Part shown: positions 1 through 64,000 of the stretch, piece by piece | Position numbering within the stretch: position 1 is the stretch's first letter | How the letters are laid out: each line of letters opens with the position of its first letter | From: Chrysomallon squamiferum | Lineage: Eukaryota; Animalia; Mollusca | Direction of reading: 5' to 3' | DNA length: 64,000 bases | NCBI GenBank assembly: GCA_012295275.1 | Contig: CM022671.1 | Location: 1,240,001 to 1,304,000, forward strand | Notes under the pieces: generated by a model | What the model was told of the DNA's origin: nothing | What the model saw: the letters and a program-made list of their open reading frames with translations, nothing else | Database searches by the model: none | Made by a program: the position numbers and the translations under genes

Positions 1-842
1 ACAAATTTATTTAAATGTACTAGAATAATAAAGATTAGAAAATGGAAAACAGTATATCTGAGTGTACAGCATTACTGAAAAATAAAATTTTATGTTTTAT
101 GAGAAATTTTTGTAATGTGAAAATCATTGGGAAAAAATTACTAATATATCTGTTACAAACTGCATTAAATTTCAAAATTAAAAATTGGAAGCAGTTTTGG
201 AGAAATTTATTTCAAGACACTATAATAAAAAGTAGTGAAAGATAAACATTAAAGAGAAGATTTTATTGGCTAAAGATTGTAGGTAAAAATAGTACATCTG
301 TTAGCACCTGAGGTATTTGAGTATTAAGTGTTGAAGAAAGTTTGTGAAGAAACTTACTGGAATTTATTACAAAAAATTCTTAAAAAATAAAAAATAGTTT
401 GAAAGAGTCTAATTTTAAGATTATGTATTAAGTTTAAATTTATTTACTTAAAATGTATGAAGTTACTGCTAATAGTGAAAAAATAAAGATTTTGTTCTTT
501 TAAAATCACACGGGAATATCATGACAGCAATAATTTTGAAAAATACAGATGGAAGAGAAAAGAAAATATTTTTCTGTGAAAATAATGTGAAAAAAGGAGG
601 AACCTTTGGGTGTCTGTCAACAGGGCTGGTGTTTTCAAGCTGGTAATACACAGTGTAATACACAGTGTTAGGGTGGGGCAGTTTATCAGGTTTCTCCTCA
701 TTCTTCTCTTCTTTGTTGTTTGATTATCTTTTGATGGGAATTAAGTGACTAAAGGTTTGAATGAACCAAAACATTTTAAGTGATAACTGTATGGTTAAAA
801 GATAAAAAGTTTAAACAGTTTGATTAATTATTCTCAGTTTTG

Positions 843-844
<2 letters not shown>

Positions 845-897
<53 letters not shown>
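845..897. repeat. (TG)n microsatellite
   Basis: Pure TG run. Confidence 0.95.
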
Positions 898-901
<4 letters not shown>

Positions 902-3900
902 ATGAATAAACTATGATAAAGTGAATACTGGTAAATAAATAAATGGGATATGGGTAGTGGGAAAGAAAGAACAAAATACATATATATGTAAACTGAATGA
1001 GAGCAATATATGTATATATTGCAATGCTATTTAGATTACACTGTGCTAACTTCTGTTGAACTAAACTACTAATAATTTGAACTCAAATGTTCAGATAAAG
1101 CAGTTGTTGACTGTTTATACAATTAATAAGAAAACATAAGTTTCAAGTTTCAATAAAACAGTAATATACAAATATATTTAAAAAAAAAAAAAAAAAGAAT
1201 GTGTTTAGGAAGCAATGATTCTCTTTTGTGGGATTGGAAAATCTCTGCACAGTTCATGGTGACCAACTGAAATATAGTCCCACCCATGTCCCTCCCAGCC
1301 TCTGTCTCCCCTGTAACAGACTACATATCTTCTTTCTGTCCATTCCTCCTTTTCTTCAGACTGGCTGATTTGGGGGGATTCTTTCTTTCTCTCTCAGTCT
1401 TTATTATTTTATTTTTTTTGACAAGTAGACTGTAAATATTTGGTTTATGTGAAGGGAGGGCAACTTTCCCATGATTAGCCAAACTGACCACTGAGTGGAC
1501 ATGTGGTCTTGATAGCTAGCTGATGGACTTTGCTGGCCAGACTGTCCTCTTCAATCATGGCTGTGGTAATTAAGTTAGTGTTTATGTTGTTACTGTGGAG
1601 ATGAGGTATTGAAAAACAGAAGTGAGAATAGTTTAAACGTCTGTGGTAGGAAATAACAGACACTGGTGACAGGCGAAATAGTCACACACTGTTGACTTGT
1701 GAAAAATTAACTTCTTGTATTGGGCAGAGAAAGAATGGCTAGAAATTTGAGACAAACTGTGTGTGTGTGTGTGTGTGAAGTATTTCTGCATCTGTGCATT
1801 AGAGAGACGTTTTTGAAAATTATATTTAATTTAAAAAAATAATAATTATAAACAGTGTAAACCTATAAACATACAACATGTTTGTTTCATTTTCTTTAAA
1901 CATTTACTTATTTTCTAGCACACAAACATTCACAGTATCAATAAAGCTCATAAGTCATATTCCTGTTTGGGACCATTAGCAATCTGATATCTTTGTTTCA
2001 GACTTTTGAAATAATTCAAGTAGATTTTTATTTGCTGTTTCTGCATTTTTGAGGTCAAATAGAACACAAAACTTTATGAATGAAAATATCTGCTATTGAT
2101 GAGTGGTTGATAGCCAGCATAACTTGTACCATGAAAAGAAAAATATGTTCAGGATTAAAAGTCAGGTTTTTGTATTCATGTCCTTAGCTCAGTGAAGCAG
2201 AAGATAATTTGAAAAATATTTGAATTATATATATATTTTTGCACAGTATTTTGTTATGATTATGTAATTTTAAAAAGTGATAAAAATATTACATACTTCA
2301 AAAGATTCCCAACAAAAACATATAAAAAAAAAAAAAAAAAAAAAAAAACAGAATTAAATTTCTACAGCTGTATTAATAAAACAAGAAACTCTTTCACTGT
2401 TAAAAGTTCACATGTTTCCATTGTCTGTGGCAGACAAACAAAAACACTGCAGTATTTATTTATCAAAACTAAAAACACCAAGTCTCCATTTCCTCCTGAA
2501 CCCTTTTTTTTTATATATCTTGCCAAAATGTTTGTGCTCACAGTTTGTGTTGTAAGATTACCCCTCCAGCAGGAAGCCTGCTGGTGTGGGCAGGGTTGTC
2601 ACACCTCCCCTCCCCCTCACTGACAGGCGGGCGGAGCTCCCGTATGCTGAAAAAAGTGAGAAGACTACTGCAGCCACTCTGACGTTGTGATACAGCTCAT
2701 TTCATGCAGGGACTGCTGTTGGCTATGACAGCTTATCATGTGCTAATTATCTCTCCACTGAGACTGAATTACTGGCTGGTGTGGCAGTCTGCTGCTGTGA
2801 TATACAAAAAATGTGTGCAGAGGGAGAGAGTAATATGTCAGAAAAATTAAAAAGTGGGAGATAGTAGTTTTAGATGTTTTGTTTTTGAAGATTTACTTTT
2901 GATATGGAATACTGAAGCTATAAAGATTTTGAGGATTTCGTTTGTGGGAGACTAAAGCTGTTTACTGTTATTCTGATGTTTTGTTATACTTGTGGATAAT
3001 TTCTGTGAAAAAAAGTGTTTGATGTTCTCAGTGGATTATAGCACTGAGAACTGAAGGATTATAATCATTACTGTGCAGTTTGGTGGCAAAGTTTATGAGT
3101 GAAACTTTGCAGTTAAAAGTAGACTGATATTTTCTGTGGACCTTTCTTATAGGCAAAAAAAACAAAAGCAACTGAAATATGTAACATTTAATTTGTTGAA
3201 ATTCTAACTCTCTCAATTCTGTGAAATAACTTCAGAAAGACAGCAGTTTGTTTTTCAAAGTTTATAATGAAAACATCTTATGAATAAAACATTTCATTGA
3301 TCTTATTTTCATTAAGAAAATTCAAGATGTTATCAGAAAGAAGACATTTAGAGTTGTATTCTGCAGTGATTCCCATAAGTGTCCTGTTGCTTGAAAAGGA
3401 AATATTGACTTTTTAAATTTAAGTAGAGGAAATAGTCAATACTTTTTATGTGCGTGAATTCTCAGAGTTTTTTTTTATGTTTTTTTTAAAGAAAAAACAA
3501 GAACAGTTCTTCTTTAAACAAAAAAAATTGTTAAAATGTTGTAAAAACTTAAAACAGGAAAGTTATTTTCAAAACATTTAGAAATATCTAAATTATTAAT
3601 ATAATTGATTCAAAAAAAAAAATCTGTTATATTAAATGTTTAGAAGAAAAAAGAAGAAAGAAAAGAACAAATGTCCATAAAAATATAATAAGTTAGATTT
3701 ACAAACAATATATTTCAAGACTTGATTTAAACTTTATAGAAAAACTGCTTACAAAACAAAATAGTATGACAGTTTGTAGTAAAACATACTATCTATAACA
3801 TTTTAGAACAACGTTCCATTGCCATTAATAAATAATATGTAATGTATTATTATTTTCATTGACATTTCTAACACTGTATTACTTCAGTCTGAATGACATG

Positions 3901-4039
3901 ATACACACAAACCTCGCTCTGACAGTTTGTCATTGAAGACTTTAAGAAATGACTGTTGTGTAACAAAAGTGGATGTGTTAAGTTCAGATACAGATCTTTT
4001 AGTCGTGGTTTGAATTTTCACAATGAAGTTTTTCTCTAG

Positions 4040-4297
4040 ATTGCTGGACAAGGTGCAGTCGGAACCAACTCTGAGGGAAGATGGAAAGAGATTTGTTATG
4101 TCAGTCACAAGTCTGCTGGATAAACTCCTTGACTACAGGTAAGAAAGTTAAATAATTTAATTAATTTGTCTTTGTTATTTCATTAGTTTTATTAAGAAAT
4201 AATTGGTGGCTAGGTGATTACCTACATTTGATTAATTGTTTTTCTGTTCCAGATTAGAAATTTAAAAAAAAAAAAAAAAAAAAAAGAAAGAAAAAAA

Positions 4298-4342
<45 letters not shown>

Positions 4343-4707
4343 TTTTATTACTACTGTTCTTTATTTTAATTTTTATTTGAAATTAAACTTTGAAACAGTG
4401 TGAGAATGTCAAAGTTGCAGATTAACAATATCAGTTACAAAGAAATGAAGAAAACAAGGTCCCCATTAACTTGGCAGCAAGAAGGAAGTGAATGCTGCTT
4501 TATGCATCTTTTATTTCTACTTATTTTATATGGCCATCTGCACGTTGTAAAATGTGGACTGAACTGCAGAAAAGTACATCAGTGTTTACACATACATCAG
4601 TGTTTACACATACTTCCTTACTGAGTGACCTGCTCCTTGTTAACACTAATTAACACTTTATATGCTAAAATATCAGCTTTAGATAATTATTATTTAAATC
4701 ATTTATA

Positions 4708-4744
<37 letters not shown>

Positions 4745-4977
4745 AAATGAAATCAAAAAAAAAAAAAAATTATGTATCCACATTATGCATATCCATAAAA
4801 GTATACACATTAAAATATAAGTGTAAAAATGCCTATATAAATACATCTCTATTTTTCTTTCTTTTTTTCCATTTACTTCCTGTTTTCCAGTTTCTTCATA
4901 CTCATTTGCTGCCTTTCATTCAGTCTCCAAACTCCTTCACAAACACACTGCACAACACACACCCACACACACACAGA

Positions 4978-5016
<39 letters not shown>

Positions 5017-8000
5017 CACCCTTTTTTTTACCTCCTTGCTGCTAACATCAATTTTACACACGCCTAAACAGTTTCATCAATCCCATTAAAAATTTATAAA
5101 AATCTGAAGAAAGAAAAACTGAAATAATTCCATTTCCTTGCACTTGTTTATTTACAAGTATAATTTTGTTTTGTTTTTGTTGCTTATGAGCTAGAACCAG
5201 ATTTCATGCTCATAACGATGCACTCAATTTATCTTCCTTTTTTTTTTTGGTTCTTCACTTTTTTCTTCTCTATATCCTATCTTCATGTGCTAAAATGAGC
5301 TTTGCTCAGATTGCATGCTGGATATAATGGATACTCACTTCCTGCTTTAAAAGACAGGTTTACTTAGGCTCACACATGGAAGCAATTCTAGCTAAGAAGC
5401 AGTTATTCTCTGGCAACAGATGTGATGGTCAAAGCAGACACATTTCTGTTAATGATTTTAAATGAAATAACTCATTTGGATGTGTTTATTTATCAGTAAT
5501 TTAAATAAATAAATAAATAAATAAATAAGCAATAATAATTTGTACTTTTATAGATAAACAGTAGTACTGCTAATGCTATTATTATTATACTTACAGCACT
5601 AGTATTATTGCTACAGCTACTACTGTTGCTGCTGTCATTACTTCAATAAATACAACTAGTATACTATTACAGCAACAACAGTGATCACTCCTATACCTGG
5701 AACAAAATATTCAGTTATTACTAAATTCTTTTCTTTAAGTTAATAAAATAAAATTAATATATAACTTTTTAAAAGTGTTATTAAAGAAAATGAGTGTTAA
5801 TAGTTTCATGATGTTAATAAATATATATTTTAAAAAACAAATATTGTAAATTTGAGATAAAATTAGATTGGTTCGATTTAATATTAAAATTAGACTGTTT
5901 TTTTTTTTAATGCAGTGAATTCTGTTGAGGGTAGAATAAGTTTATTTTCTTTAAATGCCTTAAATCTTTGCACTGTGAAGATGGTGACAGTTAAGGTCAG
6001 AAGATCACTAATGTTATGGTTTGTGGTGTAAACTTCCTCCCCTGCTGACAGAGATCCCACCTTCTGTGTGGTCTTCTGTCTTAGCAGGAAACTGTCTCTG
6101 CATGGAGAAACACAAAGTCCTCATTCATCTGTGTATCGTTTCACTGGAATCTTTCTGTTTATTAAAAACATAATTAATGGCCACCTAATATTTGGATTTA
6201 TTCTTTTGATTTTTAATCTTGATTTCAATGTATAATTGTTTAATTCTTTACTTTTTTTTTCTTTTAAAAAAAAAAAAAAAAAGACTATCCCTGAAAAAAA
6301 AAAAAAAAAAATATTTTTCAAAAAATTAAAAGCCTATGTCTTAACAGCATCTGTCTAAATTTAAAGAAAAAAATCTGTTACTTTTGTACATCTGTCCACT
6401 CAAAAAATAAATGAAATGTTTAAAATTAGACCCAAGATGTTGGGTTAATTTTTACCAAATGTTATGAATATTTATACATTTCCTCTTCTCATCATAACAT
6501 TTTTGAAGAATGTTTGAAAAAAAAAAAAATTATGATTATATGATGCTATTGCGATTACAATTACTTTTATTACTCATATAATTGTATTTTGTGTCTTCCA
6601 TTTTTTTTTTGCTTTTTGCTTTGCTTCTTTTTTTTCTTTATATTTATCTGTTGTTCAAAACTTTACATTTCATCTTTTCAAAATGTTTCAACCTCTGACA
6701 TTAAAAATCATAACAGAGTACTGGCTTAACCACGTCTATGTTTAATTTCAAAATACTGTTGTGTTTGTTCAGACAAGTTGTGGAAGGTGAGGACAATGAA
6801 GATAAGAAGATGCACTGCACATTCAACATCCTTGTAAGTAGTTTTTTATTTATTCAAAAAAAAATTCATTGTTTTATTGTTTTATTAATATTTATTCCCA
6901 GTTTCATTCATTACTATTATTACCAGTTAATCTTATAAAAGGTGGGGTTTGTAAAAAAAAAATGGTTTACTTCAAATTTATTTCTATTTGTTATTTTATT
7001 ATTGTTTATTATTTTTATGTTTAATTAGTATCCTTTTTTCTTTTTGATTTTATGTGTGCCTGGATCACACACAGAGACTACATTTATACACGTGAAGTCA
7101 CACAAGTACACAAGCACTCAGAGATGCATACAGACACACAAATGAACAAATCTGATGTAAATAAAAATAAGTGATGCATTTTTTTCAGAACTTCTACAAG
7201 GACAACATCAACAGGGAGGAGCTCTACATCCGCTACATCAACAAACTGTTTCAGCTTCACCACGACGCCAACAACTTCGTGGAGGCTGGGTTGACGCTGC
7301 AACTGTACGCGCAGCTACTACAGTGGAACGATGAGCAGCTGGCGGCCGACTTTGGCTACGGCAGTGAGAAGCAGTGGGAGAGAAAGGAGAAGCTCTACCT
7401 CAGAGTCATTGAATGCTTCGATGCTGGAAAGGTGTGTGAGTTTTCTGTCTCTGTGTGATACTAACAAGTCAGGGAACTAGCTGCTCCTTTCCCAGTTTAC
7501 AACACTGTCCCACAACTGATTTGTCTCAGGCCTTAATGTACTGTCAGGTCAAGGTGCTTATAAAATTAAAACTAAATAAATAAAAATAATAATAATTAGT
7601 TAGTTAAAGGAATTAAAATAGAAACTGTTGTTATTTTGTATCAATTTGTTTTTTTTAATTCAAATGCTAGGTGAGGGATGTTCTAAGAAAAACATCTGCT
7701 GAGATCAGTTAAACATTAATTAATTTGTTTATTTTGCAGGCTTGGGAATACGGAATACCTCTGTGTAAAGAGTTAGCTAAAGAGTATGAGAAAAAGTTTT
7801 ACTACCAGAAACTCAGTGAGATTCTTGTAAGTCATATTGTTTTGTTTTTTTACATACACAAGTACCAGACCATTATTCCAGATTTCTGGAATTACCAAAT
7901 TTCCAGCTTTATCTGCTAAATACAATTTGATTCCTTATTTTTCATTGCTTATTTTATATTTTAAGTATATATTAAGCCTTGATCCAGAAAATCTGGAAAT

Positions 8001-8222
8001 CAAAGTATCCAGATCACTTCCAGTCCCAAATTTACTAAATAAATATTTTGGTACCTATCAGGTGTTTATCTGTGAAGCTATTCGATGATTTCTATATACA
8101 GTTTCATATACACAGATAATTCTTCTTTATCATTCAACACATCAACAGTCAGTGCATCACATCATCCAAGTTATGCATTTCTCCATTCATCCTTCCACCC
8201 ATCATTTATCTAACTATACCAT

Positions 8223-8306
<84 letters not shown>

Positions 8307-11300
8307 TAAAAACCACAGTGTAATATTCTATACAAATCATTCCAGTGTTGTTGTATATGATTTTAAAAGGTGACATACCAAGTGACATTTACAGGGTAAT
8401 TTTCTTACATGAAATTAGTCTGTTAATTGTCATGTTTTCACTGGCTGCCTGTGGTACTGGCACACACAGTTAGTCCTATCTGGTCAAAGCAGAACAATTT
8501 ATCTTCAAAACTCATTCAGTTTCCATTAAAATGGGGTCGTTATGGGTTTGTCTTCCAAGTGAATAAATTGGTGCATCAATTTAGGGATGAAAAAATTGAC
8601 CCATTTTGCAAATTGTTATAAATTTAACTGACAAAACATGTTTAGGATTCAGTCTGTACTAGTGTCAGTGCATTATAGTTAGCTTGTTTTTGTCCTGTTA
8701 TGATGAAATTTAGAAGTTATTGTCAGAAGACTGAAATGTCAGTACCAAAATGTAATATCTATTGTATACATTAGATTATTTTTCCTTTGCTTTCTCTATA
8801 TCCTTTTCCTTTCCTCTTTCTCTCAAATCATTTATTCTAGCACAGTCTTGTAGGCTATATATAACCAATGTCATATCCTCCCTATTTGATAAAGCTAACA
8901 CTTAATATTTGTCAATAACAAAGGAGATTAGATACAAATTTCAAACTTTATATAAATTTTTAAAATATTTTTAATTGTAATTTTGCACATCTTGCGATCT
9001 GTTTAATTATTAATATAATTATTTAATTTTAAATTGTATATTTATTAATAGATTTTAAGTTAATTAATTATATATTGATTTGTTTTTCAAAACAGCAAAG
9101 AGAAGCAAAATTCTTCACAAACATACTGAACAGTCTGACACACAGGCAGAAACCTTCGTACTTCAGAGTTGTCTACTATGGAAAGTCTTTCCCTCCTTTC
9201 ATTAGAGTGAGTGATTTATTTATGTATGTTTCATTTTACAGTTCCCATTATAATAAAACTTCCTTGTACTAATACAGTACAATAAAAGCAATAATTAAAA
9301 TATTAAAACAGTGAAATTGGTAAAAAAAAAATGTTTTGATTTAGAAATGAGCAACAGCGACATCGTTTGGAATTAATGAAAATAAATTAATGTATGTTTA
9401 ATGCGTGTTTTTCAGAATAAGGCTTTCATATATCGAGGTGATGAGTGTATGAAGCTCGATGCAATGAAACAAAACCTGCTCCAGGAGTACCCCTCTGCAA
9501 CCATCCTCGGCAACAAACCAGTTGAAAACAGTATTAAGGAAGGCGATGCTCAGTGTATCTTTTCTAACACGTTGTGTTTGATTTACTTCTCAAAGGATCT
9601 GATTTTATCAAAGGTTTAACGTGTTCAGTTTAGTGTTAACAGCATTAACATGTACAGATTAGGTTTGTTTAGACCAGAGATTTTCAAACTCCTTTCTAAC
9701 TGAATTCTTTTAATATGTGAATGAAATATGCCCAGTACTTTTATTAGGTAAATTATAATGCAAGGTTAAAATATATGAAATTAATTTTGCTCTCATACTT
9801 CTTCGTGACTACTTGCAAACCCCAAGAGTACGTGTACCACAATTTGAAAACCTCTTGTTTAGACATTAAGATTTGGTGTAGTAAAGGTCAAAAATGGAAT
9901 GAATATGATGGAGGAACAAATAATGTTTCTGCATACATATGTGTGTATTATAATTTTTAGTTGCATATGAAGTATATTCTTTCCAAACTTAAACAAGAGA
10001 AAAGTATATCAGAGAATAAGAATCATTTCTTTAACTGACTAAGACATTCAGCTGTGCAGTGTGAAGCCTGTGCCCAGCCCTAGACTGGAGTTTCTTGACC
10101 TCGATGTTCCTGCAGAGATCAAGGATTTCTACGAGTACAATGAGGTGGAGATCTTCCAGTTTGACAGACCTTACCACCAGGGAGAGAAAGACAAAAACAA
10201 TGATTTTAAGGTATTAAAACAAGTTTCAGACATTTTGTTGATCTGTATGCAAAACATTAATATGTATTTACTTCTCACAATATCTGTTCTGACAAAATTG
10301 TTTTTTTGATATCATAATTTTCAACAAAGTTTATTGTACTCAGAATATTTTTGATTCAAGGACAAAGATTTGTGACATTTAGACAGTTTATAAAAGTGTT
10401 TTTCTTTAAATTTTTATTATTACTGTTATAATTTTTATTAATTAATTATTTTTTAAATTTATTTTTGTTTTAAAGTTTTAGAGACAAACATTAACTTGCT
10501 TGATACAATAATGTGGTTGTTGTTTCAGCCTAATAAAAAGAAATCTGCTCACATTGCACCTACACTGAAGGTAGCTAAAGATGTTGAAAAAAGAATTATC
10601 GTTCTTGTTATTTGTGTTTGTGTTATTTTCATGTTCTTGTTAGGCCATGAGAATACAAATTCAAGTTTTGTGGCAGTTCTTACATTAGCTGAAAATTATT
10701 AAAATATTATAAAAAAAATATTCTTCTGGCCTAACTGGTATTATTGTTGTTGATGTTAATTTTTCACAGAGGTTTCAGTTAAACTGTTGTTCAAGGTTTA
10801 TTGTTTCATTTGGTGTTGTATTCCTTGTTTAGTTTCTCTGTTTGAAACCTATGTTGTTTAGAAGTATCTATTTATTTATTTTAAATCCAGTTTTGATTTT
10901 AAATTCTTACTTGATTCATCCTTACACAGACTCTGTGGCTGGAAAGAACCATCATGAGAACTACGTACAAACTTCCAGGAATCCTGCGATGGTACGAAAT
11001 CATTGACACGCAGGTGCTGCACCTCAGCCCCATCTCCACCGCCATTGACAACATGCGCACTGTCAACTCGGAACTGCAGCATCTGGTCAAACACTGCAAG
11101 CAGCACCAGAGCATCTTCTTCAAACAGATGGAAATGAGACTGCAGGGAGTCATCAGTGCAGCAGTCAATGGAGGCATACCAAAGTACCAGGAGGTGAGCT
11201 AGTTAAATTCTCGTATAGACACTTCACCAAAGTACCAGGAGGTAGGCTAGTTCAATTCTTGTATAGACACTTCACCAAAGTACCAGGAGGTGAGCTAGTT

Positions 11301-13075
11301 AAATTCTCGTATAGACACTTCACCAAAGTACCAGGAGGTGAGCTAGTTAAATTCTCACATAGACACTTCACCAAAGTACCAGGAGGTGAGCTAGTTAAAT
11401 TCTCACATAGACACTTCACCAAAGTACCAGGAGGTGAGCTAGTTAAATTCTCATGTAGACACTTCACCAAAGTATCAGGAGGTAGGCTAGTTAAATTCTC
11501 GTATAGATAGGTCATGTAAAACCTTTAGTATCAGAAATGGTGAATATTTATGTTTGTGTTAATTCATTTATTTTAATTTTAATTCATGCCTTTAAATTTT
11601 GTAACATAAGAAAATGATATTCAAGAAATGTCACTACTTTGTTTTTTGTTCTTAGGCATTTTTCTGTAAAGAGTTTCGAGAAAATCATCCTGAAGAAATA
11701 GACAGAGTTTCCGAATTTAATTTCAAGATCAAGTCATGCAGCAGGTAAGTGTGTTTGTGTGTGTGTGATTCAAAGATTCTTTGAGACTTTTGACTAGATA
11801 TGAGATGTCTGTTCTGTTGATTATACAGATTTGTGTTTGTGTTGACAGATTCGACTGTTAGATCAAGGCTTAGAGATTCATGGACATCTATTCTGCTGAT
11901 TATAGATATTTGTGTTTTTGTTGACAGATTCGACTGTTAGAGCAAGGCTTAGAGATTCATGGACGTCTATTCTGCTGATTATAGATATTTGTGTTTTTGT
12001 TGACAGATTCGACTGTTAGAGCAAGGCTTAGAGATTCATGGACAACTCGCCACTGATGATCTGCAGCCACTTCACAAAAGTTTAGTCGACCTCTTCAAGA
12101 AGATGAAGCAGGAAGCAAATCGTATGGTGAGAAAGAAACATATCATCTCTCTGTCTCTTTTTCTTACCCTTCCCCCTCCCTTTTCTTCTGCTCTTTTTAT
12201 GTTTTGTCTGTGGTTTCTCCTTGTATATGCTTTTATGTGTGGTTTCTCCTTGTATATGCTTTTATGTGGTTGTCATCAGTTGAATATTATTTTCTAAACC
12301 TTACTCTGAACATTAATCTGTATTTTGTTTTGTGAAAATAAGTTCACACTGACAGAATTTAGTAATAGTGTGTGTGTGTTTCAGGGCTCCCCCAGGGACA
12401 CTCACCTGTTACGTAGTTCAGCGTTTGGAACTCCGCCCCGACCAGCCACACCTGGCAGCACTTCCCAGCATTCCAGTGGGGGGAGGTTTGTAAAACAAAA
12501 TATAAAACTTATCTTCTCAAACTGTGATTAAATTGTACTTTTCATCATGTGATTGTGTTTATATATAAACAGTAATTTAAAAAATGAATAATTGAGAGTT
12601 TTGGTGTGGGTTTTTTTTATGTGATTTATCTCACTGGGGATTAAATAATAATTAGTAAATAATAATAATTAACAACAGCACAACTTAATGTTTTAAACTG
12701 TACAATACATAGAGTTGTTGATAAGTATATCTAGTACACATATAAATGACATTGCACTCTAAACATTGTTTTATTATCTACATCATCAGCTAACACTGTT
12801 ATCTCCATTCAGTGCTTTAACATTAAGGAGTGAAACACTTTAATGGACAAAAGTAATTATATTCTAAATAATACAATTAAAATAATAATTAAAATAGTGA
12901 AGAAAACGTAACTGTGAAGTTTTCTGTGAGGTGTTGTTTTGTTGTAGTAGCAGTCGATCTTCTGTGGTTTCTACTGATGCAATGTACCAGGACGATGAAA
13001 ACGTCTACACTGATCCAGATGTAAGTAACCTTGCTTTTATCGATTTTTAAATTATATTCAGGATCATATGCTGTT

Positions 13076-13107
<32 letters not shown>

Positions 13108-13731
13108 TTTTTTTTTTAGCATATTTTTTAAAAACAACATGTGATATCAATAATTGTGTTTTTGTTTTTTTAAATGGCTGTGACAACATCCTCTTAACCC
13201 ACTCTTACTGTTTCAGCAGTTTAACCTGTTTAATCAACTCTTACACATTTTTATTATATAAAATAGACTTTGTTATCTAATAATTGTCTTTAATTTCACT
13301 TTTTATTAAGTCTTACTGGTATTTTCCTCTTTACAAATAAAACAAAGAGAATGTTGGTATGTAAGTAATTATTAACATGCTTCAATCAGGAAAAACTTTT
13401 TTTTTATGTGTTCATGTAATGTATAGAAAGGGAATTTTCTAGAGTGTTTTGTCAAAAATAAACCTTTCAGCTAAAATTGATTTAAAGAAATGTTTGCTAA
13501 CTGAAAAGAATTATGATATTTGGATTTGCTTGTTACAGTTTTTATTATTTTCAACATAATTCACTATAAGAAAATAAGTAATTAAATAAAATAATTATGA
13601 TCTGTAAATATATTTGTAAAGTTTAATTTTTATTAGATCTTAACTAAGAAAATTCAAATTAAAAGGGATATATATATGGTTCTCTAGGGGTTAAAAAGAA
13701 ACAAATGATACATTGGAAAGAAACACCTCTG

Positions 13732-13762
<31 letters not shown>

Positions 13763-16700
13763 TATGTATATGTACACACACATGCATACACATGTTTATA
13801 TTTTTAACAGTTTACTCATTAAAACAAAAAGCACAACTCTTCAACAGACAAACGGTAATTAATGGTTTGGAGCTTTATCTGAATAACTAACATATACTAA
13901 TTCTGCTTTCTCTTCATGCTGCAATATCTTCTTTTTCTTCTGCTGCTTTCACTAGGACCCTGACATTGCTCCACCTCCCCCCGAGAAACAGAGAACTGGC
14001 ACCCACTGGTCTGTTCCTTACACAAGACACTCTGCCCCTCCTATTCCCTCCCGTCCCTTTTCAGGCGTAGTTTCTGCGGAGATGCTGGTGCAGGTTTGTG
14101 GTGTTGTCTGAGACCAGGTTAACACTGGAAGATGTCAGGCAGTTTCACAGTATTTAGTCACACGTGAAGCGTTTTCTAAAATAAATCTAAATTTTGCTTA
14201 AGAAAACTGTTAAACAGTTACAGATATTTTCACCATTTGTAACAGGTAATGAAAATTGAAAGTACGCCTTTATTAATTAGAATATAAATAATTAGAAAAT
14301 ACAAAATTGTAAAAAATAAATTGAAAGATGTAAATATTAATAAAATAAATAAATAAATAAATAAATAATTTTTTTAAATATATATATATATAAAAAATAT
14401 TTGTAGACATAATTAAGTAGACCAGTTACAAATGTTTAGCTACAAGTATTTTGTAATTTGACAAGAAATACTTTCTAGCTCTTGGAAAACAAAATTATAA
14501 AATATTTACCTCAAATACATTTATTAAAACACAGTAAAATACATTTTTTCATTAGCATCCACACCTTAATAAATAATTTGCTTAAAGTTTAATTTACAAA
14601 CTGAAATGCTGATTAATTATTGCTGAAAGAGACTGTTTCACCTCTTCACTGAGTTACCTGCTTTGTTTTGCTGTGTTTAACAGCTGTGGTTTGTGTTTAA
14701 AAGTTGTATTGTTTGGCATTTTTTAATGATTGTTGTAAAACTTTTAAAACTTGTGTTATTAGTCTTCTTTTTAATTTTTTCATAAAATGGTTTGTATTTG
14801 TTGGCATTTTGTAGCTGTTTATTATTTTTTTAGGAATTTTTAAATTATAATATTTATTTGTTTGTTTATGTTTAACAGTTGGCATCAAAAACAGTGTTTG
14901 TCTATGTTAATATACAGATAAATACTGTGTTAGTGTGTACACAGTCCCCCCACCCACATACATATTCTGTATATACAGATGTCGTTTAGACTAAATACTG
15001 TTTAAAAAGAAGAGTGCAAGTTTATTTAAAACTAATTTCCTTGTTGACAACTTTTTTAAAATCCATTTAGAAATGTCTGATCCCTTAATTCTGAATGTAT
15101 ACTGAGCAGCTTTGAAAACATCCAGTTAAAAATATATCAGTCTTATCTGTATCAGTTTGTCTGTTTTTCTGTCAGCACTTTCTGTGATTCTGTGTACTGT
15201 GCCACCTGTCTTCTGTTTCTGTCAAATGTTTTTATTTATGTTTAACTGTCTTTCTGTAGTTGTTTGTTTTTACTGTGCTTTAAAATGTGTATCTCACATT
15301 TCACACACACACACACACAATATTTCAAAACAAATTTGAAAGTATCTATTTTTCATTTCATGAGAAAAGTTCACTTTTCTGTACTTTTCTTAAAAGATTA
15401 TTGTAAAACTTGATTTATTTTGAGTCAGATAAACAGGAGGCTAGACTGAATGTGAATTGTTGATTTTAATATTTGGTGTTGTAGTGATTTATACTTCACA
15501 GTTAATCTGTTTGTCATAAAGCCCTTCATAAATAATCAAATGTTCAATACACACATGCACACACACAAAGATGTATGTAAATGACAGAAATGAACTATTT
15601 ATTTCAGATGAACAATGATTTAAGGAACTCTCAAGCCTCTACTGCCAGTGAAACTGCTCTAAACCAGATGCCAGTGAAGACAACAGGTAAGAATCTGTCA
15701 CATACAAGTTGTTACTAAACACACACACACACACACATGACATACTTTCATACATAGATTCCCATGATATCCTGTAATAATTATGATGTTTTTCTGATGA
15801 TGCAGTCTGTTGTGTTGACTCACAGGGATTTTTTTGTTTTATGTTGATAAGGCAGACTGAAAAAGGGGAACAGTTCATATGTGACAAACCAAAAAAAATA
15901 TTTTGGAATTTGTCTTCCTTTCATAAAGTATGTTGTTACTGCAGTAAAACACCACCACTGATGTTTTTTATCTTGCTCATTAGGTAACAACAGGATTTGT
16001 GTATAATGATGGACACAGTGATGCAGTAGGTTTACCAGTGTTTTATATTTTATTTATATAGGGAAAGAAAGGTAAAGAACAGAGAAAAAGACAGTTAAAC
16101 ATTTTGTTATTTTTGCATCTTGTTTCAGGCTTGTCAAGCTCTGTGTCCAGCAGTCACATTGATACTGCTGGCAGGCATCCACATGCTTTACACCGGTTTA
16201 CATCAGTTCCTGACACAGTGAGGAGTCCTGCTCCTAACAGCCAGGCTCCTCCACTGCCTAGGAGAAAAGGTTCAGGTATGATACAGAAATATGCTCTTTT
16301 TATTTACAGGTGGTCTTTGTCAGCAGGTAAAATATTTAACACAGAACAAGATTTGTGAGATCTATTTTGCACGTGAATAATTAGCTTAAGTATTCCTAAG
16401 GTATTCCTAAATACCTGTGTTTAAGGATAAAAGTTTTTATATTTTTGGATTGCTGTCTTATAATTCATTTAATTAATTATGAAAGAAAATCATATTCAGG
16501 TTATAAAAAGGAGAAAATATACTGATACAAAGTTAGGATTTGGTTGTCATCAATTGTGCAGAAAGGAAAAAGAAATGATTTAAAGTCTTTAGCAGTCCAG
16601 TTATTAGTAGAATTCTTTGTATATCTGTATTTTCAGAAATGAACAGAGTAGATTTACTCAAACATAAATTTTGTTATTAATGAAATAAAAGCATTGTGGC

Positions 16701-19700
16701 TGACATTTGTAAAATTTTAAAAAAATACAACAACCCCATCTGCCAAATTTAAAAAAAATAATAATAAATTACAACATTATTATTTATCATAAGAAATAAT
16801 TATCAGATAATGTGATTTGTAATTACTATGTAATATTAACAGTAATTAATAGATCACCAAACAATGTTATAAAAGATGTTATACAAGGTCTTGTTGCTTT
16901 TGGTGCTGCTTATCCCACAATGCATTGTTTTTTCAGTTCTTTAGTCTGTATTGTAGGATTGTCATGTTGTACTTTCTCGCCTGAACATACAAAACATTGC
17001 TGCTGAAAAACAAAACTGAACAAAGAAACATCCTTTAAAACTGTGTATATTTCTCAGTTTTCTCTTCTGCTTTCACAATTCCTTTTTCACTTTCTCTGTC
17101 TCTCTGTCTCTTGTTTTCTTTTTCTTTACCTCTCTGTATCCCTTGAATACACAAACTCAGCATGCACGATACATTTGAATAATAAAAATAAAGCTACAGC
17201 TTCTGAATGCTTTATTTTCACTTGCTGAATATCTGCTATAGGCAGTCCTAAGCTGTTTCACACTTTCTTTTTGAGTAACACAGTTAAAGAAAAGTTTAAA
17301 GATAATGGAGATTTATGGATACACAACCAGTTCTTGTACTAGTTATGTATAAAATAAGTGTCATGCTTGTTTTCATCATGCAGATGATATCCAGAATCAT
17401 TCAGAGAAATAGCCAGTTTGGGATATAGTCATATTAGGAATCAACCGTATGTCCAAATGTAATATTTCCCTTTAACAGAAACAAAATAATTAAATTTGAG
17501 TCAACTTACTGTATTATAAATATAATGAATTTAATAATGCTAAATAAGGAACAATTTATTTTCTAAACACTACAGTCAAATAAACCAAAATTTACCTCAA
17601 AATTTAATAATGACTATATTTCCACATATAAAGACTACTTAGTTTTAAAAATAGTGTTCTCTTATTATACATTGCTTTCCTTTTCACTTATCTTTGGTGT
17701 TATGAACAAATTGTCTCGAGTGTTATTTTTGCAAGTGATTGTATTACTGAGTATCCGATCCAGTCTGTGAGTTTTAGTACAGCTCATCTGAGTACTCTTT
17801 TCTAGCTTATGTTATTTGTTTAAATAAAACTTGTCCTATTAATATTTTTATATCAAGAATACAATACATTAAATAAGTGACAGGAAGGACTTCTTTGCAG
17901 GCTTCTCACATCACTGTTTTACTTTATTATCACAAAAGACTGGTCTTGAAGAATTTATAAAACAGTTGCTTGAAAACAGATTAGAATATATCAGTAGAAT
18001 TTAAGCCATTTGTTCCTGCTGCTAAAGATGTACATTAAAACACTTAAATAAAGTGTGTGTTCACTGATGTTTGTATACACTGCTGTTCTCTTGTTCCGAC
18101 ACTTAGCTCCAACAAGCAAGCAGAACCCAGTCTGTAAGTTCTCTTTACACAGTCAAAACTTCATTGTCTCTCGAGTAATTTCTCAAAGAAAACACCTACA
18201 CTCCTGTCTGCTAACTGTCCTGCCTACCTGGCTCTCTCCCTTCATTCAACCTACTCAAACACCCAGATACCTTCCTAGGTACATATCCATCAACGTGTGT
18301 ATAGTGTAGTTTTTTTTTTTTAAAGATAAATATATTGAGACCAGTTTATTCTAGTATGTCCAAAATTGATTTTGCATCAGTATTAAAAGAAAGAAATAAT
18401 AGTTTAATTAAAGGAACAAAGAGAGGAGAAAGAAGAAAAGATGAATGAACTGAGAAAGAGCTAAAATGAGAGAGAGGTCTGCAGTGAAAAAGTTTTGAAA
18501 TCTTTTAAAATTTACCATAAATAAATAAATAAATATTGTATTATATTCTGTCTACATATTTTATAGAACTGAGTTAAAATCATTTTTAAATATTCATTTT
18601 TGAAATCTACTCCTTTGTACTTAACTTTATTACAGAAAAAAAAAATCCAACTGCTTATATTTTACCTAGCCTAACAGAAAAAACAAAACAAATATAACTT
18701 TGACAAAATTATTCACAGAGATAATGAAATTTGACTGTTTTCAGTTACTGTTTCTGTTCCTTCTTTTTTTAACAAAGGTTTAATGGGTGCAGTTTCTTTT
18801 ACAGTTTAATATCTAAATGCCAGCCCCAAATTGCTACAATACCAGCTTAACATTATTTTCACAGTCATTTTACAAAATTTATTTTATGACTTTATATTTT
18901 TGTTATGACAGAAGAAAATGAATGTAATAAAGGTTATAAAATAATTATCATCATAACAATAACAAAATATAAAGAGATGCTAAGAACAGACTGCATTACA
19001 CAGTAATTAAGATTTTTTGGGGAGTAACAGATAAAATAATTTATTCTGTTTCAGAATACCATCTGATTCCATAAACATTTAAAAACAAACATTATAAATA
19101 ATTTAAATGACGTATATCACAATATAATGTTTTCTATAACATAAAAAAAATCAGAGTTCATTACAAGATAATTACAAGCTAGTTTAGTGGTGACAATGTT
19201 ACTGTAGTTTCTGGTAGAGTGTAGAAACTGGTGTTGGAGTCTTTCAAACATGGGTCAGTGGTTACACTTGTTTCAGATACTAACCAATCAAAGGCCAGCC
19301 CACCACCACTACCTCCTCGGTACAGCGAAGCAGGTACAGCAGCACTGACATCACCACTGCTTAACTCCTTGGCTTCGTTTTAGCTTTCTGCTTCTTTTTC
19401 ATTTTTCAGTTTTGTTTGCTGTTTGATAGACTGAGCAGCCTATGTTAGAAATGTTTGAAATGAGACTCTATGTCTGTTAATGTGAACATTTTTTATATAT
19501 ATTTGATGAAACAGTTGTACGAAGCCTTTTTTCTGATCTTCTTTTTTTAATTGATTTGTAAGAACTTTAAAAAAAAAAAGTTGCAGAGGAGGTGAATTTG
19601 GTGAAAGGTGTGAGAAGTTGAGATGAACATATCTTACATAGGAGAACTCTCAGTCTAACCCTGGCATGCTTCAGTCTTGTGCACAGCGACTTACTTTGCT

Positions 19701-22206
19701 TCTGCTTCACAAATATCATTATTTATAGATCAAGAAGAAATCTTTTTGCCTGTAAACTAAATCAGATAAAATAAATCTTTAAAAAAATAAAATAAAAATT
19801 ACACAAATTTTTTTTTATTATTTTTTTTTTTTTTTATTCTGTATTATTATTATTATTATAATGATTGATATTCATTTTTGGAATTTATTATTATTAATAT
19901 CTGTTTCGTGTGTGCTATTTTATTGTTTTTAGCATGCGCTGTTTAATGTTGTGGAGAATTATTGACTTTATTAGACATAACATTTCAGTATAACCAGATC
20001 TCTGTATGGCTGGAATGTGCATGTTATAAACTGTTGGTTATGGTGTTGGTTTTTTAAAACTTGTTAAACATTAACAGAATACTGACTGTATATTCTAAAC
20101 TTCTGGTGATGATTAAGAGGTGTTATGGGATTGTTTTGTTTTTTTCTTGTTTTTGTTTAGTTTGTTTTGTTAACTGATTAATATTTGTACTTAGTGGTTT
20201 TAAGCAGTAGAAATGCTATGCATATGTTAGTGTGATGATTATAATTATTTACATATTAAACAAAAAATATATAAATAATTGAAAGTTTATTTCATTGGAA
20301 AATTGTTACAAAAATAGCCTACCACACTAAAATTATTTGGTATTCTGGAATTGTGGAATGCAAAATAAATAAAAATAAATAAATATATCAATAAATGTTG
20401 ATAAGATTGCTTTTATTCACAGAATATTCACTGAATGTATCTCAGAAACTATGGGTGAACATACTCAATGTGTTCTGTGAACAAAACATTTGTATTATTA
20501 TTTCTATTATTTTGCCTGTGATTCCAGCCTCACTATTTTACTTATTTGGTAGTGGCATATAGGAAAATTTTCAGTTTTGAATGTTCATAATTTTTCAACT
20601 TAAAAACTGTTTGGAGTAACATGAGTGACCAACCACATGAGAAGCCATTCTGACAAGTGTTTTGAAGATTGTAATTATGAAACTGAAAAAATTAATAAAT
20701 AAAATCAGAATCATTCCTCTAATAATTGTACATTTAGCTCATCATACTGGCAGTTCTTTGTATAAAGTAAGGCAGTTTGTATCAGAAAGATTTATAAGTG
20801 AATAAATATATATATATATATATATATATAAAACAATTTTCTACATTTTAACAGTCTGGCATGTTAATACATGTTCCAAGATACCTGGAGTTCCTGTTTT
20901 CTGCACCAACACTTAATATATTTAAAATATAAAATAAAGAATGAAAACTAAGGAAAGATTTTGTATTTAAAAAGTTTGTAATATTCTAAAGCCCATTGTG
21001 GCCTTGTAGTTGTGGTTTTCTGAAAGAAAATGATGTTAAACAGAAAACTTGAGTGAGATTTTTAACCTTTCGGACATTATGTACTTTTCCATGTGGTGGT
21101 TCACAGAATGTCTCAAATATACTTGTCATTAGATGGTAGTTTAGATACATCTAGTGCATTGCATTATTGTATGTTAATTATACATTTATAGCAGATTAAC
21201 AAACTGTTACCAAAACTTAAAAGTAAATATGACACTTACATTTATTATGATGCTGATTTAATTTTTTAACATTAAATTTTTTTCAGATTTATATTACATT
21301 TTTTTAAATTATATTTAATAAGCCAGTACAATGCAATAAATAAAAATAAATAAATAAATAAATAAATACAAATTAAAAAAACAACAACAAAAAAACATTT
21401 TAGGTATTAAAGTCTGCAAGAATAAAATTTCAGTTTTCAAAAATAACTGAAGTTTAATTTTCTAAATCTTAATGTTTTAAATATTTATGTGGCTTTTTTT
21501 CCAGTTCCATCAGTGATGTTTTCTCACACTGACCCAGCCTTCTCATCACGACAACACAGAGTAAGACTGACTTGTTTGTGTGTTAACAGTTTCTGTGTAC
21601 TTCAAATAACTGAAATTATCACCATAACTCATTTTAAATAGAGATTTCAGTGACACTTACATTCAGAACATGCTTAAAAATGGTTTAAATCCAAATTCTG
21701 AATCTTTTACGTTTTATCTTTTGCTCAATCGTCTTTCTTGGCTTTTCTTTTTCTCTAGAGTTTGCTACTCTCATGTTAATTCCTTTCAATGAAAGTGATT
21801 GGTTGGTATGCTACATGTTGCTGTTATCTGATTACAGAAATCTCTCTCTGCTGTTGAAGAAAACAGCCACGGAGACCAGGAAAGAGCAGCAAACAGGGAA
21901 CCAGTTGCAAACGACACCCCCCCGCTCCCACCACGAGTGTCGCCCCGCCCAGACATTCCTCCACACCCTGCAGTCAAAATGTTGTCAAAAACTTTACACG
22001 TGTCAACTGGGCAGGCCTCCAGCACACCTCCTCCAATTCCTAAACGTCTGAGTGTGGCTCCTAAACCAGACTTCAGGAGCCCAACCTCACCTAGCAGCGA
22101 GTCAAAACCCAGCCCCACGTCACCTGCTGGAGACTCCAGAAATAACTCAAAATCATCACTGAACGGTTCTAAGCAGAGCCCAACTTCGAGTTACACCCAG
22201 ATGTGA
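4040..22206 (+). CDS. DOCK3/4: DOCK-B family (DOCK3/DOCK4/sponge-like) Rac GEF, 3' portion: DHR-2 domain plus proline-rich tail; the 5' part lies upstream of the window
   Basis: GT-AG exons: 4040-4138, 6773-6833, 7189-7431, 7740-7826, 9096-9206, 9416-9554, 10044-10210, 10930-11193, 11656-11744, 12007-12126, 12385-12485, 12948-13020, 13956-14093, 15608-15686, 16129-16275, 18107-18133, 19277-19333, 21505-21560, 21838-22206 (TGA). Phases are compatible except exon 11656-11744, which has 5 extra nt. DHR-2 motifs: LLDYR, YIRYINKL, EAGLTLQLYA, YFRVVYYGKSFP, FIYRG, LWLERT, LPGILRW, and GVISAAVNGG (DOCK3/4 type GVIDAAVNGG rather than DOCK1/2/5 GIVDPAVMGG). Tail has PPLPRR/PPLPPR/PPIPKR SH3 ligands and ends TQM (class I PDZ-like). 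Tail exons are less certain than DHR-2 exons. Confidence 0.92.
7858..8056. mobile_element. possible Tigger/pogo-like MITE remnant
   Basis: Weak inverted ends (AAGTACCAGA...TTTGGTACCT). Internal TTCCAGATTTCTGGA / TCCAGAAAATCTGGAA inverted repeat. CACTTCCAGTCCCAA resembles, from memory, Tigger-derived MITE ends. Confidence 0.35.
8222..8302. repeat. compound (TA)n(CA)n(GA)n microsatellite
   Basis: Directly visible. Confidence 0.95.
9555..10043 (+). other. U12-type (minor spliceosome) GT-AG intron in DOCK
   Basis: 5' splice site GTATCTTTT (consensus RTATCCTTT). Branch-like TTCTTTAAC at 10027-10035 lies ~10 nt before AG 10042-10043, with no polypyrimidine tract. The join restores conserved DAQ-YIQLCSVKP. 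Confidence 0.75.
9675..9856. mobile_element. hAT (Charlie-like) MITE
   Basis: Imperfect TIRs CAGAGATTTTCAAACT (9675) and AATTTGAAAACCTCTT (9841-9856), 13/16 match. Flanked by 8-bp direct repeat GTTTAGAC (9667-9674 and 9857-9864), close to the Charlie NTCTAGAN target preference. Confidence 0.7.
11178..11507 (+). repeat. 48-bp minisatellite (~7 copies) containing the exon end and 5' splice site
   Basis: Unit ACCAAAGTACCAGGAG|GTGAGCTAGTTAAATTCTCGTATAGACACTTC starts at 11178, 11226, 11274, 11322, 11370, 11418, 11466. Confidence 0.95.
11807..12043 (+). repeat. 79-bp tandem triplication containing a 3' splice site and exon start
   Basis: TTGACAG|ATTCGACTGTTAGA(T/G)CAAGGCTTAGAGATTCATGGAC occurs three times; candidate exon starts at 11849, 11928, 12007. 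Confidence 0.95.
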
Positions 22207-24457
22207 CGAGTGATTGTCTTATAAACTGACTACTGTGTTATCACCATTCCAACTTCTCTCTTTGTTTTTGCAAAAGAAACGTTTAAAAAAATAAAAAATA
22301 AAAAGTAAAAAATCCTGTATAAAAGAACTTTAAAATTTTTATATTTTGTATTATTATTATTTGTTAAAGAAAGCAAAAAAGAGCTAACAGTAAGTCGCAA
22401 TACAAAAACCAAACCATTTAAATTAACCAATGAAAAATCTTTACATGGCCACAGAATTTCATCAACATTTCACATTAATAAATAATGCTAACAATAAAAA
22501 CTGTTCACTAAGTAAACAATAATCATCATAAAAAAAGTTCATATTTTCAGCTGTGTTAATTTTCAACATAAACTATCTTACTGATAATGATACATTTTGT
22601 TTTTAAACTAAGTGAATTGTTTGTGTAATTAATACGATGTGTTAATCAAATGTGTTGATCAGTTTATAATGTTACATGAACTGTGAGCATTCTCAGTTTT
22701 GTCAAATCAACTATATCAACAGAAAATGTTAGTCATTATATCAACAACAACAAAAAAGTTAATACAGAAGTGAAAAGTATTCAAAAAAAGTGCTGAGAAA
22801 CTAATATCTAGTTCATAAACTGTTGCAAAAAAACCACACTAATGTTGGTTTTCTGAATTTTGTTAATTTCATGTGTTTTAATATTTATGTTCCTGTTGCC
22901 AAGTACATTTTGCATGCAGGTTTTAGTTGAAATATCTTTTTATTTAATTAAGGATGTTGATGATATAATAATTATTATTATTATTAGTATGAAATTCATT
23001 AAAAACAGTTTTAAGATCTGTTGATTTGTGTGTTAGAGAAGTGTGCTTGTATACATTTGTGTGTCTGCATGCCTGAACAAAGTTCTGTTTACATGGGTAC
23101 CCTGTATTGTAATTTAATATTAATGTTTTACTTTATATTTTTATTTTGTTTGTAAATTTTCAAACTGAAGATGTGAAACCAGTGACTAATATTACAATAC
23201 TATTTGTTTATGCTATGCAAAAAAAAAAAAAAAAAATGTGTTCTATATCTGATCAGTTCTCATTCTGATCTTAATCAATATTTTTAATTGTTTTCTTGAA
23301 ATGTACATTATTTATTTGCAATAAAACCATAATTGTATATATGTTATTTATATAAAAATTAAGAAATTGTACAGATCTAAAAAAAATGTACTTCTCAGTG
23401 CATTAATAAGTGATATTGAAATGTAATTTTGGAAAGTGTTTCATTGTTTTAGCATAATACTTTCTTTTTCTTTTTGCTACTCAAAATATTTTAGAATATT
23501 TCTTTCAATTGTGCTTATTATAATCAATCATCAACTTATTAAATAAATAAATACCCAAACCATTGTTTCATGAAATGGCAGTAATTCAGCAACATATATT
23601 AAAAAATGAAATTTATTCTCATTTCCAATTAAAAACTAAATTTAAAAAAATAAAAATACTTTTTATTGTTGTTATTAAATTAATAAAATGAACCAAATTA
23701 GTCTTCCATCAAATAAATTAGCATTTATAACTCTTGTTTTAAAAACATTTAAGTATTGTTTTCATCAGAACTTTCTATATAAGAATTGTTAAAAAGCTAA
23801 TTTTTGGCAAAACAATTTATTGCTTGTTTTGCTATTTTCTGCAGCCCCCCACAAAAAAAAAAAAATAAAAAATGTATTTCTTAACTTACAACAGTATTTC
23901 CACACTTAAATACATTTGTTCAGTTTAGAATAATCAAAAATATGCAGATTTTCAGTGCTGTATTTTATTAAAAAGTTATATAAATAACCTTGTACTAACC
24001 TGAACAAATATTCAAGAAAATAATATAAAAATAAATATGTAAATAAAAAATTAATTTTGAAAAAATAACAACAATATTAATAATATTTTTAATATCAAGA
24101 ATTGGTAATTAAAACCTGAAACTTGGTATTCATCTCACTAAGTGTATTTCACACAAAGTCAGATGAACTGTGTAAAATCTTTTGTTGTATTTGTTATGTT
24201 GTTCTGTTAAACTAGTTAAGTGTTATGGACATGTTAACTTACTGAAATGATAGATGACAGTGTTTTATTTTTTGCTTTTTGCTAACTTACTTGTTATCTT
24301 TTTTCTGTTTCCATTAAAGGTTAGTTTTTTGCTGTTTTTTTCATGGAAGTTTTAAACAGGTTTAATAAAACATTTTTCAAAATATTGGTTTTGATAAATC
24401 TGTAATGTTTTCTTGGTTTCAAAATTTTTTTTTTTTTTTTTTAATTTCATACATAGG

Positions 24458-24504
<47 letters not shown>

Positions 24505-25074
24505 TATCTTTACTTAAAGGCATTGCAAGTGCTTTAAGAAAAAATGTCTTTTTAAGAATGAATAACATCTCTATCACATGATTCTGGTAACTACATTTAA
24601 CTGTCAAGAATTTGTTATTACTGATTATTTGAAGCTTGTTTAATGGTTCTTGCTCTGTTTGAATATTTTGTATTTTGTTTGTTGTTTTAAAGCTAGAATT
24701 ATAAATTTTGTTATCTCTTCTGACTAAAATGGATATATTTACAATGGCTGCATCAACATTTATTAAAACAAATTTGTTTCCACAGCATAATAATATACAA
24801 ACATGAAATGTGAGTAAACAGCATTGTTACAGTGACATCCTGATGCTTTTACTTGTTACTGCTACTGCTTCTTCTTTTTATTAGTATTAGTATATGAAAA
24901 AGTGAAAATAGAATAATTTATCATTCACACACACCCATAAACTATATAGATATATTATTAAAGGTGCATTGATTGTTATTAGGGTATTACGTTTTTTGAT
25001 TTTGTGTTATTTGATATCTAAAGAGTAAGTATTAAAATTTTAAATAAGTTTAAAAGAGATAGTGTATTTGCCTT

Positions 25075-25270
25075 TGTGTGTGTGTGTGTGTGTGTATGGA
25101 TACATATACATATATCTCTGTGTGTGTGTATGGATACATATACATATATCTCTGTGTGTGTGTATGGATACATATACATATATCTCTGTGTGTGTGTATG
25201 GATACATATACATATATCTCTGTGTGTGTGTGGATACATATACATATATCTCTGTGTGTGTGTGTGTGTG
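25075..25270. repeat. ~34-bp minisatellite (5 copies) embedded in (TG)n
   Basis: TATGGATACATATACATATATCTC(TG)n repeated at about 25095, 25129, 25163, 25197, 25229. Confidence 0.9.
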
Positions 25271-27055
25271 TTAGAGATTTAAATAAAATATACCTGAAGC
25301 CAAGGCAATTTGCAGTATCTTAATCTAATAGAACGTCTAGAAATTTTAAAATCTTCTTTTTGCATTTAGAAAATAGGATCTTAATTGTAGGCACTATACA
25401 AACATCTAAAAATAGTTCTTAGAATGGGGAAAAATATTTTACTTTTGTTCTCGGTTTCTTAAAGATCACAAATATTGTTATCAAAATGAACAAAGTTAAT
25501 TGGAGATTACTTTAACCATTTTAATTAGTTTGTCATATATCATTCTATAAATTTATACCATGCTTTCTAAAATATGCAAATTTATTTATATTTTTGTTGG
25601 TAATTTTTGTCGTTATATATTAGCAATAATAATTAATTTGATGCTTGTATCATTAATTGTATGCAAAATTTAATATGCAGAAGAAATCATTTGTTCTCAC
25701 AGTCTCTTCATGTTTTTATAGTTATTAATTGAGATTTGTAAATTCTAATTTCTAAAGTAAATAATTGCTTTATTTGCACAGCATTAATGGCTCTTATTTA
25801 TTACCTTTCAGTTTAGAATTTTAGCTAATATATAACCACTTAATAATTTTTAATAATAAATTGTGATACATACATATATGATACGAACAAAAGGTTTTTC
25901 TTAGGTTCTACATTAGACTGTGGGATAAAATAATTTATAATAATATCCTATGGTGGTTTAGCAATACTTGTGTTCATTTTGAAGCAATTGTTTTCTGACT
26001 AATTGCACACAGTCATTGCTAATAATAAAGTTTATATAAAAACAGTAAAATAACAATTTTATCTTTTTGGTACACTCATGGCATCTTATCTATGCATAAA
26101 TGTGAAAAATATCTCATGAACTTAGTGAAATTTAGATTAATTTACAATGTAAGTTATTTGAGTAAAATCTTGGCTGTATTTTTGTTTCTCTACCTCTTTT
26201 TTTCTAGAATAAATAATATTTTGTTTTAGTATTAACTTACACAAATTGAATTACTTGAAAGTGTAAAATATAAGCATCAGAACAAAAAATATTAATAATT
26301 ATTCACCATTATTTTAAAATATAATGAGTGGAATGGCTCATTTGAAGTTAACAGTGTTCATTTTATTTAGAAAATGTTCAATTCAGCATAATTCATTTAA
26401 TTATTATTAAACTTTTTATTTATTTTCTTTTTACAAAATTCTGTATAGTTTATTTACATAAACTCATTAATGATGTATTTCTCTTATAATGGAAATATTG
26501 TTAAATACTGAGTTAAAAGTTCAGATTTTCAAAGTGGATTTTTTCAGTTTATTTTTGTTTCACTTTGTTGATTTACATAAAATAAAGCAAATTATTACAG
26601 ATTTATTTGTTTTTGTTTTCATTCTTGTCACTTATTTTAAAGATATAAATTCTTGTTTTTCAAAAAATGTGAACATTTATTGTACTTGAACCAGTTTTGA
26701 TGAGATGTAACAGTTAATTCTAAATTTACCAATAACTCCTGCTAAAAACAAAACTGAAAAACCACACTCCAAATAATTCAACCACTCCAATTAAGTTACA
26801 TTTAATCAGTCTGAATAGATTTTATGCCCAGATTATTTTGTATGTCACACATTGCCAACCTTTGCTAATAATTAAATAGGCTTTAGGAGAAACATATACC
26901 CCTGATAGTTATTTTATTGCTAGTTATTAGTAGAAAATAATGAAAAAAAAAATATTTTAAATATGTACAAAATATTTAGGTTGTTTTTTCTTAGCACAGA
27001 AAATCTGTTTTAAAATATTTTAGAATGAATTTTTCTTCCAACAACAACCATTATA

Positions 27056-27350
27056 CAAGTTAAAATATCCAATTATAAGTGATGTTTTAACAATGATGAA
27101 GTTCAGTAACTTGGCAGGCATCCAAGTTAAAATACCCAATTATACATTCAGTTTATAGTGTGACAGGCTAACTCTTTTCATCAGTGACCAGTTCAGTGAA
27201 TTGCTCATTATACCATGACATTCCCCCTGAATTAAAATGTCCAGTTATAGGTCCTGTTTATACTGACCTACCAATGCTTTCAATAATGACTATCTCAGTG
27301 AATCATTCATTATGCAAGCACATTCCCTGAATTAGAATATCAAATTATGG
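27056..27350. repeat. degenerate tandem repeat
   Basis: Recurrent AA(G)TTAAAATAYCCAATTATA and TCAGTGAAT...CATTCCCTG blocks spaced about 65-110 bp apart. Confidence 0.5.
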
Positions 27351-27749
27351 ATTCTTTTTACAGTGACATATGATATTGTATCTAAAAAGGTTTTAATGTT
27401 GCTGTGTGTTTGTGAATTTCACTGTAAACAGAACTACAGCTATGAAGATACTAACAAGAACTACATACATATTCCTTTATTTTTAAATAACTTTATTTTT
27501 GTGTAATAAAATAATAATTTTATACAATAAATTATGTAAAATATTTTAAAATATAAGGATTACTATTATTAATTTTATTTTTTTGTAAAAGATAAAACAT
27601 GAAAAAACAGTCAAATATTATATTTTTCAGTATTAAAATTTATGATTATAATTTTTATTTTCATTTTTTATTATTATTTTTTTTTTTTTTGTAAATTTAT
27701 AAAAAAATATATTTAAAAACAAACATATTCCAAAGTTTCTCTCCATGAA

Positions 27750-30700
27750 CTATTTTTTTGGTTTAATACAACGATGTAGTGATTTACAGGTTGGACTCAT
27801 AATAGTTCCCATTCCAAATGACTGCTCTGGATTTTCTTGCTTTTTTTTCTGACTGTTGACTGGTTTTTTCACCATTTTCTTGGAGCTGCCAGCATGTCTG
27901 ACTTTCTTCACCACGTACTGAAGACAACTTTCAGGATACCAGGCTAAGAGGCCTGACGTCTGGCCTAGACTTGCTGGTGCACTTTGAGGTTTCTTCTTCT
28001 CATGTTCAGTTTTCTTGTCTGTCAACTCCTTGTTGCCTTCCATTCGAAGACGCTGGATGAGCATCAGGGGGATCTGTAAGCTGAAATGAAAAAATGTTAT
28101 TTAGCAACATCCTTGACCTTTGACATACAGTGTTGTAATTTACCTTCATCCTCACATTCACTGTACGTTACTGTTATTAGTGCAGTAAACCATTGTTATA
28201 AAAATATATGTATATTATTAGTATAACCATGGTATATTTCTTCATGCAGCCTTCGCTGTATTGCCCCCTTATACAGAAAAGCCATCATTTTCCACCTGAT
28301 ATATTACCCAAAACATTACTGCACAGAGAACACTTGTTACAATGCCTCTCTTTTACCCTGTCACTATACAGTGTACCCCCACCTTTCACAATGTGCAAAT
28401 ACACATGTAACTGAAACTTTGTGAACACTGTTCTATCAGCTTTCAGAATAAAAATATTTTTAATAGTTTAATATTATTTATGTTTAATTATTTTAAATTC
28501 AGTTGTATATTGTGCAATGCTTGTTTGTGCATTGTGTGAAGATATTTGTATGTATGTACAAATGTGTTCTTGTATACATGCTTATTTGTGTATGTCTGTA
28601 TGTTTCAAATATGAATGTGTGTGTAGGTTAGGAAGTTTATGGATATTTGTGTCTATTTGAAAGTGTTTGTGTGTATTTGTGTCTGTACAAATGTGCATGT
28701 ACACTGTAGTTGTACTATCAGTATGAATGTGTCTTTAGTTGTGTGTGTGAGTTTGTGTATTGTGTGTGTGTGTGTGAGAGAGAGAGTACACATGTGTGTT
28801 TGTTAACTTACTCAGGGGAACAGCTAGGGTTTTGGATGATTCCAGGCCCTTGATATTTATATGGAGATTTATCATCTTTACTGGTGAGGTCAGGAATTGA
28901 GTCATCTTCTTTGTGGTCACCTACTTGAATCTGGAACATGTCATTTAGCCGAGTTAGTGCCTCTAATACTACTACTAGAAACAGCACTGTTATATTTAAT
29001 ATTAATACTACAAGTAGGGGAGTTAGTGCCACTAATACTAGTACTAGAAACAGCACTCTTAATACTACTACCTACAATTTCAACTATTACTGTTACAAAG
29101 TCTTCTATTAAGACTATCAATAATAATATTGCTGTTATTGTTAGCAATAGTAATAATAATAATAATAATGTAAATAACAGTAATAATAGTAATAATAAAT
29201 AATAATAATAATAATAATAATAAATACTAACAAAACACTAAATATGTAACTTACTTTGTATATGGCATGTGCTGGTAAACTAGCTGATGGCAGCCACATG
29301 CTGACTTTTTTACTGTTTTCTAACACAGAAGATTTCCGGTTGTCTTTGTGTTTTTTGGAATGCTGAATGCTGTACCCTTTAATATGAAAACAGTCATTTT
29401 CAGCCAGTTGTCCAAAATTTTTTCTACCTGTAAAAGAAGGATTAAAACTGTATTTAAAAACAGAATAATATCTTTTTCATAATCACTATTATTGCTACAA
29501 TTATTACTCCTGAATTTTCTGTGGACATATAAATTATTATTATAATGATAATCTGTTATATTTTCACTACTGCAATGTCAAAAATTTAAATAAATATATA
29601 TTGGCACTATTTTTAATTATCATTATATTATAAGGTTTCTACTTTGGTTCTAAATAACCCTAAACAAAGAACTCGTATGTAACATAACTGATTGGAAAGG
29701 CAAAATTATATCCTTCACAAATTAGTGCACACTTGTTATATTATTGTCAAACTTTATTATTAGCAAAGGCTGAACTAAAAATAAGAATTAATAAAACAAA
29801 TATTTCCACAATTATTTATACATTTTTGAAAAGAAAGAAATAAACTTAATCATTTGGAAATACACATACAACATGTATTTTACTGTAAAAAGGTAGATTT
29901 GAACAAGTAATATTTTACAAAGTGTTTACTGTGAGCAACTTACGTGACTGGATTGTCCTGTTGCGTAAGTTAGCCTTGTCATCAGACTTGAGAGTTCCAA
30001 CAGACAGTGAGGTTTTAGCACTGATGTCTGGAGAGCTTTGAGTTGCATCCTGAACACTCAAGCTTCCTAACAGAGGATACTCTTCACTTTTACATCCTTT
30101 TTGGGGGTTCTGGTTGGAACAGGAAAAAAAAATGTTTATTAAAAATCTGGGACTGACAAATTCATGCAATGAGACAGTAACCGAATTTTGTTTAATCTGT
30201 TCTTGGAATTCAATGAAACAAACTGAAGTTGTGTTTATGATACATTTTTTGGTTTATTTTATCTTATTTTAAATTATTTTATTTAAATTTATTATTGTCA
30301 AAGTACTCGGAAGAAAAAATTAATAACATTTAATGAAGCTGTCTAGCAAAATGAGAGTGTTTAATTTAGATTACAATGAACTCTAACGACCAACTAATCA
30401 CGCTGACAACAATGGGAGTTTCTCTTCTTTTATTTTTGTTCAGAAAACTGTTTCTAGGCTGGACGACACGTACCACAGACTTCAGTCTGCTATGCTGCTG
30501 TGACACAACTGTGGTTGTGCTGGCTTCTGATGGCATGTTCTGAGTAACCCACACATCTTTTATTAGCTCAGCCAGGCAGGGGCGAAGTAGTGGGTTGTAC
30601 TGAAGAACTGAACGGATGAGAATTCTGAGGTCTGTGACAAAATAAAATTTACGTAAATATGCGTGTAACATATTTTATTTCAATAGGGAAATTATATACA

Positions 30701-31944
30701 CACATATATGTATGTATATATGTATGGATATTCATGTTTGTATGTGCAGGAGTATGTATATATGTGTCTGTGTATGTATGTGTGTATGTATGTATGTATG
30801 TATGCATGCATTTATATTTCTATAAAAGTAGGTCTGTGTATACAAGTGTTTCTATATTTCTGTGTATGTTGTGCATGTGTGTGTGTGTACTTCCACAGAA
30901 TTTTACTTTTAACAGGCTAACAAATTTTGATTATAAAATAAATAGAAAAACCTTTCAAAGGCCCTGTCACTGCTAATTACTATGTATGTATGTATGTACA
31001 TCTTCTTCATCTTGTGTGCACATGTATATATATTTATTTGTGTATGTGTGTGTGTATTTGTATTTTTGTTTTTCCATGTGTGTCTGTTTGTTTGCGTGTG
31101 TGTGTAAAAAAAAAAAAATTCTAGAATAAATGATTTACCATAAGAAACACTTGGATCAAAACTAAGTCTCTGCATTTTCATATTTCCATCCATTTCATCA
31201 AGATTCCTGTCTTCAAATGGCAGCTTACCATTGGCCATAGAAAATAGAATAACACCTCTGAAATAAATAATTAAATAAATAGGAAACTTACTGAAAATAA
31301 TCATAAAGCTAAAGTAAATATTGGCTCCAAACATATATACATAATTCTTTAAATTTTGTTAATTATTAATTAGATTCAGGAAAAATATTTCTATAATAAC
31401 AACAACAACAATAATGATAATGATAATATATAACAATAATAATAATAATTATTATTATTATTGTTGTTGTTTTTACTAACTAAATAATATTTACAAGCTC
31501 CAAATAAGAACAATAATGACAATGATTGTTGTTGTTGTTGTTCTTCTTCTTCTTCTTATCATTATTAGTATAATAAATAAATAAATATTTACAAGCTCCA
31601 GATATCAGCCTTGAATCCATCATAGAGCTTGTGTTTGATGACCTCTGGTGCAGAGTAGGTGTAAGAACCGCAAGGTGTCTTCAGAAAACGATTTCGATCT
31701 GTGTACTGGCAGGAGAAACCTAAATCTGAAACAGTGTGCAGAAAAGAACTGTCAGTGAGATAGTGGATGTACCATACGTTTCCAAAACAGTTAAAGATAT
31801 AAAAATCTAAAAAGTAATATTCTAAACAAAATTTTGCATGTGAAAGTTTTGCTGTTCCAATATTTTAACAATAATTAAAAAAAGGTTTCTTTTCCTAATT
31901 TTTTTTTTTTTCTTTATCCTGATTTTATAACAGTAAAATAATGG

Positions 31945-31982
<38 letters not shown>

Positions 31983-33799
31983 CAATAACAATAACAATAA
32001 TAATAAAAACAACAACAACATTAATGTACCTGTTATCCTCACATTCATATCATGAGTCAACAGTATATTTTCACACTTCAGATCTCTTTACAAAAAGAAA
32101 AAAGAAATGAAAAAGAAATCAATAATAATAAAAATAATAATCTATTTAACATATATATAACAGATTCTGAATATAATCTGGTTTTAGTTATTTCTGTTTA
32201 TTTATCTGAATTTTATTTTGATCAGTTTTCTTTTAAAATATTAATATATTGTGCTAAAGGATCCTTCTGGTTTATATTTACATTATCTATAATCTTTGCT
32301 GCTACCAGGTTCCCTAGAAACCATTTTCTGAAGCCTGACTCCCTACTGTGTTCAGACCTGCTCATAGTCAGAAAAAATACAACAGTGCCTTTTATAAACC
32401 AACTTTTGGAAAGACAGTACTCAAAGAACACAGGATATTTATCTACTAACTTTTCGAACCATGTGCAGACACTATAATCACTAAGATATTTAATGCTTCT
32501 CTGAGGTTCTAACAGGTTTGTCAGCTCATTCATTTGTCTGTTAGTTCATCTTATAATAATATGTTATAATTTAAAACAAATATGCACCTATGAACAATGT
32601 TGTACTTGTGCATGTGCATCAAACCATGACATATCTGTCTGAATATCTTCCTGCTCAGACTTTCATCCAGACCTTTGCTGTGTCCGGTGTTCAGATTGCT
32701 GTTAATTAGATCCAGCAAATCTCCCTTCTCACAGTACTCCAACACAACAAAGACATGATCAGAGCTCCAGAAGTGTTCAAATATCTGAATCTGAGACGAC
32801 TATTGCTTATTAATGAATGAATCAACAAATAAATAAAAGTAAGTACATGTTCTTTATTTATTTATTTATTTAACGTTCTAAATAATAAAAAAAAATATAT
32901 CATTTAAAAAAAAAGGGTTGTGTCTGAGACATTAAACCACTGCTCAGCAAATGACCACAATGGAACTATCATTTCATACGATTTTCACTTAAGTGTAAGA
33001 AAAGGAAAAAAAAAACTTACAACGTTTGGGTGATACGGCAGTAAGCAATGGTTAGACAACTCTCTGGGCAAAAATCTTTGCAGAAACTCTCGTGGTATGA
33101 CTCGTTTATCTATAATTTTGATAGCAACCTAATAAAGAAACCAATAAATAAATAAATTTTACGATTTTTAAAGAAAATAAACATAATAAAGTAACTATAA
33201 TTTTCACCGGGATATTAACAATCAAATGATATTTTGTTATCCACGAGTTGAGTAACTTCTGAGCCTAACAAGGCCAATATGATGAACTTATATTTGTTGC
33301 TGTTGTTTTATCTTCCTTAAAACACTATTTTATTTTCTGCAGTAAAAATTATTTGTTTTTTTTTTTCAAAGATTTTGTTTCTGATAAAAAATGTCACTAT
33401 TTAGGTAGCGAAAATTTACACACATGCACTCACTCACTAATACAATTTTTTTGTCATTTCTGTTTTACATAAAAACAAAATAAATACCAGCCGATTCGTT
33501 TCTTTCATGCCACGAAAGTATGATTTTAGCTTTCCAACCTTCCATGACAGAACTTGGGCTAGTCTCACTTTTGCGTATTCTCCTTCCCCCAACTCATTAT
33601 TCGTAAGCCTGTAACCATGAGTATAGCATTCTTTTACCAAGAAGGCTTCTTGTTCTTGGCCGAATCCAAGAGACGCCAGCCTGTTTCTTGCATTTTGCAT
33701 AGCAATATTGGTTGTCCTTTTGTAAGGCAATTTAAAGAGATGATTTTTCTTTTTATCACCAATTTCATAGATTCCATGGATGCATGTTACATCCTCCAT
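27750..33799 (-). CDS. TSSK5: testis-specific serine/threonine kinase, TSSK5-like, ~649 aa with long C-terminal tail
   Basis: Exons (- strand): 33799-33488, 33128-33021, 32790-32588, 32085-32030, 31725-31593, 31257-31139, 30631-30402, 30109-29944, 29427-29255, 28930-28812, 28080-27750. Total 1950 nt, open frame. Motifs: GEGEYAKV, VAIK, FLPREL (TSSK hallmark), HRDLKCENILL, DLG, TPCGSYTYSAPE, ADIWSLGVIL, GKLPF. ECYTHGYRL, the insert before VAIK and GDLLDLIN...GLDES resemble TSSK5 as recalled from memory. Kinase call is firm; TSSK5 subfamily is less so. Confidence 0.85.
28950..29070. repeat. ~69-bp tandem duplication in TSSK intron
   Basis: GAGTTAGTGCC(T/A)CTAATACTA(C/G)TACTAGAAACAGCACT appears twice (~28951 and ~29020). 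Confidence 0.8.
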
Positions 33800-33834
33800 T
33801 TTATATACAATAAAATTAAATTACTGCACTGGGA

Positions 33835-33930
33835 CGCAAGCCTTGGTAACGTGAATGACACTTTGTCATGACGTCAACCTTAGAAACATAATTACGAGGT
33901 ATTTCGTCATTTAGCTGATTACGTAATAAA
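33835..33930 (-). promoter_or_regulatory. proximal promoter motif cluster upstream of the TSSK gene
   Basis: Perfect CRE TGACGTCA 33869-33876; TTACGTAA 33919-33926; X-box-like half site GTTACCAAGG (33850-33841); inverted TGACA/TGTCA pair 33856-33868. All lie within ~130 bp of the ATG. Confidence 0.5.
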
Positions 33931-35504
33931 GAGAACTGCAGTTTTTGTTGTTGTTGTTGTTGTCTTTTAAAAAAAATGTAAATTCACAATAAATTTAATT
34001 AATGTTTTACCTGTAGTTCCTATCTGTCTTATAAACTACACATAAATACGTAGCAATCACTAGTGAATGGTCATTCTTTTGTTTCATATTAAGATGTTAA
34101 CGATGGATATTAAAATTAAACATGAAACAATAAATTTTCGAATTTTGTTAATTAGAGCCTTAGGAAGTTTCAACGTAATATTTTTGATTTTCTATTAAGG
34201 AGCGTCATTGACAGCAAAATGAATATGGTTGGATTTATGTGCAGACATGTATAATCATAACCCTCCCACAAATTTGCTGGCCTAAAATCACTCTGAACTT
34301 AATGTATTCTACCCACAGTTACATGTACATTCAGTGAAAATGCAGAATTTTATCTTATTTTATATTTTAAAAAGGACAGTAACAATTTAGATCGTTTATA
34401 CTGAAGTAGTTGTTCCATATATCTGCCTCATAATTATTTAGATTATCGTATAATTAATTTATATAAATAAATAGTCATGATAAAAAAAAAAAAAAAAAAA
34501 TCATAATAAAAAAAAAAAAAAAAATCAAATCAAATCAAATCAAAAATAAGATAAAAATAAAATAGGGACAGATCTATTGGCCAAGTTTTATGCTGTTCTT
34601 TAGAAATTTCTGCAACAGTAGAATATCTAGAAAGCATTCACAAGATTTAACCACTATAGAATCTATATGGAACGAATTAACGTAAAAATACATACGTATC
34701 TACCCAGATAGACACATATACACAAACACAAATGTACATGTACAAACACATACACCGGTGGAGTAGAATTACTGAAACGGACCTTAAAGTATTAAAAGGA
34801 AAGTTATTTCCATGAAACGGGATGCCATCTAATAAACTGAATCCTGGAAATCAGACCATCACAGAAATCTAATAAAACATTTCAAACAGTCCTTTTTAAA
34901 TCTCACAAGAACAGCCTACTAGTATGCTCAGTTACCATCTGAAATAGATACGCGGATCTCCATTTAAAATGATTTTAATCCTGTAATGTCACATAGTAAC
35001 GATGTGTGAACTTTTTGAAACAAAATATTTAAATTGTCGAAGAACTATGAGAAATATGTTTAGTACTTAATTACTTAAATAAAATAACAGTATTGTTTGT
35101 GTTTGTGTTACTGATACTATACTATACTATACCTATTAATCAGAAACTGATTAGCATTCAAGTTTCAGTATGGGAACAGTCACAAGGTTTGTTGAAAATA
35201 AGAAACAGATAAAAAGTGTAAAAACATAATTTAGATCAACTGGGAAAAGTATGGTTGTGCAGCAAGATACCAAGGTGAGATGTGGCTATACGTGAGAGGT
35301 TCAGTGACAAAGCCGGTTATTTGGTAAACAAAATTTTTGACTTCCATATAAAATCTAGAGAAGATGATAAATAAACAAAACTGACTGACATATACTTACC
35401 CTTCCCTACAAATTTGTTGCATTGATTTGTATCAGATATAATGTATATGTAACTGTGCTGATTAAACTAATAATTTTAATTGTTGTTGTTTATCGTTGTA
35501 CCAC

Positions 35505-35589
35505 CCACGCCACACACACACACACACACACACCCATACACACACACGCACACACACACACACACACTAGACACACACACAAACACAAA

Positions 35590-35655
<66 letters not shown>

Positions 35656-35660
35656 CACAC
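35505..35660. repeat. (CA)n microsatellite
   Basis: Directly visible, interrupted. Confidence 0.95.
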
Positions 35661-36631
35661 ATATCACAGAAAATGTATAAAATCACGTAATCTATGGAAT
35701 GCCTGAATATATCAAACAATTTACACACTGCTCGACTTCTCCAGGTAATCTTTTGACATTGTCTGAAATACAGAATTCCTTGCTTGTGATCAGCTTTTAA
35801 CTCTACGAGGGATCAATATCCGTGTAGGGGAGGAGGGGGTAAGGTGTGTCATTTTCCAGTTAAGTCGACCTGGAGTCCAAGGTTTCAACATCTCCACAGA
35901 AATGAACAGAGAAAAGATCTTCGTATATATGGGCAATATTAATACCACAGGATTTCTCATATTGGCTTTGTAAAGTGGCACAGCGTACCTCATACTTGGG
36001 GTAAGTTGTGCCACATTTTGAGGCAAGCTGTCCCAGTTTGGGTTAAGATGTGCCAGTAGTGCAAATGGCAATAACATGCACATTGTTTATAACATATTTG
36101 TTTTTCATGATTCTGAATCGACCAAATGTAATGGTACCAAAATGTGATAGCTCTGATTAAAACACTCTTACACTTCAACCTATAACTTTCATAACGACTG
36201 ATACAAAACTTACACTAATCATCCCAGGGGAAAAAAACAACAACTGTATATATAGACCTGTGAATGATTATGGTATATTCCAAACTATTTTGTAGGCTGT
36301 ACAGGTAATAATATTATCTCGTGCAGATCTCCCAGCAGTATTTGGCTTGTGAAGTTTATCATATTCAACTGATTCTGGATCAGAATCGGAGCAGTTTGAC
36401 TCATCCACGTGATGCAGCTCCACTACTTGTTTCTTGACTTTTTTGCAATAGGTACAGTGGCCATTTGTCGTTTTTCATTTCTTACGTGTTTTTGCGATAA
36501 CTGGCACTAGGAAATATGAACACGTCAACAAGAAAGTACGCTAACAATAATCAGTAGATGGCAGCACCAGTCACTCATATCCACCCAGATATCCCTCCTC
36601 CCCTAACTGTGGATGTGTCTTTGCATATATT

Positions 36632-36634
<3 letters not shown>

Positions 36635-36685
<51 letters not shown>

Positions 36686-36706
36686 GGTGGGTGGGTGGGT
36701 GGGTGT
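36635..36706. repeat. (TG)n(GGGT)n microsatellite
   Basis: Directly visible. Confidence 0.95.
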
Positions 36707-37125
36707 GCTATATGAGTGTGTTTCAGTGTGTTGCCGATTAAAGCAGGACTCGCTTAAGGCATTACACATTGTAGGAAAGAAGCTTCTTTGTGTCAGAACT
36801 GGGTAATATTCTGTTCCAACCAGGCAAATGACTGGCTTTTCAACGTTTATACTAACCTGTTGAATACAGTATGTATAAAACTGGAGCAAAATTAATAATT
36901 TTGGTTTAACCTGCATCATTTAAAAAAAAAAAAAAAAAAATTATTGTTATACTAGAACTCTGTTAATACTTAATAAATACTAATATTAAAACGTTACACA
37001 GATGTCACTGATTTATTTGTAATTACCTACTAAATCATAACTGAATGACACACACAAAAACGTTTACAATATACAGTATATCTCTTATTTCTAATGATTA
37101 TAGTTCTTTACAATGCATGTAACGT

Positions 37126-37161
<36 letters not shown>

Positions 37162-37727
37162 AGACAAACAGAATAATAATAATAGTTATATCCACTTACT
37201 CTTTACTCTTTTGTTATTGCTATTTACACATAATTATTTTCGCCAATTTACAATACAATATTCACAAGTATATACTGGACAAATGTGTAGCTACGTTGTA
37301 ACCAGTAAATAATACTATTGTATTCTTTAAGGTTTCCCGAGGAAAGAGTTATTCGTCCATATCCTCGAGAATCAGATATTCAACTAGTAGGAGTTACCTA
37401 ATATCACACCAAATACACATTCTCCAGAAATGGGGTTTTTCCAGTAACTATTTATGTTATCACCATAGCAGGACGTAGAAACATATACCAGTTAATGCGC
37501 AGTTTAGTCCAAGGTGGAAAGGACGGAAACAAATAAAGTAAGTATTTATTTATTAATAACAGAGATTTTGAACAGGTGGATATATCAGTTGAAATATTTT
37601 ATATTAATGTATGAATTCTATATATCCATGATAAAAAAAATAAATAAATAATAATTTAAAAAAAAGAAAAAAGACCATAACTAATAGAAAGAAAATAATT
37701 TAATGTGTATATACCTTGTTTTGTAGA

Positions 37728-39072
37728 ATGGACAGGCATTCATCTTCCGACCGTTTTTCTGGATTTGGAGCACAACAACATGTGCAAGTGCAAAGAGCAG
37801 GTTTGTTGAAACAACAGCGTTTTTTAAACATTTAATACTAAATTAATTTATACAATAAAAACAAACAAAATTAAAATTTGTTGAAACAACAATGATTCTT
37901 AAATACTAATACTATTTATGGAATATAAATTTGCCGCAACGACAACATAGCTTCTGAAGTCCATTTGTCTTTCTTTACTGAAGAATATTAATAAATCACA
38001 TTATTTAAGTGAACATTTGTTATTTATTCAGATTTATATGTGTTAGCATTTTAAAGTATAAAATAATGAAATTTAATGTATGACCTATGTTACCAGATAC
38101 AGATCAGTGCTGGTTTTACATGACATTAATGTACTGATTGCAGCTTTGATTAAGATTTATAATATTTGGTAAACGGATTAATTAGGCCAATTGTTTTTGT
38201 TACGGTATTTATTTTTGATTACAGAATCAAGTACATCGTTCATATCAAGAGAAGAAATGATAAATAAAACAATGAATCAAATAAAAAGTTATGCTCCTTC
38301 AGAATTCGCAGAAATAACGTCTAACATGAAACTGAAAGAACAGGTGACAAAAGAAATTACCAACGTACACGAACTAACAATGAAACTGTCCCAGGAATTT
38401 CCGACCGGTCGTGAATACAACCAGAGAGAAGTTGAACAGAAAATGAAAAAGATTTTCTCTGACGAACAAATCCGACGTATCAAAAGAGGTCTTCAGATTC
38501 CAACTGCCAAACTGGATATGAGTTCAGACTACCTAGATATTACGATCTTCGACAGTGATCGAATTGAATCTGTCCTTTTACGGAAGCAACTGGCTACTTT
38601 TGCTGAATTTGGAAAGTACATTCAGAAATCCAGCGTCTTGGTAGAAGCTCTGTTATTGTTTGCTTCAGTGGCTGAAAAAGTACCATCTTACTCATCGGAG
38701 AGCATGAAGGATGCCCTGGAAAAAGGTGTTGATTTCATTAAAACGACTGGGGGAATTTCCTCAGCCTTGATGAAATGTGTGGAGAGTTGGACTGATTCTG
38801 GTAACAGCATTTGGAAGAAAGCTTATACTTTAGCAGAACTGATGGTGGATTTGTTCAAATCTTCCTGCGCAGTGTTTCTCGATATAATAAAAAGCCTGTT
38901 TAAAAACAAGTCATCAGTGGAATGGATAATGTGTTGTGTACGCCTTGTCGCCTTCTTCGGATCATACATTAATCCACTGGTTCCAGTAATAGCATCCGCT
39001 GCCGCCGATGTTGCTGATTTCGCACTTAAGTTCAAAAATGTCATGATGTTAATAAATGCTTTGAAAAAATGA
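37728..39072 (+). CDS. uncharacterised, predicted alpha-helical protein, ~306 aa, two coding exons
   Basis: ATG 37728; exon to 37800 (phase-1 donor GTTTGT) joins acceptor TTACAG|38225 in frame with the 293-codon ORF ending TGA 39072 (921 nt total). A likely upstream non-coding exon ends at 37537 (GTAAGT). Confidence 0.75.
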
Positions 39073-40469
39073 ACTTGATAACAAATATATCTAAAGCCAA
39101 GCTTGCAAAGAAATTTAAGGGAACATTAATTTTTGTTTGAAGGACATCAGTGTATAATTTAATTTGGGTTGCTTGCTTTGAAATAACGCATTTAGATGGC
39201 ATTATTTACATTCCAGACTTAACAATACTTTATATAATTATATATGTATCTATGATCACATGTAGATAGTGCAGTGTTAAAATGCATTTTTATTACCGAT
39301 TTATTCTAATTTTCTGATTCTTTTCTGATTTTTATTATTTTTTACTACTTATTCTTCTTTATAAAACAGTAAACCTATATTACATTAATTTGAATGTACA
39401 GTAAATATCAAATAATTTCTTTTTAAATTAGTGGGGTTTTGAAACACGGGACGCCTGTAGATGTATTCCGAGCCTTTTCTAAAATACATATTCTATCCTT
39501 ATTTTTTTATTATTATCCCCCACCCACCCCGAGAAAATGATATTTTAAAGAACACTTTACAGATGGTCTATTTCTGGATTTTTTATTATTGTTGTTGTTG
39601 TATTTTTGCATTCCACACGTGTGCTACGCCTTTGACTAATAATTTCATATTGTTTTGCATATATATATAATTTTTAATTTTTGTTTTGTTTAGTTTTACT
39701 TCATTATTTTAAGTTGTTTATATATTTATTTATTTAATTATTTTCTAAATTAATTATGAACTAACTTTAAAATGCCTATTTTTATTTTGTGTTTTAGACT
39801 GGGACTTCAGTTTGTTATAATTTGACAGCTTATATACAGGGACATTCATCCTTAAAATATATAAGGATTCACTTCTATACATATATTCCTTAGTTTAGTT
39901 ACATAAAATCTCATTACTTTTTCTACTTAAGTTAACAACAAAAATAATTTTAATGACTTAATGAATATTGTATAACAATAGTTAGAATTTTTTAGTAATA
40001 AAGACTCAAAATTTCGTTGTTGTTTGGTTTTTTTTATTTCATTTACCTATCTTTCAAATATTCAAATATATGGATGGTATTGAAAAAAAAAACATAGCAG
40101 TAATCAAAACGAATGACACTGGTGGAATAAAAGCAAACTGTGCAACTACGTATCAAATAATTGGGCGTGGTCTGAATATGTCACAAGACTGTCTCTTTAT
40201 AAAGAATGCAACTGAATGGGGTTTTTGACCTGCAGTTGTTTTTGTCGATTTTATTATTGATCATGTTGTTGAAACTCAGCTGCAGATGCAAACACAAAGA
40301 CACACACAAATTTCTACATATTTATTTTTTGATAGTAACACTTCTTTATGTTGCTAATTAAAGGCTTCCAGTCACAGTTAGATCACTATCACAATATGGC
40401 TGAACAAAAACCATAGCTGCTTTTTCCAAGATATTTCTTTACTATGACGATTATATGATCATTCAAAAT

Positions 40470-40509
<40 letters not shown>

Positions 40510-40662
40510 TAATATTAATAATCATTGCCATCATAATAATCATTCATTAGCTTTTTTTTTTTATACATTTAAAAAAAAAAAATAAAGTAGGTTACATGAA
40601 ACAAATTTTATTAATTACAATTTAGAAAAGATAGGTTTCCCATCTACTTTCATCCAGACTGT

Positions 40663-41417
40663 TTATTTGTCCCTGCTTGTATTAGAACATGGACACGCAT
40701 GTACACTGTGACTTCTTAATGAAGAAAACCACTTGAATCTCTTGTCACACTTCAGACACTTGTGTGGTCTCACTGGCTTGTTGTTCTGGACGTAACATCT
40801 CAGGTTATTGTGGTCCAGTAATGATGACCTCCACCTGAAAGTTTTATCACAAAACTTGCACCTGTACTGCTTCTCCCCGTGTTTGCCCTTAACATGCTGT
40901 TTGTAGATTTGCAGAGAGGTGAAAGATACTGCACACACATTGCACACTATCTTCTTCAGGCACTGTTCAAGGTGCTTTTGGAGAGCTGGGTTATGTTTGA
41001 ATCCTCGGCCACACAGATGACACAAGAAACTGCTGGAATTTTCTAGAAGTTTTGTGTGTATCTTCATATGCTTCTCCAGATGGACTTGGTCATAGGTTTT
41101 ATAAAAGCAGACGTAACACTGGAAATGTCCCACCTCGTCGTGCCATTTTATTCTGTGTCTTCTCAGACTTTGTTTGGTGGTGAAGGATTTACCGCAGGTA
41201 TCACACAGGTAGCTGCTGCTTCTGTGGACTGATTTTATGTGATTTTGGAGTTGTGGACCATCTGCAAAATGCTTCTTGCAATAGGAACAGAGAGGATTTT
41301 TGAGAAAAATTTCATGTTTTCTTCTTATGTGTATTTTGATGCTGAGGTATTTTTCAAGGCTGACTGCATAATCACACTGCTTACATCTGAACATGGAGCC
41401 CTCTCTCTTGACATACT
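40663..41417 (-). CDS. C2H2 ZF gene 2, alternative terminal exon J (8 fingers, 3 of them C2HC)
   Basis: Acceptor TTTCAG|41417 is phase 1; in-frame join to donor 43867 gives 600 aa; own stop at 40663; AATAAA at ~40612-40607. Confidence 0.8.
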
Positions 41418-42544
41418 CTGAAACAATCACATTTATGTAAGCAATTACAAAAGTCATAAATAAAAATTGGTTTAACACCCTAATACAACTTCGTATTAAC
41501 AGTTTTTTAACTGTACTGTGAGTGGAAACCTATTATAGCAACAGGGAATTTTTTATACGAAATCTCACAAATACAATAACAAATGCTATGACTGACTTTG
41601 TCTCTTTGATAGTAAACCAGTTGTCGGATATTGGCTGGAAAAAACAGATACTGAAAAAGCCTCAAAAAAATATTATGTAAAATTGCATGAATTTCATTAA
41701 ATCCCTGAATAATTAAATTTCATAAAAAGTGAATAATAAGATGAATTGTAAATTCACTGACACCTTTCTGCCATAAAAAGTAAACGGATTGCTCAGTTTT
41801 GTTTGCATTATTTACACCAGTGGCAAACTGATTGCAAAAACATTTTTAACCATTTAGTCATTATGATCACTGGTATCTTATAACTGCTGTGAGAAAGAAT
41901 TCAACTAAATTGCAAATTTAATGATTATAATTAAAATCTTGACTGCCAAAGTTAAAAAAACAAAAACAGAAGAAAACATTATTTTAAATTTCAAGGTTTA
42001 CAAGTTACCTCAACATATCAATGGAGCTCAATATCCACATCTTTTTATTTATACATTTAACTTCTTTATTTATTTGGTCACTATTAATGAACACAAAAGA
42101 GGTATCTTATTATTAGCGTAACCATAACATGATTATATGTGTAAGTTTGGAAGACAGCAAGAAATGTAATTATTATAAATTCTCCATGTTTCGCAATATT
42201 AATACCACACTGTATACCCCTAAAGTGTTACTGCTAATGCATTAACAGATTATTAATTTTCAGTCTACAAAATATGCATAAAACCAAGTTACTAAGATAA
42301 AAATTGCTTTAATTTGAGAAAGCATGAACATAATCAGTTAAATAAAATACTGTCAGTATGTATAAATAAATAATAATTTCCTTTGTAACTTTTCAATTCA
42401 ACAGTAAAATAATATTGCTTTTGGAAATGCATAATTGGAATTAATGTGTGTTTATAATCTCCCAAATGATTTTTCATCATAATACAGATATTATATTCAT
42501 AAAGTATATTATTAATAAATGATGGTTAACATATTTTGTTCTGT

Positions 42545-43488
42545 TCAGTCCATGTATTCAATCACAAGAGACTGATACTGGATGCCATTCTCTGCCAAAA
42601 TGTCCTCAGCATCTGCTTCTATTTTTATAGTTTGAAAAGAAAGAGTAGGGCATTCTGAATCTGGTTTTGTGTGATTCTCTTTAACATGCTTTTTCACTTG
42701 AAAAGGACGAGCAAAACATCTATCACAGAATTTACACTGAAATAAAAGATCATGACTGTGAGTGATTTTATGTCGAGAGAGATGAGAGGATGTCTGAAAG
42801 TCACGTGAACACACATCACACTTGTACGGTCTCTCTCCTGTGTGAATTCTTTCGTGGTTCTGAAGTGAAATTTTCTGAGAGAATCCTTTTCCGCATGTGT
42901 CACATTTAAATGGTTTAGTTCCCAGATGAAGACGTTTGTGAATCAACAGACTTGACACATGTGCCAGTCGGACTCCGCAGACGTCACACACATAGTTCTT
43001 TGTCTTCGTGTGCACCACAGTGTGCCGGTCTATGTCTCGCTTGCGGTAACTTTTAAAGGAACACAAGCTGCAGAAAAACTTGGGTTCCATGTTTTTGCTT
43101 TTGCCGAGATGGACTCGGTTGTAATGAAGATACAATCCCTTTCTGTCGTAAAATCTAGAAGGGCACGAATCACACAAAACATTTTTCTCACCCAAATGCC
43201 GCAGCTGGTGAGATTTTAGATATTTTTTTTTCACAAATATTTTCCCACAAGTCGGGCATGAAATGGCTGAGTTAGTTTTGGATTCGTGTGTTCGCTGATG
43301 CTGAATAAGAGCAGGTTTTGTCTTTATTCTTAGTCCACATACTTTACATACGTTTTCATTAGCCTGAACTGGGTGAACAGTGATATGATCCACATATTTA
43401 CTCATCTCTTCAAAATGTAAATTACAAACCGCACAAACAAACTTCAATTGAGATGTATCTGAATTTTCACATTTGTCAGTGGAATTGT
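42545..43488 (-). CDS. C2H2 ZF gene 2, terminal exon I (9 fingers)
   Basis: Acceptor TTTTTTCAG|43488 is phase 1; join to donor 43867 gives 663 aa; TGERPY and LGTKPF linkers; stop at 42545. Confidence 0.88.
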
Positions 43489-43866
43489 CTGAAAAAAGAT
43501 AACTTGATGTTACTATTTATGTTGTGGAATTTTCAGGATTGAATCATCATCTTATCGTTGTTGTTATGCATTATGATATACAGTGCTTAGTGTTTGAATA
43601 ATTTTAATCCTACTTCATCATACTGTATAGAAGCCTGCACAGTTCTTACTTTTTGAACTTACCTCTTGCCATATGTGTATTCATTCAGTTTATCAATACA
43701 AAATAAATTTCCATGTCAGAAGATGAATCAATTATATAATATTCATTAATCTTTAACAAAGAATGAGAGAGGAAAGCAAAACAATTAAAAAGCCAACAAC
43801 ATGAAAATAAAAAGGGACAAAGAAAATAAATAGCATTACAAAAAGAATACTTCTTTTTCTTCTTAC

Positions 43867-45424
43867 CTTCGTTTTCAGTTTGAAATTTTTCTATTTTGAT
43901 ACTAGTACAGTGTTTATTTGTCACACTAGACATTTGTTCTGCTTGTTCTCGTACACTTTCTTTTTCTTCAGTAATGTTGAATTTTTTCTTTGTTGGTTTT
44001 TCTGAAAATTGTCTTATTGATTTCAGTGACTTAAGGCCAGCTTTTCTTCCTCGCTTAACTGAAAATTGTTTTGAAGATTTATATTCTGTTTTCCTTTCAG
44101 TAATTTCTGAGCCCTTTTGTTCAGGAGATCCACTGTCCTCGGCTAAATCTGCAGCATCATCATCTGCTGATTTAGTTGAATTATCTTTTGACGTCGTTTT
44201 GAAAGATTTCTCATCTGCAGTTACAGATGATAATTTTACTGCTTTGTTTGAAGTATGTTTTCCTGATTTCAATCCAGCATCTTCAAGACCAACAAACTCC
44301 TGAGAACTAAGCTTCACAGGTAGTCTTGTATGTCTGCCAGATCTTCTGACTCCACTAGTATCTCTTTTTTCCCTTTTACATCCTTTTTTCACCACATCAT
44401 CAGTATTGTCAGTATGTTCCGATGAACTAACCAGTATTGCAGAATGAATTGTACTCGGTGTTTTTTTCATCTCTGTATTTTCTAAACTGTTATCTGTATC
44501 CTCTGAAGATGCTACTGTTTGAGTTAACAGAAGTTCAGCATCAGAAGAATTACACACACCTGCTCTTGTTTCAGATTCAAAAGAACTAGACAAAGCTGTG
44601 GAATTTATTTCAGTTTTCACTCCACTGGTATCCTCCACATGACTGTTTCCTGGGTCAGATTTTCTTCCTTCCAGAACAGAATTACTTTCCAGTCCACAAG
44701 ATATGACTGTGAAAAGTTTGCTGAAGAAGTCGTTTATAACAGATTTTTCCGGACTTTTCTCAGGAAGTCTGATGTAATCTTCAAATGATTTTATACTGAA
44801 ATAATTCAAAGAAAAAATATTTTAAAACTAAATATAACCAAAGAATGTTTAGGGCTACCGAGAGAACAAATTATAAATAATGTTTATACAAAAATGTTTT
44901 TTAATGTAATTTTTAATGATAAACACAACTCAATTTTATATAAGAAAATGTTTCCTTCAAATAAATACTTTGTAATAATCTCTAGAATTTCAGAACTGTA
45001 TTCAAGATTTACAAACATTAAAAATATAATGTAAACTAAAGGTAACATTAACTGATGTTGTAAACATAAATTAGCATTATTCCAGACCAATACTGTAACA
45101 ATTTTATCAAAGAAAAATAAATTTCAAATCATGAGGTCTTTATAATAAATATAGAGTTTTTAATTTTAAATGTATTTAGCTGCTGACAAAAAAGAAAATA
45201 TTAATTTAATAGGCACATTGAAGGCCAGCTACATAACTCAATTATTGACCACATACTAAATATTTTATTACTGAAAACAAAACAAATCTGAAAGCATAAA
45301 GTTACCAGTTATACAGCTGTATAAACAATGACATCTGTTTACTGGCATCAAGATGTGTAACACTCTGTATTTTAGAAAACTCAGCAAGAATATTCTGCTC
45401 AACAAAAATAGCACCAGTCACCAT
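43867..45424 (-). CDS. C2H2 ZF gene 2, shared 5' coding exons (N-terminal domain plus Ser/Lys/Glu-rich linker)
   Basis: Exon 45485-45306 (ATG 45424; MVTGAIFVEQNILAEFSKIQSVTHLDASKQMSLFIQLYN; phase-2 donor) and exon 44795-43867 (phase-1 donor GTAAGA). Probable non-coding first exon ending 46095 (GTAAGT). Confidence 0.82.
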
Positions 45425-47482
45425 AGCTGAAATTCAGTGTTGATTTAGCATTTCAATGCACTTCATCAGCAAGATATCATTCTATCTACAAAAATATAAT
45501 AAGGATATTTAATTGCTAAGATTTTCCATTTGCAAGAATCTATTCACCAGTTATAATTAATGTGTATACGTAACGTATGTGAGTATCTCGATTATCAATG
45601 TGACAGAGCGTAAGTAATAAGTTTATTCAATACTACGTTTATTCAGTTTATTGTATTAGACGAAGTATTGAAGAAGGCTCTGATCATTTGTTTATTTTTT
45701 TACGTTTAAAGTAAATTATCTTCTTATAGACTTATGTCTTTATAAAATTACTTTATGGGTTTCAAAGTAAAATGACATGATAAAATTGAGTTACTTCCCC
45801 TATGTTATAGTATAATTATAGCCAAAACACACACGCACACATGCACGAACGCCAGTGCACATAGGTTTATACATCAAAATCTTAATGACTTTTAACTGCA
45901 GTGCATGCAAGTATTTAAATACAGATAAATACATAAAATACATCAATTGTGTTATAAGTTTTGTGTCATTTCTTAACCATCGATGATCGAAAGTCTTCAT
46001 ATTTTGACTTCAGTAAAAAATTGTATGATATATTCCCAGAAAATATAAGTATTATGAAAAACAACAACACAACTTAATATCCGAATACACTTACCCAGTT
46101 TTTAAAATGAAAAGCACGGTTTAAAATTCAATAGATCTAGAACTCCATTCCTTTAAAACCTACCAAATGCAAGATTGTTCTGTTATTTTCCACCTTGAAT
46201 TATTAGGCACCGGAAAAATAAATTATAACGAACGTTAGTGATAATGGTTGTTCAGAATAGTTCAATATTGTAAAATGTCCTCTTTTCGACGGTTATTTCG
46301 AAATTTTTAATTCACTTTGTTATATATCAGGAATGTTACTGTTTTTATTAATATTAATTTATTGCTGTTATTATTTCCCCATTACTTTGTTGTTCACAAT
46401 AATCTCTGATGCAGATCACTCTGCTAGAATGAAACCTAAATTAAATAATATTAATTATAAATAATAAAATATTAATCTATAATAACATATTTTTTAAAAA
46501 ATGCTTTGTAAATTAATTTATTATTCGTCTTTAATAAGTTTTTAAAATAAAAATAACATATCTGTTTCCTGTGAAACTCAACTTTGTTTTTTTTTTCTTT
46601 AGTTGATGTTTGGATTTTTTAAATCATCTGACAGTCATTGCTTCTATGCTTACAGTCAGTGAGTAAGTAATTAATTTAAAATGAACAAAAGAGAAAACTA
46701 CTAACCAATAAAATAGAACAAATACTCTGTCTAAAGCTATGTATAATAATTCATATTTATTATTTAATGTCTGTGTGTATATACTTTCTGTGTTCACTGA
46801 TAAAATGTATATCGAGGAACACTGCATACAAAATGCAATTTGAGTTTTGTTTTGTTTTGTTCTGATCACCTGCTATTTCATTTTACATTCTATTACAGGT
46901 AAGAGATTGAATTAATCCTTGTTTGGTTGCCATTTCATTTTCCAGCCTGTTCCCTTTACTGACAACATATCTATAGGAAAAATAAAAGATTCTTATTTTT
47001 AATCAATTGGACAGCAATGGGTTTTTTCTCTCTTGCAGTCATTTACATGAAACAGGCCTTGACAAATTAACATCATGTTGTGTTAAACATTCACTCTCTT
47101 GGCTGATTTTGTGTGTCATAAAAAAAAAAAACTGAAGAAAAATACTGTTCATATAAAATTTATCCTCCATTCTTTTTATTTGTCTGAAAACTGATAACTG
47201 TATTGCCAATACTTGGATAAAACAACAGACTTTAAACTTTATCAACAATTTTATTAACATTTGATTTTATGACAAGTTAATTTTTTTTTTTAGGTCTTAA
47301 TGCACTATTAACACAGTTCTCCGACATTTTTGGGGTAGTTTTTAAACCATTTAACAGGCTACAAGTTCTGCAGTTATACAATTTCAATGTACAGATAAAT
47401 CTAAGTTTGTCTTTGTTAAAAATTTAAATAAAAAAATAAATAAAAAAAAACAATAACAAAAACCCCAAACAGCAACAACAAG

Positions 47483-47533
<51 letters not shown>

Positions 47534-50068
47534 TGATAATAAAAATAAAATGTTATTATCAACTAGCATTAAACTTGTGCACATGAACAATTGTTTCTTT
47601 CTACCAGTGGAGCCTAGACTCAATCATTTACTTATTGGTCAAATTATCAATATATTATAAACCTGCTTAAAAAATATATAATAAAAAAAAAAAAAAAACC
47701 TGCTTCTTGATAATAAGTAACTATGCACTGCATGTTAACAAATATTTAACTGATTTGACATTTACATAAATATATGAACATAAATTATTACTTTAAAATA
47801 ACATCAACTCATGAATCTACATAATATGTAATAATGAATATGTCATTCTCTCTGAAAGTATGTAATTAGTTTCATTTGGCACATATTGGCCCAGTTCCCT
47901 TAGGGTGAATACTTTTATTTCTTTGAATCTGATTTTGCTTCTAAGACCTTGCCAGAAATGAAAGCCATGCATATAAATCAAATACATCAGTGTAAGATGT
48001 AAAGATAAACACAGTTATGAGATATTTTTATTTGAATTCAGAATTATAAAATAAATACAATAAAGAAATCCTTTTTAATGGAAGATAATCCCATGCATTA
48101 TACTCTCCCATTATAACAGCTTCATCTTTTTCTGGAACCTTCACAAAAAAATTAGTTGAGACTGTAGCAAACTATCACAGACTTATGTTTGGTGAATGTA
48201 TTGAAAAATGTTATTATTTTAATAAGATGATATCTTCAATGACATTTATTAAGCATATAAAATGAAGAGGAAGAAAAAACACGAACACATATAGATCTTT
48301 TGCAGCCTACTCTGTTTAATGTAAAAAATATAATGTGAAGTCAGCATCAGCAAAATAATAAGAATGATGTAAAGAGACATTACAACTTCTTTCTGGAAAA
48401 AGATAATAAACACACTGCAATATAATGTGACCAAATCATACTCGGAAGAAACGGATAAAAAATTGTGAAGCTAAGAAATGTCTTTATGGAAAAAAATAAA
48501 AAATAAAGAATGATGTTTTACAAGAAGGAAAGAAATAGAGAATATTGTGGCAGATTCTATCAGAAAATGAAATCAAAGATAACAGCACTCATGTGTGGAT
48601 TTGTTTTCTCACTGAAAATAGCAGTAATGCTTTCACCTACATGGCTGTAAGTACATTGAGGCAAATAAGGCAAATGGCTCATACTGAAACTGATAATTAT
48701 TATTTTTTATGTTGATTTTTTTGGTTTAGACAGATTTTATTTAAAAAATATAAAAGATGTCAGGAAATGGCAAGAATTGAGGATTTTGCATCATATTGTG
48801 TTGATGTCACTAATTTATTTTATTTTATTTTACTGTTTGCTCTCTGGCTCCTTTACTAAAGACAAAGGAAACCTCCCCAAAAAGCAACAACAAAAAACTT
48901 AAACCTTCCAAAAACATGCATAAAATAACAATACTGCAGATAACTACATTGTTTTCAATAAAAACAAGTTGAGTACAATAACTGAAACTTAATTTTCACA
49001 TCCAGCTTGATTTCCTTGGTATCATCATCCTGCTGTTTCTGATGTATAAAAGTGACAGGTGTAAAAGCAGTAGACTCAGAAAAATACAAGACTAAAAAAG
49101 TAACAGATTATGCAGGATGTTATCCAGGCATGTATACAAATATATATCTCATCAAGTTAATTATTTTCATAATTTTGTGTTTCTGTGTTATAATTTGGCT
49201 ATAATATTCCATTCACATAATTATAAAAATGATAACAGAAGTTTTCTCACACCTATCAGTAATTTATGTGTCTGATTATCCTAATATGACTCGTTTATGT
49301 GTTAAATATTTGTCAAAAATCAATTTTTTTTGTAATTTTAATAACCCAGAAATACTTTGGAGTCAGTATTTGGAAACACTTTCAGTTTCACACTAGATCT
49401 GGAAACACATCCACACCAACAAAATTTCAAATACCTAAGGCAGCAAAGTAGACTTGCCGCTGGCAAAGAGAAAATACAGACAACATAATTTGGGACCCAT
49501 ATACATATAAGCTTCATCTATATTTTTGTGAATAATAATTTATAATTTATTATCAAAGGTAAACAATGTTTACACTATAATTTACCAAATTATGATTTAT
49601 CTCTACTTTCAAATAGTGCATTTTCACCCACCCAAGAACACATCAATTAATTATATTGACTGTTTCAACCATCCCTGTTTTGTGTACCTTGATTAGAAAT
49701 CTATGTAAAACAAAATACCTCTGACAAAAACTATCATAGGTTTTATTAAAATAGTCAAATGTTTGCTCTAATAATAAAAATAAAACAATAGTATTAGTAG
49801 TAGCAGAACAGTAGTTGTTATAGTGGAAGTGATAGTAGCAATAACAATAATAATAGCAATGATGATAATGATAAAAACAATAAAAACAATAAAAATAATA
49901 AAAGATGCCAGGAAATGGCTAAAATAAAAGGAAAATATTAATCTGTAATAATAAATATAAAGTAGGAGGTTAAACCATACACAGATTGATCTCATGAGAA
50001 ACACATTAAATGATTATCTGAGTTTTGATAGTCAAAGTTTTTAATCCTACAATCACACTTGTAAATGT

Positions 50069-53000
50069 TTATCCAGCCTCTTCTGCTTTTTCAGTTTCCT
50101 CCACATTAGCTGGCTCATCGTTCTCTAAACCATCCCCACTGCTGTTCTCCAACTTCTTATTTTTATCACTGCTGTTATCAACACTTCTATCATTGTTCTT
50201 ATCATCATTATCAACAGCTTCTTCTTCTTCTTCTTCTTCTTCCTCTTCCTCGTCATCAACAGCATCTTCCAAATCACTTCCACTGTAGTAAATGTCATCT
50301 TTGGCTTCCTCTTTGCAGTGGAATTTGGTGATGTGTTTTGTGAGGTGTCTTTCCAGGTAGAAGCTCATGTCACACTGTGGACAGCTGTGGCGTTTCTTTA
50401 TCACATTTGTTTTGGGGTTGGAGTTAGAACTGGATGTATTCTTCTGTCGGGAGTGAATTTTCATGTGTTGTCGTCTGCTGGAGAGTTTTAGAAATGTCTT
50501 ATGGCAGATGTGACAGGTAAATCTTTGTCTAGTTCTGAGACCTGGAAGAGAGGTAATAGTTACCTAATATTATCAACAACTATTAAAAAATAGTAAAAGT
50601 TATGCTTATAATGTGCTTTATTATTTGTAAAATACTGCTTTGTTAAAAGATTGAAAGTTAAAAAAAAAAAGATACTTAGGCTATTAACTAAATTACCTGG
50701 TAACTAATTTAACATCAGTTTTCAATAAACCATGCAAAAAAACACAACAATAAAACCTAAAAAACCAAAACAAAACAACAACAAAAAAGCCTAAAAGAAA
50801 TTCTTTTTTTTTTTTTTTTTTTTGATGCATCATAATGTTATCAGTACAACAAAGTATATCATGCTTCAACAGCAATGGACAGATGGAATGATTTTTTGTA
50901 TTTTATAGTTAAAAAAGATTGTTATATCTGGAGTCAACAAAACATAAAACCAGCAAGTGCTTACCACTTTTATCAACTTTTCTGTCACATACGTTTTGTT
51001 TGACATGCTTGTTATATAGATCCTTTCGGTAAAATGATTTACAACATATGTCACACTGAAAGGGCTTTTTCCCAGAATGCAATTGCATATGCCGTGATTC
51101 ATTTGATGCATTATGAAAATGCTTATGGCATATTTCACAAGTAAAACCACTATCTTGATGTATTTCTGAAAGTTACAAATACAAAGCACTTGTTGATTCT
51201 GTTTTGTTCCACCATTTGTATTCAAATAACGATAATCCAAATATTTCACTCAATGAATGAGAATACTTAATGATATTTTGGCATGAAACAGTACACCAAC
51301 TATTACTGAATGTTACCAGTAAGTGTGTAATTAATATTTTAACTGGCCTAATAAAAATTTAAAAATTAAATTTAAAAAGTAATCTGATAAATGAAAATGT
51401 AAAACAGTTATTTATTATAATTGTTTTTAAGGAACTCAGTTAAAATGCAGTGATTATCACTAGAGAATGGGGCAATTTGGGGTAATTGTTTTCAAAATAT
51501 ATTTTATATATACATGCATACAAATGCAACATATTGTTTGTCCAAAATTGTTTATAACCAAAAGAATAATTTGTGAAAGGGAAATCCTCTAGTTCGTTAG
51601 TTTTGTAAATGAATTAAAAATAAATTCTCCCCTTCCCAAAACAATAAATATAATGACAAAAGTTAAATAATAATAATAATAATAATAATAATAATCATAA
51701 TATTAATCATAAAAATACTGAAAAATATTAAAAAATAAATAAATAAATAAATAAAAAAATAAATAAAAAAAATAAAAAAGAAGAACCAATAAAATAAGTA
51801 GGACAAGAGTACATTTTCTCACCTTTTTTAACAATCTTTTCACAGAGGTTTGCTGCCAGGTGTCTGTCGTACACATCTTTACGATGAAAAGATTTATGAC
51901 ATTTTTCGCACTTGAATGGTGTCTCCCCAGAATGCAGTCGCATGTGTCGTGCTTCGTTAGATGCGTTTCGAAACCATCGTTTACAAATTTCACACTTGAA
52001 GCCACCATCTTCTTTTCTCTGCAGACGCTTTATTTCTGAAAATCAATGCAATTTATTTGATTAGTTATTTTAAATAAACATTCAGCTTCTTTTCTGAAAA
52101 TAATGTAAACCATTTGTTCCCTACTTGCTTTAAGTGCATGTATATCTGTAATATTTTTATATCTTTATATTTGTTAAAAGAAGCAAAGGGTTTCCTGTAT
52201 ATAATCACAACTTACTGACGCACAATACACCTTGCAAATATCCTGCCACTTCCCGCCAGAAAATGGAATAAACAGGTAACTACAACAAACTTGGTAAAAC
52301 ATTTCTATAACATGTTTATAAATAATTTCAGGAGCTTACTTTTTACACAGATGTCTTCTTTGATGTGTTTGGTGTAACTCTCCTTCCTATTAAACTGTTT
52401 GTGGCACTTCTCACACTGCCAGGGTCGTTCTCCTGTGTGAGTTCTCATGTGTCTGGCTTGATGGGAGAAATTTCTGTACCAGCGGTGACAGACCTCGCAA
52501 GTAAACCCGTCTGGCCTCTTCTTTCTCGAAGGACGGGGTTCTGAAAGAAAGCAAGAACGAAATAGGTAAGTTGTGGCACATGCAGATATATGATCTTCAT
52601 GCACAGATATCAATCACACATGCACTTGACTCCATATTGTAATGTATTTTGAATACTTTTAGATATATAGGTAAAAAAAATAAAAAAATAAAAAAAGTAA
52701 ATCAATCCTGCCTTTGTTTATTTTCAAGTAATTATATAAAATACATTTAAAATAATAAAAAAAAGTAATATTTTAACTTTAAAAGAAAGAAAGTGGCTTC
52801 TACCTCAAGACATTCCACATCTATATATATTTTCAAGTAAATATTTTAACTTTTTGTTCACATCATTTGAGGAACACATTAAATTAATTCTGCTGTGAAG
52901 TTCCTACCTGTGTGTATTTTCATGTGCAGTTGTCTGCCTTCTTCTCTGGCAAAACATCGACCACACTCATCACAAGAAAATGGTTTCTCTCCGGTGTGTG

Positions 53001-53585
53001 TTCTCATGTGTATTTCTTCATAACAAGGCCTTCGAAACCACTTGTGACAAATAGTGCATGTAAACCCAGACTGCTTCTTCTTCTTTCTCTTCTTTGGCAC
53101 TACCAGACCTAGGTGTAAATAAAAACATGCAGGTTAAGCATTAAATTATATTCAAAAATATTTTTTTCAATTGTCTGTAACAGGTAACTGTCTGCTAGTT
53201 TTGATTCAAATTTAATATAATTAGTATAAATGCACTATCAAGCAATATGTATGATCTAATATATGTAATGCATAATTAACACACACACACACACACACAC
53301 ATTTATTTTGTATCAAATTTTCGAAATAAATTCATTGTTTCAAAAGTGCAAAATCCAGAGTAGTGAAACACTTCCACAATTTCCTTATTTTAGTTTTCTT
53401 ACCTGCATGTATTTTGAGGTGAAATTTCAAATGATCCTGTCTCTGGTAAGCTTTTCCACACTGGTCACACTTAAACGGTCTTTCCTTTGTGTGCACGTAA
53501 GCATGTCGCCTGGCATGTGAAGCACGGTATATGTCTTTATTGCAGATTGTACAGTAGAAAGACCTTGCCAGACGTATAAAAATAC
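50069..53585 (-). CDS. C2H2 ZF gene 1, multi-exon terminal module (6 exons, 2 fingers each, acidic tail)
   Basis: Exons 53585-53403, 53108-52908, 52540-52340, 52035-51823, 51165-50965 (all phase 1-1; 183, 201, 201, 213, 201 nt) and 50541-50069 (stop; poly-Glu tail). Joined to donor 60610 gives 756 aa. Confidence 0.82.
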
Positions 53586-54204
53586 CTAAAAAAGATAATA
53601 AATGTAACAATTTAAAAATAATTAAATCCTTAAAACATGTAATTAGACTCTGACTGACATTTTAATTAATGACAAATTCGATCACCAAATGAGAAAAAAG
53701 TAAAGTTTACAGCACTCCATTATCCTCTGGGCTACTTTTTAGTGTATTTGTGATAAAAAAATCCCTTTTTTTATCTATTTCCTTGGGGACTTTGTTCAGA
53801 ATGGATACCAATCTGTCATAATAAAGTACAAATTAATAATTTGCATGGAAGATGTTATTCTTCTATTTTTGTGAATAGGTATGTATATATGTGTATGTGT
53901 GCTGGAGAAAGACTTTCTTTTGTATGCATATGTGTGTGTGTGTGTATATATAGAATATAACTTACAGATTGAGTATTTACAGTTTTGCAGCATTTACCAT
54001 CTTTCACACTCTATTTTTCTTTATTTTCAAAAGTTTGTTTTATCTGTGTAAGGAAGATCTTTTATATGTGCCTATCTAGAGGCATGAAAGTACATTGAAC
54101 ACTCTAATAGTAAATGTAAATGAGTGATTATAATCTGGCTTATTGGATGGGCTGTTCTTTGCTTTAGCACAATATACAATAACCAACAGTATTAGAAATG
54201 AACA

Positions 54205-54240
<36 letters not shown>

Positions 54241-54635
54241 TTGTATATGTATATTTGTTTTTTTAAAGAAAACACAGTAATAATAATAAAAAAGTAAATA
54301 AATAAAAAATAAAAAAATGTTTTAATTTACTTTGTACTGGGTATTCAGTTCATTTAACAAATCAGCACAAACACTGTTTTTACACACCTCATAATATTTA
54401 TTATGTTTAGTGTAATAAAACACACACTTTTAAATATTGTTTAAAAACAGATTCATTTACATTTTTCCAAAACTAACAATGTAAAGAAATATTTGATGTT
54501 TTTCTTGGATGAAAACTGTCTGAAAAACTAGAATGACCCAAAGATGTTTTTCAGCATGCAGTACAATGTCTTCAAGTTTCTCCCAATCCATCCTAACAAG
54601 AGAAAATAAATGTCTCAAGAAATTATATATAAAAA

Positions 54636-55174
54636 TTAATTTATAGTCTTCATCACATGAACAGACCGGAGATGTCTGAAGAAATTTGACCGACATGAAA
54701 ACGTTTTTCCGCAGGTGGCACACATGTAAGGCATCTCTCTTGTGTGAGTCACTAGGTGTGTCGCAAGTTGTGACGACTGAATAAACTTGCGTCCACAGGT
54801 CTTGCACTGGTGAGGTTTGATCCCTGTGTGCTGGAATCTGTGCCGTTTGAGTGAGCTCTGAAAGGAAAAGCAGAGTCCACACACTTCACAAACGTGGTTC
54901 TTTGTCCCTGAGTGAGTTATGTAGTGATCTCTCAGATGCATTTTGGTTCGAAACGGTCGGTTACAAACACTGCACCGGAATGGTTTCACTCCCAGGTGAA
55001 TGAGAATGTGTCTTGCCAGTGTGTCCTTTCTTGTGAATTTCTTACCACACTCATCACATTTAATTTCTCTAAGACATGCTTTCTGGTGCTGTTTGATTGT
55101 TCTCTTTCGGTAACAAACTTTGTTGCATTTGCTGCAAGTATATTCAGTTCTGTGTACTTTCTGGTTGGTTTTGT
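54636..55174 (-). CDS. C2H2 ZF gene 1, alternative terminal exon B (6 fingers)
   Basis: Acceptor TTTCACAG|55174 is phase 1 and extends the 117-aa ORF upstream by two more fingers; stop at 54636; join to 60610 gives 445 aa; AATAAA at ~54402-54397. Confidence 0.82.
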
Positions 55175-55358
55175 CTGTGAAAGATACAAAATAAATATGA
55201 TTAGATGTTTAAAAACACTATTCATACATATGACACAGATACTTCAAAAAAATTACCTTTACTGAAATTAAAAACAACAGCTTTTTCTTGGTTAAATTTT
55301 GAGTTAAATTTTATTTACCTTTCATGTGTATCTAATAAAATAATATATATATATGTAA

Positions 55359-55359
<1 letters not shown>

Positions 55360-55404
<45 letters not shown>
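55360..55404. repeat. (TG)n microsatellite
   Basis: Pure TG run. Confidence 0.95.
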
Positions 55405-55408
<4 letters not shown>

Positions 55409-56827
55409 CAAAATTCTAAATAAGAAATTAAAACTCAAAAATGTTGTTTTAAAATATTAATACTAACAAATCTGAATTATAAAAATCAGACTTCATTGAA
55501 AACAAAAATACAAAAAGAAAGGCTGAACTCACCACTAAAATGGCTTCTTTCCTCAAAATTAATAGCCAATTCAGAAGTTGATGATTGAACAGAAATACTC
55601 CACATTTAATGAACTAAGAAAGAAGTAAAGTTGTGAAAAATCCTGGACCAGAACAGGCACATTTTCTTTGAAATGAAATCACGCAATGAATTCATCATAT
55701 TGATAAAAATTTAAAAGATAAAAACCCACAAAAAATAGTACGCAAGAGTGATAGTCTTTTTATAATGTAGCCATAGTGAGAAATGAAAAATACTTTATTT
55801 CTTAAATTTTACATTATTTTCAAAATTTTTAATTTGTCATACAACTTGTGATCACTGAATTAAAGTTGCTCATAAGAATACTAGAAAATAAACCATTTAT
55901 ACAGTGAGTTCAGTTTTCTTTTTTCTTCACCTGAAAATTAAATATCATTCAAAACATTTGCTAACTGAAAAGTGTACAAACTATTTTTGATTAATCAAGC
56001 TCAATAAAGTAGCTCATTATACTGTGTCTGACATCACTGCTTAACTTTTATCAAACTTCAACAGACTTTTCTTTAATGACATTTCAGTTGTAACATAACT
56101 AACTTGAATAATAAAAATTCTGGCACAGAAACATGAAGAATCTAGTTAATTAAAATCATTACTGCTTCATCACTTACATCTTCACAATTATCTGATAGTA
56201 AAAGCAACAAATACCAAGAAAAAAGAAAAGAAAGAAAAACATTATCATGTTTTGTTTAAATTACTGAAAAAGAAGTAATTACAAAGTTTCAACACATTAT
56301 ACAAAGCCTATAATAACAATTGAACATTTTACTTCTTAGTACTTTTGGCAATAAAACTACTGTGTGTTTTCTTTGGGAAACAGTTTAATTCAATTTCTTT
56401 TCTTTTTTTATGAATTACAAGTTGTTTTAAAAAAAAGAAAAGAAAAAAAAAAAAAAAAAAAATTTAAATTAAGAATCAAAAATAAAGAAAGATATATAAT
56501 CTTATTAAAATGTACTAAAAGAAGTAACACATTTTCATTTTACTAACTGAATTTTTAGACAATTCTAAATGATCATATATTTGAATAGCTATATAACAAC
56601 TTAACCAAAAAAAAGAACTTAACAAGAAAGAAAATAAAACAATAATGTATAGAATATGCTCTTGCTAATTAAACACAACCTCCAAAATGTAATAATGGCA
56701 TAAACAAAGATAGTAAAATTATGCAATATGTTTTACAACTGCATAGCAGTTCATGACATGATATTGAAAAAAAGTTCTCTTGTGTTTGTGTCTATCTGAA
56801 CATATATTTATATGTATTTGAATAATG

Positions 56828-58614
56828 TTATACAGTAGATGTATTCAGTATACTTTGGTTGTTTTCGTGCACTTTTCTTGTATGTTTAATCAAACAGGTT
56901 TCTGTTCTAAAGATCTTTTCACAGTTATCACATTTATGTTGTTTCTTATCAGTGTGTGTTTTCATGTGACGATGCAAATCATAAGCAAGATGATAACGTT
57001 TATCACAGACTGAACACTGGAATCCACAAGTCTTAGAGTGTCTTGTCAACATATGTCTCTTTAGAGAATATTCAAAAGAAAATTTCATCCCACAACATTC
57101 ACACATGTGATCCTTCTGTCCTGTGTGTACCACTGAATGTTTATTCATGTAATTTTGAGTGTCACAGACAAAAGGACACCAAGGGCATTTCAGTTGTTTT
57201 TTCTTTTTGACACTTTCAGTTTGATGAACCTGAAGGAAATGCTTTACAAATCCTGTTCTGGATGTATATAACTTAGAACAAACGTTACAAGTGAAACTGG
57301 ATCGAGTAGGATTGTGAATTCTACTGTGCTGAGTTAAACCACCTTTGAAGTGAAAGTATTTTCCACAAACCTTGCAAGTATAGACAGTGTTATCTGAATG
57401 TGTCTTTTTATGCAAGTTTAGTGCTGATACTGAAAGAAAGCACCTATTGCACTGGTCACATTTGAAGGGTTTGTAATTGATGTGGGAGGACATGTGAACT
57501 CTAAGACTGGATTGTCTTGGAAATGATTTATCACACTGGCCACACTGAAAAGGCAGAAAGCCATGATCATTCACCTTGTGACTGACCAACGTTGTCTTTG
57601 TAGTAAAGAGCTTGTCACAAAACTTACAAGAAAATATATTCACTCTTGATTGATTACTGCTACTCTCATCCACAGAAACACAGATCTCATTTTTGTGTCT
57701 TTTAGCAATGTGTGCCTTTAAGGTGTACTTATTCGCAAGGCACTGCTGGCACCAATAACACTTAAATGGCTTTGCACCTGTGTGTGTTCTCCTGTGGCGA
57801 TTAAGTGAGCTGTTTTTAGAAAAGCTTCTGTTGCATATTTCACAGACATATTTGTATACTTTAGGATCTGTGTGAAGTTTTTTATGACTGATCATAGATG
57901 ATCGTTCTGTGAAAGACTTTTCACACTGATCACACTCATACGGTCTCAAGCCAGAGTGAACCTGAACATGGCTCATCAGCATTTCTTCTGTGTCAAACTT
58001 GCCATCACAATACCTGCACTGATGTTTTAGAATTCTAGACCTCTTAGTTTTCATTACAGTTTGGGTATTTTTCAACTCTGGTGATATCCTGCTATTATTT
58101 TTGTGTTTGATGTCTAATGAATTTCTCTCATGTGATGCCATATTTGAATTACTCATCTCAGGAGTGTTTTTATTTGCTTCTGAATTAGATGAAATGACAG
58201 ATCTTTCATGAAAGTGTATGTGTCTGTGTCGACTAAGAGTAAAACCTTTAGCAAACTTTTTCCCACAAATATCGCAGAGGTACTTGAAAGCACTTTCACC
58301 TAAATGCAGTTTTTTATGGGCGACTAATGATGATCTTTCTGTAAAAGTCTTTTTACATTTTATACAAACATACGGTTTGAGACCTGTATGAGTTTTTACA
58401 TGGTTACTGAATTTCTCAAAGTCACAAAACATGCTATCACAAAATCTGCACCTGTGTTCTGACAAAGGTATGTCTTCATTAAATGTAATGTAATATTTCA
58501 ACTTTGCTGCACTCTGGTTATTTACTTCTGATTCTCTCAACTGTTTATTTGCTTCTAAGGAGCTGCAAGGAACTGAAGACAGTCTGGACTTTGTCTCATT
58601 ATCTTTGTTCAGTT
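56828..58614 (-). CDS. C2H2 ZF gene 1, terminal exon A (16 fingers)
   Basis: Acceptor TTGTTTCAG|58614 is phase 1; 16 C2H2 fingers counted in the 601-aa ORF; stop at 56828; join to 60610 gives 861 aa. Confidence 0.9.
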
Positions 58615-59959
58615 CTGAAACAATAAACACCACCTGTCAGCCACTTCAGGGTGAAATCAGACAAACATACAGATAACAGTATGATTATAAATGTTATCCT
58701 ATGTAGTTATCCATTGACTTACGGTTAACAAAGATACAGTAATTTATAAATAATTCTGTGAACCGTATCTGTTTTTCTTAAAGTAACTACTTTTGTGAAA
58801 AAGAAGTATCAGGTATTTCCGTTTTCTGTTCAGTGTTCAATGTAGCAGCATAACTGTACATTGATATTGATAAATAATGTAATCTTTAAATCATCCATCT
58901 GTTTTCTTTTTTCAGTAAAGATATGAGTAATGAAATGATATATGATGAATGACTAATAAAAGAAAATAGCATTTATTCAGTTATAGTGTATATTTTGTTC
59001 TTCAGATATTTAGATTGTAAAATGTTTTTTGCAGTTTTACATTATTATTGGGATTTTTTAATTTTTGAACCTATAAAATACAATTACATAGTTAAAAAAA
59101 AAAAAAATAATAATAATAATAAAAAAAAAAAATTAATATCACAACTGAAGAACTGGTTCTCAGCTGTATAATTTACTTCAAGGTTAGAGGTTTGAAGGGA
59201 AGACTGCATATCATTTACAAACATTTGAACTGTTTTATAATGTGTACATTATTTATCTATTCTTTGCCAGTTAGCTCCAAACAAATATCTAAAATGTTTA
59301 TCCATCTCCAAAAGTGGTGAGATTATTCAGCTTCAGTGACATAATTTTTGATGTCTAGTGCTTCAAATAAATATAATGCCCTAATATATTCCTGTACATC
59401 CAAATGTTAATTTTGTTCACAGACTCTGTTAATAATAAAATATAAAACAATAATCTAACAAGAAACAAGGTAGCCACTATTAAGTCTTGGAACTACTTGC
59501 TGACTGAAATGAAGTTTATAAATTATGTGCAGAAAACCTAATTTCATTATTATTTACTTTGTGTTATCTGGAATGATTGGCAATAAGATTCCAAGTCGCC
59601 AGGTTTTATGGAGTGATTGATAGAAAATCAAAATGAATTAAATAATATTAACTGAATGCTCTGAAAAAAAAAATCCCATTACACTAAACATGATTTATAC
59701 AGAAAATATCTGTGCATTCCAAATGATTGTTCTCTGTACAGAAAATTTGTTTTTACATCTTTCATATCTCAGATCTTTTGAATAGCAAATCACAGTGATC
59801 TATAATAAGTTATCTCATGGCTGCAACTTGGCTCTTTTTGAAATGAGCCAAAAACCAATGCCTTTTAAGTCAGTTATGTCTTTCATCGTAATGATGTCGG
59901 TAGACTTCAAACGGTAACCACAGTCTTGAACATATTCATTCAGTGGATATTGTTTCTAT

Positions 59960-60215
59960 TGCAATAGAGATATGTATTTTATTATTTTTTAAATAAAACC
60001 TTTGTATAAAAAAAAATTTAAAAATTAAAAAAAATAACAAAAACATTTGGGATTTTCAGTATGAGGTATTTGTTTCAATACAGTTCTGGCAATAGAGATT
60101 TATATTTTATATTTTTTAAATAGAATCTTCGTATAAAAAAAAATTAAAAATAAAAAAAAATTAAAAAAACATTTGGTCATTTCAGTATGAGGCATTTGCC
60201 TCAATATAGTTATGG
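59960..60215. repeat. ~128-bp tandem duplication in ZF gene 1 intron
   Basis: GCAATAGAGAT...GTATAAAAAAAAATT...ACATTTGG...TTTCAGTATGAGG(T/C)ATTTG...TCAATA appears twice. Confidence 0.8.
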
Positions 60216-60609
60216 CCATGTATTCATAAGGCTATTGATAATTTCATTTTTTTTAAAAAGAAGAAAAAAGCCAAGTCTCATGCTTAGCAACCCATGTGAA
60301 CATGTTCAATGTATTCCAGATGGCTGCAGTTTGAAAAAAAGAACCTAAAAACAACCAGTTAACATAATAGTGTGACATTAATACAATAGTTTAAGTAGTA
60401 AATACCAAAGGTATTCAGTAGAAACCTGCTATGATATACTCTAGAATATGCTAGGCATAAAATATAAACAGCAATTATAGCTGACTAATTAAAGTTTAAA
60501 TCTTTATAAATATGATTATTACAAAAAGAAATCCCTATTCACTACATTATAACTGGGTTCTACTCCACAATTTAATAAAAAGAAATTATAACATGCATGT
60601 ATAACACAC

Positions 60610-61636
60610 CTGATTTATCCAAAATTTCATCTTTTTCTATTGGAATGCCTCTATCAACTTTTGACCGGTATGGGCCACGTTTTCTACCAACGTTTTTAAC
60701 TACTTTTTTCACCATTTTATTTTCCTCAGTATTGCTGCCTATCGATATACATCCTGATGGAAGCAGAACTTCATCAGCAATGTTGCCTGACCCTATTTCT
60801 TGGATGTTAGAAGTCTGCAAAATCATTGATGTCATATCACAGTCATTGTCACTTTGTTCTGGGGGTGCAGCTTCAAAGAATGTTTCTTCCAAATTATGAC
60901 TGATGTTCTTGGATGGAGATACATCTGCCTGCACAGAAAATGTTGTCAAGGCAACAGCTTCAGCTGGAAAAGCTGCAGCATCTGATTGTTCTTGAGGAGC
61001 TATATGTTCTGTATACAACGACTGTGGAATTATGGGATTTGATGGGTCAATTTTTGAAACTGCTTTGTTTAACACTGATACTTTCGGGTAGTCCTGGTTA
61101 TCAGTCGGAACGCTAGGTACTGTCGAAGGTTCTAATGAATCCTCTGTTTTTGGAACAACCGATGCAGTTGACAATGGGCTGCTGTAATCTGATGCAAACT
61201 TCTTGAAAACATCTGATAAGACAATCGTGCTGTCAGCATCGAGATCATCCCTGTCAAGTTTCACATGAACTGACTTGACACTGAAATAACAAATTTTACT
61301 GTGAAAGTAATTTACAAATGAGAATTGATATTCAATAAATAAATAAATAAAAAGTATGGAAAGACTAATAAAGTAAAAATGCTCACAGTTTTAACACTAG
61401 TATATGTAAAGCACCTCTTCATTTTATGACATATGATCAAATCATATTATGAAAAGAAACCAAAAAAAAAAAAAAAAAAAAAAAACAATAGAAATGAGAA
61501 TATTTTACCAGTGGTACAGTTGAAAGAACTGTTCCATTTGCATATCAACATCAAGATTAGTTTCATACTGAATGGCCTGGAACTGTACAAGAATGTCATG
61601 CCTGACAACAAGCATACAATTCCCGTTTTCAGCCAT
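60610..61636 (-). CDS. C2H2 ZF gene 1, shared 5' coding exons (N-terminal domain plus linker with basic GRKRGPYR motif)
   Basis: Exon 61661-61509 (ATG 61636 in context AAGATGG; MAENGNCMLVVRHDILVQFQAIQYETNLDVDMQMEQFFQLYH; phase 2) and exon 61280-60610 (phase-1 donor GTGTGT). Probable upstream exons 62060-61921 (in-frame ATG at 62012 possible) and one ending 63121 (GTAAGT). Confidence 0.82.
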
Positions 61637-62609
61637 CTTCAGTTTTAGACTGCATAGATATCTACAAAAACACAAAAATCATAATTTTTATAAGTTTTAC
61701 CATATACACAAATATTCAGATTTATTTGAAACCGAAGAAATAAAGATAGAAAATGGAGATAATTTAATTGATTAAAAATATTTTTTTTTAAATTAAACCC
61801 AAAAATATCTAATACTAATAGCATAGTGACAGTATTTTAACATTATTATCATTAACAATTTTCAAACATGTTCAGAATGAGTGTCAAACAGAAAAAGAAA
61901 AAAAGAAAAAAGAAAAACACGATATCATATTTAAGACTGTTGTCATGGTGCACGCAGCCTTCTGTGCATTAACATCACAGCCCGTTTTGCACACATTGAA
62001 AATTACTGACATTTAGATTTCAGTGACAACTAAAATGAAGATTGACACATTAATCTTTTGCTGAGAAAAAGGAAAAGAAAAGAAAAAAAAAAGGTGGTTT
62101 ATAATATAATTCATGACAACGGCTAATTTGAAAAAGATAATTGTTATAGTTTTTGGTTGTTTTGTTTTTTAAACCAGCTTTGGGATATAAATTTTAAAAA
62201 AAATGTTCAAAACTGTGATCAATACAGTAAAAGAACATGTAAGAAGAGCACCAGCTATAAAATGAACGTATATTGAGTATCTCTCCCTGACCCTCTCTTT
62301 GTAGATATTTTTAACCATATAACTTTATTTTAAAAACTTTCAAAACACTTATAATTTTGTAATCTGAAGTTTTGATGAAACAGATAGAATATGAATATTT
62401 TATTATAAATAGATTTCAGTCAACAGTTATGAGTATTTTTTTTTACTTGTTGTGTCACAATCAATGTATAAAATATGTGTGCTTATTAACTGAATAATAT
62501 TAAAATTAAACCATATTTATCATGCAGTTTTTTCTCTTTAAATTTAAGATGCCCTAGAAAGTAATAGTTTAAAAACAGTAATACTGCTCATCTTCACATT
62601 CTTATACTC

Positions 62610-62644
<35 letters not shown>

Positions 62645-64000
62645 GTTATTATTATTATTAAATTAAGGAATGGTTATACAAAATTACTAATAGGGGAATG
62701 CCAAATAATTGGAAAATGTTATATGATTCGACCAAATATAGCTAGGAAATGATCATTTTGGGGTACTTATACCTTGTGTTCTGGAGTTTTGGGGCACAAT
62801 TATTGCAGAAACAAACAAACAAAATATCAGCTATAATTTGTTTAACGAGAGTTAGATTCAAATAAAACTATAGCAGTATCGTCATCAAAGTTTTTTTTAT
62901 GTGCCATATAAAGACTGAAACTGACAAGGTGTTTTTGTTTTTTTCAGAAACATACAATATTAAAAAATTACATTTGGCACGCGACTGTAGTGACACAAGT
63001 AATGGAACACCCTTCAAAATACTGCCAAAAGTCTGAAAACTATTAAATCGTAATCGTTGGTATAAATATTAAATAAAACACGAAAACATTTACCAAACCA
63101 ATAAATTTAACTATACTTACAAGAAAAATGTAAACAAAATAAATCTATTTTTTTTAAAATATAACAATTTTCTCAATATTGAGCGTCTTCGAAAGATTCT
63201 TGCGAAGAACGACAACTCATTTATACTTCCATCACATACAAGGAAGAGCCAAATCAAAATCATTTATTTATTCAAACAATTATTAAAAATAAAAATAAAA
63301 ATAAAAACGTTATTATTATTTATTTAATTTTTTATGCTGATATCAAAAGTTTTACACGGAATGTTTACCGTTCCAGGGCCTATTTGGGTATTAAGAATAA
63401 TGAAAGTATGCTTCCTAGCTTTCAAATCATATATTATTTATAGACGATAAAAACTAAACCCTCTCCAAAAACAAATAAAACAAACAAAACATCAAACTAA
63501 ACAAAGGAAAAAAAATAAAGAAAGAAATAAAGAAAAAAGAAAAAGAAAAAACTGCCACTACAGTAAATACAAATAGTATCATTAAGGAATTGTTGTACAC
63601 AATAGTTATAATAAGGGAATGTCAAATAATAAATAAATGACTAAACGGACAACAACAAATTGAATAACAATAATAATTATAATTTCTATTTTTAATTTAA
63701 AAAATAAACTGAAGCGATCTGAAAAACTGTAAAAGAAAGGAAAACTGGAAAATATTTTTTTGATGATGAAGAAATGTAAATGTATGTAACGCATCTTAAA
63801 CATATGCAGATAATTACATGAATCATGTAAGCTATATTTGCAGAGAGGCTGTTATTAAATAAAAACAAAAATTTGAAAAGTTCAGTTTAATTACATTATT
63901 TTGCATTATCGGAATTTGAAAATTTTGAAATTGGTCATACTTCATCATGATTTACCAAAACAAATATTCTGTTTATGAGTGTGTTTGTTTGTTTGTCTGT

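What the first reader, a model, noticed from the sequence alone, without database searches (positions are those of the whole stretch)
40663..46100. Adjacent paralog repeats the same constant-plus-alternative-terminal-exon architecture
Seen: gene 2 has the same layout as gene 1: a phase-2 N-terminal domain exon, a large linker exon with a phase-1 donor (43867), then two different stop-containing finger exons, I (43488-42545, 9 fingers) and J (41417-40663, 8 fingers), both phase 1 and only 1.1 kb apart. The linkers and finger arrays are not visibly alignable between the two genes. Inference: the architecture is a conserved family feature while the DNA-binding modules turn over. Since all acceptors in both genes are phase 1 on the same strand, read-through or trans-spliced cross-gene combinations (gene 1 5' end to I or J) would also be in frame, as with mod(mdg4)/lola trans-splicing.
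Basis: partly seen in the sequence, partly recalled or inferred. Interest (0 to 1): 0.7.

Follow-up and report, generated by a model that had tools for sequence, protein, structure and literature searches.

The report
Snail zinc-finger genes with swappable ends
Two neighbouring sea-snail genes share a small unnamed front domain; one is spliced to either of two different zinc-finger endings and the other likely to three, so each likely makes several DNA-binding regulators, as the fly gene lola does but from unrelated parts.

Summary
The layout is real. Gene 2 (minus strand) has an N-domain exon (phase 2), a linker exon with a phase-1 donor at 43867, and two stop-containing finger exons, I (9 fingers) and J (7 plus 1 atypical); both joins are in frame. 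RNA contigs show 43867>43488 in 3 of 3 RNA runs laid and 43867>41417 in 1 of 3, both GT-AG; the DNA-like run shows neither. The N-exons of genes 1 and 2 are 17/40 identical. The vent snail Gigantopelta aegis has annotated gene-1 isoforms that diverge exactly at the donor matching 60610. So gene 1's finger modules are kept between species rather than turned over; they differ only between the paralogs. The N-domain is not BTB, ZAD, KRAB or SCAN by Pfam; a ribbon-helix-helix-like fold is an unproven lead. Trans-splicing and gene-1-to-I/J chimeras were neither shown nor excluded; shared phase alone does not argue for them. No gene-2 ortholog was found. Verdict: a lola/broad-like alternative-last-exon design on a non-BTB scaffold in a mollusc; new variant of a known kind, interest 0.5.

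The parts
46095..46146 (-). Gene 2, 3' part of non-coding first exon (5' end not determined)
   Evidence: joint 46095>45485 with GT-AG ends in run X1, 52 letters on the shorter side
45306..45485 (-). Gene 2 exon with ATG at 45424 and the unnamed N-domain; phase-2 donor
   Evidence: joint 45306>44795 in X1 and X3, 11-nt loose end matching it in X2
43867..44795 (-). Gene 2 constant linker exon (309 aa, S/T/K/E-rich, basic patches); phase-1 donor
   Evidence: (no Pfam family)
43655..43664 (-). Strong extra 5' splice-site motif inside the last common intron (GT at 43662); possible poison-exon donor or U1 decoy, untested
   Evidence: only minus-strand AGGTAAGT in the window; no joint there
42545..43488 (-). 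Gene 2 alternative last exon I, 9 C2H2 fingers, stop; AATAAA at 42074/42070/42049
   Evidence: joint in 3 of 3 RNA runs
40663..41417 (-). Gene 2 alternative last exon J, 7 typical + 1 atypical fingers (three end in Cys), stop; AATAAA at 40612
   Evidence: joint in 1 of 3 RNA runs; depleted of variants relative to the adjacent intron
61509..61636 (-). Gene 1 N-domain coding exon part; phase-2 donor
   Evidence: 86% identical to G. aegis XP_041349548/52 N-terminus
60610..61280 (-). Gene 1 constant linker exon; phase-1 donor
   Evidence: 52% to G. aegis, whose isoforms diverge right after it
56828..58614 (-). Gene 1 alternative last exon A (16-17 fingers)
   Evidence: 45% over 609 aa to G. aegis isoform X1
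54636..55174 (-). Gene 1 predicted alternative last exon B (6 fingers); no RNA or ortholog evidence obtained
50069..53585 (-). Gene 1 third ending: six two-finger exons C-H, all phase 1
   Evidence: C/D/E 90-92%, F 74%, H 50% to G. aegis isoforms X3/X4

Best explanation
Gene 2 is a zinc-finger gene whose constant exons (unnamed N-domain plus linker) are spliced to either of two stop-containing finger exons, I or J, likely by ordinary cis choice of last exon, giving two proteins predicted to bind different DNA sites. Shown: both joints, frames, stops. Inferred: use of the proximal I end follows from cleavage at poly(A) signals behind I, and J is used when the transcript runs on 1.1 kb and I is skipped. 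Gene 1 is an older tandem paralog built the same way with three ends. Inferred: the N-domain is a shared self-association or cofactor module, so isoforms and paralogs could combine different finger arrays; new ends arise when a downstream phase-1 finger exon is captured by the constant donor.
For: Joints 43867>43488 (X1, X2, X3) and 43867>41417 (X2; 57-nt record, 28 letters on the J side, GT-AG), absent from the DNA-like run X5, whose 4369-nt contig runs through these introns. Neither I nor J has an N-domain copy in front (tblastn finds only the two N-exons). J is constrained: 4 listed differences in 417 nt (3 of 4 synonymous, one E>D) against 33 in the next 425 intronic nt in X5, Fisher p 7e-7. 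All parts are co-linear on one strand with AATAAA behind each end. G. aegis RefSeq isoforms X1 and X4 share 277 residues and then continue with orthologs of A or of C-H. Predicted base-contact residues differ between I and J.
Against: The J joint rests on one short contig in one of three RNA runs, all from one study; X1 and X3 hold J contigs that stop short of or run unspliced past the acceptor. Contigs cannot tell cis from trans or show 3' ends. No gene-2 ortholog was found (0 of 5053 candidates; 2 hits of 5 candidates, both gene 1), so gene 2's layout is not shown to be conserved. No joint of gene 1 was tested in this organism. DNA binding and the role of the N-domain are untested.
Confidence: 0.82

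Rival explanations
1. The finger exons are transcribed from their own promoters and trans-spliced to the constant exons as in mod(mdg4)/lola, possibly also across genes (gene-1 constant part onto I or J).
For: All acceptors are phase 1. Gene 2's 378-nt last common intron holds the only minus-strand AGGTAAGT of the window, like the U1-binding TSA motif of mod(mdg4) and lola (PMC4387717 passages). Unspliced RNA contigs lie just upstream of I (X1, X2) and J (X1). In X2 the J contig begins exactly at the acceptor AG, as at a graph convergence, yet bin depths leave room for no second laid record: a second upstream partner may be hidden.
Against: No exon is on the opposite strand or out of order, which is what exposes trans-splicing at mod(mdg4) (PMC4667647, PMC12692577 passages). 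Gene 1's 1995-nt common intron has no U1 match of 8 nt or more, and such matches occur at 0.27 per kb. The motif is also explained as the donor of an 88-nt stop-containing exon. Unspliced pre-mRNA or a removed short tip explains the contig ends. No loose end at either acceptor among 15 of 46 shown.
Confidence: 0.1
2. I is the real last exon; J is a separate small gene or an orphan exon, and 43867>41417 is occasional read-through.
For: J joint in only 1 of 3 RNA runs; J's open frame extends 38 codons upstream of the acceptor and holds a Met; unspliced RNA upstream of J in X1.
Against: J contigs have depths like those of I in all three runs (flat contig values, weak); J lacks an N-domain; the region upstream of J is highly variable in X5, including two of the listed differences within 10 nt of the acceptor region and 33 in 425 nt; the ortholog of gene 1 shows that this family does keep several ends.
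Confidence: 0.08

Closest known systems
Drosophila lola and other Tramtrack-group BTB-zinc-finger genes (PMC11426971, passages read)
   Same: Constant N-terminal part joined to alternative C-terminal DNA-binding exons; lola has 20 isoforms, 17 with different C2H2 ends.
   Different: No BTB here; TTK-type BTB is reported as arthropod-only; here 2-3 ends with long arrays (6-17 fingers) and one multi-exon end; trans-splicing not shown.
mod(mdg4) (PMC4387717, PMC12692577, PMC4667647, passages read)
   Same: Common exons plus variable 3' exons; a strong U1-type motif lies in gene 2's last common intron.
   Different: mod(mdg4) uses BTB and FLYWCH, has over 30 isoforms, own promoters for 3' exons, some on the opposite strand; here C2H2 arrays, all co-linear, no promoter evidence.
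Gigantopelta aegis RefSeq 'zinc finger protein 665/271/431-like' isoforms X1, X3, X4 (XP_041349548/9, 551, 552)
   Same: Ortholog of gene 1; isoforms diverge at the same junction; X4 also lacks one internal two-finger unit present in X3.
   Different: Automatic annotation only, with different names per isoform; no gene-2 counterpart found.
Lineage-specific N-domain C2H2 families (KRAB, SCAN, ZAD; recalled)
   Same: Small N-terminal module on its own exon, long linker, finger array in one large exon, tandem paralogs.
   Different: No Pfam match to any of them; those genes mostly have one finger exon (recalled).

Membership tests
Tramtrack-group BTB-ZF (lola, broad, fruitless) | N-terminal BTB domain | tested here: not met
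   0 Pfam families for either N-exon, the linkers gave no BTB, and the 79-aa G. aegis N-terminus gave none; conserved region is about 79 aa at most against ~110 aa for BTB (PMC4667647 passage)
Tramtrack-group BTB-ZF (lola, broad, fruitless) | Constant exons spliced to alternative finger-encoding last exons | tested here: met
   both gene-2 joints in RNA contigs; G. aegis gene-1 isoforms
mod(mdg4)/lola trans-spliced loci | 3' exons joined in trans from independent transcripts | not testable with these tools
   only assembled contigs were available; needs phased long reads
mod(mdg4)/lola trans-spliced loci | Conserved U1-binding pseudo-5' splice site in the last common intron | tested here: inconclusive
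   8-nt match in gene 2, none in gene 1; conservation across species not testable
mod(mdg4)/lola trans-spliced loci | Some variable exons on the opposite strand | tested here: not met
   no C2H2 exon on the plus strand of the window apart from one chance pattern inside an intergenic stretch, and none below 40663
KRAB-, SCAN- or ZAD-ZNF | KRAB, SCAN or four-cysteine ZAD domain | tested here: not met
   no Pfam hit; gene-2 N-exon has no Cys, gene-1 N-exon has one
Ribbon-helix-helix proteins | beta-alpha-alpha fold | tested here: inconclusive
   AF2 gives strand 7-9, helices 13-26 and 30-41 at mean pLDDT 52 but helix-helix only for gene 2 (pLDDT 69); Foldseek lists Arc, Reg576, Rv0300, DndE, CopG only at E 3.5-9.7 (their RHH label is recalled); VIA best Z 4.7 to unrelated folds
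Ribbon-helix-helix proteins | Intertwined dimer with a two-stranded sheet | not testable with these tools
   needs a deeper alignment or experiment

The most novel reading that the evidence does not exclude
Molluscs have their own lola-type system: a family of C2H2 factors on an unnamed, possibly ribbon-helix-helix-like dimerising N-domain, whose finger ends are joined in trans or across neighbouring paralogs, so that constant heads and finger arrays are mixed combinatorially at both RNA and dimer level outside arthropods.
Probability: 0.1. Interest if true: 0.82.

Novelty: new variant of a known kind. Interest (0 to 1): 0.5.

Why it matters
The one-head, many-DNA-binding-ends design is described in print mainly for arthropod BTB genes. 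Here it is shown by RNA joints in one snail gene and by cross-species isoforms in its paralog, on an unrelated unnamed domain, which points to convergence and means that gene counts understate transcription-factor diversity in molluscs. Two adjacent paralogs with compatible splice phases are also a compact test case for whether trans-splicing of this type exists outside insects. Three full-text searches showed no paper describing it in molluscs; the library lacks most subscription journals and no supplements were read.

Tried and rejected
No whole genome was held, so the family size in this genome could not be counted. Only one read-laying gave data (41001-48400), so gene-1 joints and gene-1-to-I/J chimeras were not examined directly. 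Homodimer prediction of the 79-aa N-terminus gave no answer (score 0.01, mark 0.32, alignment not used): no evidence either way. The search of 1.84 billion representatives was spoiled by my alignment A2, which let 402 positions including fingers into the profile; it returned generic zinc-finger proteins, and an N-only HMM over the 262 fetched proteins hit only the three G. aegis isoforms. Linker-2 search: 0 of 5053 candidates. Search with fingers C-E: only G. aegis is an ortholog among 120 listed, the rest 27-41%. Exon I in metagenome contigs: 232 pattern matches, none related. ESM Atlas: no usable hit twice. PDB sequence search: 0. Fold searches: nothing significant; absence shows neither novelty nor a different fold. 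Contig depths (24.8 vs 6 for the two joints in X2) were not used as isoform ratios: the I joint is deeper than both its flanks. Lack of RNA cover between I and J in X2 and X3 is not used as evidence. The recalled human PEG3/ZIM2 shared-exon precedent was not confirmed in the passages of PMC4196374 and is left out. That phase-1 introns are the default before finger exons in other C2H2 families is recalled; a search (listing only) did not confirm it.

Full report
Observation. The window is AT-rich animal DNA; no whole genome was held. A six-frame scan finds C2H2 fingers on the minus strand between 58450 and 40693 and none below. Gene 1 has the same phases and three possible ends: A, B and six two-finger exons C-H. 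Pfam finds only zinc-finger families in I, J, A and B, and nothing in either N-exon or the gene-2 linker.

Paralogy. The N-exons are 17/40 identical with the intron at the same position; 0 of 20000 shuffles reach the score, and tblastn finds no third copy in the window. Whole linkers do not align. The first 40 aligned columns of linker 1 are 32/40 identical to G. aegis, so the domain probably continues into the linker exon; between the paralogs this part is only marginally alike (154 of 5000 shuffles; 358 of 5000 for G. aegis). I and J match A, B and each other at 25-35%, the generic level.

RNA evidence. Five runs hold the stretch: four RNA runs of one study and one run of unknown kind from another. 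I laid three of the four RNA runs and the fifth on 41001-48400. Joints with GT-AG ends: 43867>43488 in X1, X2, X3; 43867>41417 in X2 only (57-nt record, 28 letters on the J side); 45306>44795 in X1 and X3; 46095>45485 (5' UTR intron) in X1. X5 behaves as DNA of a different haplotype: one 4369-nt contig crosses the introns and shows none of these joints. In X5 the laid part of J has 4 listed differences in 417 nt, 3 synonymous, against 33 in the next 425 nt (p 7e-7), so J is a constrained exon. Limits: contigs only, one study, a single record for the J joint; the gene-1 donor lay outside the stretch.

Conservation. The N-exon profile found two proteins among five candidates, both Gigantopelta aegis RefSeq isoforms (a peltospirid vent snail per the listing of PMC7895826); a third came from the cluster look-up. 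The window's organism is therefore likely a related gastropod (inference). Isoforms X1 and X4 are identical for 277 residues and diverge at the point matching donor 60610; X1 continues with an ortholog of A (45% over 609 aa), X3 and X4 with orthologs of C-H (C, D, E 90-92%). So gene 1's alternative ends are conserved and annotated in another species; B was not among the isoforms retrieved. No gene-2 ortholog was found, which is weak evidence given word-based search, and nothing beyond G. aegis was found.

Mechanism. Shown: two alternative, stop-containing last exons on one constant donor. Inferred: cis choice coupled to poly(A) site use, since all parts are co-linear and AATAAA lies behind both I and J. 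Predicted base-contact residues differ between I and J, so the isoforms likely bind different sites. The N-domain's role is inferred by analogy only. AF2 gave strand-helix-helix for the G. aegis N-terminus at pLDDT 52 and helix-helix for gene 2 at 69; Foldseek lists Arc, CopG and similar small repressors only at E above 3 and VIA has no Z of 5 or more. A ribbon-helix-helix-like fold remains a lead.

Trans-splicing. At mod(mdg4) the 3' exons have their own promoters, some lie on the opposite strand, and a U1-binding pseudo-5' splice site in the last common intron drives the reaction; lola has a similar motif and the two can be spliced to each other (passages of PMC4387717, PMC12692577, PMC4667647). 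Here gene 2's last common intron holds a perfect AGGTAAGT, the only one on the minus strand, but gene 1's does not, 8-nt matches occur at 0.27 per kb, and an upstream pyrimidine tract plus AG at 43751 would make it an 88-nt exon with an immediate stop (sequence). In X2 the J contig starts exactly at the acceptor AG although depth accounting leaves no second laid record (8.55 expected, 8.56 seen); a hidden partner or a removed pre-mRNA tip would both explain it. None of the 15 loose ends shown of 46 lies at either acceptor. Phase compatibility does not discriminate, because all finger-exon acceptors of the locus are phase 1. I put this rival at 0.10.

Comparison and novelty. It works like lola and the other Tramtrack-group BTB genes (PMC11426971 passages: TTK-type BTB only in arthropods; 17 of 20 lola isoforms with different C2H2 ends) but is not a member: no BTB. 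It is not KRAB, SCAN or ZAD either. Searches (listings only) showed no report of this layout in molluscs; no supplements were read. Earlier unchecked notes of this scan describe the same design on non-BTB heads in annelids, a sea urchin and an insect and an RHH-like head in a sea urchin; these are leads, not support, and they suggest the design is recurrent, which lowers surprise but raises generality. Verdict: new variant of a known kind; interest 0.5; 0.82 if trans- or cross-gene splicing on a new dimerising domain were shown (probability 0.1).

Noticed in passing
window 43663-43750 (-): Candidate 88-nt exon inside gene 2's last common intron (pyrimidine tract + AAG acceptor, AG/GTAAGT donor); inclusion would stop translation one codon after the linker, giving a fingerless or decay-prone product. 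No joint seen.
   Followed up: partly
window 41419, run X2: J contig begins exactly at the acceptor AG although the 43867 joint record is its only laid predecessor; a second upstream partner may be hidden.
   Followed up: partly
window 41418-42150: The I-J gap is far more divergent in run X5 (about 8% plus indels) than 42216-45125 (29 differences in 2908 nt), which includes two introns.
   Followed up: partly
window 45440-45480 (-): Two short upstream ORFs in gene 2's 5' UTR; one is in frame with the main ATG and ends 12 nt before it.
   Followed up: no
window 50965-53585 (-): Exons C-G are tandem two-finger units, phase 1 on both sides (E, F, G 47-57% alike; F and G 71% at DNA level); G. aegis X4 lacks one unit present in X3, so cassette skipping adds a second layer of variation.
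   Followed up: partly
window ~4040-11900 (+): Exons of a DOCK-family gene (DHR-2 lobe A and lobe C hits), with a ~58-nt tandem repeat that duplicates an exon end and donor at 11180-11510.
   Followed up: partly
window ~30360-33800 (-): Multi-exon protein kinase gene (Pkinase); resembles testis-specific serine kinases (label recalled, not tested).
   Followed up: partly
window 38182-39072 (+): Helical ~270-aa ORF converging on gene 2, with no Pfam family above cut-off (best Phasin_2 E 0.0014); unidentified.
   Followed up: no
window 59961-60219: Local 130-nt tandem duplication (86%) in gene 1's common intron, with a 75% inverted copy at 48668-48758; probably a small repeat element.
   Followed up: no

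What the first reader, a model, noticed from the sequence alone, without database searches (positions are those of the whole stretch)
45306..61636. Conserved ~40-aa N-terminal domain shared by both ZF genes, missed by the ORF track
Seen: gene 1 (61636-61509) MLVVRHDILVQFQAIQYETNLDVDMQMEQFFQLYH|CVKS aligns without gaps to gene 2 (45424-45306) AIFVEQNILAEFSKIQSVTHLDASKQMSLFIQLYN|CIKS. Consensus hhVxx[DN]ILxxFxxIQxxTxLDxxxQMxxFhQLYxC[VI]KS, with an identical phase-2 intron (TG|GTAA). It does not look like KRAB, SCAN, BTB or ZAD (no four-Cys pattern). Inference: a short beta-strand plus two amphipathic helices suggests a ribbon-helix-helix-like dimerisation module, loosely like the ZNF653/ZNF692 N-terminus. 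It could play the role BTB or ZAD play in insects, letting isoforms with different finger arrays heterodimerise.
Basis: partly seen in the sequence, partly recalled or inferred. Interest (0 to 1): 0.72.

Follow-up and report, generated by a model that had tools for sequence, protein, structure and literature searches.

The report
Ribbon-helix-helix module on snail zinc fingers
Two neighbouring zinc-finger genes of a snail-like animal start with the same small, unnamed, conserved domain, predicted to fold like the pairing module of bacterial ribbon-helix-helix repressors, which would likely let protein versions carrying different DNA-reading fingers pair up.

Summary
Both exons are real, homologous (15 of 32 identical; 0 of 5000 shuffles) and end in the same phase-2 intron. 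RNA contigs show the gene 2 exon spliced (2 of 4 runs, one study). Gigantopelta aegis RefSeq orthologues carry both exons. The module is about 37 residues long and ends at the exon boundary. It has no Pfam or NCBIfam match. It occurs at the N-terminus of C2H2 proteins from 12 gastropod genera. An AlphaFold2 model (pLDDT 85.6) compared with 48,161 PDB chains returns ribbon-helix-helix (RHH) proteins almost throughout its top 50 (NikR, PutA, Arc, TCP; Z up to 5.2, 35-42 of 42 residues aligned). The Z values are modest and there is no sequence similarity to RHH proteins. The arginine and polar residues that RHH strands use to read DNA are hydrophobic here, so the module is probably a dimerisation scaffold rather than a DNA reader. 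Both genes join it to alternative 3' finger exons, as lola does with BTB. Dimer formation is inferred from the fold and was not modelled. The link to ZNF653/ZNF692 is untested. Verdict: a new variant of a known kind.

The parts
61509..61636 (-). Gene 1 first coding exon: RHH-like module (core residues about 7-43)
   Evidence: 86% identical to the G. aegis orthologue; model
61281..61508 (-). Gene 1 phase-2 GT..AG intron closing the module
   Evidence: matches the junction in P0003/P0004; no RNA laid on gene 1
60610..61280 (-). Gene 1 shared exon 2: about 37 residues conserved with the orthologue (one predicted helix, low confidence), then a variable linker; phase-1 donor
56828..58614 (-). Gene 1 terminal exon A, 16 C2H2-like fingers (861-aa product)
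   Evidence: orthologous to G. aegis isoform X1, P0004
54636..55174 (-). Gene 1 predicted alternative terminal exon C, 6 fingers (445-aa product)
   Evidence: in frame with GT..AG sites, Pfam C2H2; no orthologous isoform among the proteins retrieved
50069..53585 (-). Gene 1 alternative 3' route B: five symmetric phase-1 two-finger exons (53585-53403, 53108-52908, 52540-52340, 52035-51823, 51165-50965) and terminal exon 50541-50069; 12 fingers, 756 aa
   Evidence: 58-88% identical to G. aegis isoform X3, P0005; X4 (P0003) skips one exon
45306..45485 (-). Gene 2 first coding exon (ATG at 45424): RHH-like module
   Evidence: RNA contigs X1 and X3 span it with joints 46095/45485 and 45306/44795; orthologue P0006
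43867..44795 (-). Gene 2 shared exon 2 (linker), phase-1 donor
42545..43488 (-). Gene 2 terminal exon A, 9 fingers (663 aa)
   Evidence: joint 43867/43488 in 4 of 4 RNA runs; 73% identical to P0006
40663..41417 (-). Gene 2 alternative terminal exon B, 7 fingers (600 aa)
   Evidence: joint 43867/41417 in 1 of 4 RNA runs, short side 28 letters; G. aegis isoform X2, P0029, has the matching end

Best explanation
The exon encodes a conserved, unnamed module of about 37 residues at the N-terminus of gastropod C2H2 zinc-finger proteins, predicted to adopt the ribbon-helix-helix fold and likely to act as a dimerisation domain rather than a DNA reader. Shown: the exons, the splicing of gene 2, the alternative 3' finger exons, the family and its N-terminal position. 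Predicted: extended segment 7-12, helix 13-26, helix 30-41, arranged as in an RHH monomer. Inferred: two copies pair their strands antiparallel and pack four helices around the conserved I9/V11/F19/I22/L28/M34/F38 core, as RHH proteins do. All isoforms of a gene carry the identical module, so self-pairing would join different finger arrays (16, 12 or 6 fingers in gene 1; 9 or 7 in gene 2) in one dimer that could bind two sites or bridge distant DNA, as BTB, SCAN and ZAD do. The outer face of the ribbon is hydrophobic, so it likely contacts protein (a further dimer or a cofactor). Pairing between the gene 1 and gene 2 products (41% identical core) is possible but unsupported.
For: AF2 model from 22 rows: pLDDT 85.6, five models 82.3-85.6. 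VIA-align against 48,161 chains: top rows NikR Z5.2/rmsd2.9/41 aligned, PutA RHH Z4.9/2.1/39, Arc Z4.9/2.5/42, TCP Z4.8/2.9/42; I recognise 46 of the 50 listed rows as RHH proteins (mostly recalled; 2 say so in the title) and cannot place 4. The best Foldseek hit in BFVD (TMq 0.74, prob 0.63) matches by name and length a CopG gene that passes Pfam RHH_1. Helix lengths and the turn fall in the ungapped Arc/Mnt/CopG register; hydropathy r 0.42, best of 15 shifts, 105 of 20000 permutations. Position 10 is Arg in 3 of 3 RHH references but Val/Cys/Phe in 17 of 17 distinct family rows. In the HMMER scan of 1.84 billion proteins all 7 hits match within residues 1-80; of the 5 not already in the query, 4 carry C2H2 fingers and 1 is a 42-aa single-exon product. 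18 of 19 word-search hits carry C2H2 domains. Alternative 3' exons. RHH folds are dimeric with the ribbon formed between subunits (passages of PMC3159463, and bioRxiv 10.1101/2022.11.22.517060).
Against: All Z values are under 8, where the tool warns that only a common arrangement may be seen; only 1 chain reached Z 5. Foldseek on PDB gave 0 matches at E<=10 for the same model, and none of the 42 BFVD hits reached E<=0.001 (best 0.91). There is no sequence signal to Arc, Mnt or a 3-row RHH alignment (hhalign probability <=0.33%; PSSM 1027 and 2084 of 3000 shuffles). I chose the hydropathy register myself, and it is weak for Arc (1190 of 18758 control windows as good) and Mnt (4801); only CopG stands out (4). 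The turn glycine of the three RHH references is absent from all family rows. DSSP assigns no strand in the monomer model. pTM is only 0.54. Terminal exon B of gene 2 rests on one RNA contig with a 28-letter side plus the RefSeq model.
Confidence: 0.65

Rival explanations
1. The module is mainly a cofactor-recruiting helix pair, like KRAB or FiNZ, and binds a co-repressor or chromatin factor; any RHH likeness reflects a common two-helix arrangement.
For: Very high conservation in one orthogroup (68-92% core identity to Littorina across caenogastropods and heterobranchs) fits a conserved partner. Short N-terminal module on its own exon, acidic, like FiNZ (28 aa, Glu-rich; PMC10547256 passages). 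Hydrophobic surface on both faces of residues 8-11. Modest Z values.
Against: The structural neighbours are uniformly RHH and cover the N-terminal extended segment as well as the helices. No large expansion was found: 4 genes in G. aegis and one orthogroup elsewhere. This reading does not exclude dimerisation.
Confidence: 0.17
2. The module is a functional RHH DNA-binding domain that adds its own sequence recognition to the fingers.
For: Fold neighbours are DNA-binding proteins, including eukaryotic TCP. A conserved Arg12-Lys13 pair follows the strand in most rows (14 and 13 of 18).
Against: Outer strand positions 8 and 10 are mostly small or hydrophobic (Ala/Val; Val/Cys/Phe) against Asn/Ser and Arg in the references. 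The start of helix B is Ala-Asn-Glu, and gene 2 has no basic residue in positions 6-12.
Confidence: 0.08
3. The module dimerises through another small fold, such as the docking/dimerisation X-type four-helix bundle of PKA RII/DPY-30 (resemblance recalled from memory).
For: Same size and the same extended-helix-helix order; aromatic-rich second helix.
Against: No Pfam family hit for the exon peptides at E<=10, and the best structural matches are RHH proteins over the full length.
Confidence: 0.07
4. The real domain is a larger unit of 75-80 residues over two exons (for example a KH-like beta-alpha-alpha-beta-beta-alpha fold), of which the exon is only half.
For: Orthologue identity stays at 85% (gene 1) and 55% (gene 2) up to residue 80 and then drops. 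A third helix at 64-75 is predicted.
Against: The paralogues are not significantly alike after the exon (864 of 5000); other gastropod members diverge right after the junction; the 80-aa model has pLDDT 58, no strands and no significant neighbour.
Confidence: 0.03

Closest known systems
Prokaryotic RHH proteins (NikR 2ca9/1q5v, PutA52 2rbf, Arc 1arq, AmrZ 3qoq, CopG/Pfam RHH_1 PF01402)
   Same: Predicted monomer fold, size and helix register.
   Different: No detectable sequence similarity; no Arg or polar base-reading residues on the strand; no turn glycine; fused to tandem C2H2 arrays in an animal.
Plant TCP domain (PCF6, 5zkt)
   Same: A eukaryotic transcription-factor domain with an RHH-like fold (passage; Z4.8, rmsd 2.9, 42 aligned).
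   Different: TCP is itself the DNA-binding domain; here C2H2 fingers read DNA and the module lacks the reading face.
Drosophila lola and mod(mdg4) (BTB plus alternative C-terminal zinc fingers)
   Same: One shared N-terminal interaction domain joined to alternative 3' finger exons (PMC11426971 passages; here).
   Different: No BTB; a 37-residue module; 2-3 alternative ends per gene rather than 20-30; all exons lie on one strand in order, and trans-splicing was not examined.
SCAN-, ZAD- and KRAB-C2H2 proteins
   Same: N-terminal accessory domain before a linker and C-terminal finger cluster, in small tandem clusters; SCAN and ZAD preferentially homodimerise (PMC5509000 passages).
   Different: No Pfam match, no Cys pairs, a different predicted fold and a small family.
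FiNZ-ZNF genes of cyprinid fish
   Same: Short lineage-restricted N-terminal module without a known domain match (PMC10547256).
   Different: FiNZ is 28 aa on about 700 zebrafish genes and tied to transposon repression; this family has 1-4 detected genes per genome and a predicted RHH fold.

Membership tests
RHH transcription-factor superfamily | Strand-helix-helix monomer of about 40-45 residues | tested here: met
   On a predicted model only: pLDDT 85.6; NikR Z5.2/rmsd2.9/41, PutA Z4.9/2.1/39, Arc Z4.9/2.5/42
RHH transcription-factor superfamily | Hydrophobic core positions in RHH register | tested here: inconclusive
   r 0.42, best of 15 shifts, 105 of 20000 permutations; register chosen by me; strong for CopG, weak for Arc and Mnt
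RHH transcription-factor superfamily | Dimer with an intersubunit antiparallel ribbon | not tested
RHH transcription-factor superfamily | Polar or basic base-reading residues on the outer face of the ribbon | tested here: not met
   Position 10 is Arg in 3 of 3 references and Val/Cys/Phe in 17 of 17 family rows; position 8 is Asn/Asn/Ser against mostly Ala
RHH transcription-factor superfamily | Glycine in the turn between the helices | tested here: not met
   Gly in 3 of 3 references; Lys/Asn/Arg/His/Gln/Ser in the family, never Gly
RHH transcription-factor superfamily | Profile match to a Pfam RHH family | tested here: not met
   No RHH family for any of 10 members at E<=10; the reference proteins do match
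KRAB, SCAN or BTB C2H2 proteins | Pfam match to KRAB, SCAN or BTB at the N-terminus | tested here: not met
ZAD C2H2 proteins | Two invariant Cys pairs in a 71-97 aa domain (PMC5509000) | tested here: not met
   No invariant Cys within the core; the domain is about 37 aa
ZNF653/ZNF692-type N-terminal motif (recalled) | Sequence or profile homology to the vertebrate motif | tested here: inconclusive
   No vertebrate protein among the hits, but the profile was shallow (6 rows), could not be iterated, and no direct comparison was made
lola/mod(mdg4)-type loci | Constant N-terminal exons spliced to alternative 3' finger exons | tested here: met
   Gene 2 RNA joints; RefSeq isoforms of both orthologues; frames
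lola/mod(mdg4)-type loci | BTB domain | tested here: not met
lola/mod(mdg4)-type loci | Trans-splicing | not testable with these tools
   Needs allele-resolved long reads
FiNZ-ZNF | Homology to the 28-aa FiNZ sequence; cyprinid-restricted | not tested
   FiNZ sequence not held; all named hits are gastropods

The most novel reading that the evidence does not exclude
RHH-C2H2 proteins are an unrecognised, old class of animal transcription factors. In this locus it is combined with lola-like alternative finger exons to build mixed dimers with paired DNA specificities.
Probability: 0.3. Interest if true: 0.82.

Novelty: new variant of a known kind. Interest (0 to 1): 0.62.

Why it matters
Molluscs can carry more than a thousand tandem zinc-finger ORFs (PMC10547256 passage). 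The review passages I read list N-terminal accessory domains only for vertebrates (KRAB, SCAN), insects (ZAD) and the general BTB. This is a concrete candidate for gastropods, present in tractable animals (Aplysia, Lymnaea, Biomphalaria, Pomacea), small enough for direct biophysics. If the dimer is confirmed, the RHH fold, known from prokaryotes and plant TCP factors, also works in animal transcription factors, and the lola-type design has arisen with a different pairing domain.

Tried and rejected
Complex prediction (homodimer of residues 1-50) was not available; the queue was full, so there is no verdict on binding. No RNA was laid on gene 1, so its splicing rests on splice sites, frames and RefSeq orthologue models. 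No whole genome is held, so the copy number in this organism is unknown. Library scans named nothing: Pfam (best YDR124W_N E 0.076 in one member), NCBIfam, PHROGs (best E 0.035), PDB sequences (best E 0.099). ESM Atlas: first hit 0.85 with retrotransposon gag clusters sharing only 99-111 features, taken as chance; no usable feature hit and only weak helical matches for residues 1-80. Foldseek on PDB: nothing significant for the 80-aa model (best E 7.7) and no hit for the 42-aa model. No RII/DPY-30 or helix-turn-helix entry that I recognise is among the 50 VIA rows, which does not exclude them. The VIA run for the 80-aa model could not be queued. The metagenome DNA scan found 188 pattern matches and 0 relatives. 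A KH-like reading was prompted by two unrelated ZF proteins (P0023, P0025); they do not score with the profile and the reading was dropped. No Haliotis, limpet, bivalve or cephalopod hit was found, which is weak evidence given one non-iterated profile search. Literature searches listed no title or abstract describing this domain or an RHH domain in animal C2H2 proteins; the library lacks most subscription journals and I opened no supplements.
Full report
Observation. Gene 1 reads from ATG 61636 to 61509 and gene 2 from ATG 45424 to 45306. Each ends in TG|GT, a phase-2 intron that splits a Cys codon, with acceptors at 61280 and 44795. The peptides share 15 of 32 residues (E 6e-9 for the pair), and 0 of 5000 shuffles reach the score. 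Neither exon shows in a list of stop-to-stop ORFs of 70 aa or more. A profile finds no third copy in the six frames of the window.

The exons are expressed and conserved. RNA contigs from one study join 45306 to 44795 in 2 of 4 runs and join an upstream exon (46095) to 45485 in the same two. The one difference listed inside the coding part of the gene 2 exon (45401, one contig of low depth) falls on a third codon position of Val8. No RNA was laid on gene 1. RefSeq proteins of the vent snail Gigantopelta aegis are orthologues of both genes and begin with these exons: P0003/P0004/P0005 for gene 1 (86% over the exon) and P0006/P0029 for gene 2 (54%). The window is therefore from a gastropod close to Gigantopelta (inference). 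Orthologue identity is 85% (gene 1) and 55% (gene 2) over residues 1-80 and 20-62% in 40-residue blocks of the linkers.

Gene anatomy. Both genes run module, linker exon, then alternative 3' finger exons, all with GT..AG sites and open frames. Gene 1 can end in one 16-finger exon (861 aa), a chain of five symmetric two-finger exons plus a terminal exon (12 fingers, 756 aa), or a predicted 6-finger exon (445 aa). The first two match G. aegis isoforms X1 and X3/X4; the third has no orthologous isoform among the proteins I retrieved. Gene 2 ends in a 9-finger exon (joint in 4 of 4 runs) or a 7-finger exon (1 of 4 runs, short side 28 letters; matched by isoform X2, P0029). The fingerprint residues of these arrays differ. 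This is the design of lola and mod(mdg4), where one BTB domain is joined to many alternative finger ends (PMC11426971, passages).

Family. A 6-row profile scored against 1.84 billion proteins gave 7 hits at E<=0.001. Two were already in the query. The other five match within residues 4-53: two more G. aegis C2H2 genes, Biomphalaria, Littorina and an unnamed 42-aa product. A 10-row profile in the word-indexed search gave 19 hits among 4955 candidates, 11 of them new; 18 carry C2H2 domains and all 17 named ones are from 12 genera that I know as gastropods. The caenogastropod and heterobranch members look like one orthogroup (40-87% best-HSP identity after residue 100) that is only 21-40% like the four G. 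aegis genes, so the module travels with several unrelated finger arrays. Conservation stops at the junction Cys. Three unnamed products have Trp there and then stop or run into unrelated sequence, as read-through of a TG|G junction would give; a shared intron position across gastropods is thus inferred, not shown. Pfam, NCBIfam, PHROGs and PDB sequences name nothing.

Fold. AlphaFold2 with 22 rows gives a confident 42-residue model (pLDDT 85.6, pTM 0.54): extended N-terminus, helices 13-26 and 30-41. The 80-residue model from 6 rows is poor (58.3). VIA-align against 48,161 chains lists 210 at Z>=2 and 1 at Z>=5. The top rows are NikR (Z5.2, rmsd 2.9, 41 aligned), the PutA RHH domain (4.9, 2.1, 39), Arc (4.9, 2.5, 42), TCP (4.8, 2.9, 42), AmrZ, TacA, MazE, ParD, RelB, NikA, ParG, TraM and omega. 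I recognise 46 of the 50 rows as RHH proteins. That is mostly recalled; it is backed by titles for two rows and for MatP, TCP, RelB and TraM. I cannot place 4 rows. The best BFVD Foldseek hit matches a phage CopG gene that passes Pfam RHH_1, and five more of the 42 rows are named RHH or NikA. Against this: Z is below 8, where the tool warns of common arrangements; Foldseek found nothing in PDB and nothing significant in BFVD; and sequence comparison with Arc, Mnt and CopG is negative. The weight lies in the uniformity and full-length cover of the neighbours, not in any single score.

What the fold is likely for. In the ungapped register anchored on the RHH turn, the family's most conserved residues (I9, V11, F19, I22, L28, M34, F38) fall mostly on hydrophobic positions of the three references (r 0.42; 105 of 20000 permutations; register chosen by me; weak for Arc and Mnt singly). 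The ribbon of RHH proteins contacts bases (PMC3159463, passages). Here the outer positions 8 and 10 are mostly Ala and always Val/Cys/Phe, against Asn/Ser and Arg in the references, and the turn glycine is missing. So the module should not be filed as a member of the DNA-binding RHH family, but it probably works like its dimer scaffold. RHH units are dimers, and SCAN and ZAD serve C2H2 proteins mainly by homodimerising (PMC5509000, passages). Since all isoforms of a gene share one module, self-pairing alone would give dimers with two different finger arrays. The dimer is inferred; no complex was modelled. I put this reading at 0.65, cofactor recruitment as main role at 0.17, own DNA binding at 0.08, another dimer fold at 0.07 and a larger two-exon domain at 0.03.

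Novelty. Accessory N-terminal domains on C2H2 proteins are a known kind (KRAB, SCAN, ZAD, BTB, FiNZ). This one is unnamed, and the RHH fold did not appear for animal C2H2 proteins in the titles and abstract openings listed by searches. Those searches miss most subscription journals, and supplements were not opened. I could not compare sequences, so it is a lead for a wider class and not support. The ZNF653/ZNF692 link is recalled and untested. Papers: passages read from PMC10547256 (with outline and abstract), PMC11426971, PMC5509000, PMC3159463 and bioRxiv 10.1101/2022.11.22.517060; listing only for PMC2812701 and the rest.

Verdict. A real, expressed, gastropod-wide domain with a predicted RHH fold and a likely pairing role: new variant of a known kind, interest 0.62.

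Noticed in passing
window 61655-61629 (-) and 45466-45434 (-): Both genes have a short upstream ORF in the first coding exon: an out-of-frame 8-codon one that overlaps the start codon of gene 1, and an in-frame 10-codon one that stops 9 bases before the start of gene 2 (read output). Possible translational control.
   Followed up: no
window 53585-50965 (-): Five symmetric phase-1 two-finger exons, three of them clearly duplicated from one another; G. aegis isoforms X3 and X4 differ by skipping one, a cassette system for finger pairs.
   Followed up: partly
window 61280-61170 and 44795-44680 (-): The first 37 residues of exon 2 are as conserved with each orthologue as the module itself and hold a predicted helix (64-75), but are not shared between paralogues or with other gastropod members; perhaps a gene-specific interaction helix.
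   Followed up: partly
window 38182-39072 (+): Intronless 296-codon ORF, helical-looking, with no Pfam match above cut-off and no significant PDB sequence hit.
   Followed up: partly
window about 7171-22206 (+): 3' part of a DOCK-family GEF gene (DHR-2 lobes A, B, C) with a proline-rich tail.
   Followed up: partly
window about 33820-29900 (-): Multi-exon Ser/Thr kinase gene (Pkinase), testis-specific-kinase-like by my recall.
   Followed up: partly
window 11049-11524: Tandem repeat of about 54 bases running from a DOCK exon end into the intron, open in several frames.
   Followed up: no
P0023, P0025 (unnamed ENA proteins): Two C2H2 proteins unrelated to this family share a different conserved N-terminal region of about 75 aa with no Pfam match (for P0023); it looks KH-like to me (recalled).
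   Followed up: no

What the first reader, a model, noticed from the sequence alone, without database searches (positions are those of the whole stretch)
50069..61661. One shared 5' region with three alternative C2H2 zinc-finger 3' modules: lola/mod(mdg4)-like switching without a BTB domain
Seen: the finger-less 5' exons (61661-61509, 61280-60610) end in a phase-1 donor. Downstream are three unrelated finger arrays: A (16 fingers, 58614-56828), B (6 fingers, 55174-54636) and C-H (12 fingers, 53585-50069). Each starts at a pyrimidine-rich phase-1 acceptor, has its own stop, and has AATAAA downstream. All three joins give open frames (861, 445, 756 aa). The 1.0-1.7 kb gaps before B and C show no recognisable start exon or CpG-retaining promoter. 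Because A and B end in stops, they cannot be chained. Known: constant N-terminus plus alternative terminal DNA-binding exons is established for insect BTB genes (lola, mod(mdg4), fruitless, broad). Inference: this locus does the same with large poly-ZF arrays and a different N-terminal domain, so one promoter yields several transcription factors with different DNA specificities. Automated annotation would likely split it into separate ZF genes.
Basis: partly seen in the sequence, partly recalled or inferred. Interest (0 to 1): 0.88.

Follow-up and report, generated by a model that had tools for sequence, protein, structure and literature searches.

The report
Snail genes with swappable zinc-finger ends
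A snail gene carries one shared front part followed by three different zinc-finger (DNA-binding) ends; gene models of a related snail join the front to two of them, the third join is only predicted, and a sister gene next door is built the same way, so each gene likely makes several different regulators, as the fly gene lola does but on an unrelated front domain.

Summary
The splice sites and frames are real: the joins give 861, 445 and 756 aa (16, 6, 12 fingers). NCBI models of the snail Gigantopelta aegis share 277 identical residues, then continue into the orthologue of A (X1) or of C-H (X3; X4 skips one finger pair), switching at the codon the window predicts. So A and C-H joins are well supported, though only by a relative's gene models. 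The B join is not shown: B looks functional (5 of 5 coding differences silent), but one RNA contig crosses its acceptor unspliced. AATAAA is at chance level. The shared ~42-aa motif matches no Pfam family and is not BTB; a low-confidence model resembles ribbon-helix-helix dimer proteins (Z at most 3.5, a lead). The scan noted BTB-less lola-like loci before in an annelid and a sea urchin (unchecked notes). Verdict: lola-like design, not a lola member; new variant of a known kind.

The parts
63001..63500 (-). likely promoter/5' end of gene 1 (CpG-retaining stretch; candidate non-coding exon donor near 63120)
   Evidence: CpG o/e 1.51; donor motif; inferred, no TSS data
61509..61661 (-). gene 1 constant exon 1; ATG 61636; encodes the shared ~42-aa front motif; phase-2 donor
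   Evidence: 86% identical to G. aegis P0001
60610..61280 (-). gene 1 constant exon 2 (linker, basic stretch near its end); phase-1 donor
   Evidence: 52% identical to G. aegis P0001/P0002 over the full query
56828..58614 (-). terminal module A, 16 C2H2 fingers, own stop
   Evidence: 45% identical to the tail of G. aegis isoform X1
55533..55613 (-). possible 81-nt exon-like piece: either a private start exon for B (ATG 55605) or a stop-containing cassette; may be chance
54636..55174 (-). terminal module B, 6 C2H2 fingers, own stop; join to the constant exons inferred
   Evidence: 5 of 5 coding differences silent
53403..53585 (-). module C-H, first exon (2 fingers)
   Evidence: follows the constant part directly in G. 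aegis X3/X4
52908..53108 (-). module C-H, exon D (2 fingers)
52340..52540 (-). module C-H, exon E (2 fingers)
51823..52035 (-). module C-H, exon F (2 fingers)
50965..51165 (-). module C-H, exon G (2 fingers); its orthologue is present in G. aegis X3 and skipped in X4
50069..50541 (-). module C-H, last exon H (2 fingers, acidic tail, stop)
45501..46500 (-). likely promoter of gene 2 (CpG-retaining)
   Evidence: CpG o/e 1.0-1.1; inferred
45306..45424 (-). gene 2 constant exon 1 (from ATG), paralogue of gene 1 exon 1, same phase-2 intron at the same Cys codon
   Evidence: 47% identity over 32 aa, E 6e-9; sites
43867..44795 (-). gene 2 constant exon 2; phase-1 donor
   Evidence: 31% identical to G. 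aegis P0127
42545..43488 (-). gene 2 proximal terminal module A2, 9 fingers, own stop (join gives 663 aa)
   Evidence: join inferred
40663..41417 (-). gene 2 distal terminal module B2, 8 fingers, own stop (join gives 600 aa)
   Evidence: 61% identical to the tail of G. aegis P0127, which joins it to the constant part

Best explanation
This is one gastropod gene whose two shared front exons are likely spliced to one of three different zinc-finger ends (A, B or C-H), and a tandem sister gene directly downstream has the same front motif and two such ends. Shown in the sequence: one phase-1 donor, three phase-1 acceptors, three open frames with their own stops, one copy of the front exon per gene in the window. 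Shown in a relative's gene models: front+A, front+C-H, skipping of one finger pair inside C-H, and front+distal end for the sister gene. Inferred: front+B; choice of end by competition between the three acceptors and 3'-end formation after each module, by ordinary cis-splicing since all parts lie in order on one strand; different DNA targets for each form, because the recognition residues differ. Predicted only: the ~42-aa front motif folds as strand-helix-helix and would dimerise like a ribbon-helix-helix domain, doing the job that BTB does in lola.
For: G. aegis X1 (880 aa), X3 (786), X4 (721) share 277 identical residues and then read E (X1) or G (X3, X4), the same residues that the window's joins to A and to C give. 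Tails are orthologous: A to X1 45%, C-H to X3 72%, against 25-37% between non-matching modules. The front exon occurs twice in the window, once per gene, and not in the gaps before B or C (tblastn). CpG peaks lie ahead of each gene and not in those gaps. B has no in-frame Met before its third finger, and 5 of 5 coding differences in two runs are silent where 33% of transitions would be (about 0.004; 0.012 for the 4 from run X5 alone). The sister gene's distal module is joined to its front in G. aegis 'isoform X2'. Fold lead: helices 13-26 and 30-42 at pLDDT 70-79; about 30 of the 50 rows are ribbon-helix-helix proteins by my recalled classification (two titles say so); Arc, CopG and MazE align at 1.4-1.6 A over 36-37 columns; the Atlas's first structural row for the sister protein is a NikA-like cluster, TM 0.56, under its naming bar.
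Against: In the window's own species an X1 contig crosses the B acceptor unspliced (55045-55260 and beyond), and coverage of B at depth 2.7-4.1 may be DNA or unspliced RNA of the longer form, since no silent stretch was laid as control. No front+B protein was returned among 2 hits of 2212 candidates or 2 of 407. A possible private start exon for B exists. Fold evidence is weak: mean pLDDT 55.6, best Z 3.5, Foldseek E 2.6 or worse.
Confidence: 0.75

Rival explanations
1. Only two ends (A and C-H) are used with the shared front; B is a separate small gene starting at 55605 or further up, or a recently silenced exon lying in A's 3' UTR and in the intron of the C-H form.
For: No front+B model was returned; an X1 contig crosses the B acceptor unspliced; a 24-codon phase-1 start exon with a strong donor lies 360 bp upstream.
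Against: 5 of 5 silent coding differences argue against a dead exon; no CpG peak before B, whereas both genes have one; the candidate start exon arises by chance in 6-11% of resamples; isoform X2, implied by the numbering X1, X3, X4, was also returned by no call, so the collection is incomplete.
Confidence: 0.2
2. The modules are separate zinc-finger genes of a tandem cluster and the relative's isoforms are prediction errors or rare read-through splicing.
For: Molluscan C2H2 genes do form large clusters (PMC9068888, passages); no joint was seen here in the window's own species; RefSeq 'X' models are computed (recalled).
Against: Switch at the predicted codon in two species; the same skip-to-distal join in the sister gene; no second front exon and no CpG peak before C; C has no in-frame Met ahead of its fingers.
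Confidence: 0.04
3. The ends are joined to the front by trans-splicing, as at lola and mod(mdg4), not by cis-splicing.
For: lola and mod(mdg4) isoforms form by trans-splicing (PMC11426971, passage); stops and 3' ends between modules would be bypassed that way.
Against: All modules are on one strand in order, so cis-splicing suffices; no internal CpG peak that could drive separate acceptor RNAs.
Confidence: 0.05

Closest known systems
Drosophila lola (Tramtrack-group BTB; 20 isoforms, 17 with different C2H2 ends) and mod(mdg4) (at least 30 isoforms) - PMC11426971, passages
   Same: Constant front with a likely self-associating domain joined to one of several DNA-binding ends; lola isoforms have widely different DNA specificities (PMC3668361, passages).
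   Different: No BTB here; a mollusc, whereas the paper calls the Tramtrack BTB group arthropod-specific; few ends (3 and 2) but large ones (6-16 fingers), one of them multi-exon with a skipped cassette; no sign that trans-splicing is needed.
Drosophila broad and tramtrack (isoforms with distinct finger sets; PMC3668361, passages); fruitless (recalled)
   Same: A handful of alternative finger ends on one gene; closest in scale.
   Different: BTB front; ends of about two fingers (recalled).
Gigantopelta aegis XP_041349548/549/551/552 and XP_041349558
   Same: Orthologues of gene 1 and gene 2, already listed by NCBI as isoforms.
   Different: Named after unrelated vertebrate proteins (ZNF665-, 271-, 431-, PRDM15-like); the layout and the front domain were not found described in my paper searches.
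Ribbon-helix-helix proteins (Arc, CopG, NikR, NikA) and the RHH-like plant TCP domain (bioRxiv 10.1101/2022.11.22.517060, passages)
   Same: Predicted strand-helix-helix of about 40 residues; these dominate the fold-search list.
   Different: No sequence-level match; Z at most 3.5; here it sits on a C2H2 protein; the cited passage lists RHH among classes absent from mammals.
BTB-less lola-like loci in a probable annelid and a sea urchin
   Same: One front exon, alternative finger ends, an unnamed front domain.
   Different: Up to 87 two-finger ends reported there; no sequence look-alike to this front motif was returned, so relatedness is open.

Membership tests
Tramtrack-group BTB-zinc-finger genes (lola, mod(mdg4), broad) | N-terminal BTB domain | tested here: not met
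   No BTB match at E up to 1 for the four constant exons or for P0002, nor at E up to 0.5 for P0124-P0129; the conserved motif is about 42 aa.
Tramtrack-group BTB-zinc-finger genes (lola, mod(mdg4), broad) | constant 5' exons joined to alternative 3' DNA-binding exons | tested here: met
   Met for A and C-H and for gene 2's distal end through G. aegis models; not shown for B.
Tramtrack-group BTB-zinc-finger genes (lola, mod(mdg4), broad) | isoforms bind different DNA sites | not testable with these tools
   Recognition residues differ between A, B and C-H; binding not measured.
lola / mod(mdg4) | trans-splicing | not testable with these tools
   Needs phased long reads; the layout is colinear on one strand.
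Tramtrack-group BTB-zinc-finger genes (lola, mod(mdg4), broad) | multimerisation through the constant domain | not tested
   No complex was folded.
Ribbon-helix-helix fold | strand-helix-helix monomer of about 40 residues | tested here: inconclusive
   Strand 7-9 in the 4-sequence model, extended and unassigned in the 10-sequence model; two helices in both; RHH-rich hit list but Z at most 3.5, Foldseek E 2.6 or worse.
Ribbon-helix-helix fold | obligate dimer with a two-stranded ribbon | not tested
   No complex was folded.
KRAB-, SCAN- or ZAD-zinc-finger genes | KRAB, SCAN or ZAD domain at the N-terminus | tested here: not met
   No such Pfam match.

The most novel reading that the evidence does not exclude
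A molluscan family of C2H2 regulators uses an undescribed ribbon-helix-helix dimer domain in place of BTB, and its genes each splice that domain to alternative large finger arrays, so that five ends from two neighbouring genes (plus skipped finger pairs and a third paralogue) can pair combinatorially: an independent invention of the lola system on a fold known mainly from prokaryotes and plant TCP factors.
Probability: 0.3. Interest if true: 0.8.

Novelty: new variant of a known kind. Interest (0 to 1): 0.62.

Why it matters
It would show that the lola design (constant partner domain, swappable DNA-binding end) arose in molluscs on another scaffold, with whole 6-16-finger arrays as the swapped unit. 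Counts of C2H2 'genes' in molluscan clusters may then misstate the number of genes and of regulators. A ribbon-helix-helix domain on an animal C2H2 protein would add a fifth kind of front domain beside KRAB, SCAN, BTB and ZAD (list recalled). The locus is small enough to test by RT-PCR and a peptide biophysics experiment.

Tried and rejected
No genome is held, so family size in this species is unknown. The wide lay over all three joins gave no result; only 54560-55260 was laid, on 3 of the 4 RNA runs and on X5: no joint and no loose end was listed; X2 and X3 contigs lie wholly inside B's coding part and X2's begins 2 nt inside the acceptor, which I do not count, because contigs show no absence and the flanks were short. 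The A and C joins were therefore never examined in this species' RNA. A search with B returned 124 generic finger proteins among 249 candidates, none above 43%. Metagenome scans: nothing for exon 2 (0 of 104 stretches), 5 unrelated finger loci for B (5 of 106). AATAAA rejected as evidence. First fold model (4 sequences, pLDDT 52.5) gave no Z of 5 or more and no RHH-rich list. PDB sequence searches: 0 hits. Atlas by features: nothing usable for P0001, under 0.9 for P0127. The complex predictor was not available, so dimer formation has no verdict. A resemblance of the motif to the N-termini of ZNF692/ZNF653/ZFP91 is recalled, untested; a paper search gave nothing on it. Paper searches that found no description of this layout or domain in molluscs, listings only; the library lacks most subscription papers, and no supplements were read (genome-paper supplements could bear on novelty).
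Full report
Observation. The window is AT-rich animal DNA; the closest proteins come from the vent snail Gigantopelta aegis, so a related gastropod is likely; no genome is held. From ATG 61636 the two front exons give 266 codons plus one base, and joining them to 58614, 55174 or 53585 gives 861, 445 and 756 aa with 16, 6 and 12 C2H2 fingers. The modules are 25-31% identical to each other; the C-H exons look like tandem copies of a two-finger unit (for example F and G 36/63 identical). The CpG argument holds: peaks at 63.0-63.5 kb and 45.5-46.5 kb, one more over coding exon F, and 0-0.35 in the gaps before B and C.

Joins to A and C-H. A search with exon 2 returned 2 proteins of 2212 candidates, both G. 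aegis; a third is a cluster member. X1 (880 aa), X3 (786 aa) and X4 (721 aa) share 277 identical residues; the next residue is E in X1 and G in X3/X4, exactly what the window's last exon base plus the first two bases of A or C encode. X1's tail matches A (45%), X3's matches C-H (72%), and X4 lacks the orthologue of exon G. These are NCBI models; I could not see their read support, and one locus is inferred from the identical front, neighbouring accessions and equal contig length. These two joins were not examined in the window's own RNA.

Join to B. Five runs hold the region, four of them RNA from one study. Laid on 54560-55260, three RNA runs cover B at depth 2.7-4.1; one X1 contig runs unspliced across the acceptor; run X5 spans the stretch in one piece. 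This does not show that B is transcribed as an exon. B's frame appears to be under selection: 5 of 5 coding differences are silent against 33% expected for transitions (one is from a depth-3 contig). B has no Met before its third finger, so it needs an upstream phase-1 exon. One private candidate exists (55605-55533), at 6-11% chance. No front+B protein was returned, but neither was isoform X2. I put the B join at about 70%.

Sister gene. Directly downstream lies a second gene: exon 45424-45306 is homologous to gene 1's first exon (47% over 32 aa, E 6e-9), with the same phase-2 intron at a Cys codon, then a linker exon ending in phase 1 and two finger modules with their own stops (663 aa/9 fingers, 600 aa/8 fingers). 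G. aegis XP_041349558 ('isoform X2') joins this front to the distal module (61%) and not the proximal one (28%).

Front domain. No Pfam family matches. A 42-position profile against 1.84 billion representatives gave 5 hits at E up to 0.001: the two orthologues, a third G. aegis paralogue (XP_041348671) and two unnamed ENA fragments that end where the conserved intron would begin. With 10 sequences the model has two helices (13-26, 30-42) at pLDDT 70-79 behind an extended hydrophobic stretch; the rest is below 50. No single structural match is significant (best Z 3.5, rmsd 4.0, 68 aligned, AvtR), but about 30 of the 50 rows are ribbon-helix-helix proteins by my recall, plus the TCP domain, which bioRxiv 10.1101/2022.11.22.517060 calls RHH-like (passages). 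Foldseek lists Arc, CopG and MazE at 1.4-1.6 A over 36-37 columns, E 9; the Atlas lists a NikA-like cluster first for the sister protein, under its bar. The earlier 4-sequence model did not give this list. This is a lead, about 45%.

Mechanism. Most likely one promoter per gene, two constant exons, and a choice among downstream phase-1 acceptors coupled to 3'-end formation after each module, by cis-splicing; further variety by skipping finger pairs inside C-H. Each product would carry the same predicted dimer domain and a different finger array (recognition residues differ).

Comparison. lola makes 20 isoforms, 17 with different C2H2 ends, and mod(mdg4) at least 30, by trans-splicing, on Tramtrack-type BTB domains (PMC11426971, passages); lola isoforms differ widely in DNA specificity (PMC3668361, passages). 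This locus works like them but lacks BTB, so it is not a member. Cephalopod C2H2 expansion is described as gene clusters (PMC9068888, passages); the G. aegis genome paper has no occurrence of 'isoform' or 'alternative splicing' in its main text (PMC7895826, term search and passages). Seven paper searches (listings only) found no description of this layout or domain in molluscs. Earlier unchecked notes of this scan report BTB-less lola-like loci in an annelid and a sea urchin; no sequence look-alike was returned.

Verdict. Observation confirmed; interpretation supported for two of three ends by a relative's models, open for B; extended to a gene family with an unnamed, possibly RHH-like front domain. 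New variant of a known kind; interest 0.62.

Noticed in passing
window 40663-46500 (-): Second gene with the same front motif, intron phases and two alternative finger ends; its G. aegis orthologue joins the front to the distal end.
   Followed up: yes
window 50965-51165 (-): Exon G's orthologue is skipped in G. aegis X4; all five internal C-H exons are frame-neutral two-finger cassettes, and reading into each following intron meets a stop within 9-31 codons, so shorter ends are possible.
   Followed up: partly
window 55533-55613 (-): 81-nt exon-like piece with good acceptor and donor; would carry a stop if joined to the constant exons (possible poison cassette) or start a private form of B.
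   Followed up: partly
P0124 (G. aegis XP_041348671): Third paralogue with the front motif and a different finger set, on a contig of the same length; listed without an isoform label.
   Followed up: partly
window 38182-39072 (+): Intronless-looking 296-aa frame with no Pfam match over cut-off, on the other strand, downstream of gene 2.
   Followed up: no
window 29900-33820 (-): Exon-like frames that look by eye like pieces of a serine/threonine kinase (TSSK-like, recalled); Pfam gave nothing on the stop-to-stop frames.
   Followed up: partly
window 11049-11510 (+): Tandem repeat of about 42 bases that stays open as a 14-residue repeat.
   Followed up: no
window 46500-50068 (-): 3.5 kb between the C-H stop and gene 2's likely promoter holds no finger motif on this strand; probably a long 3' UTR.
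   Followed up: no
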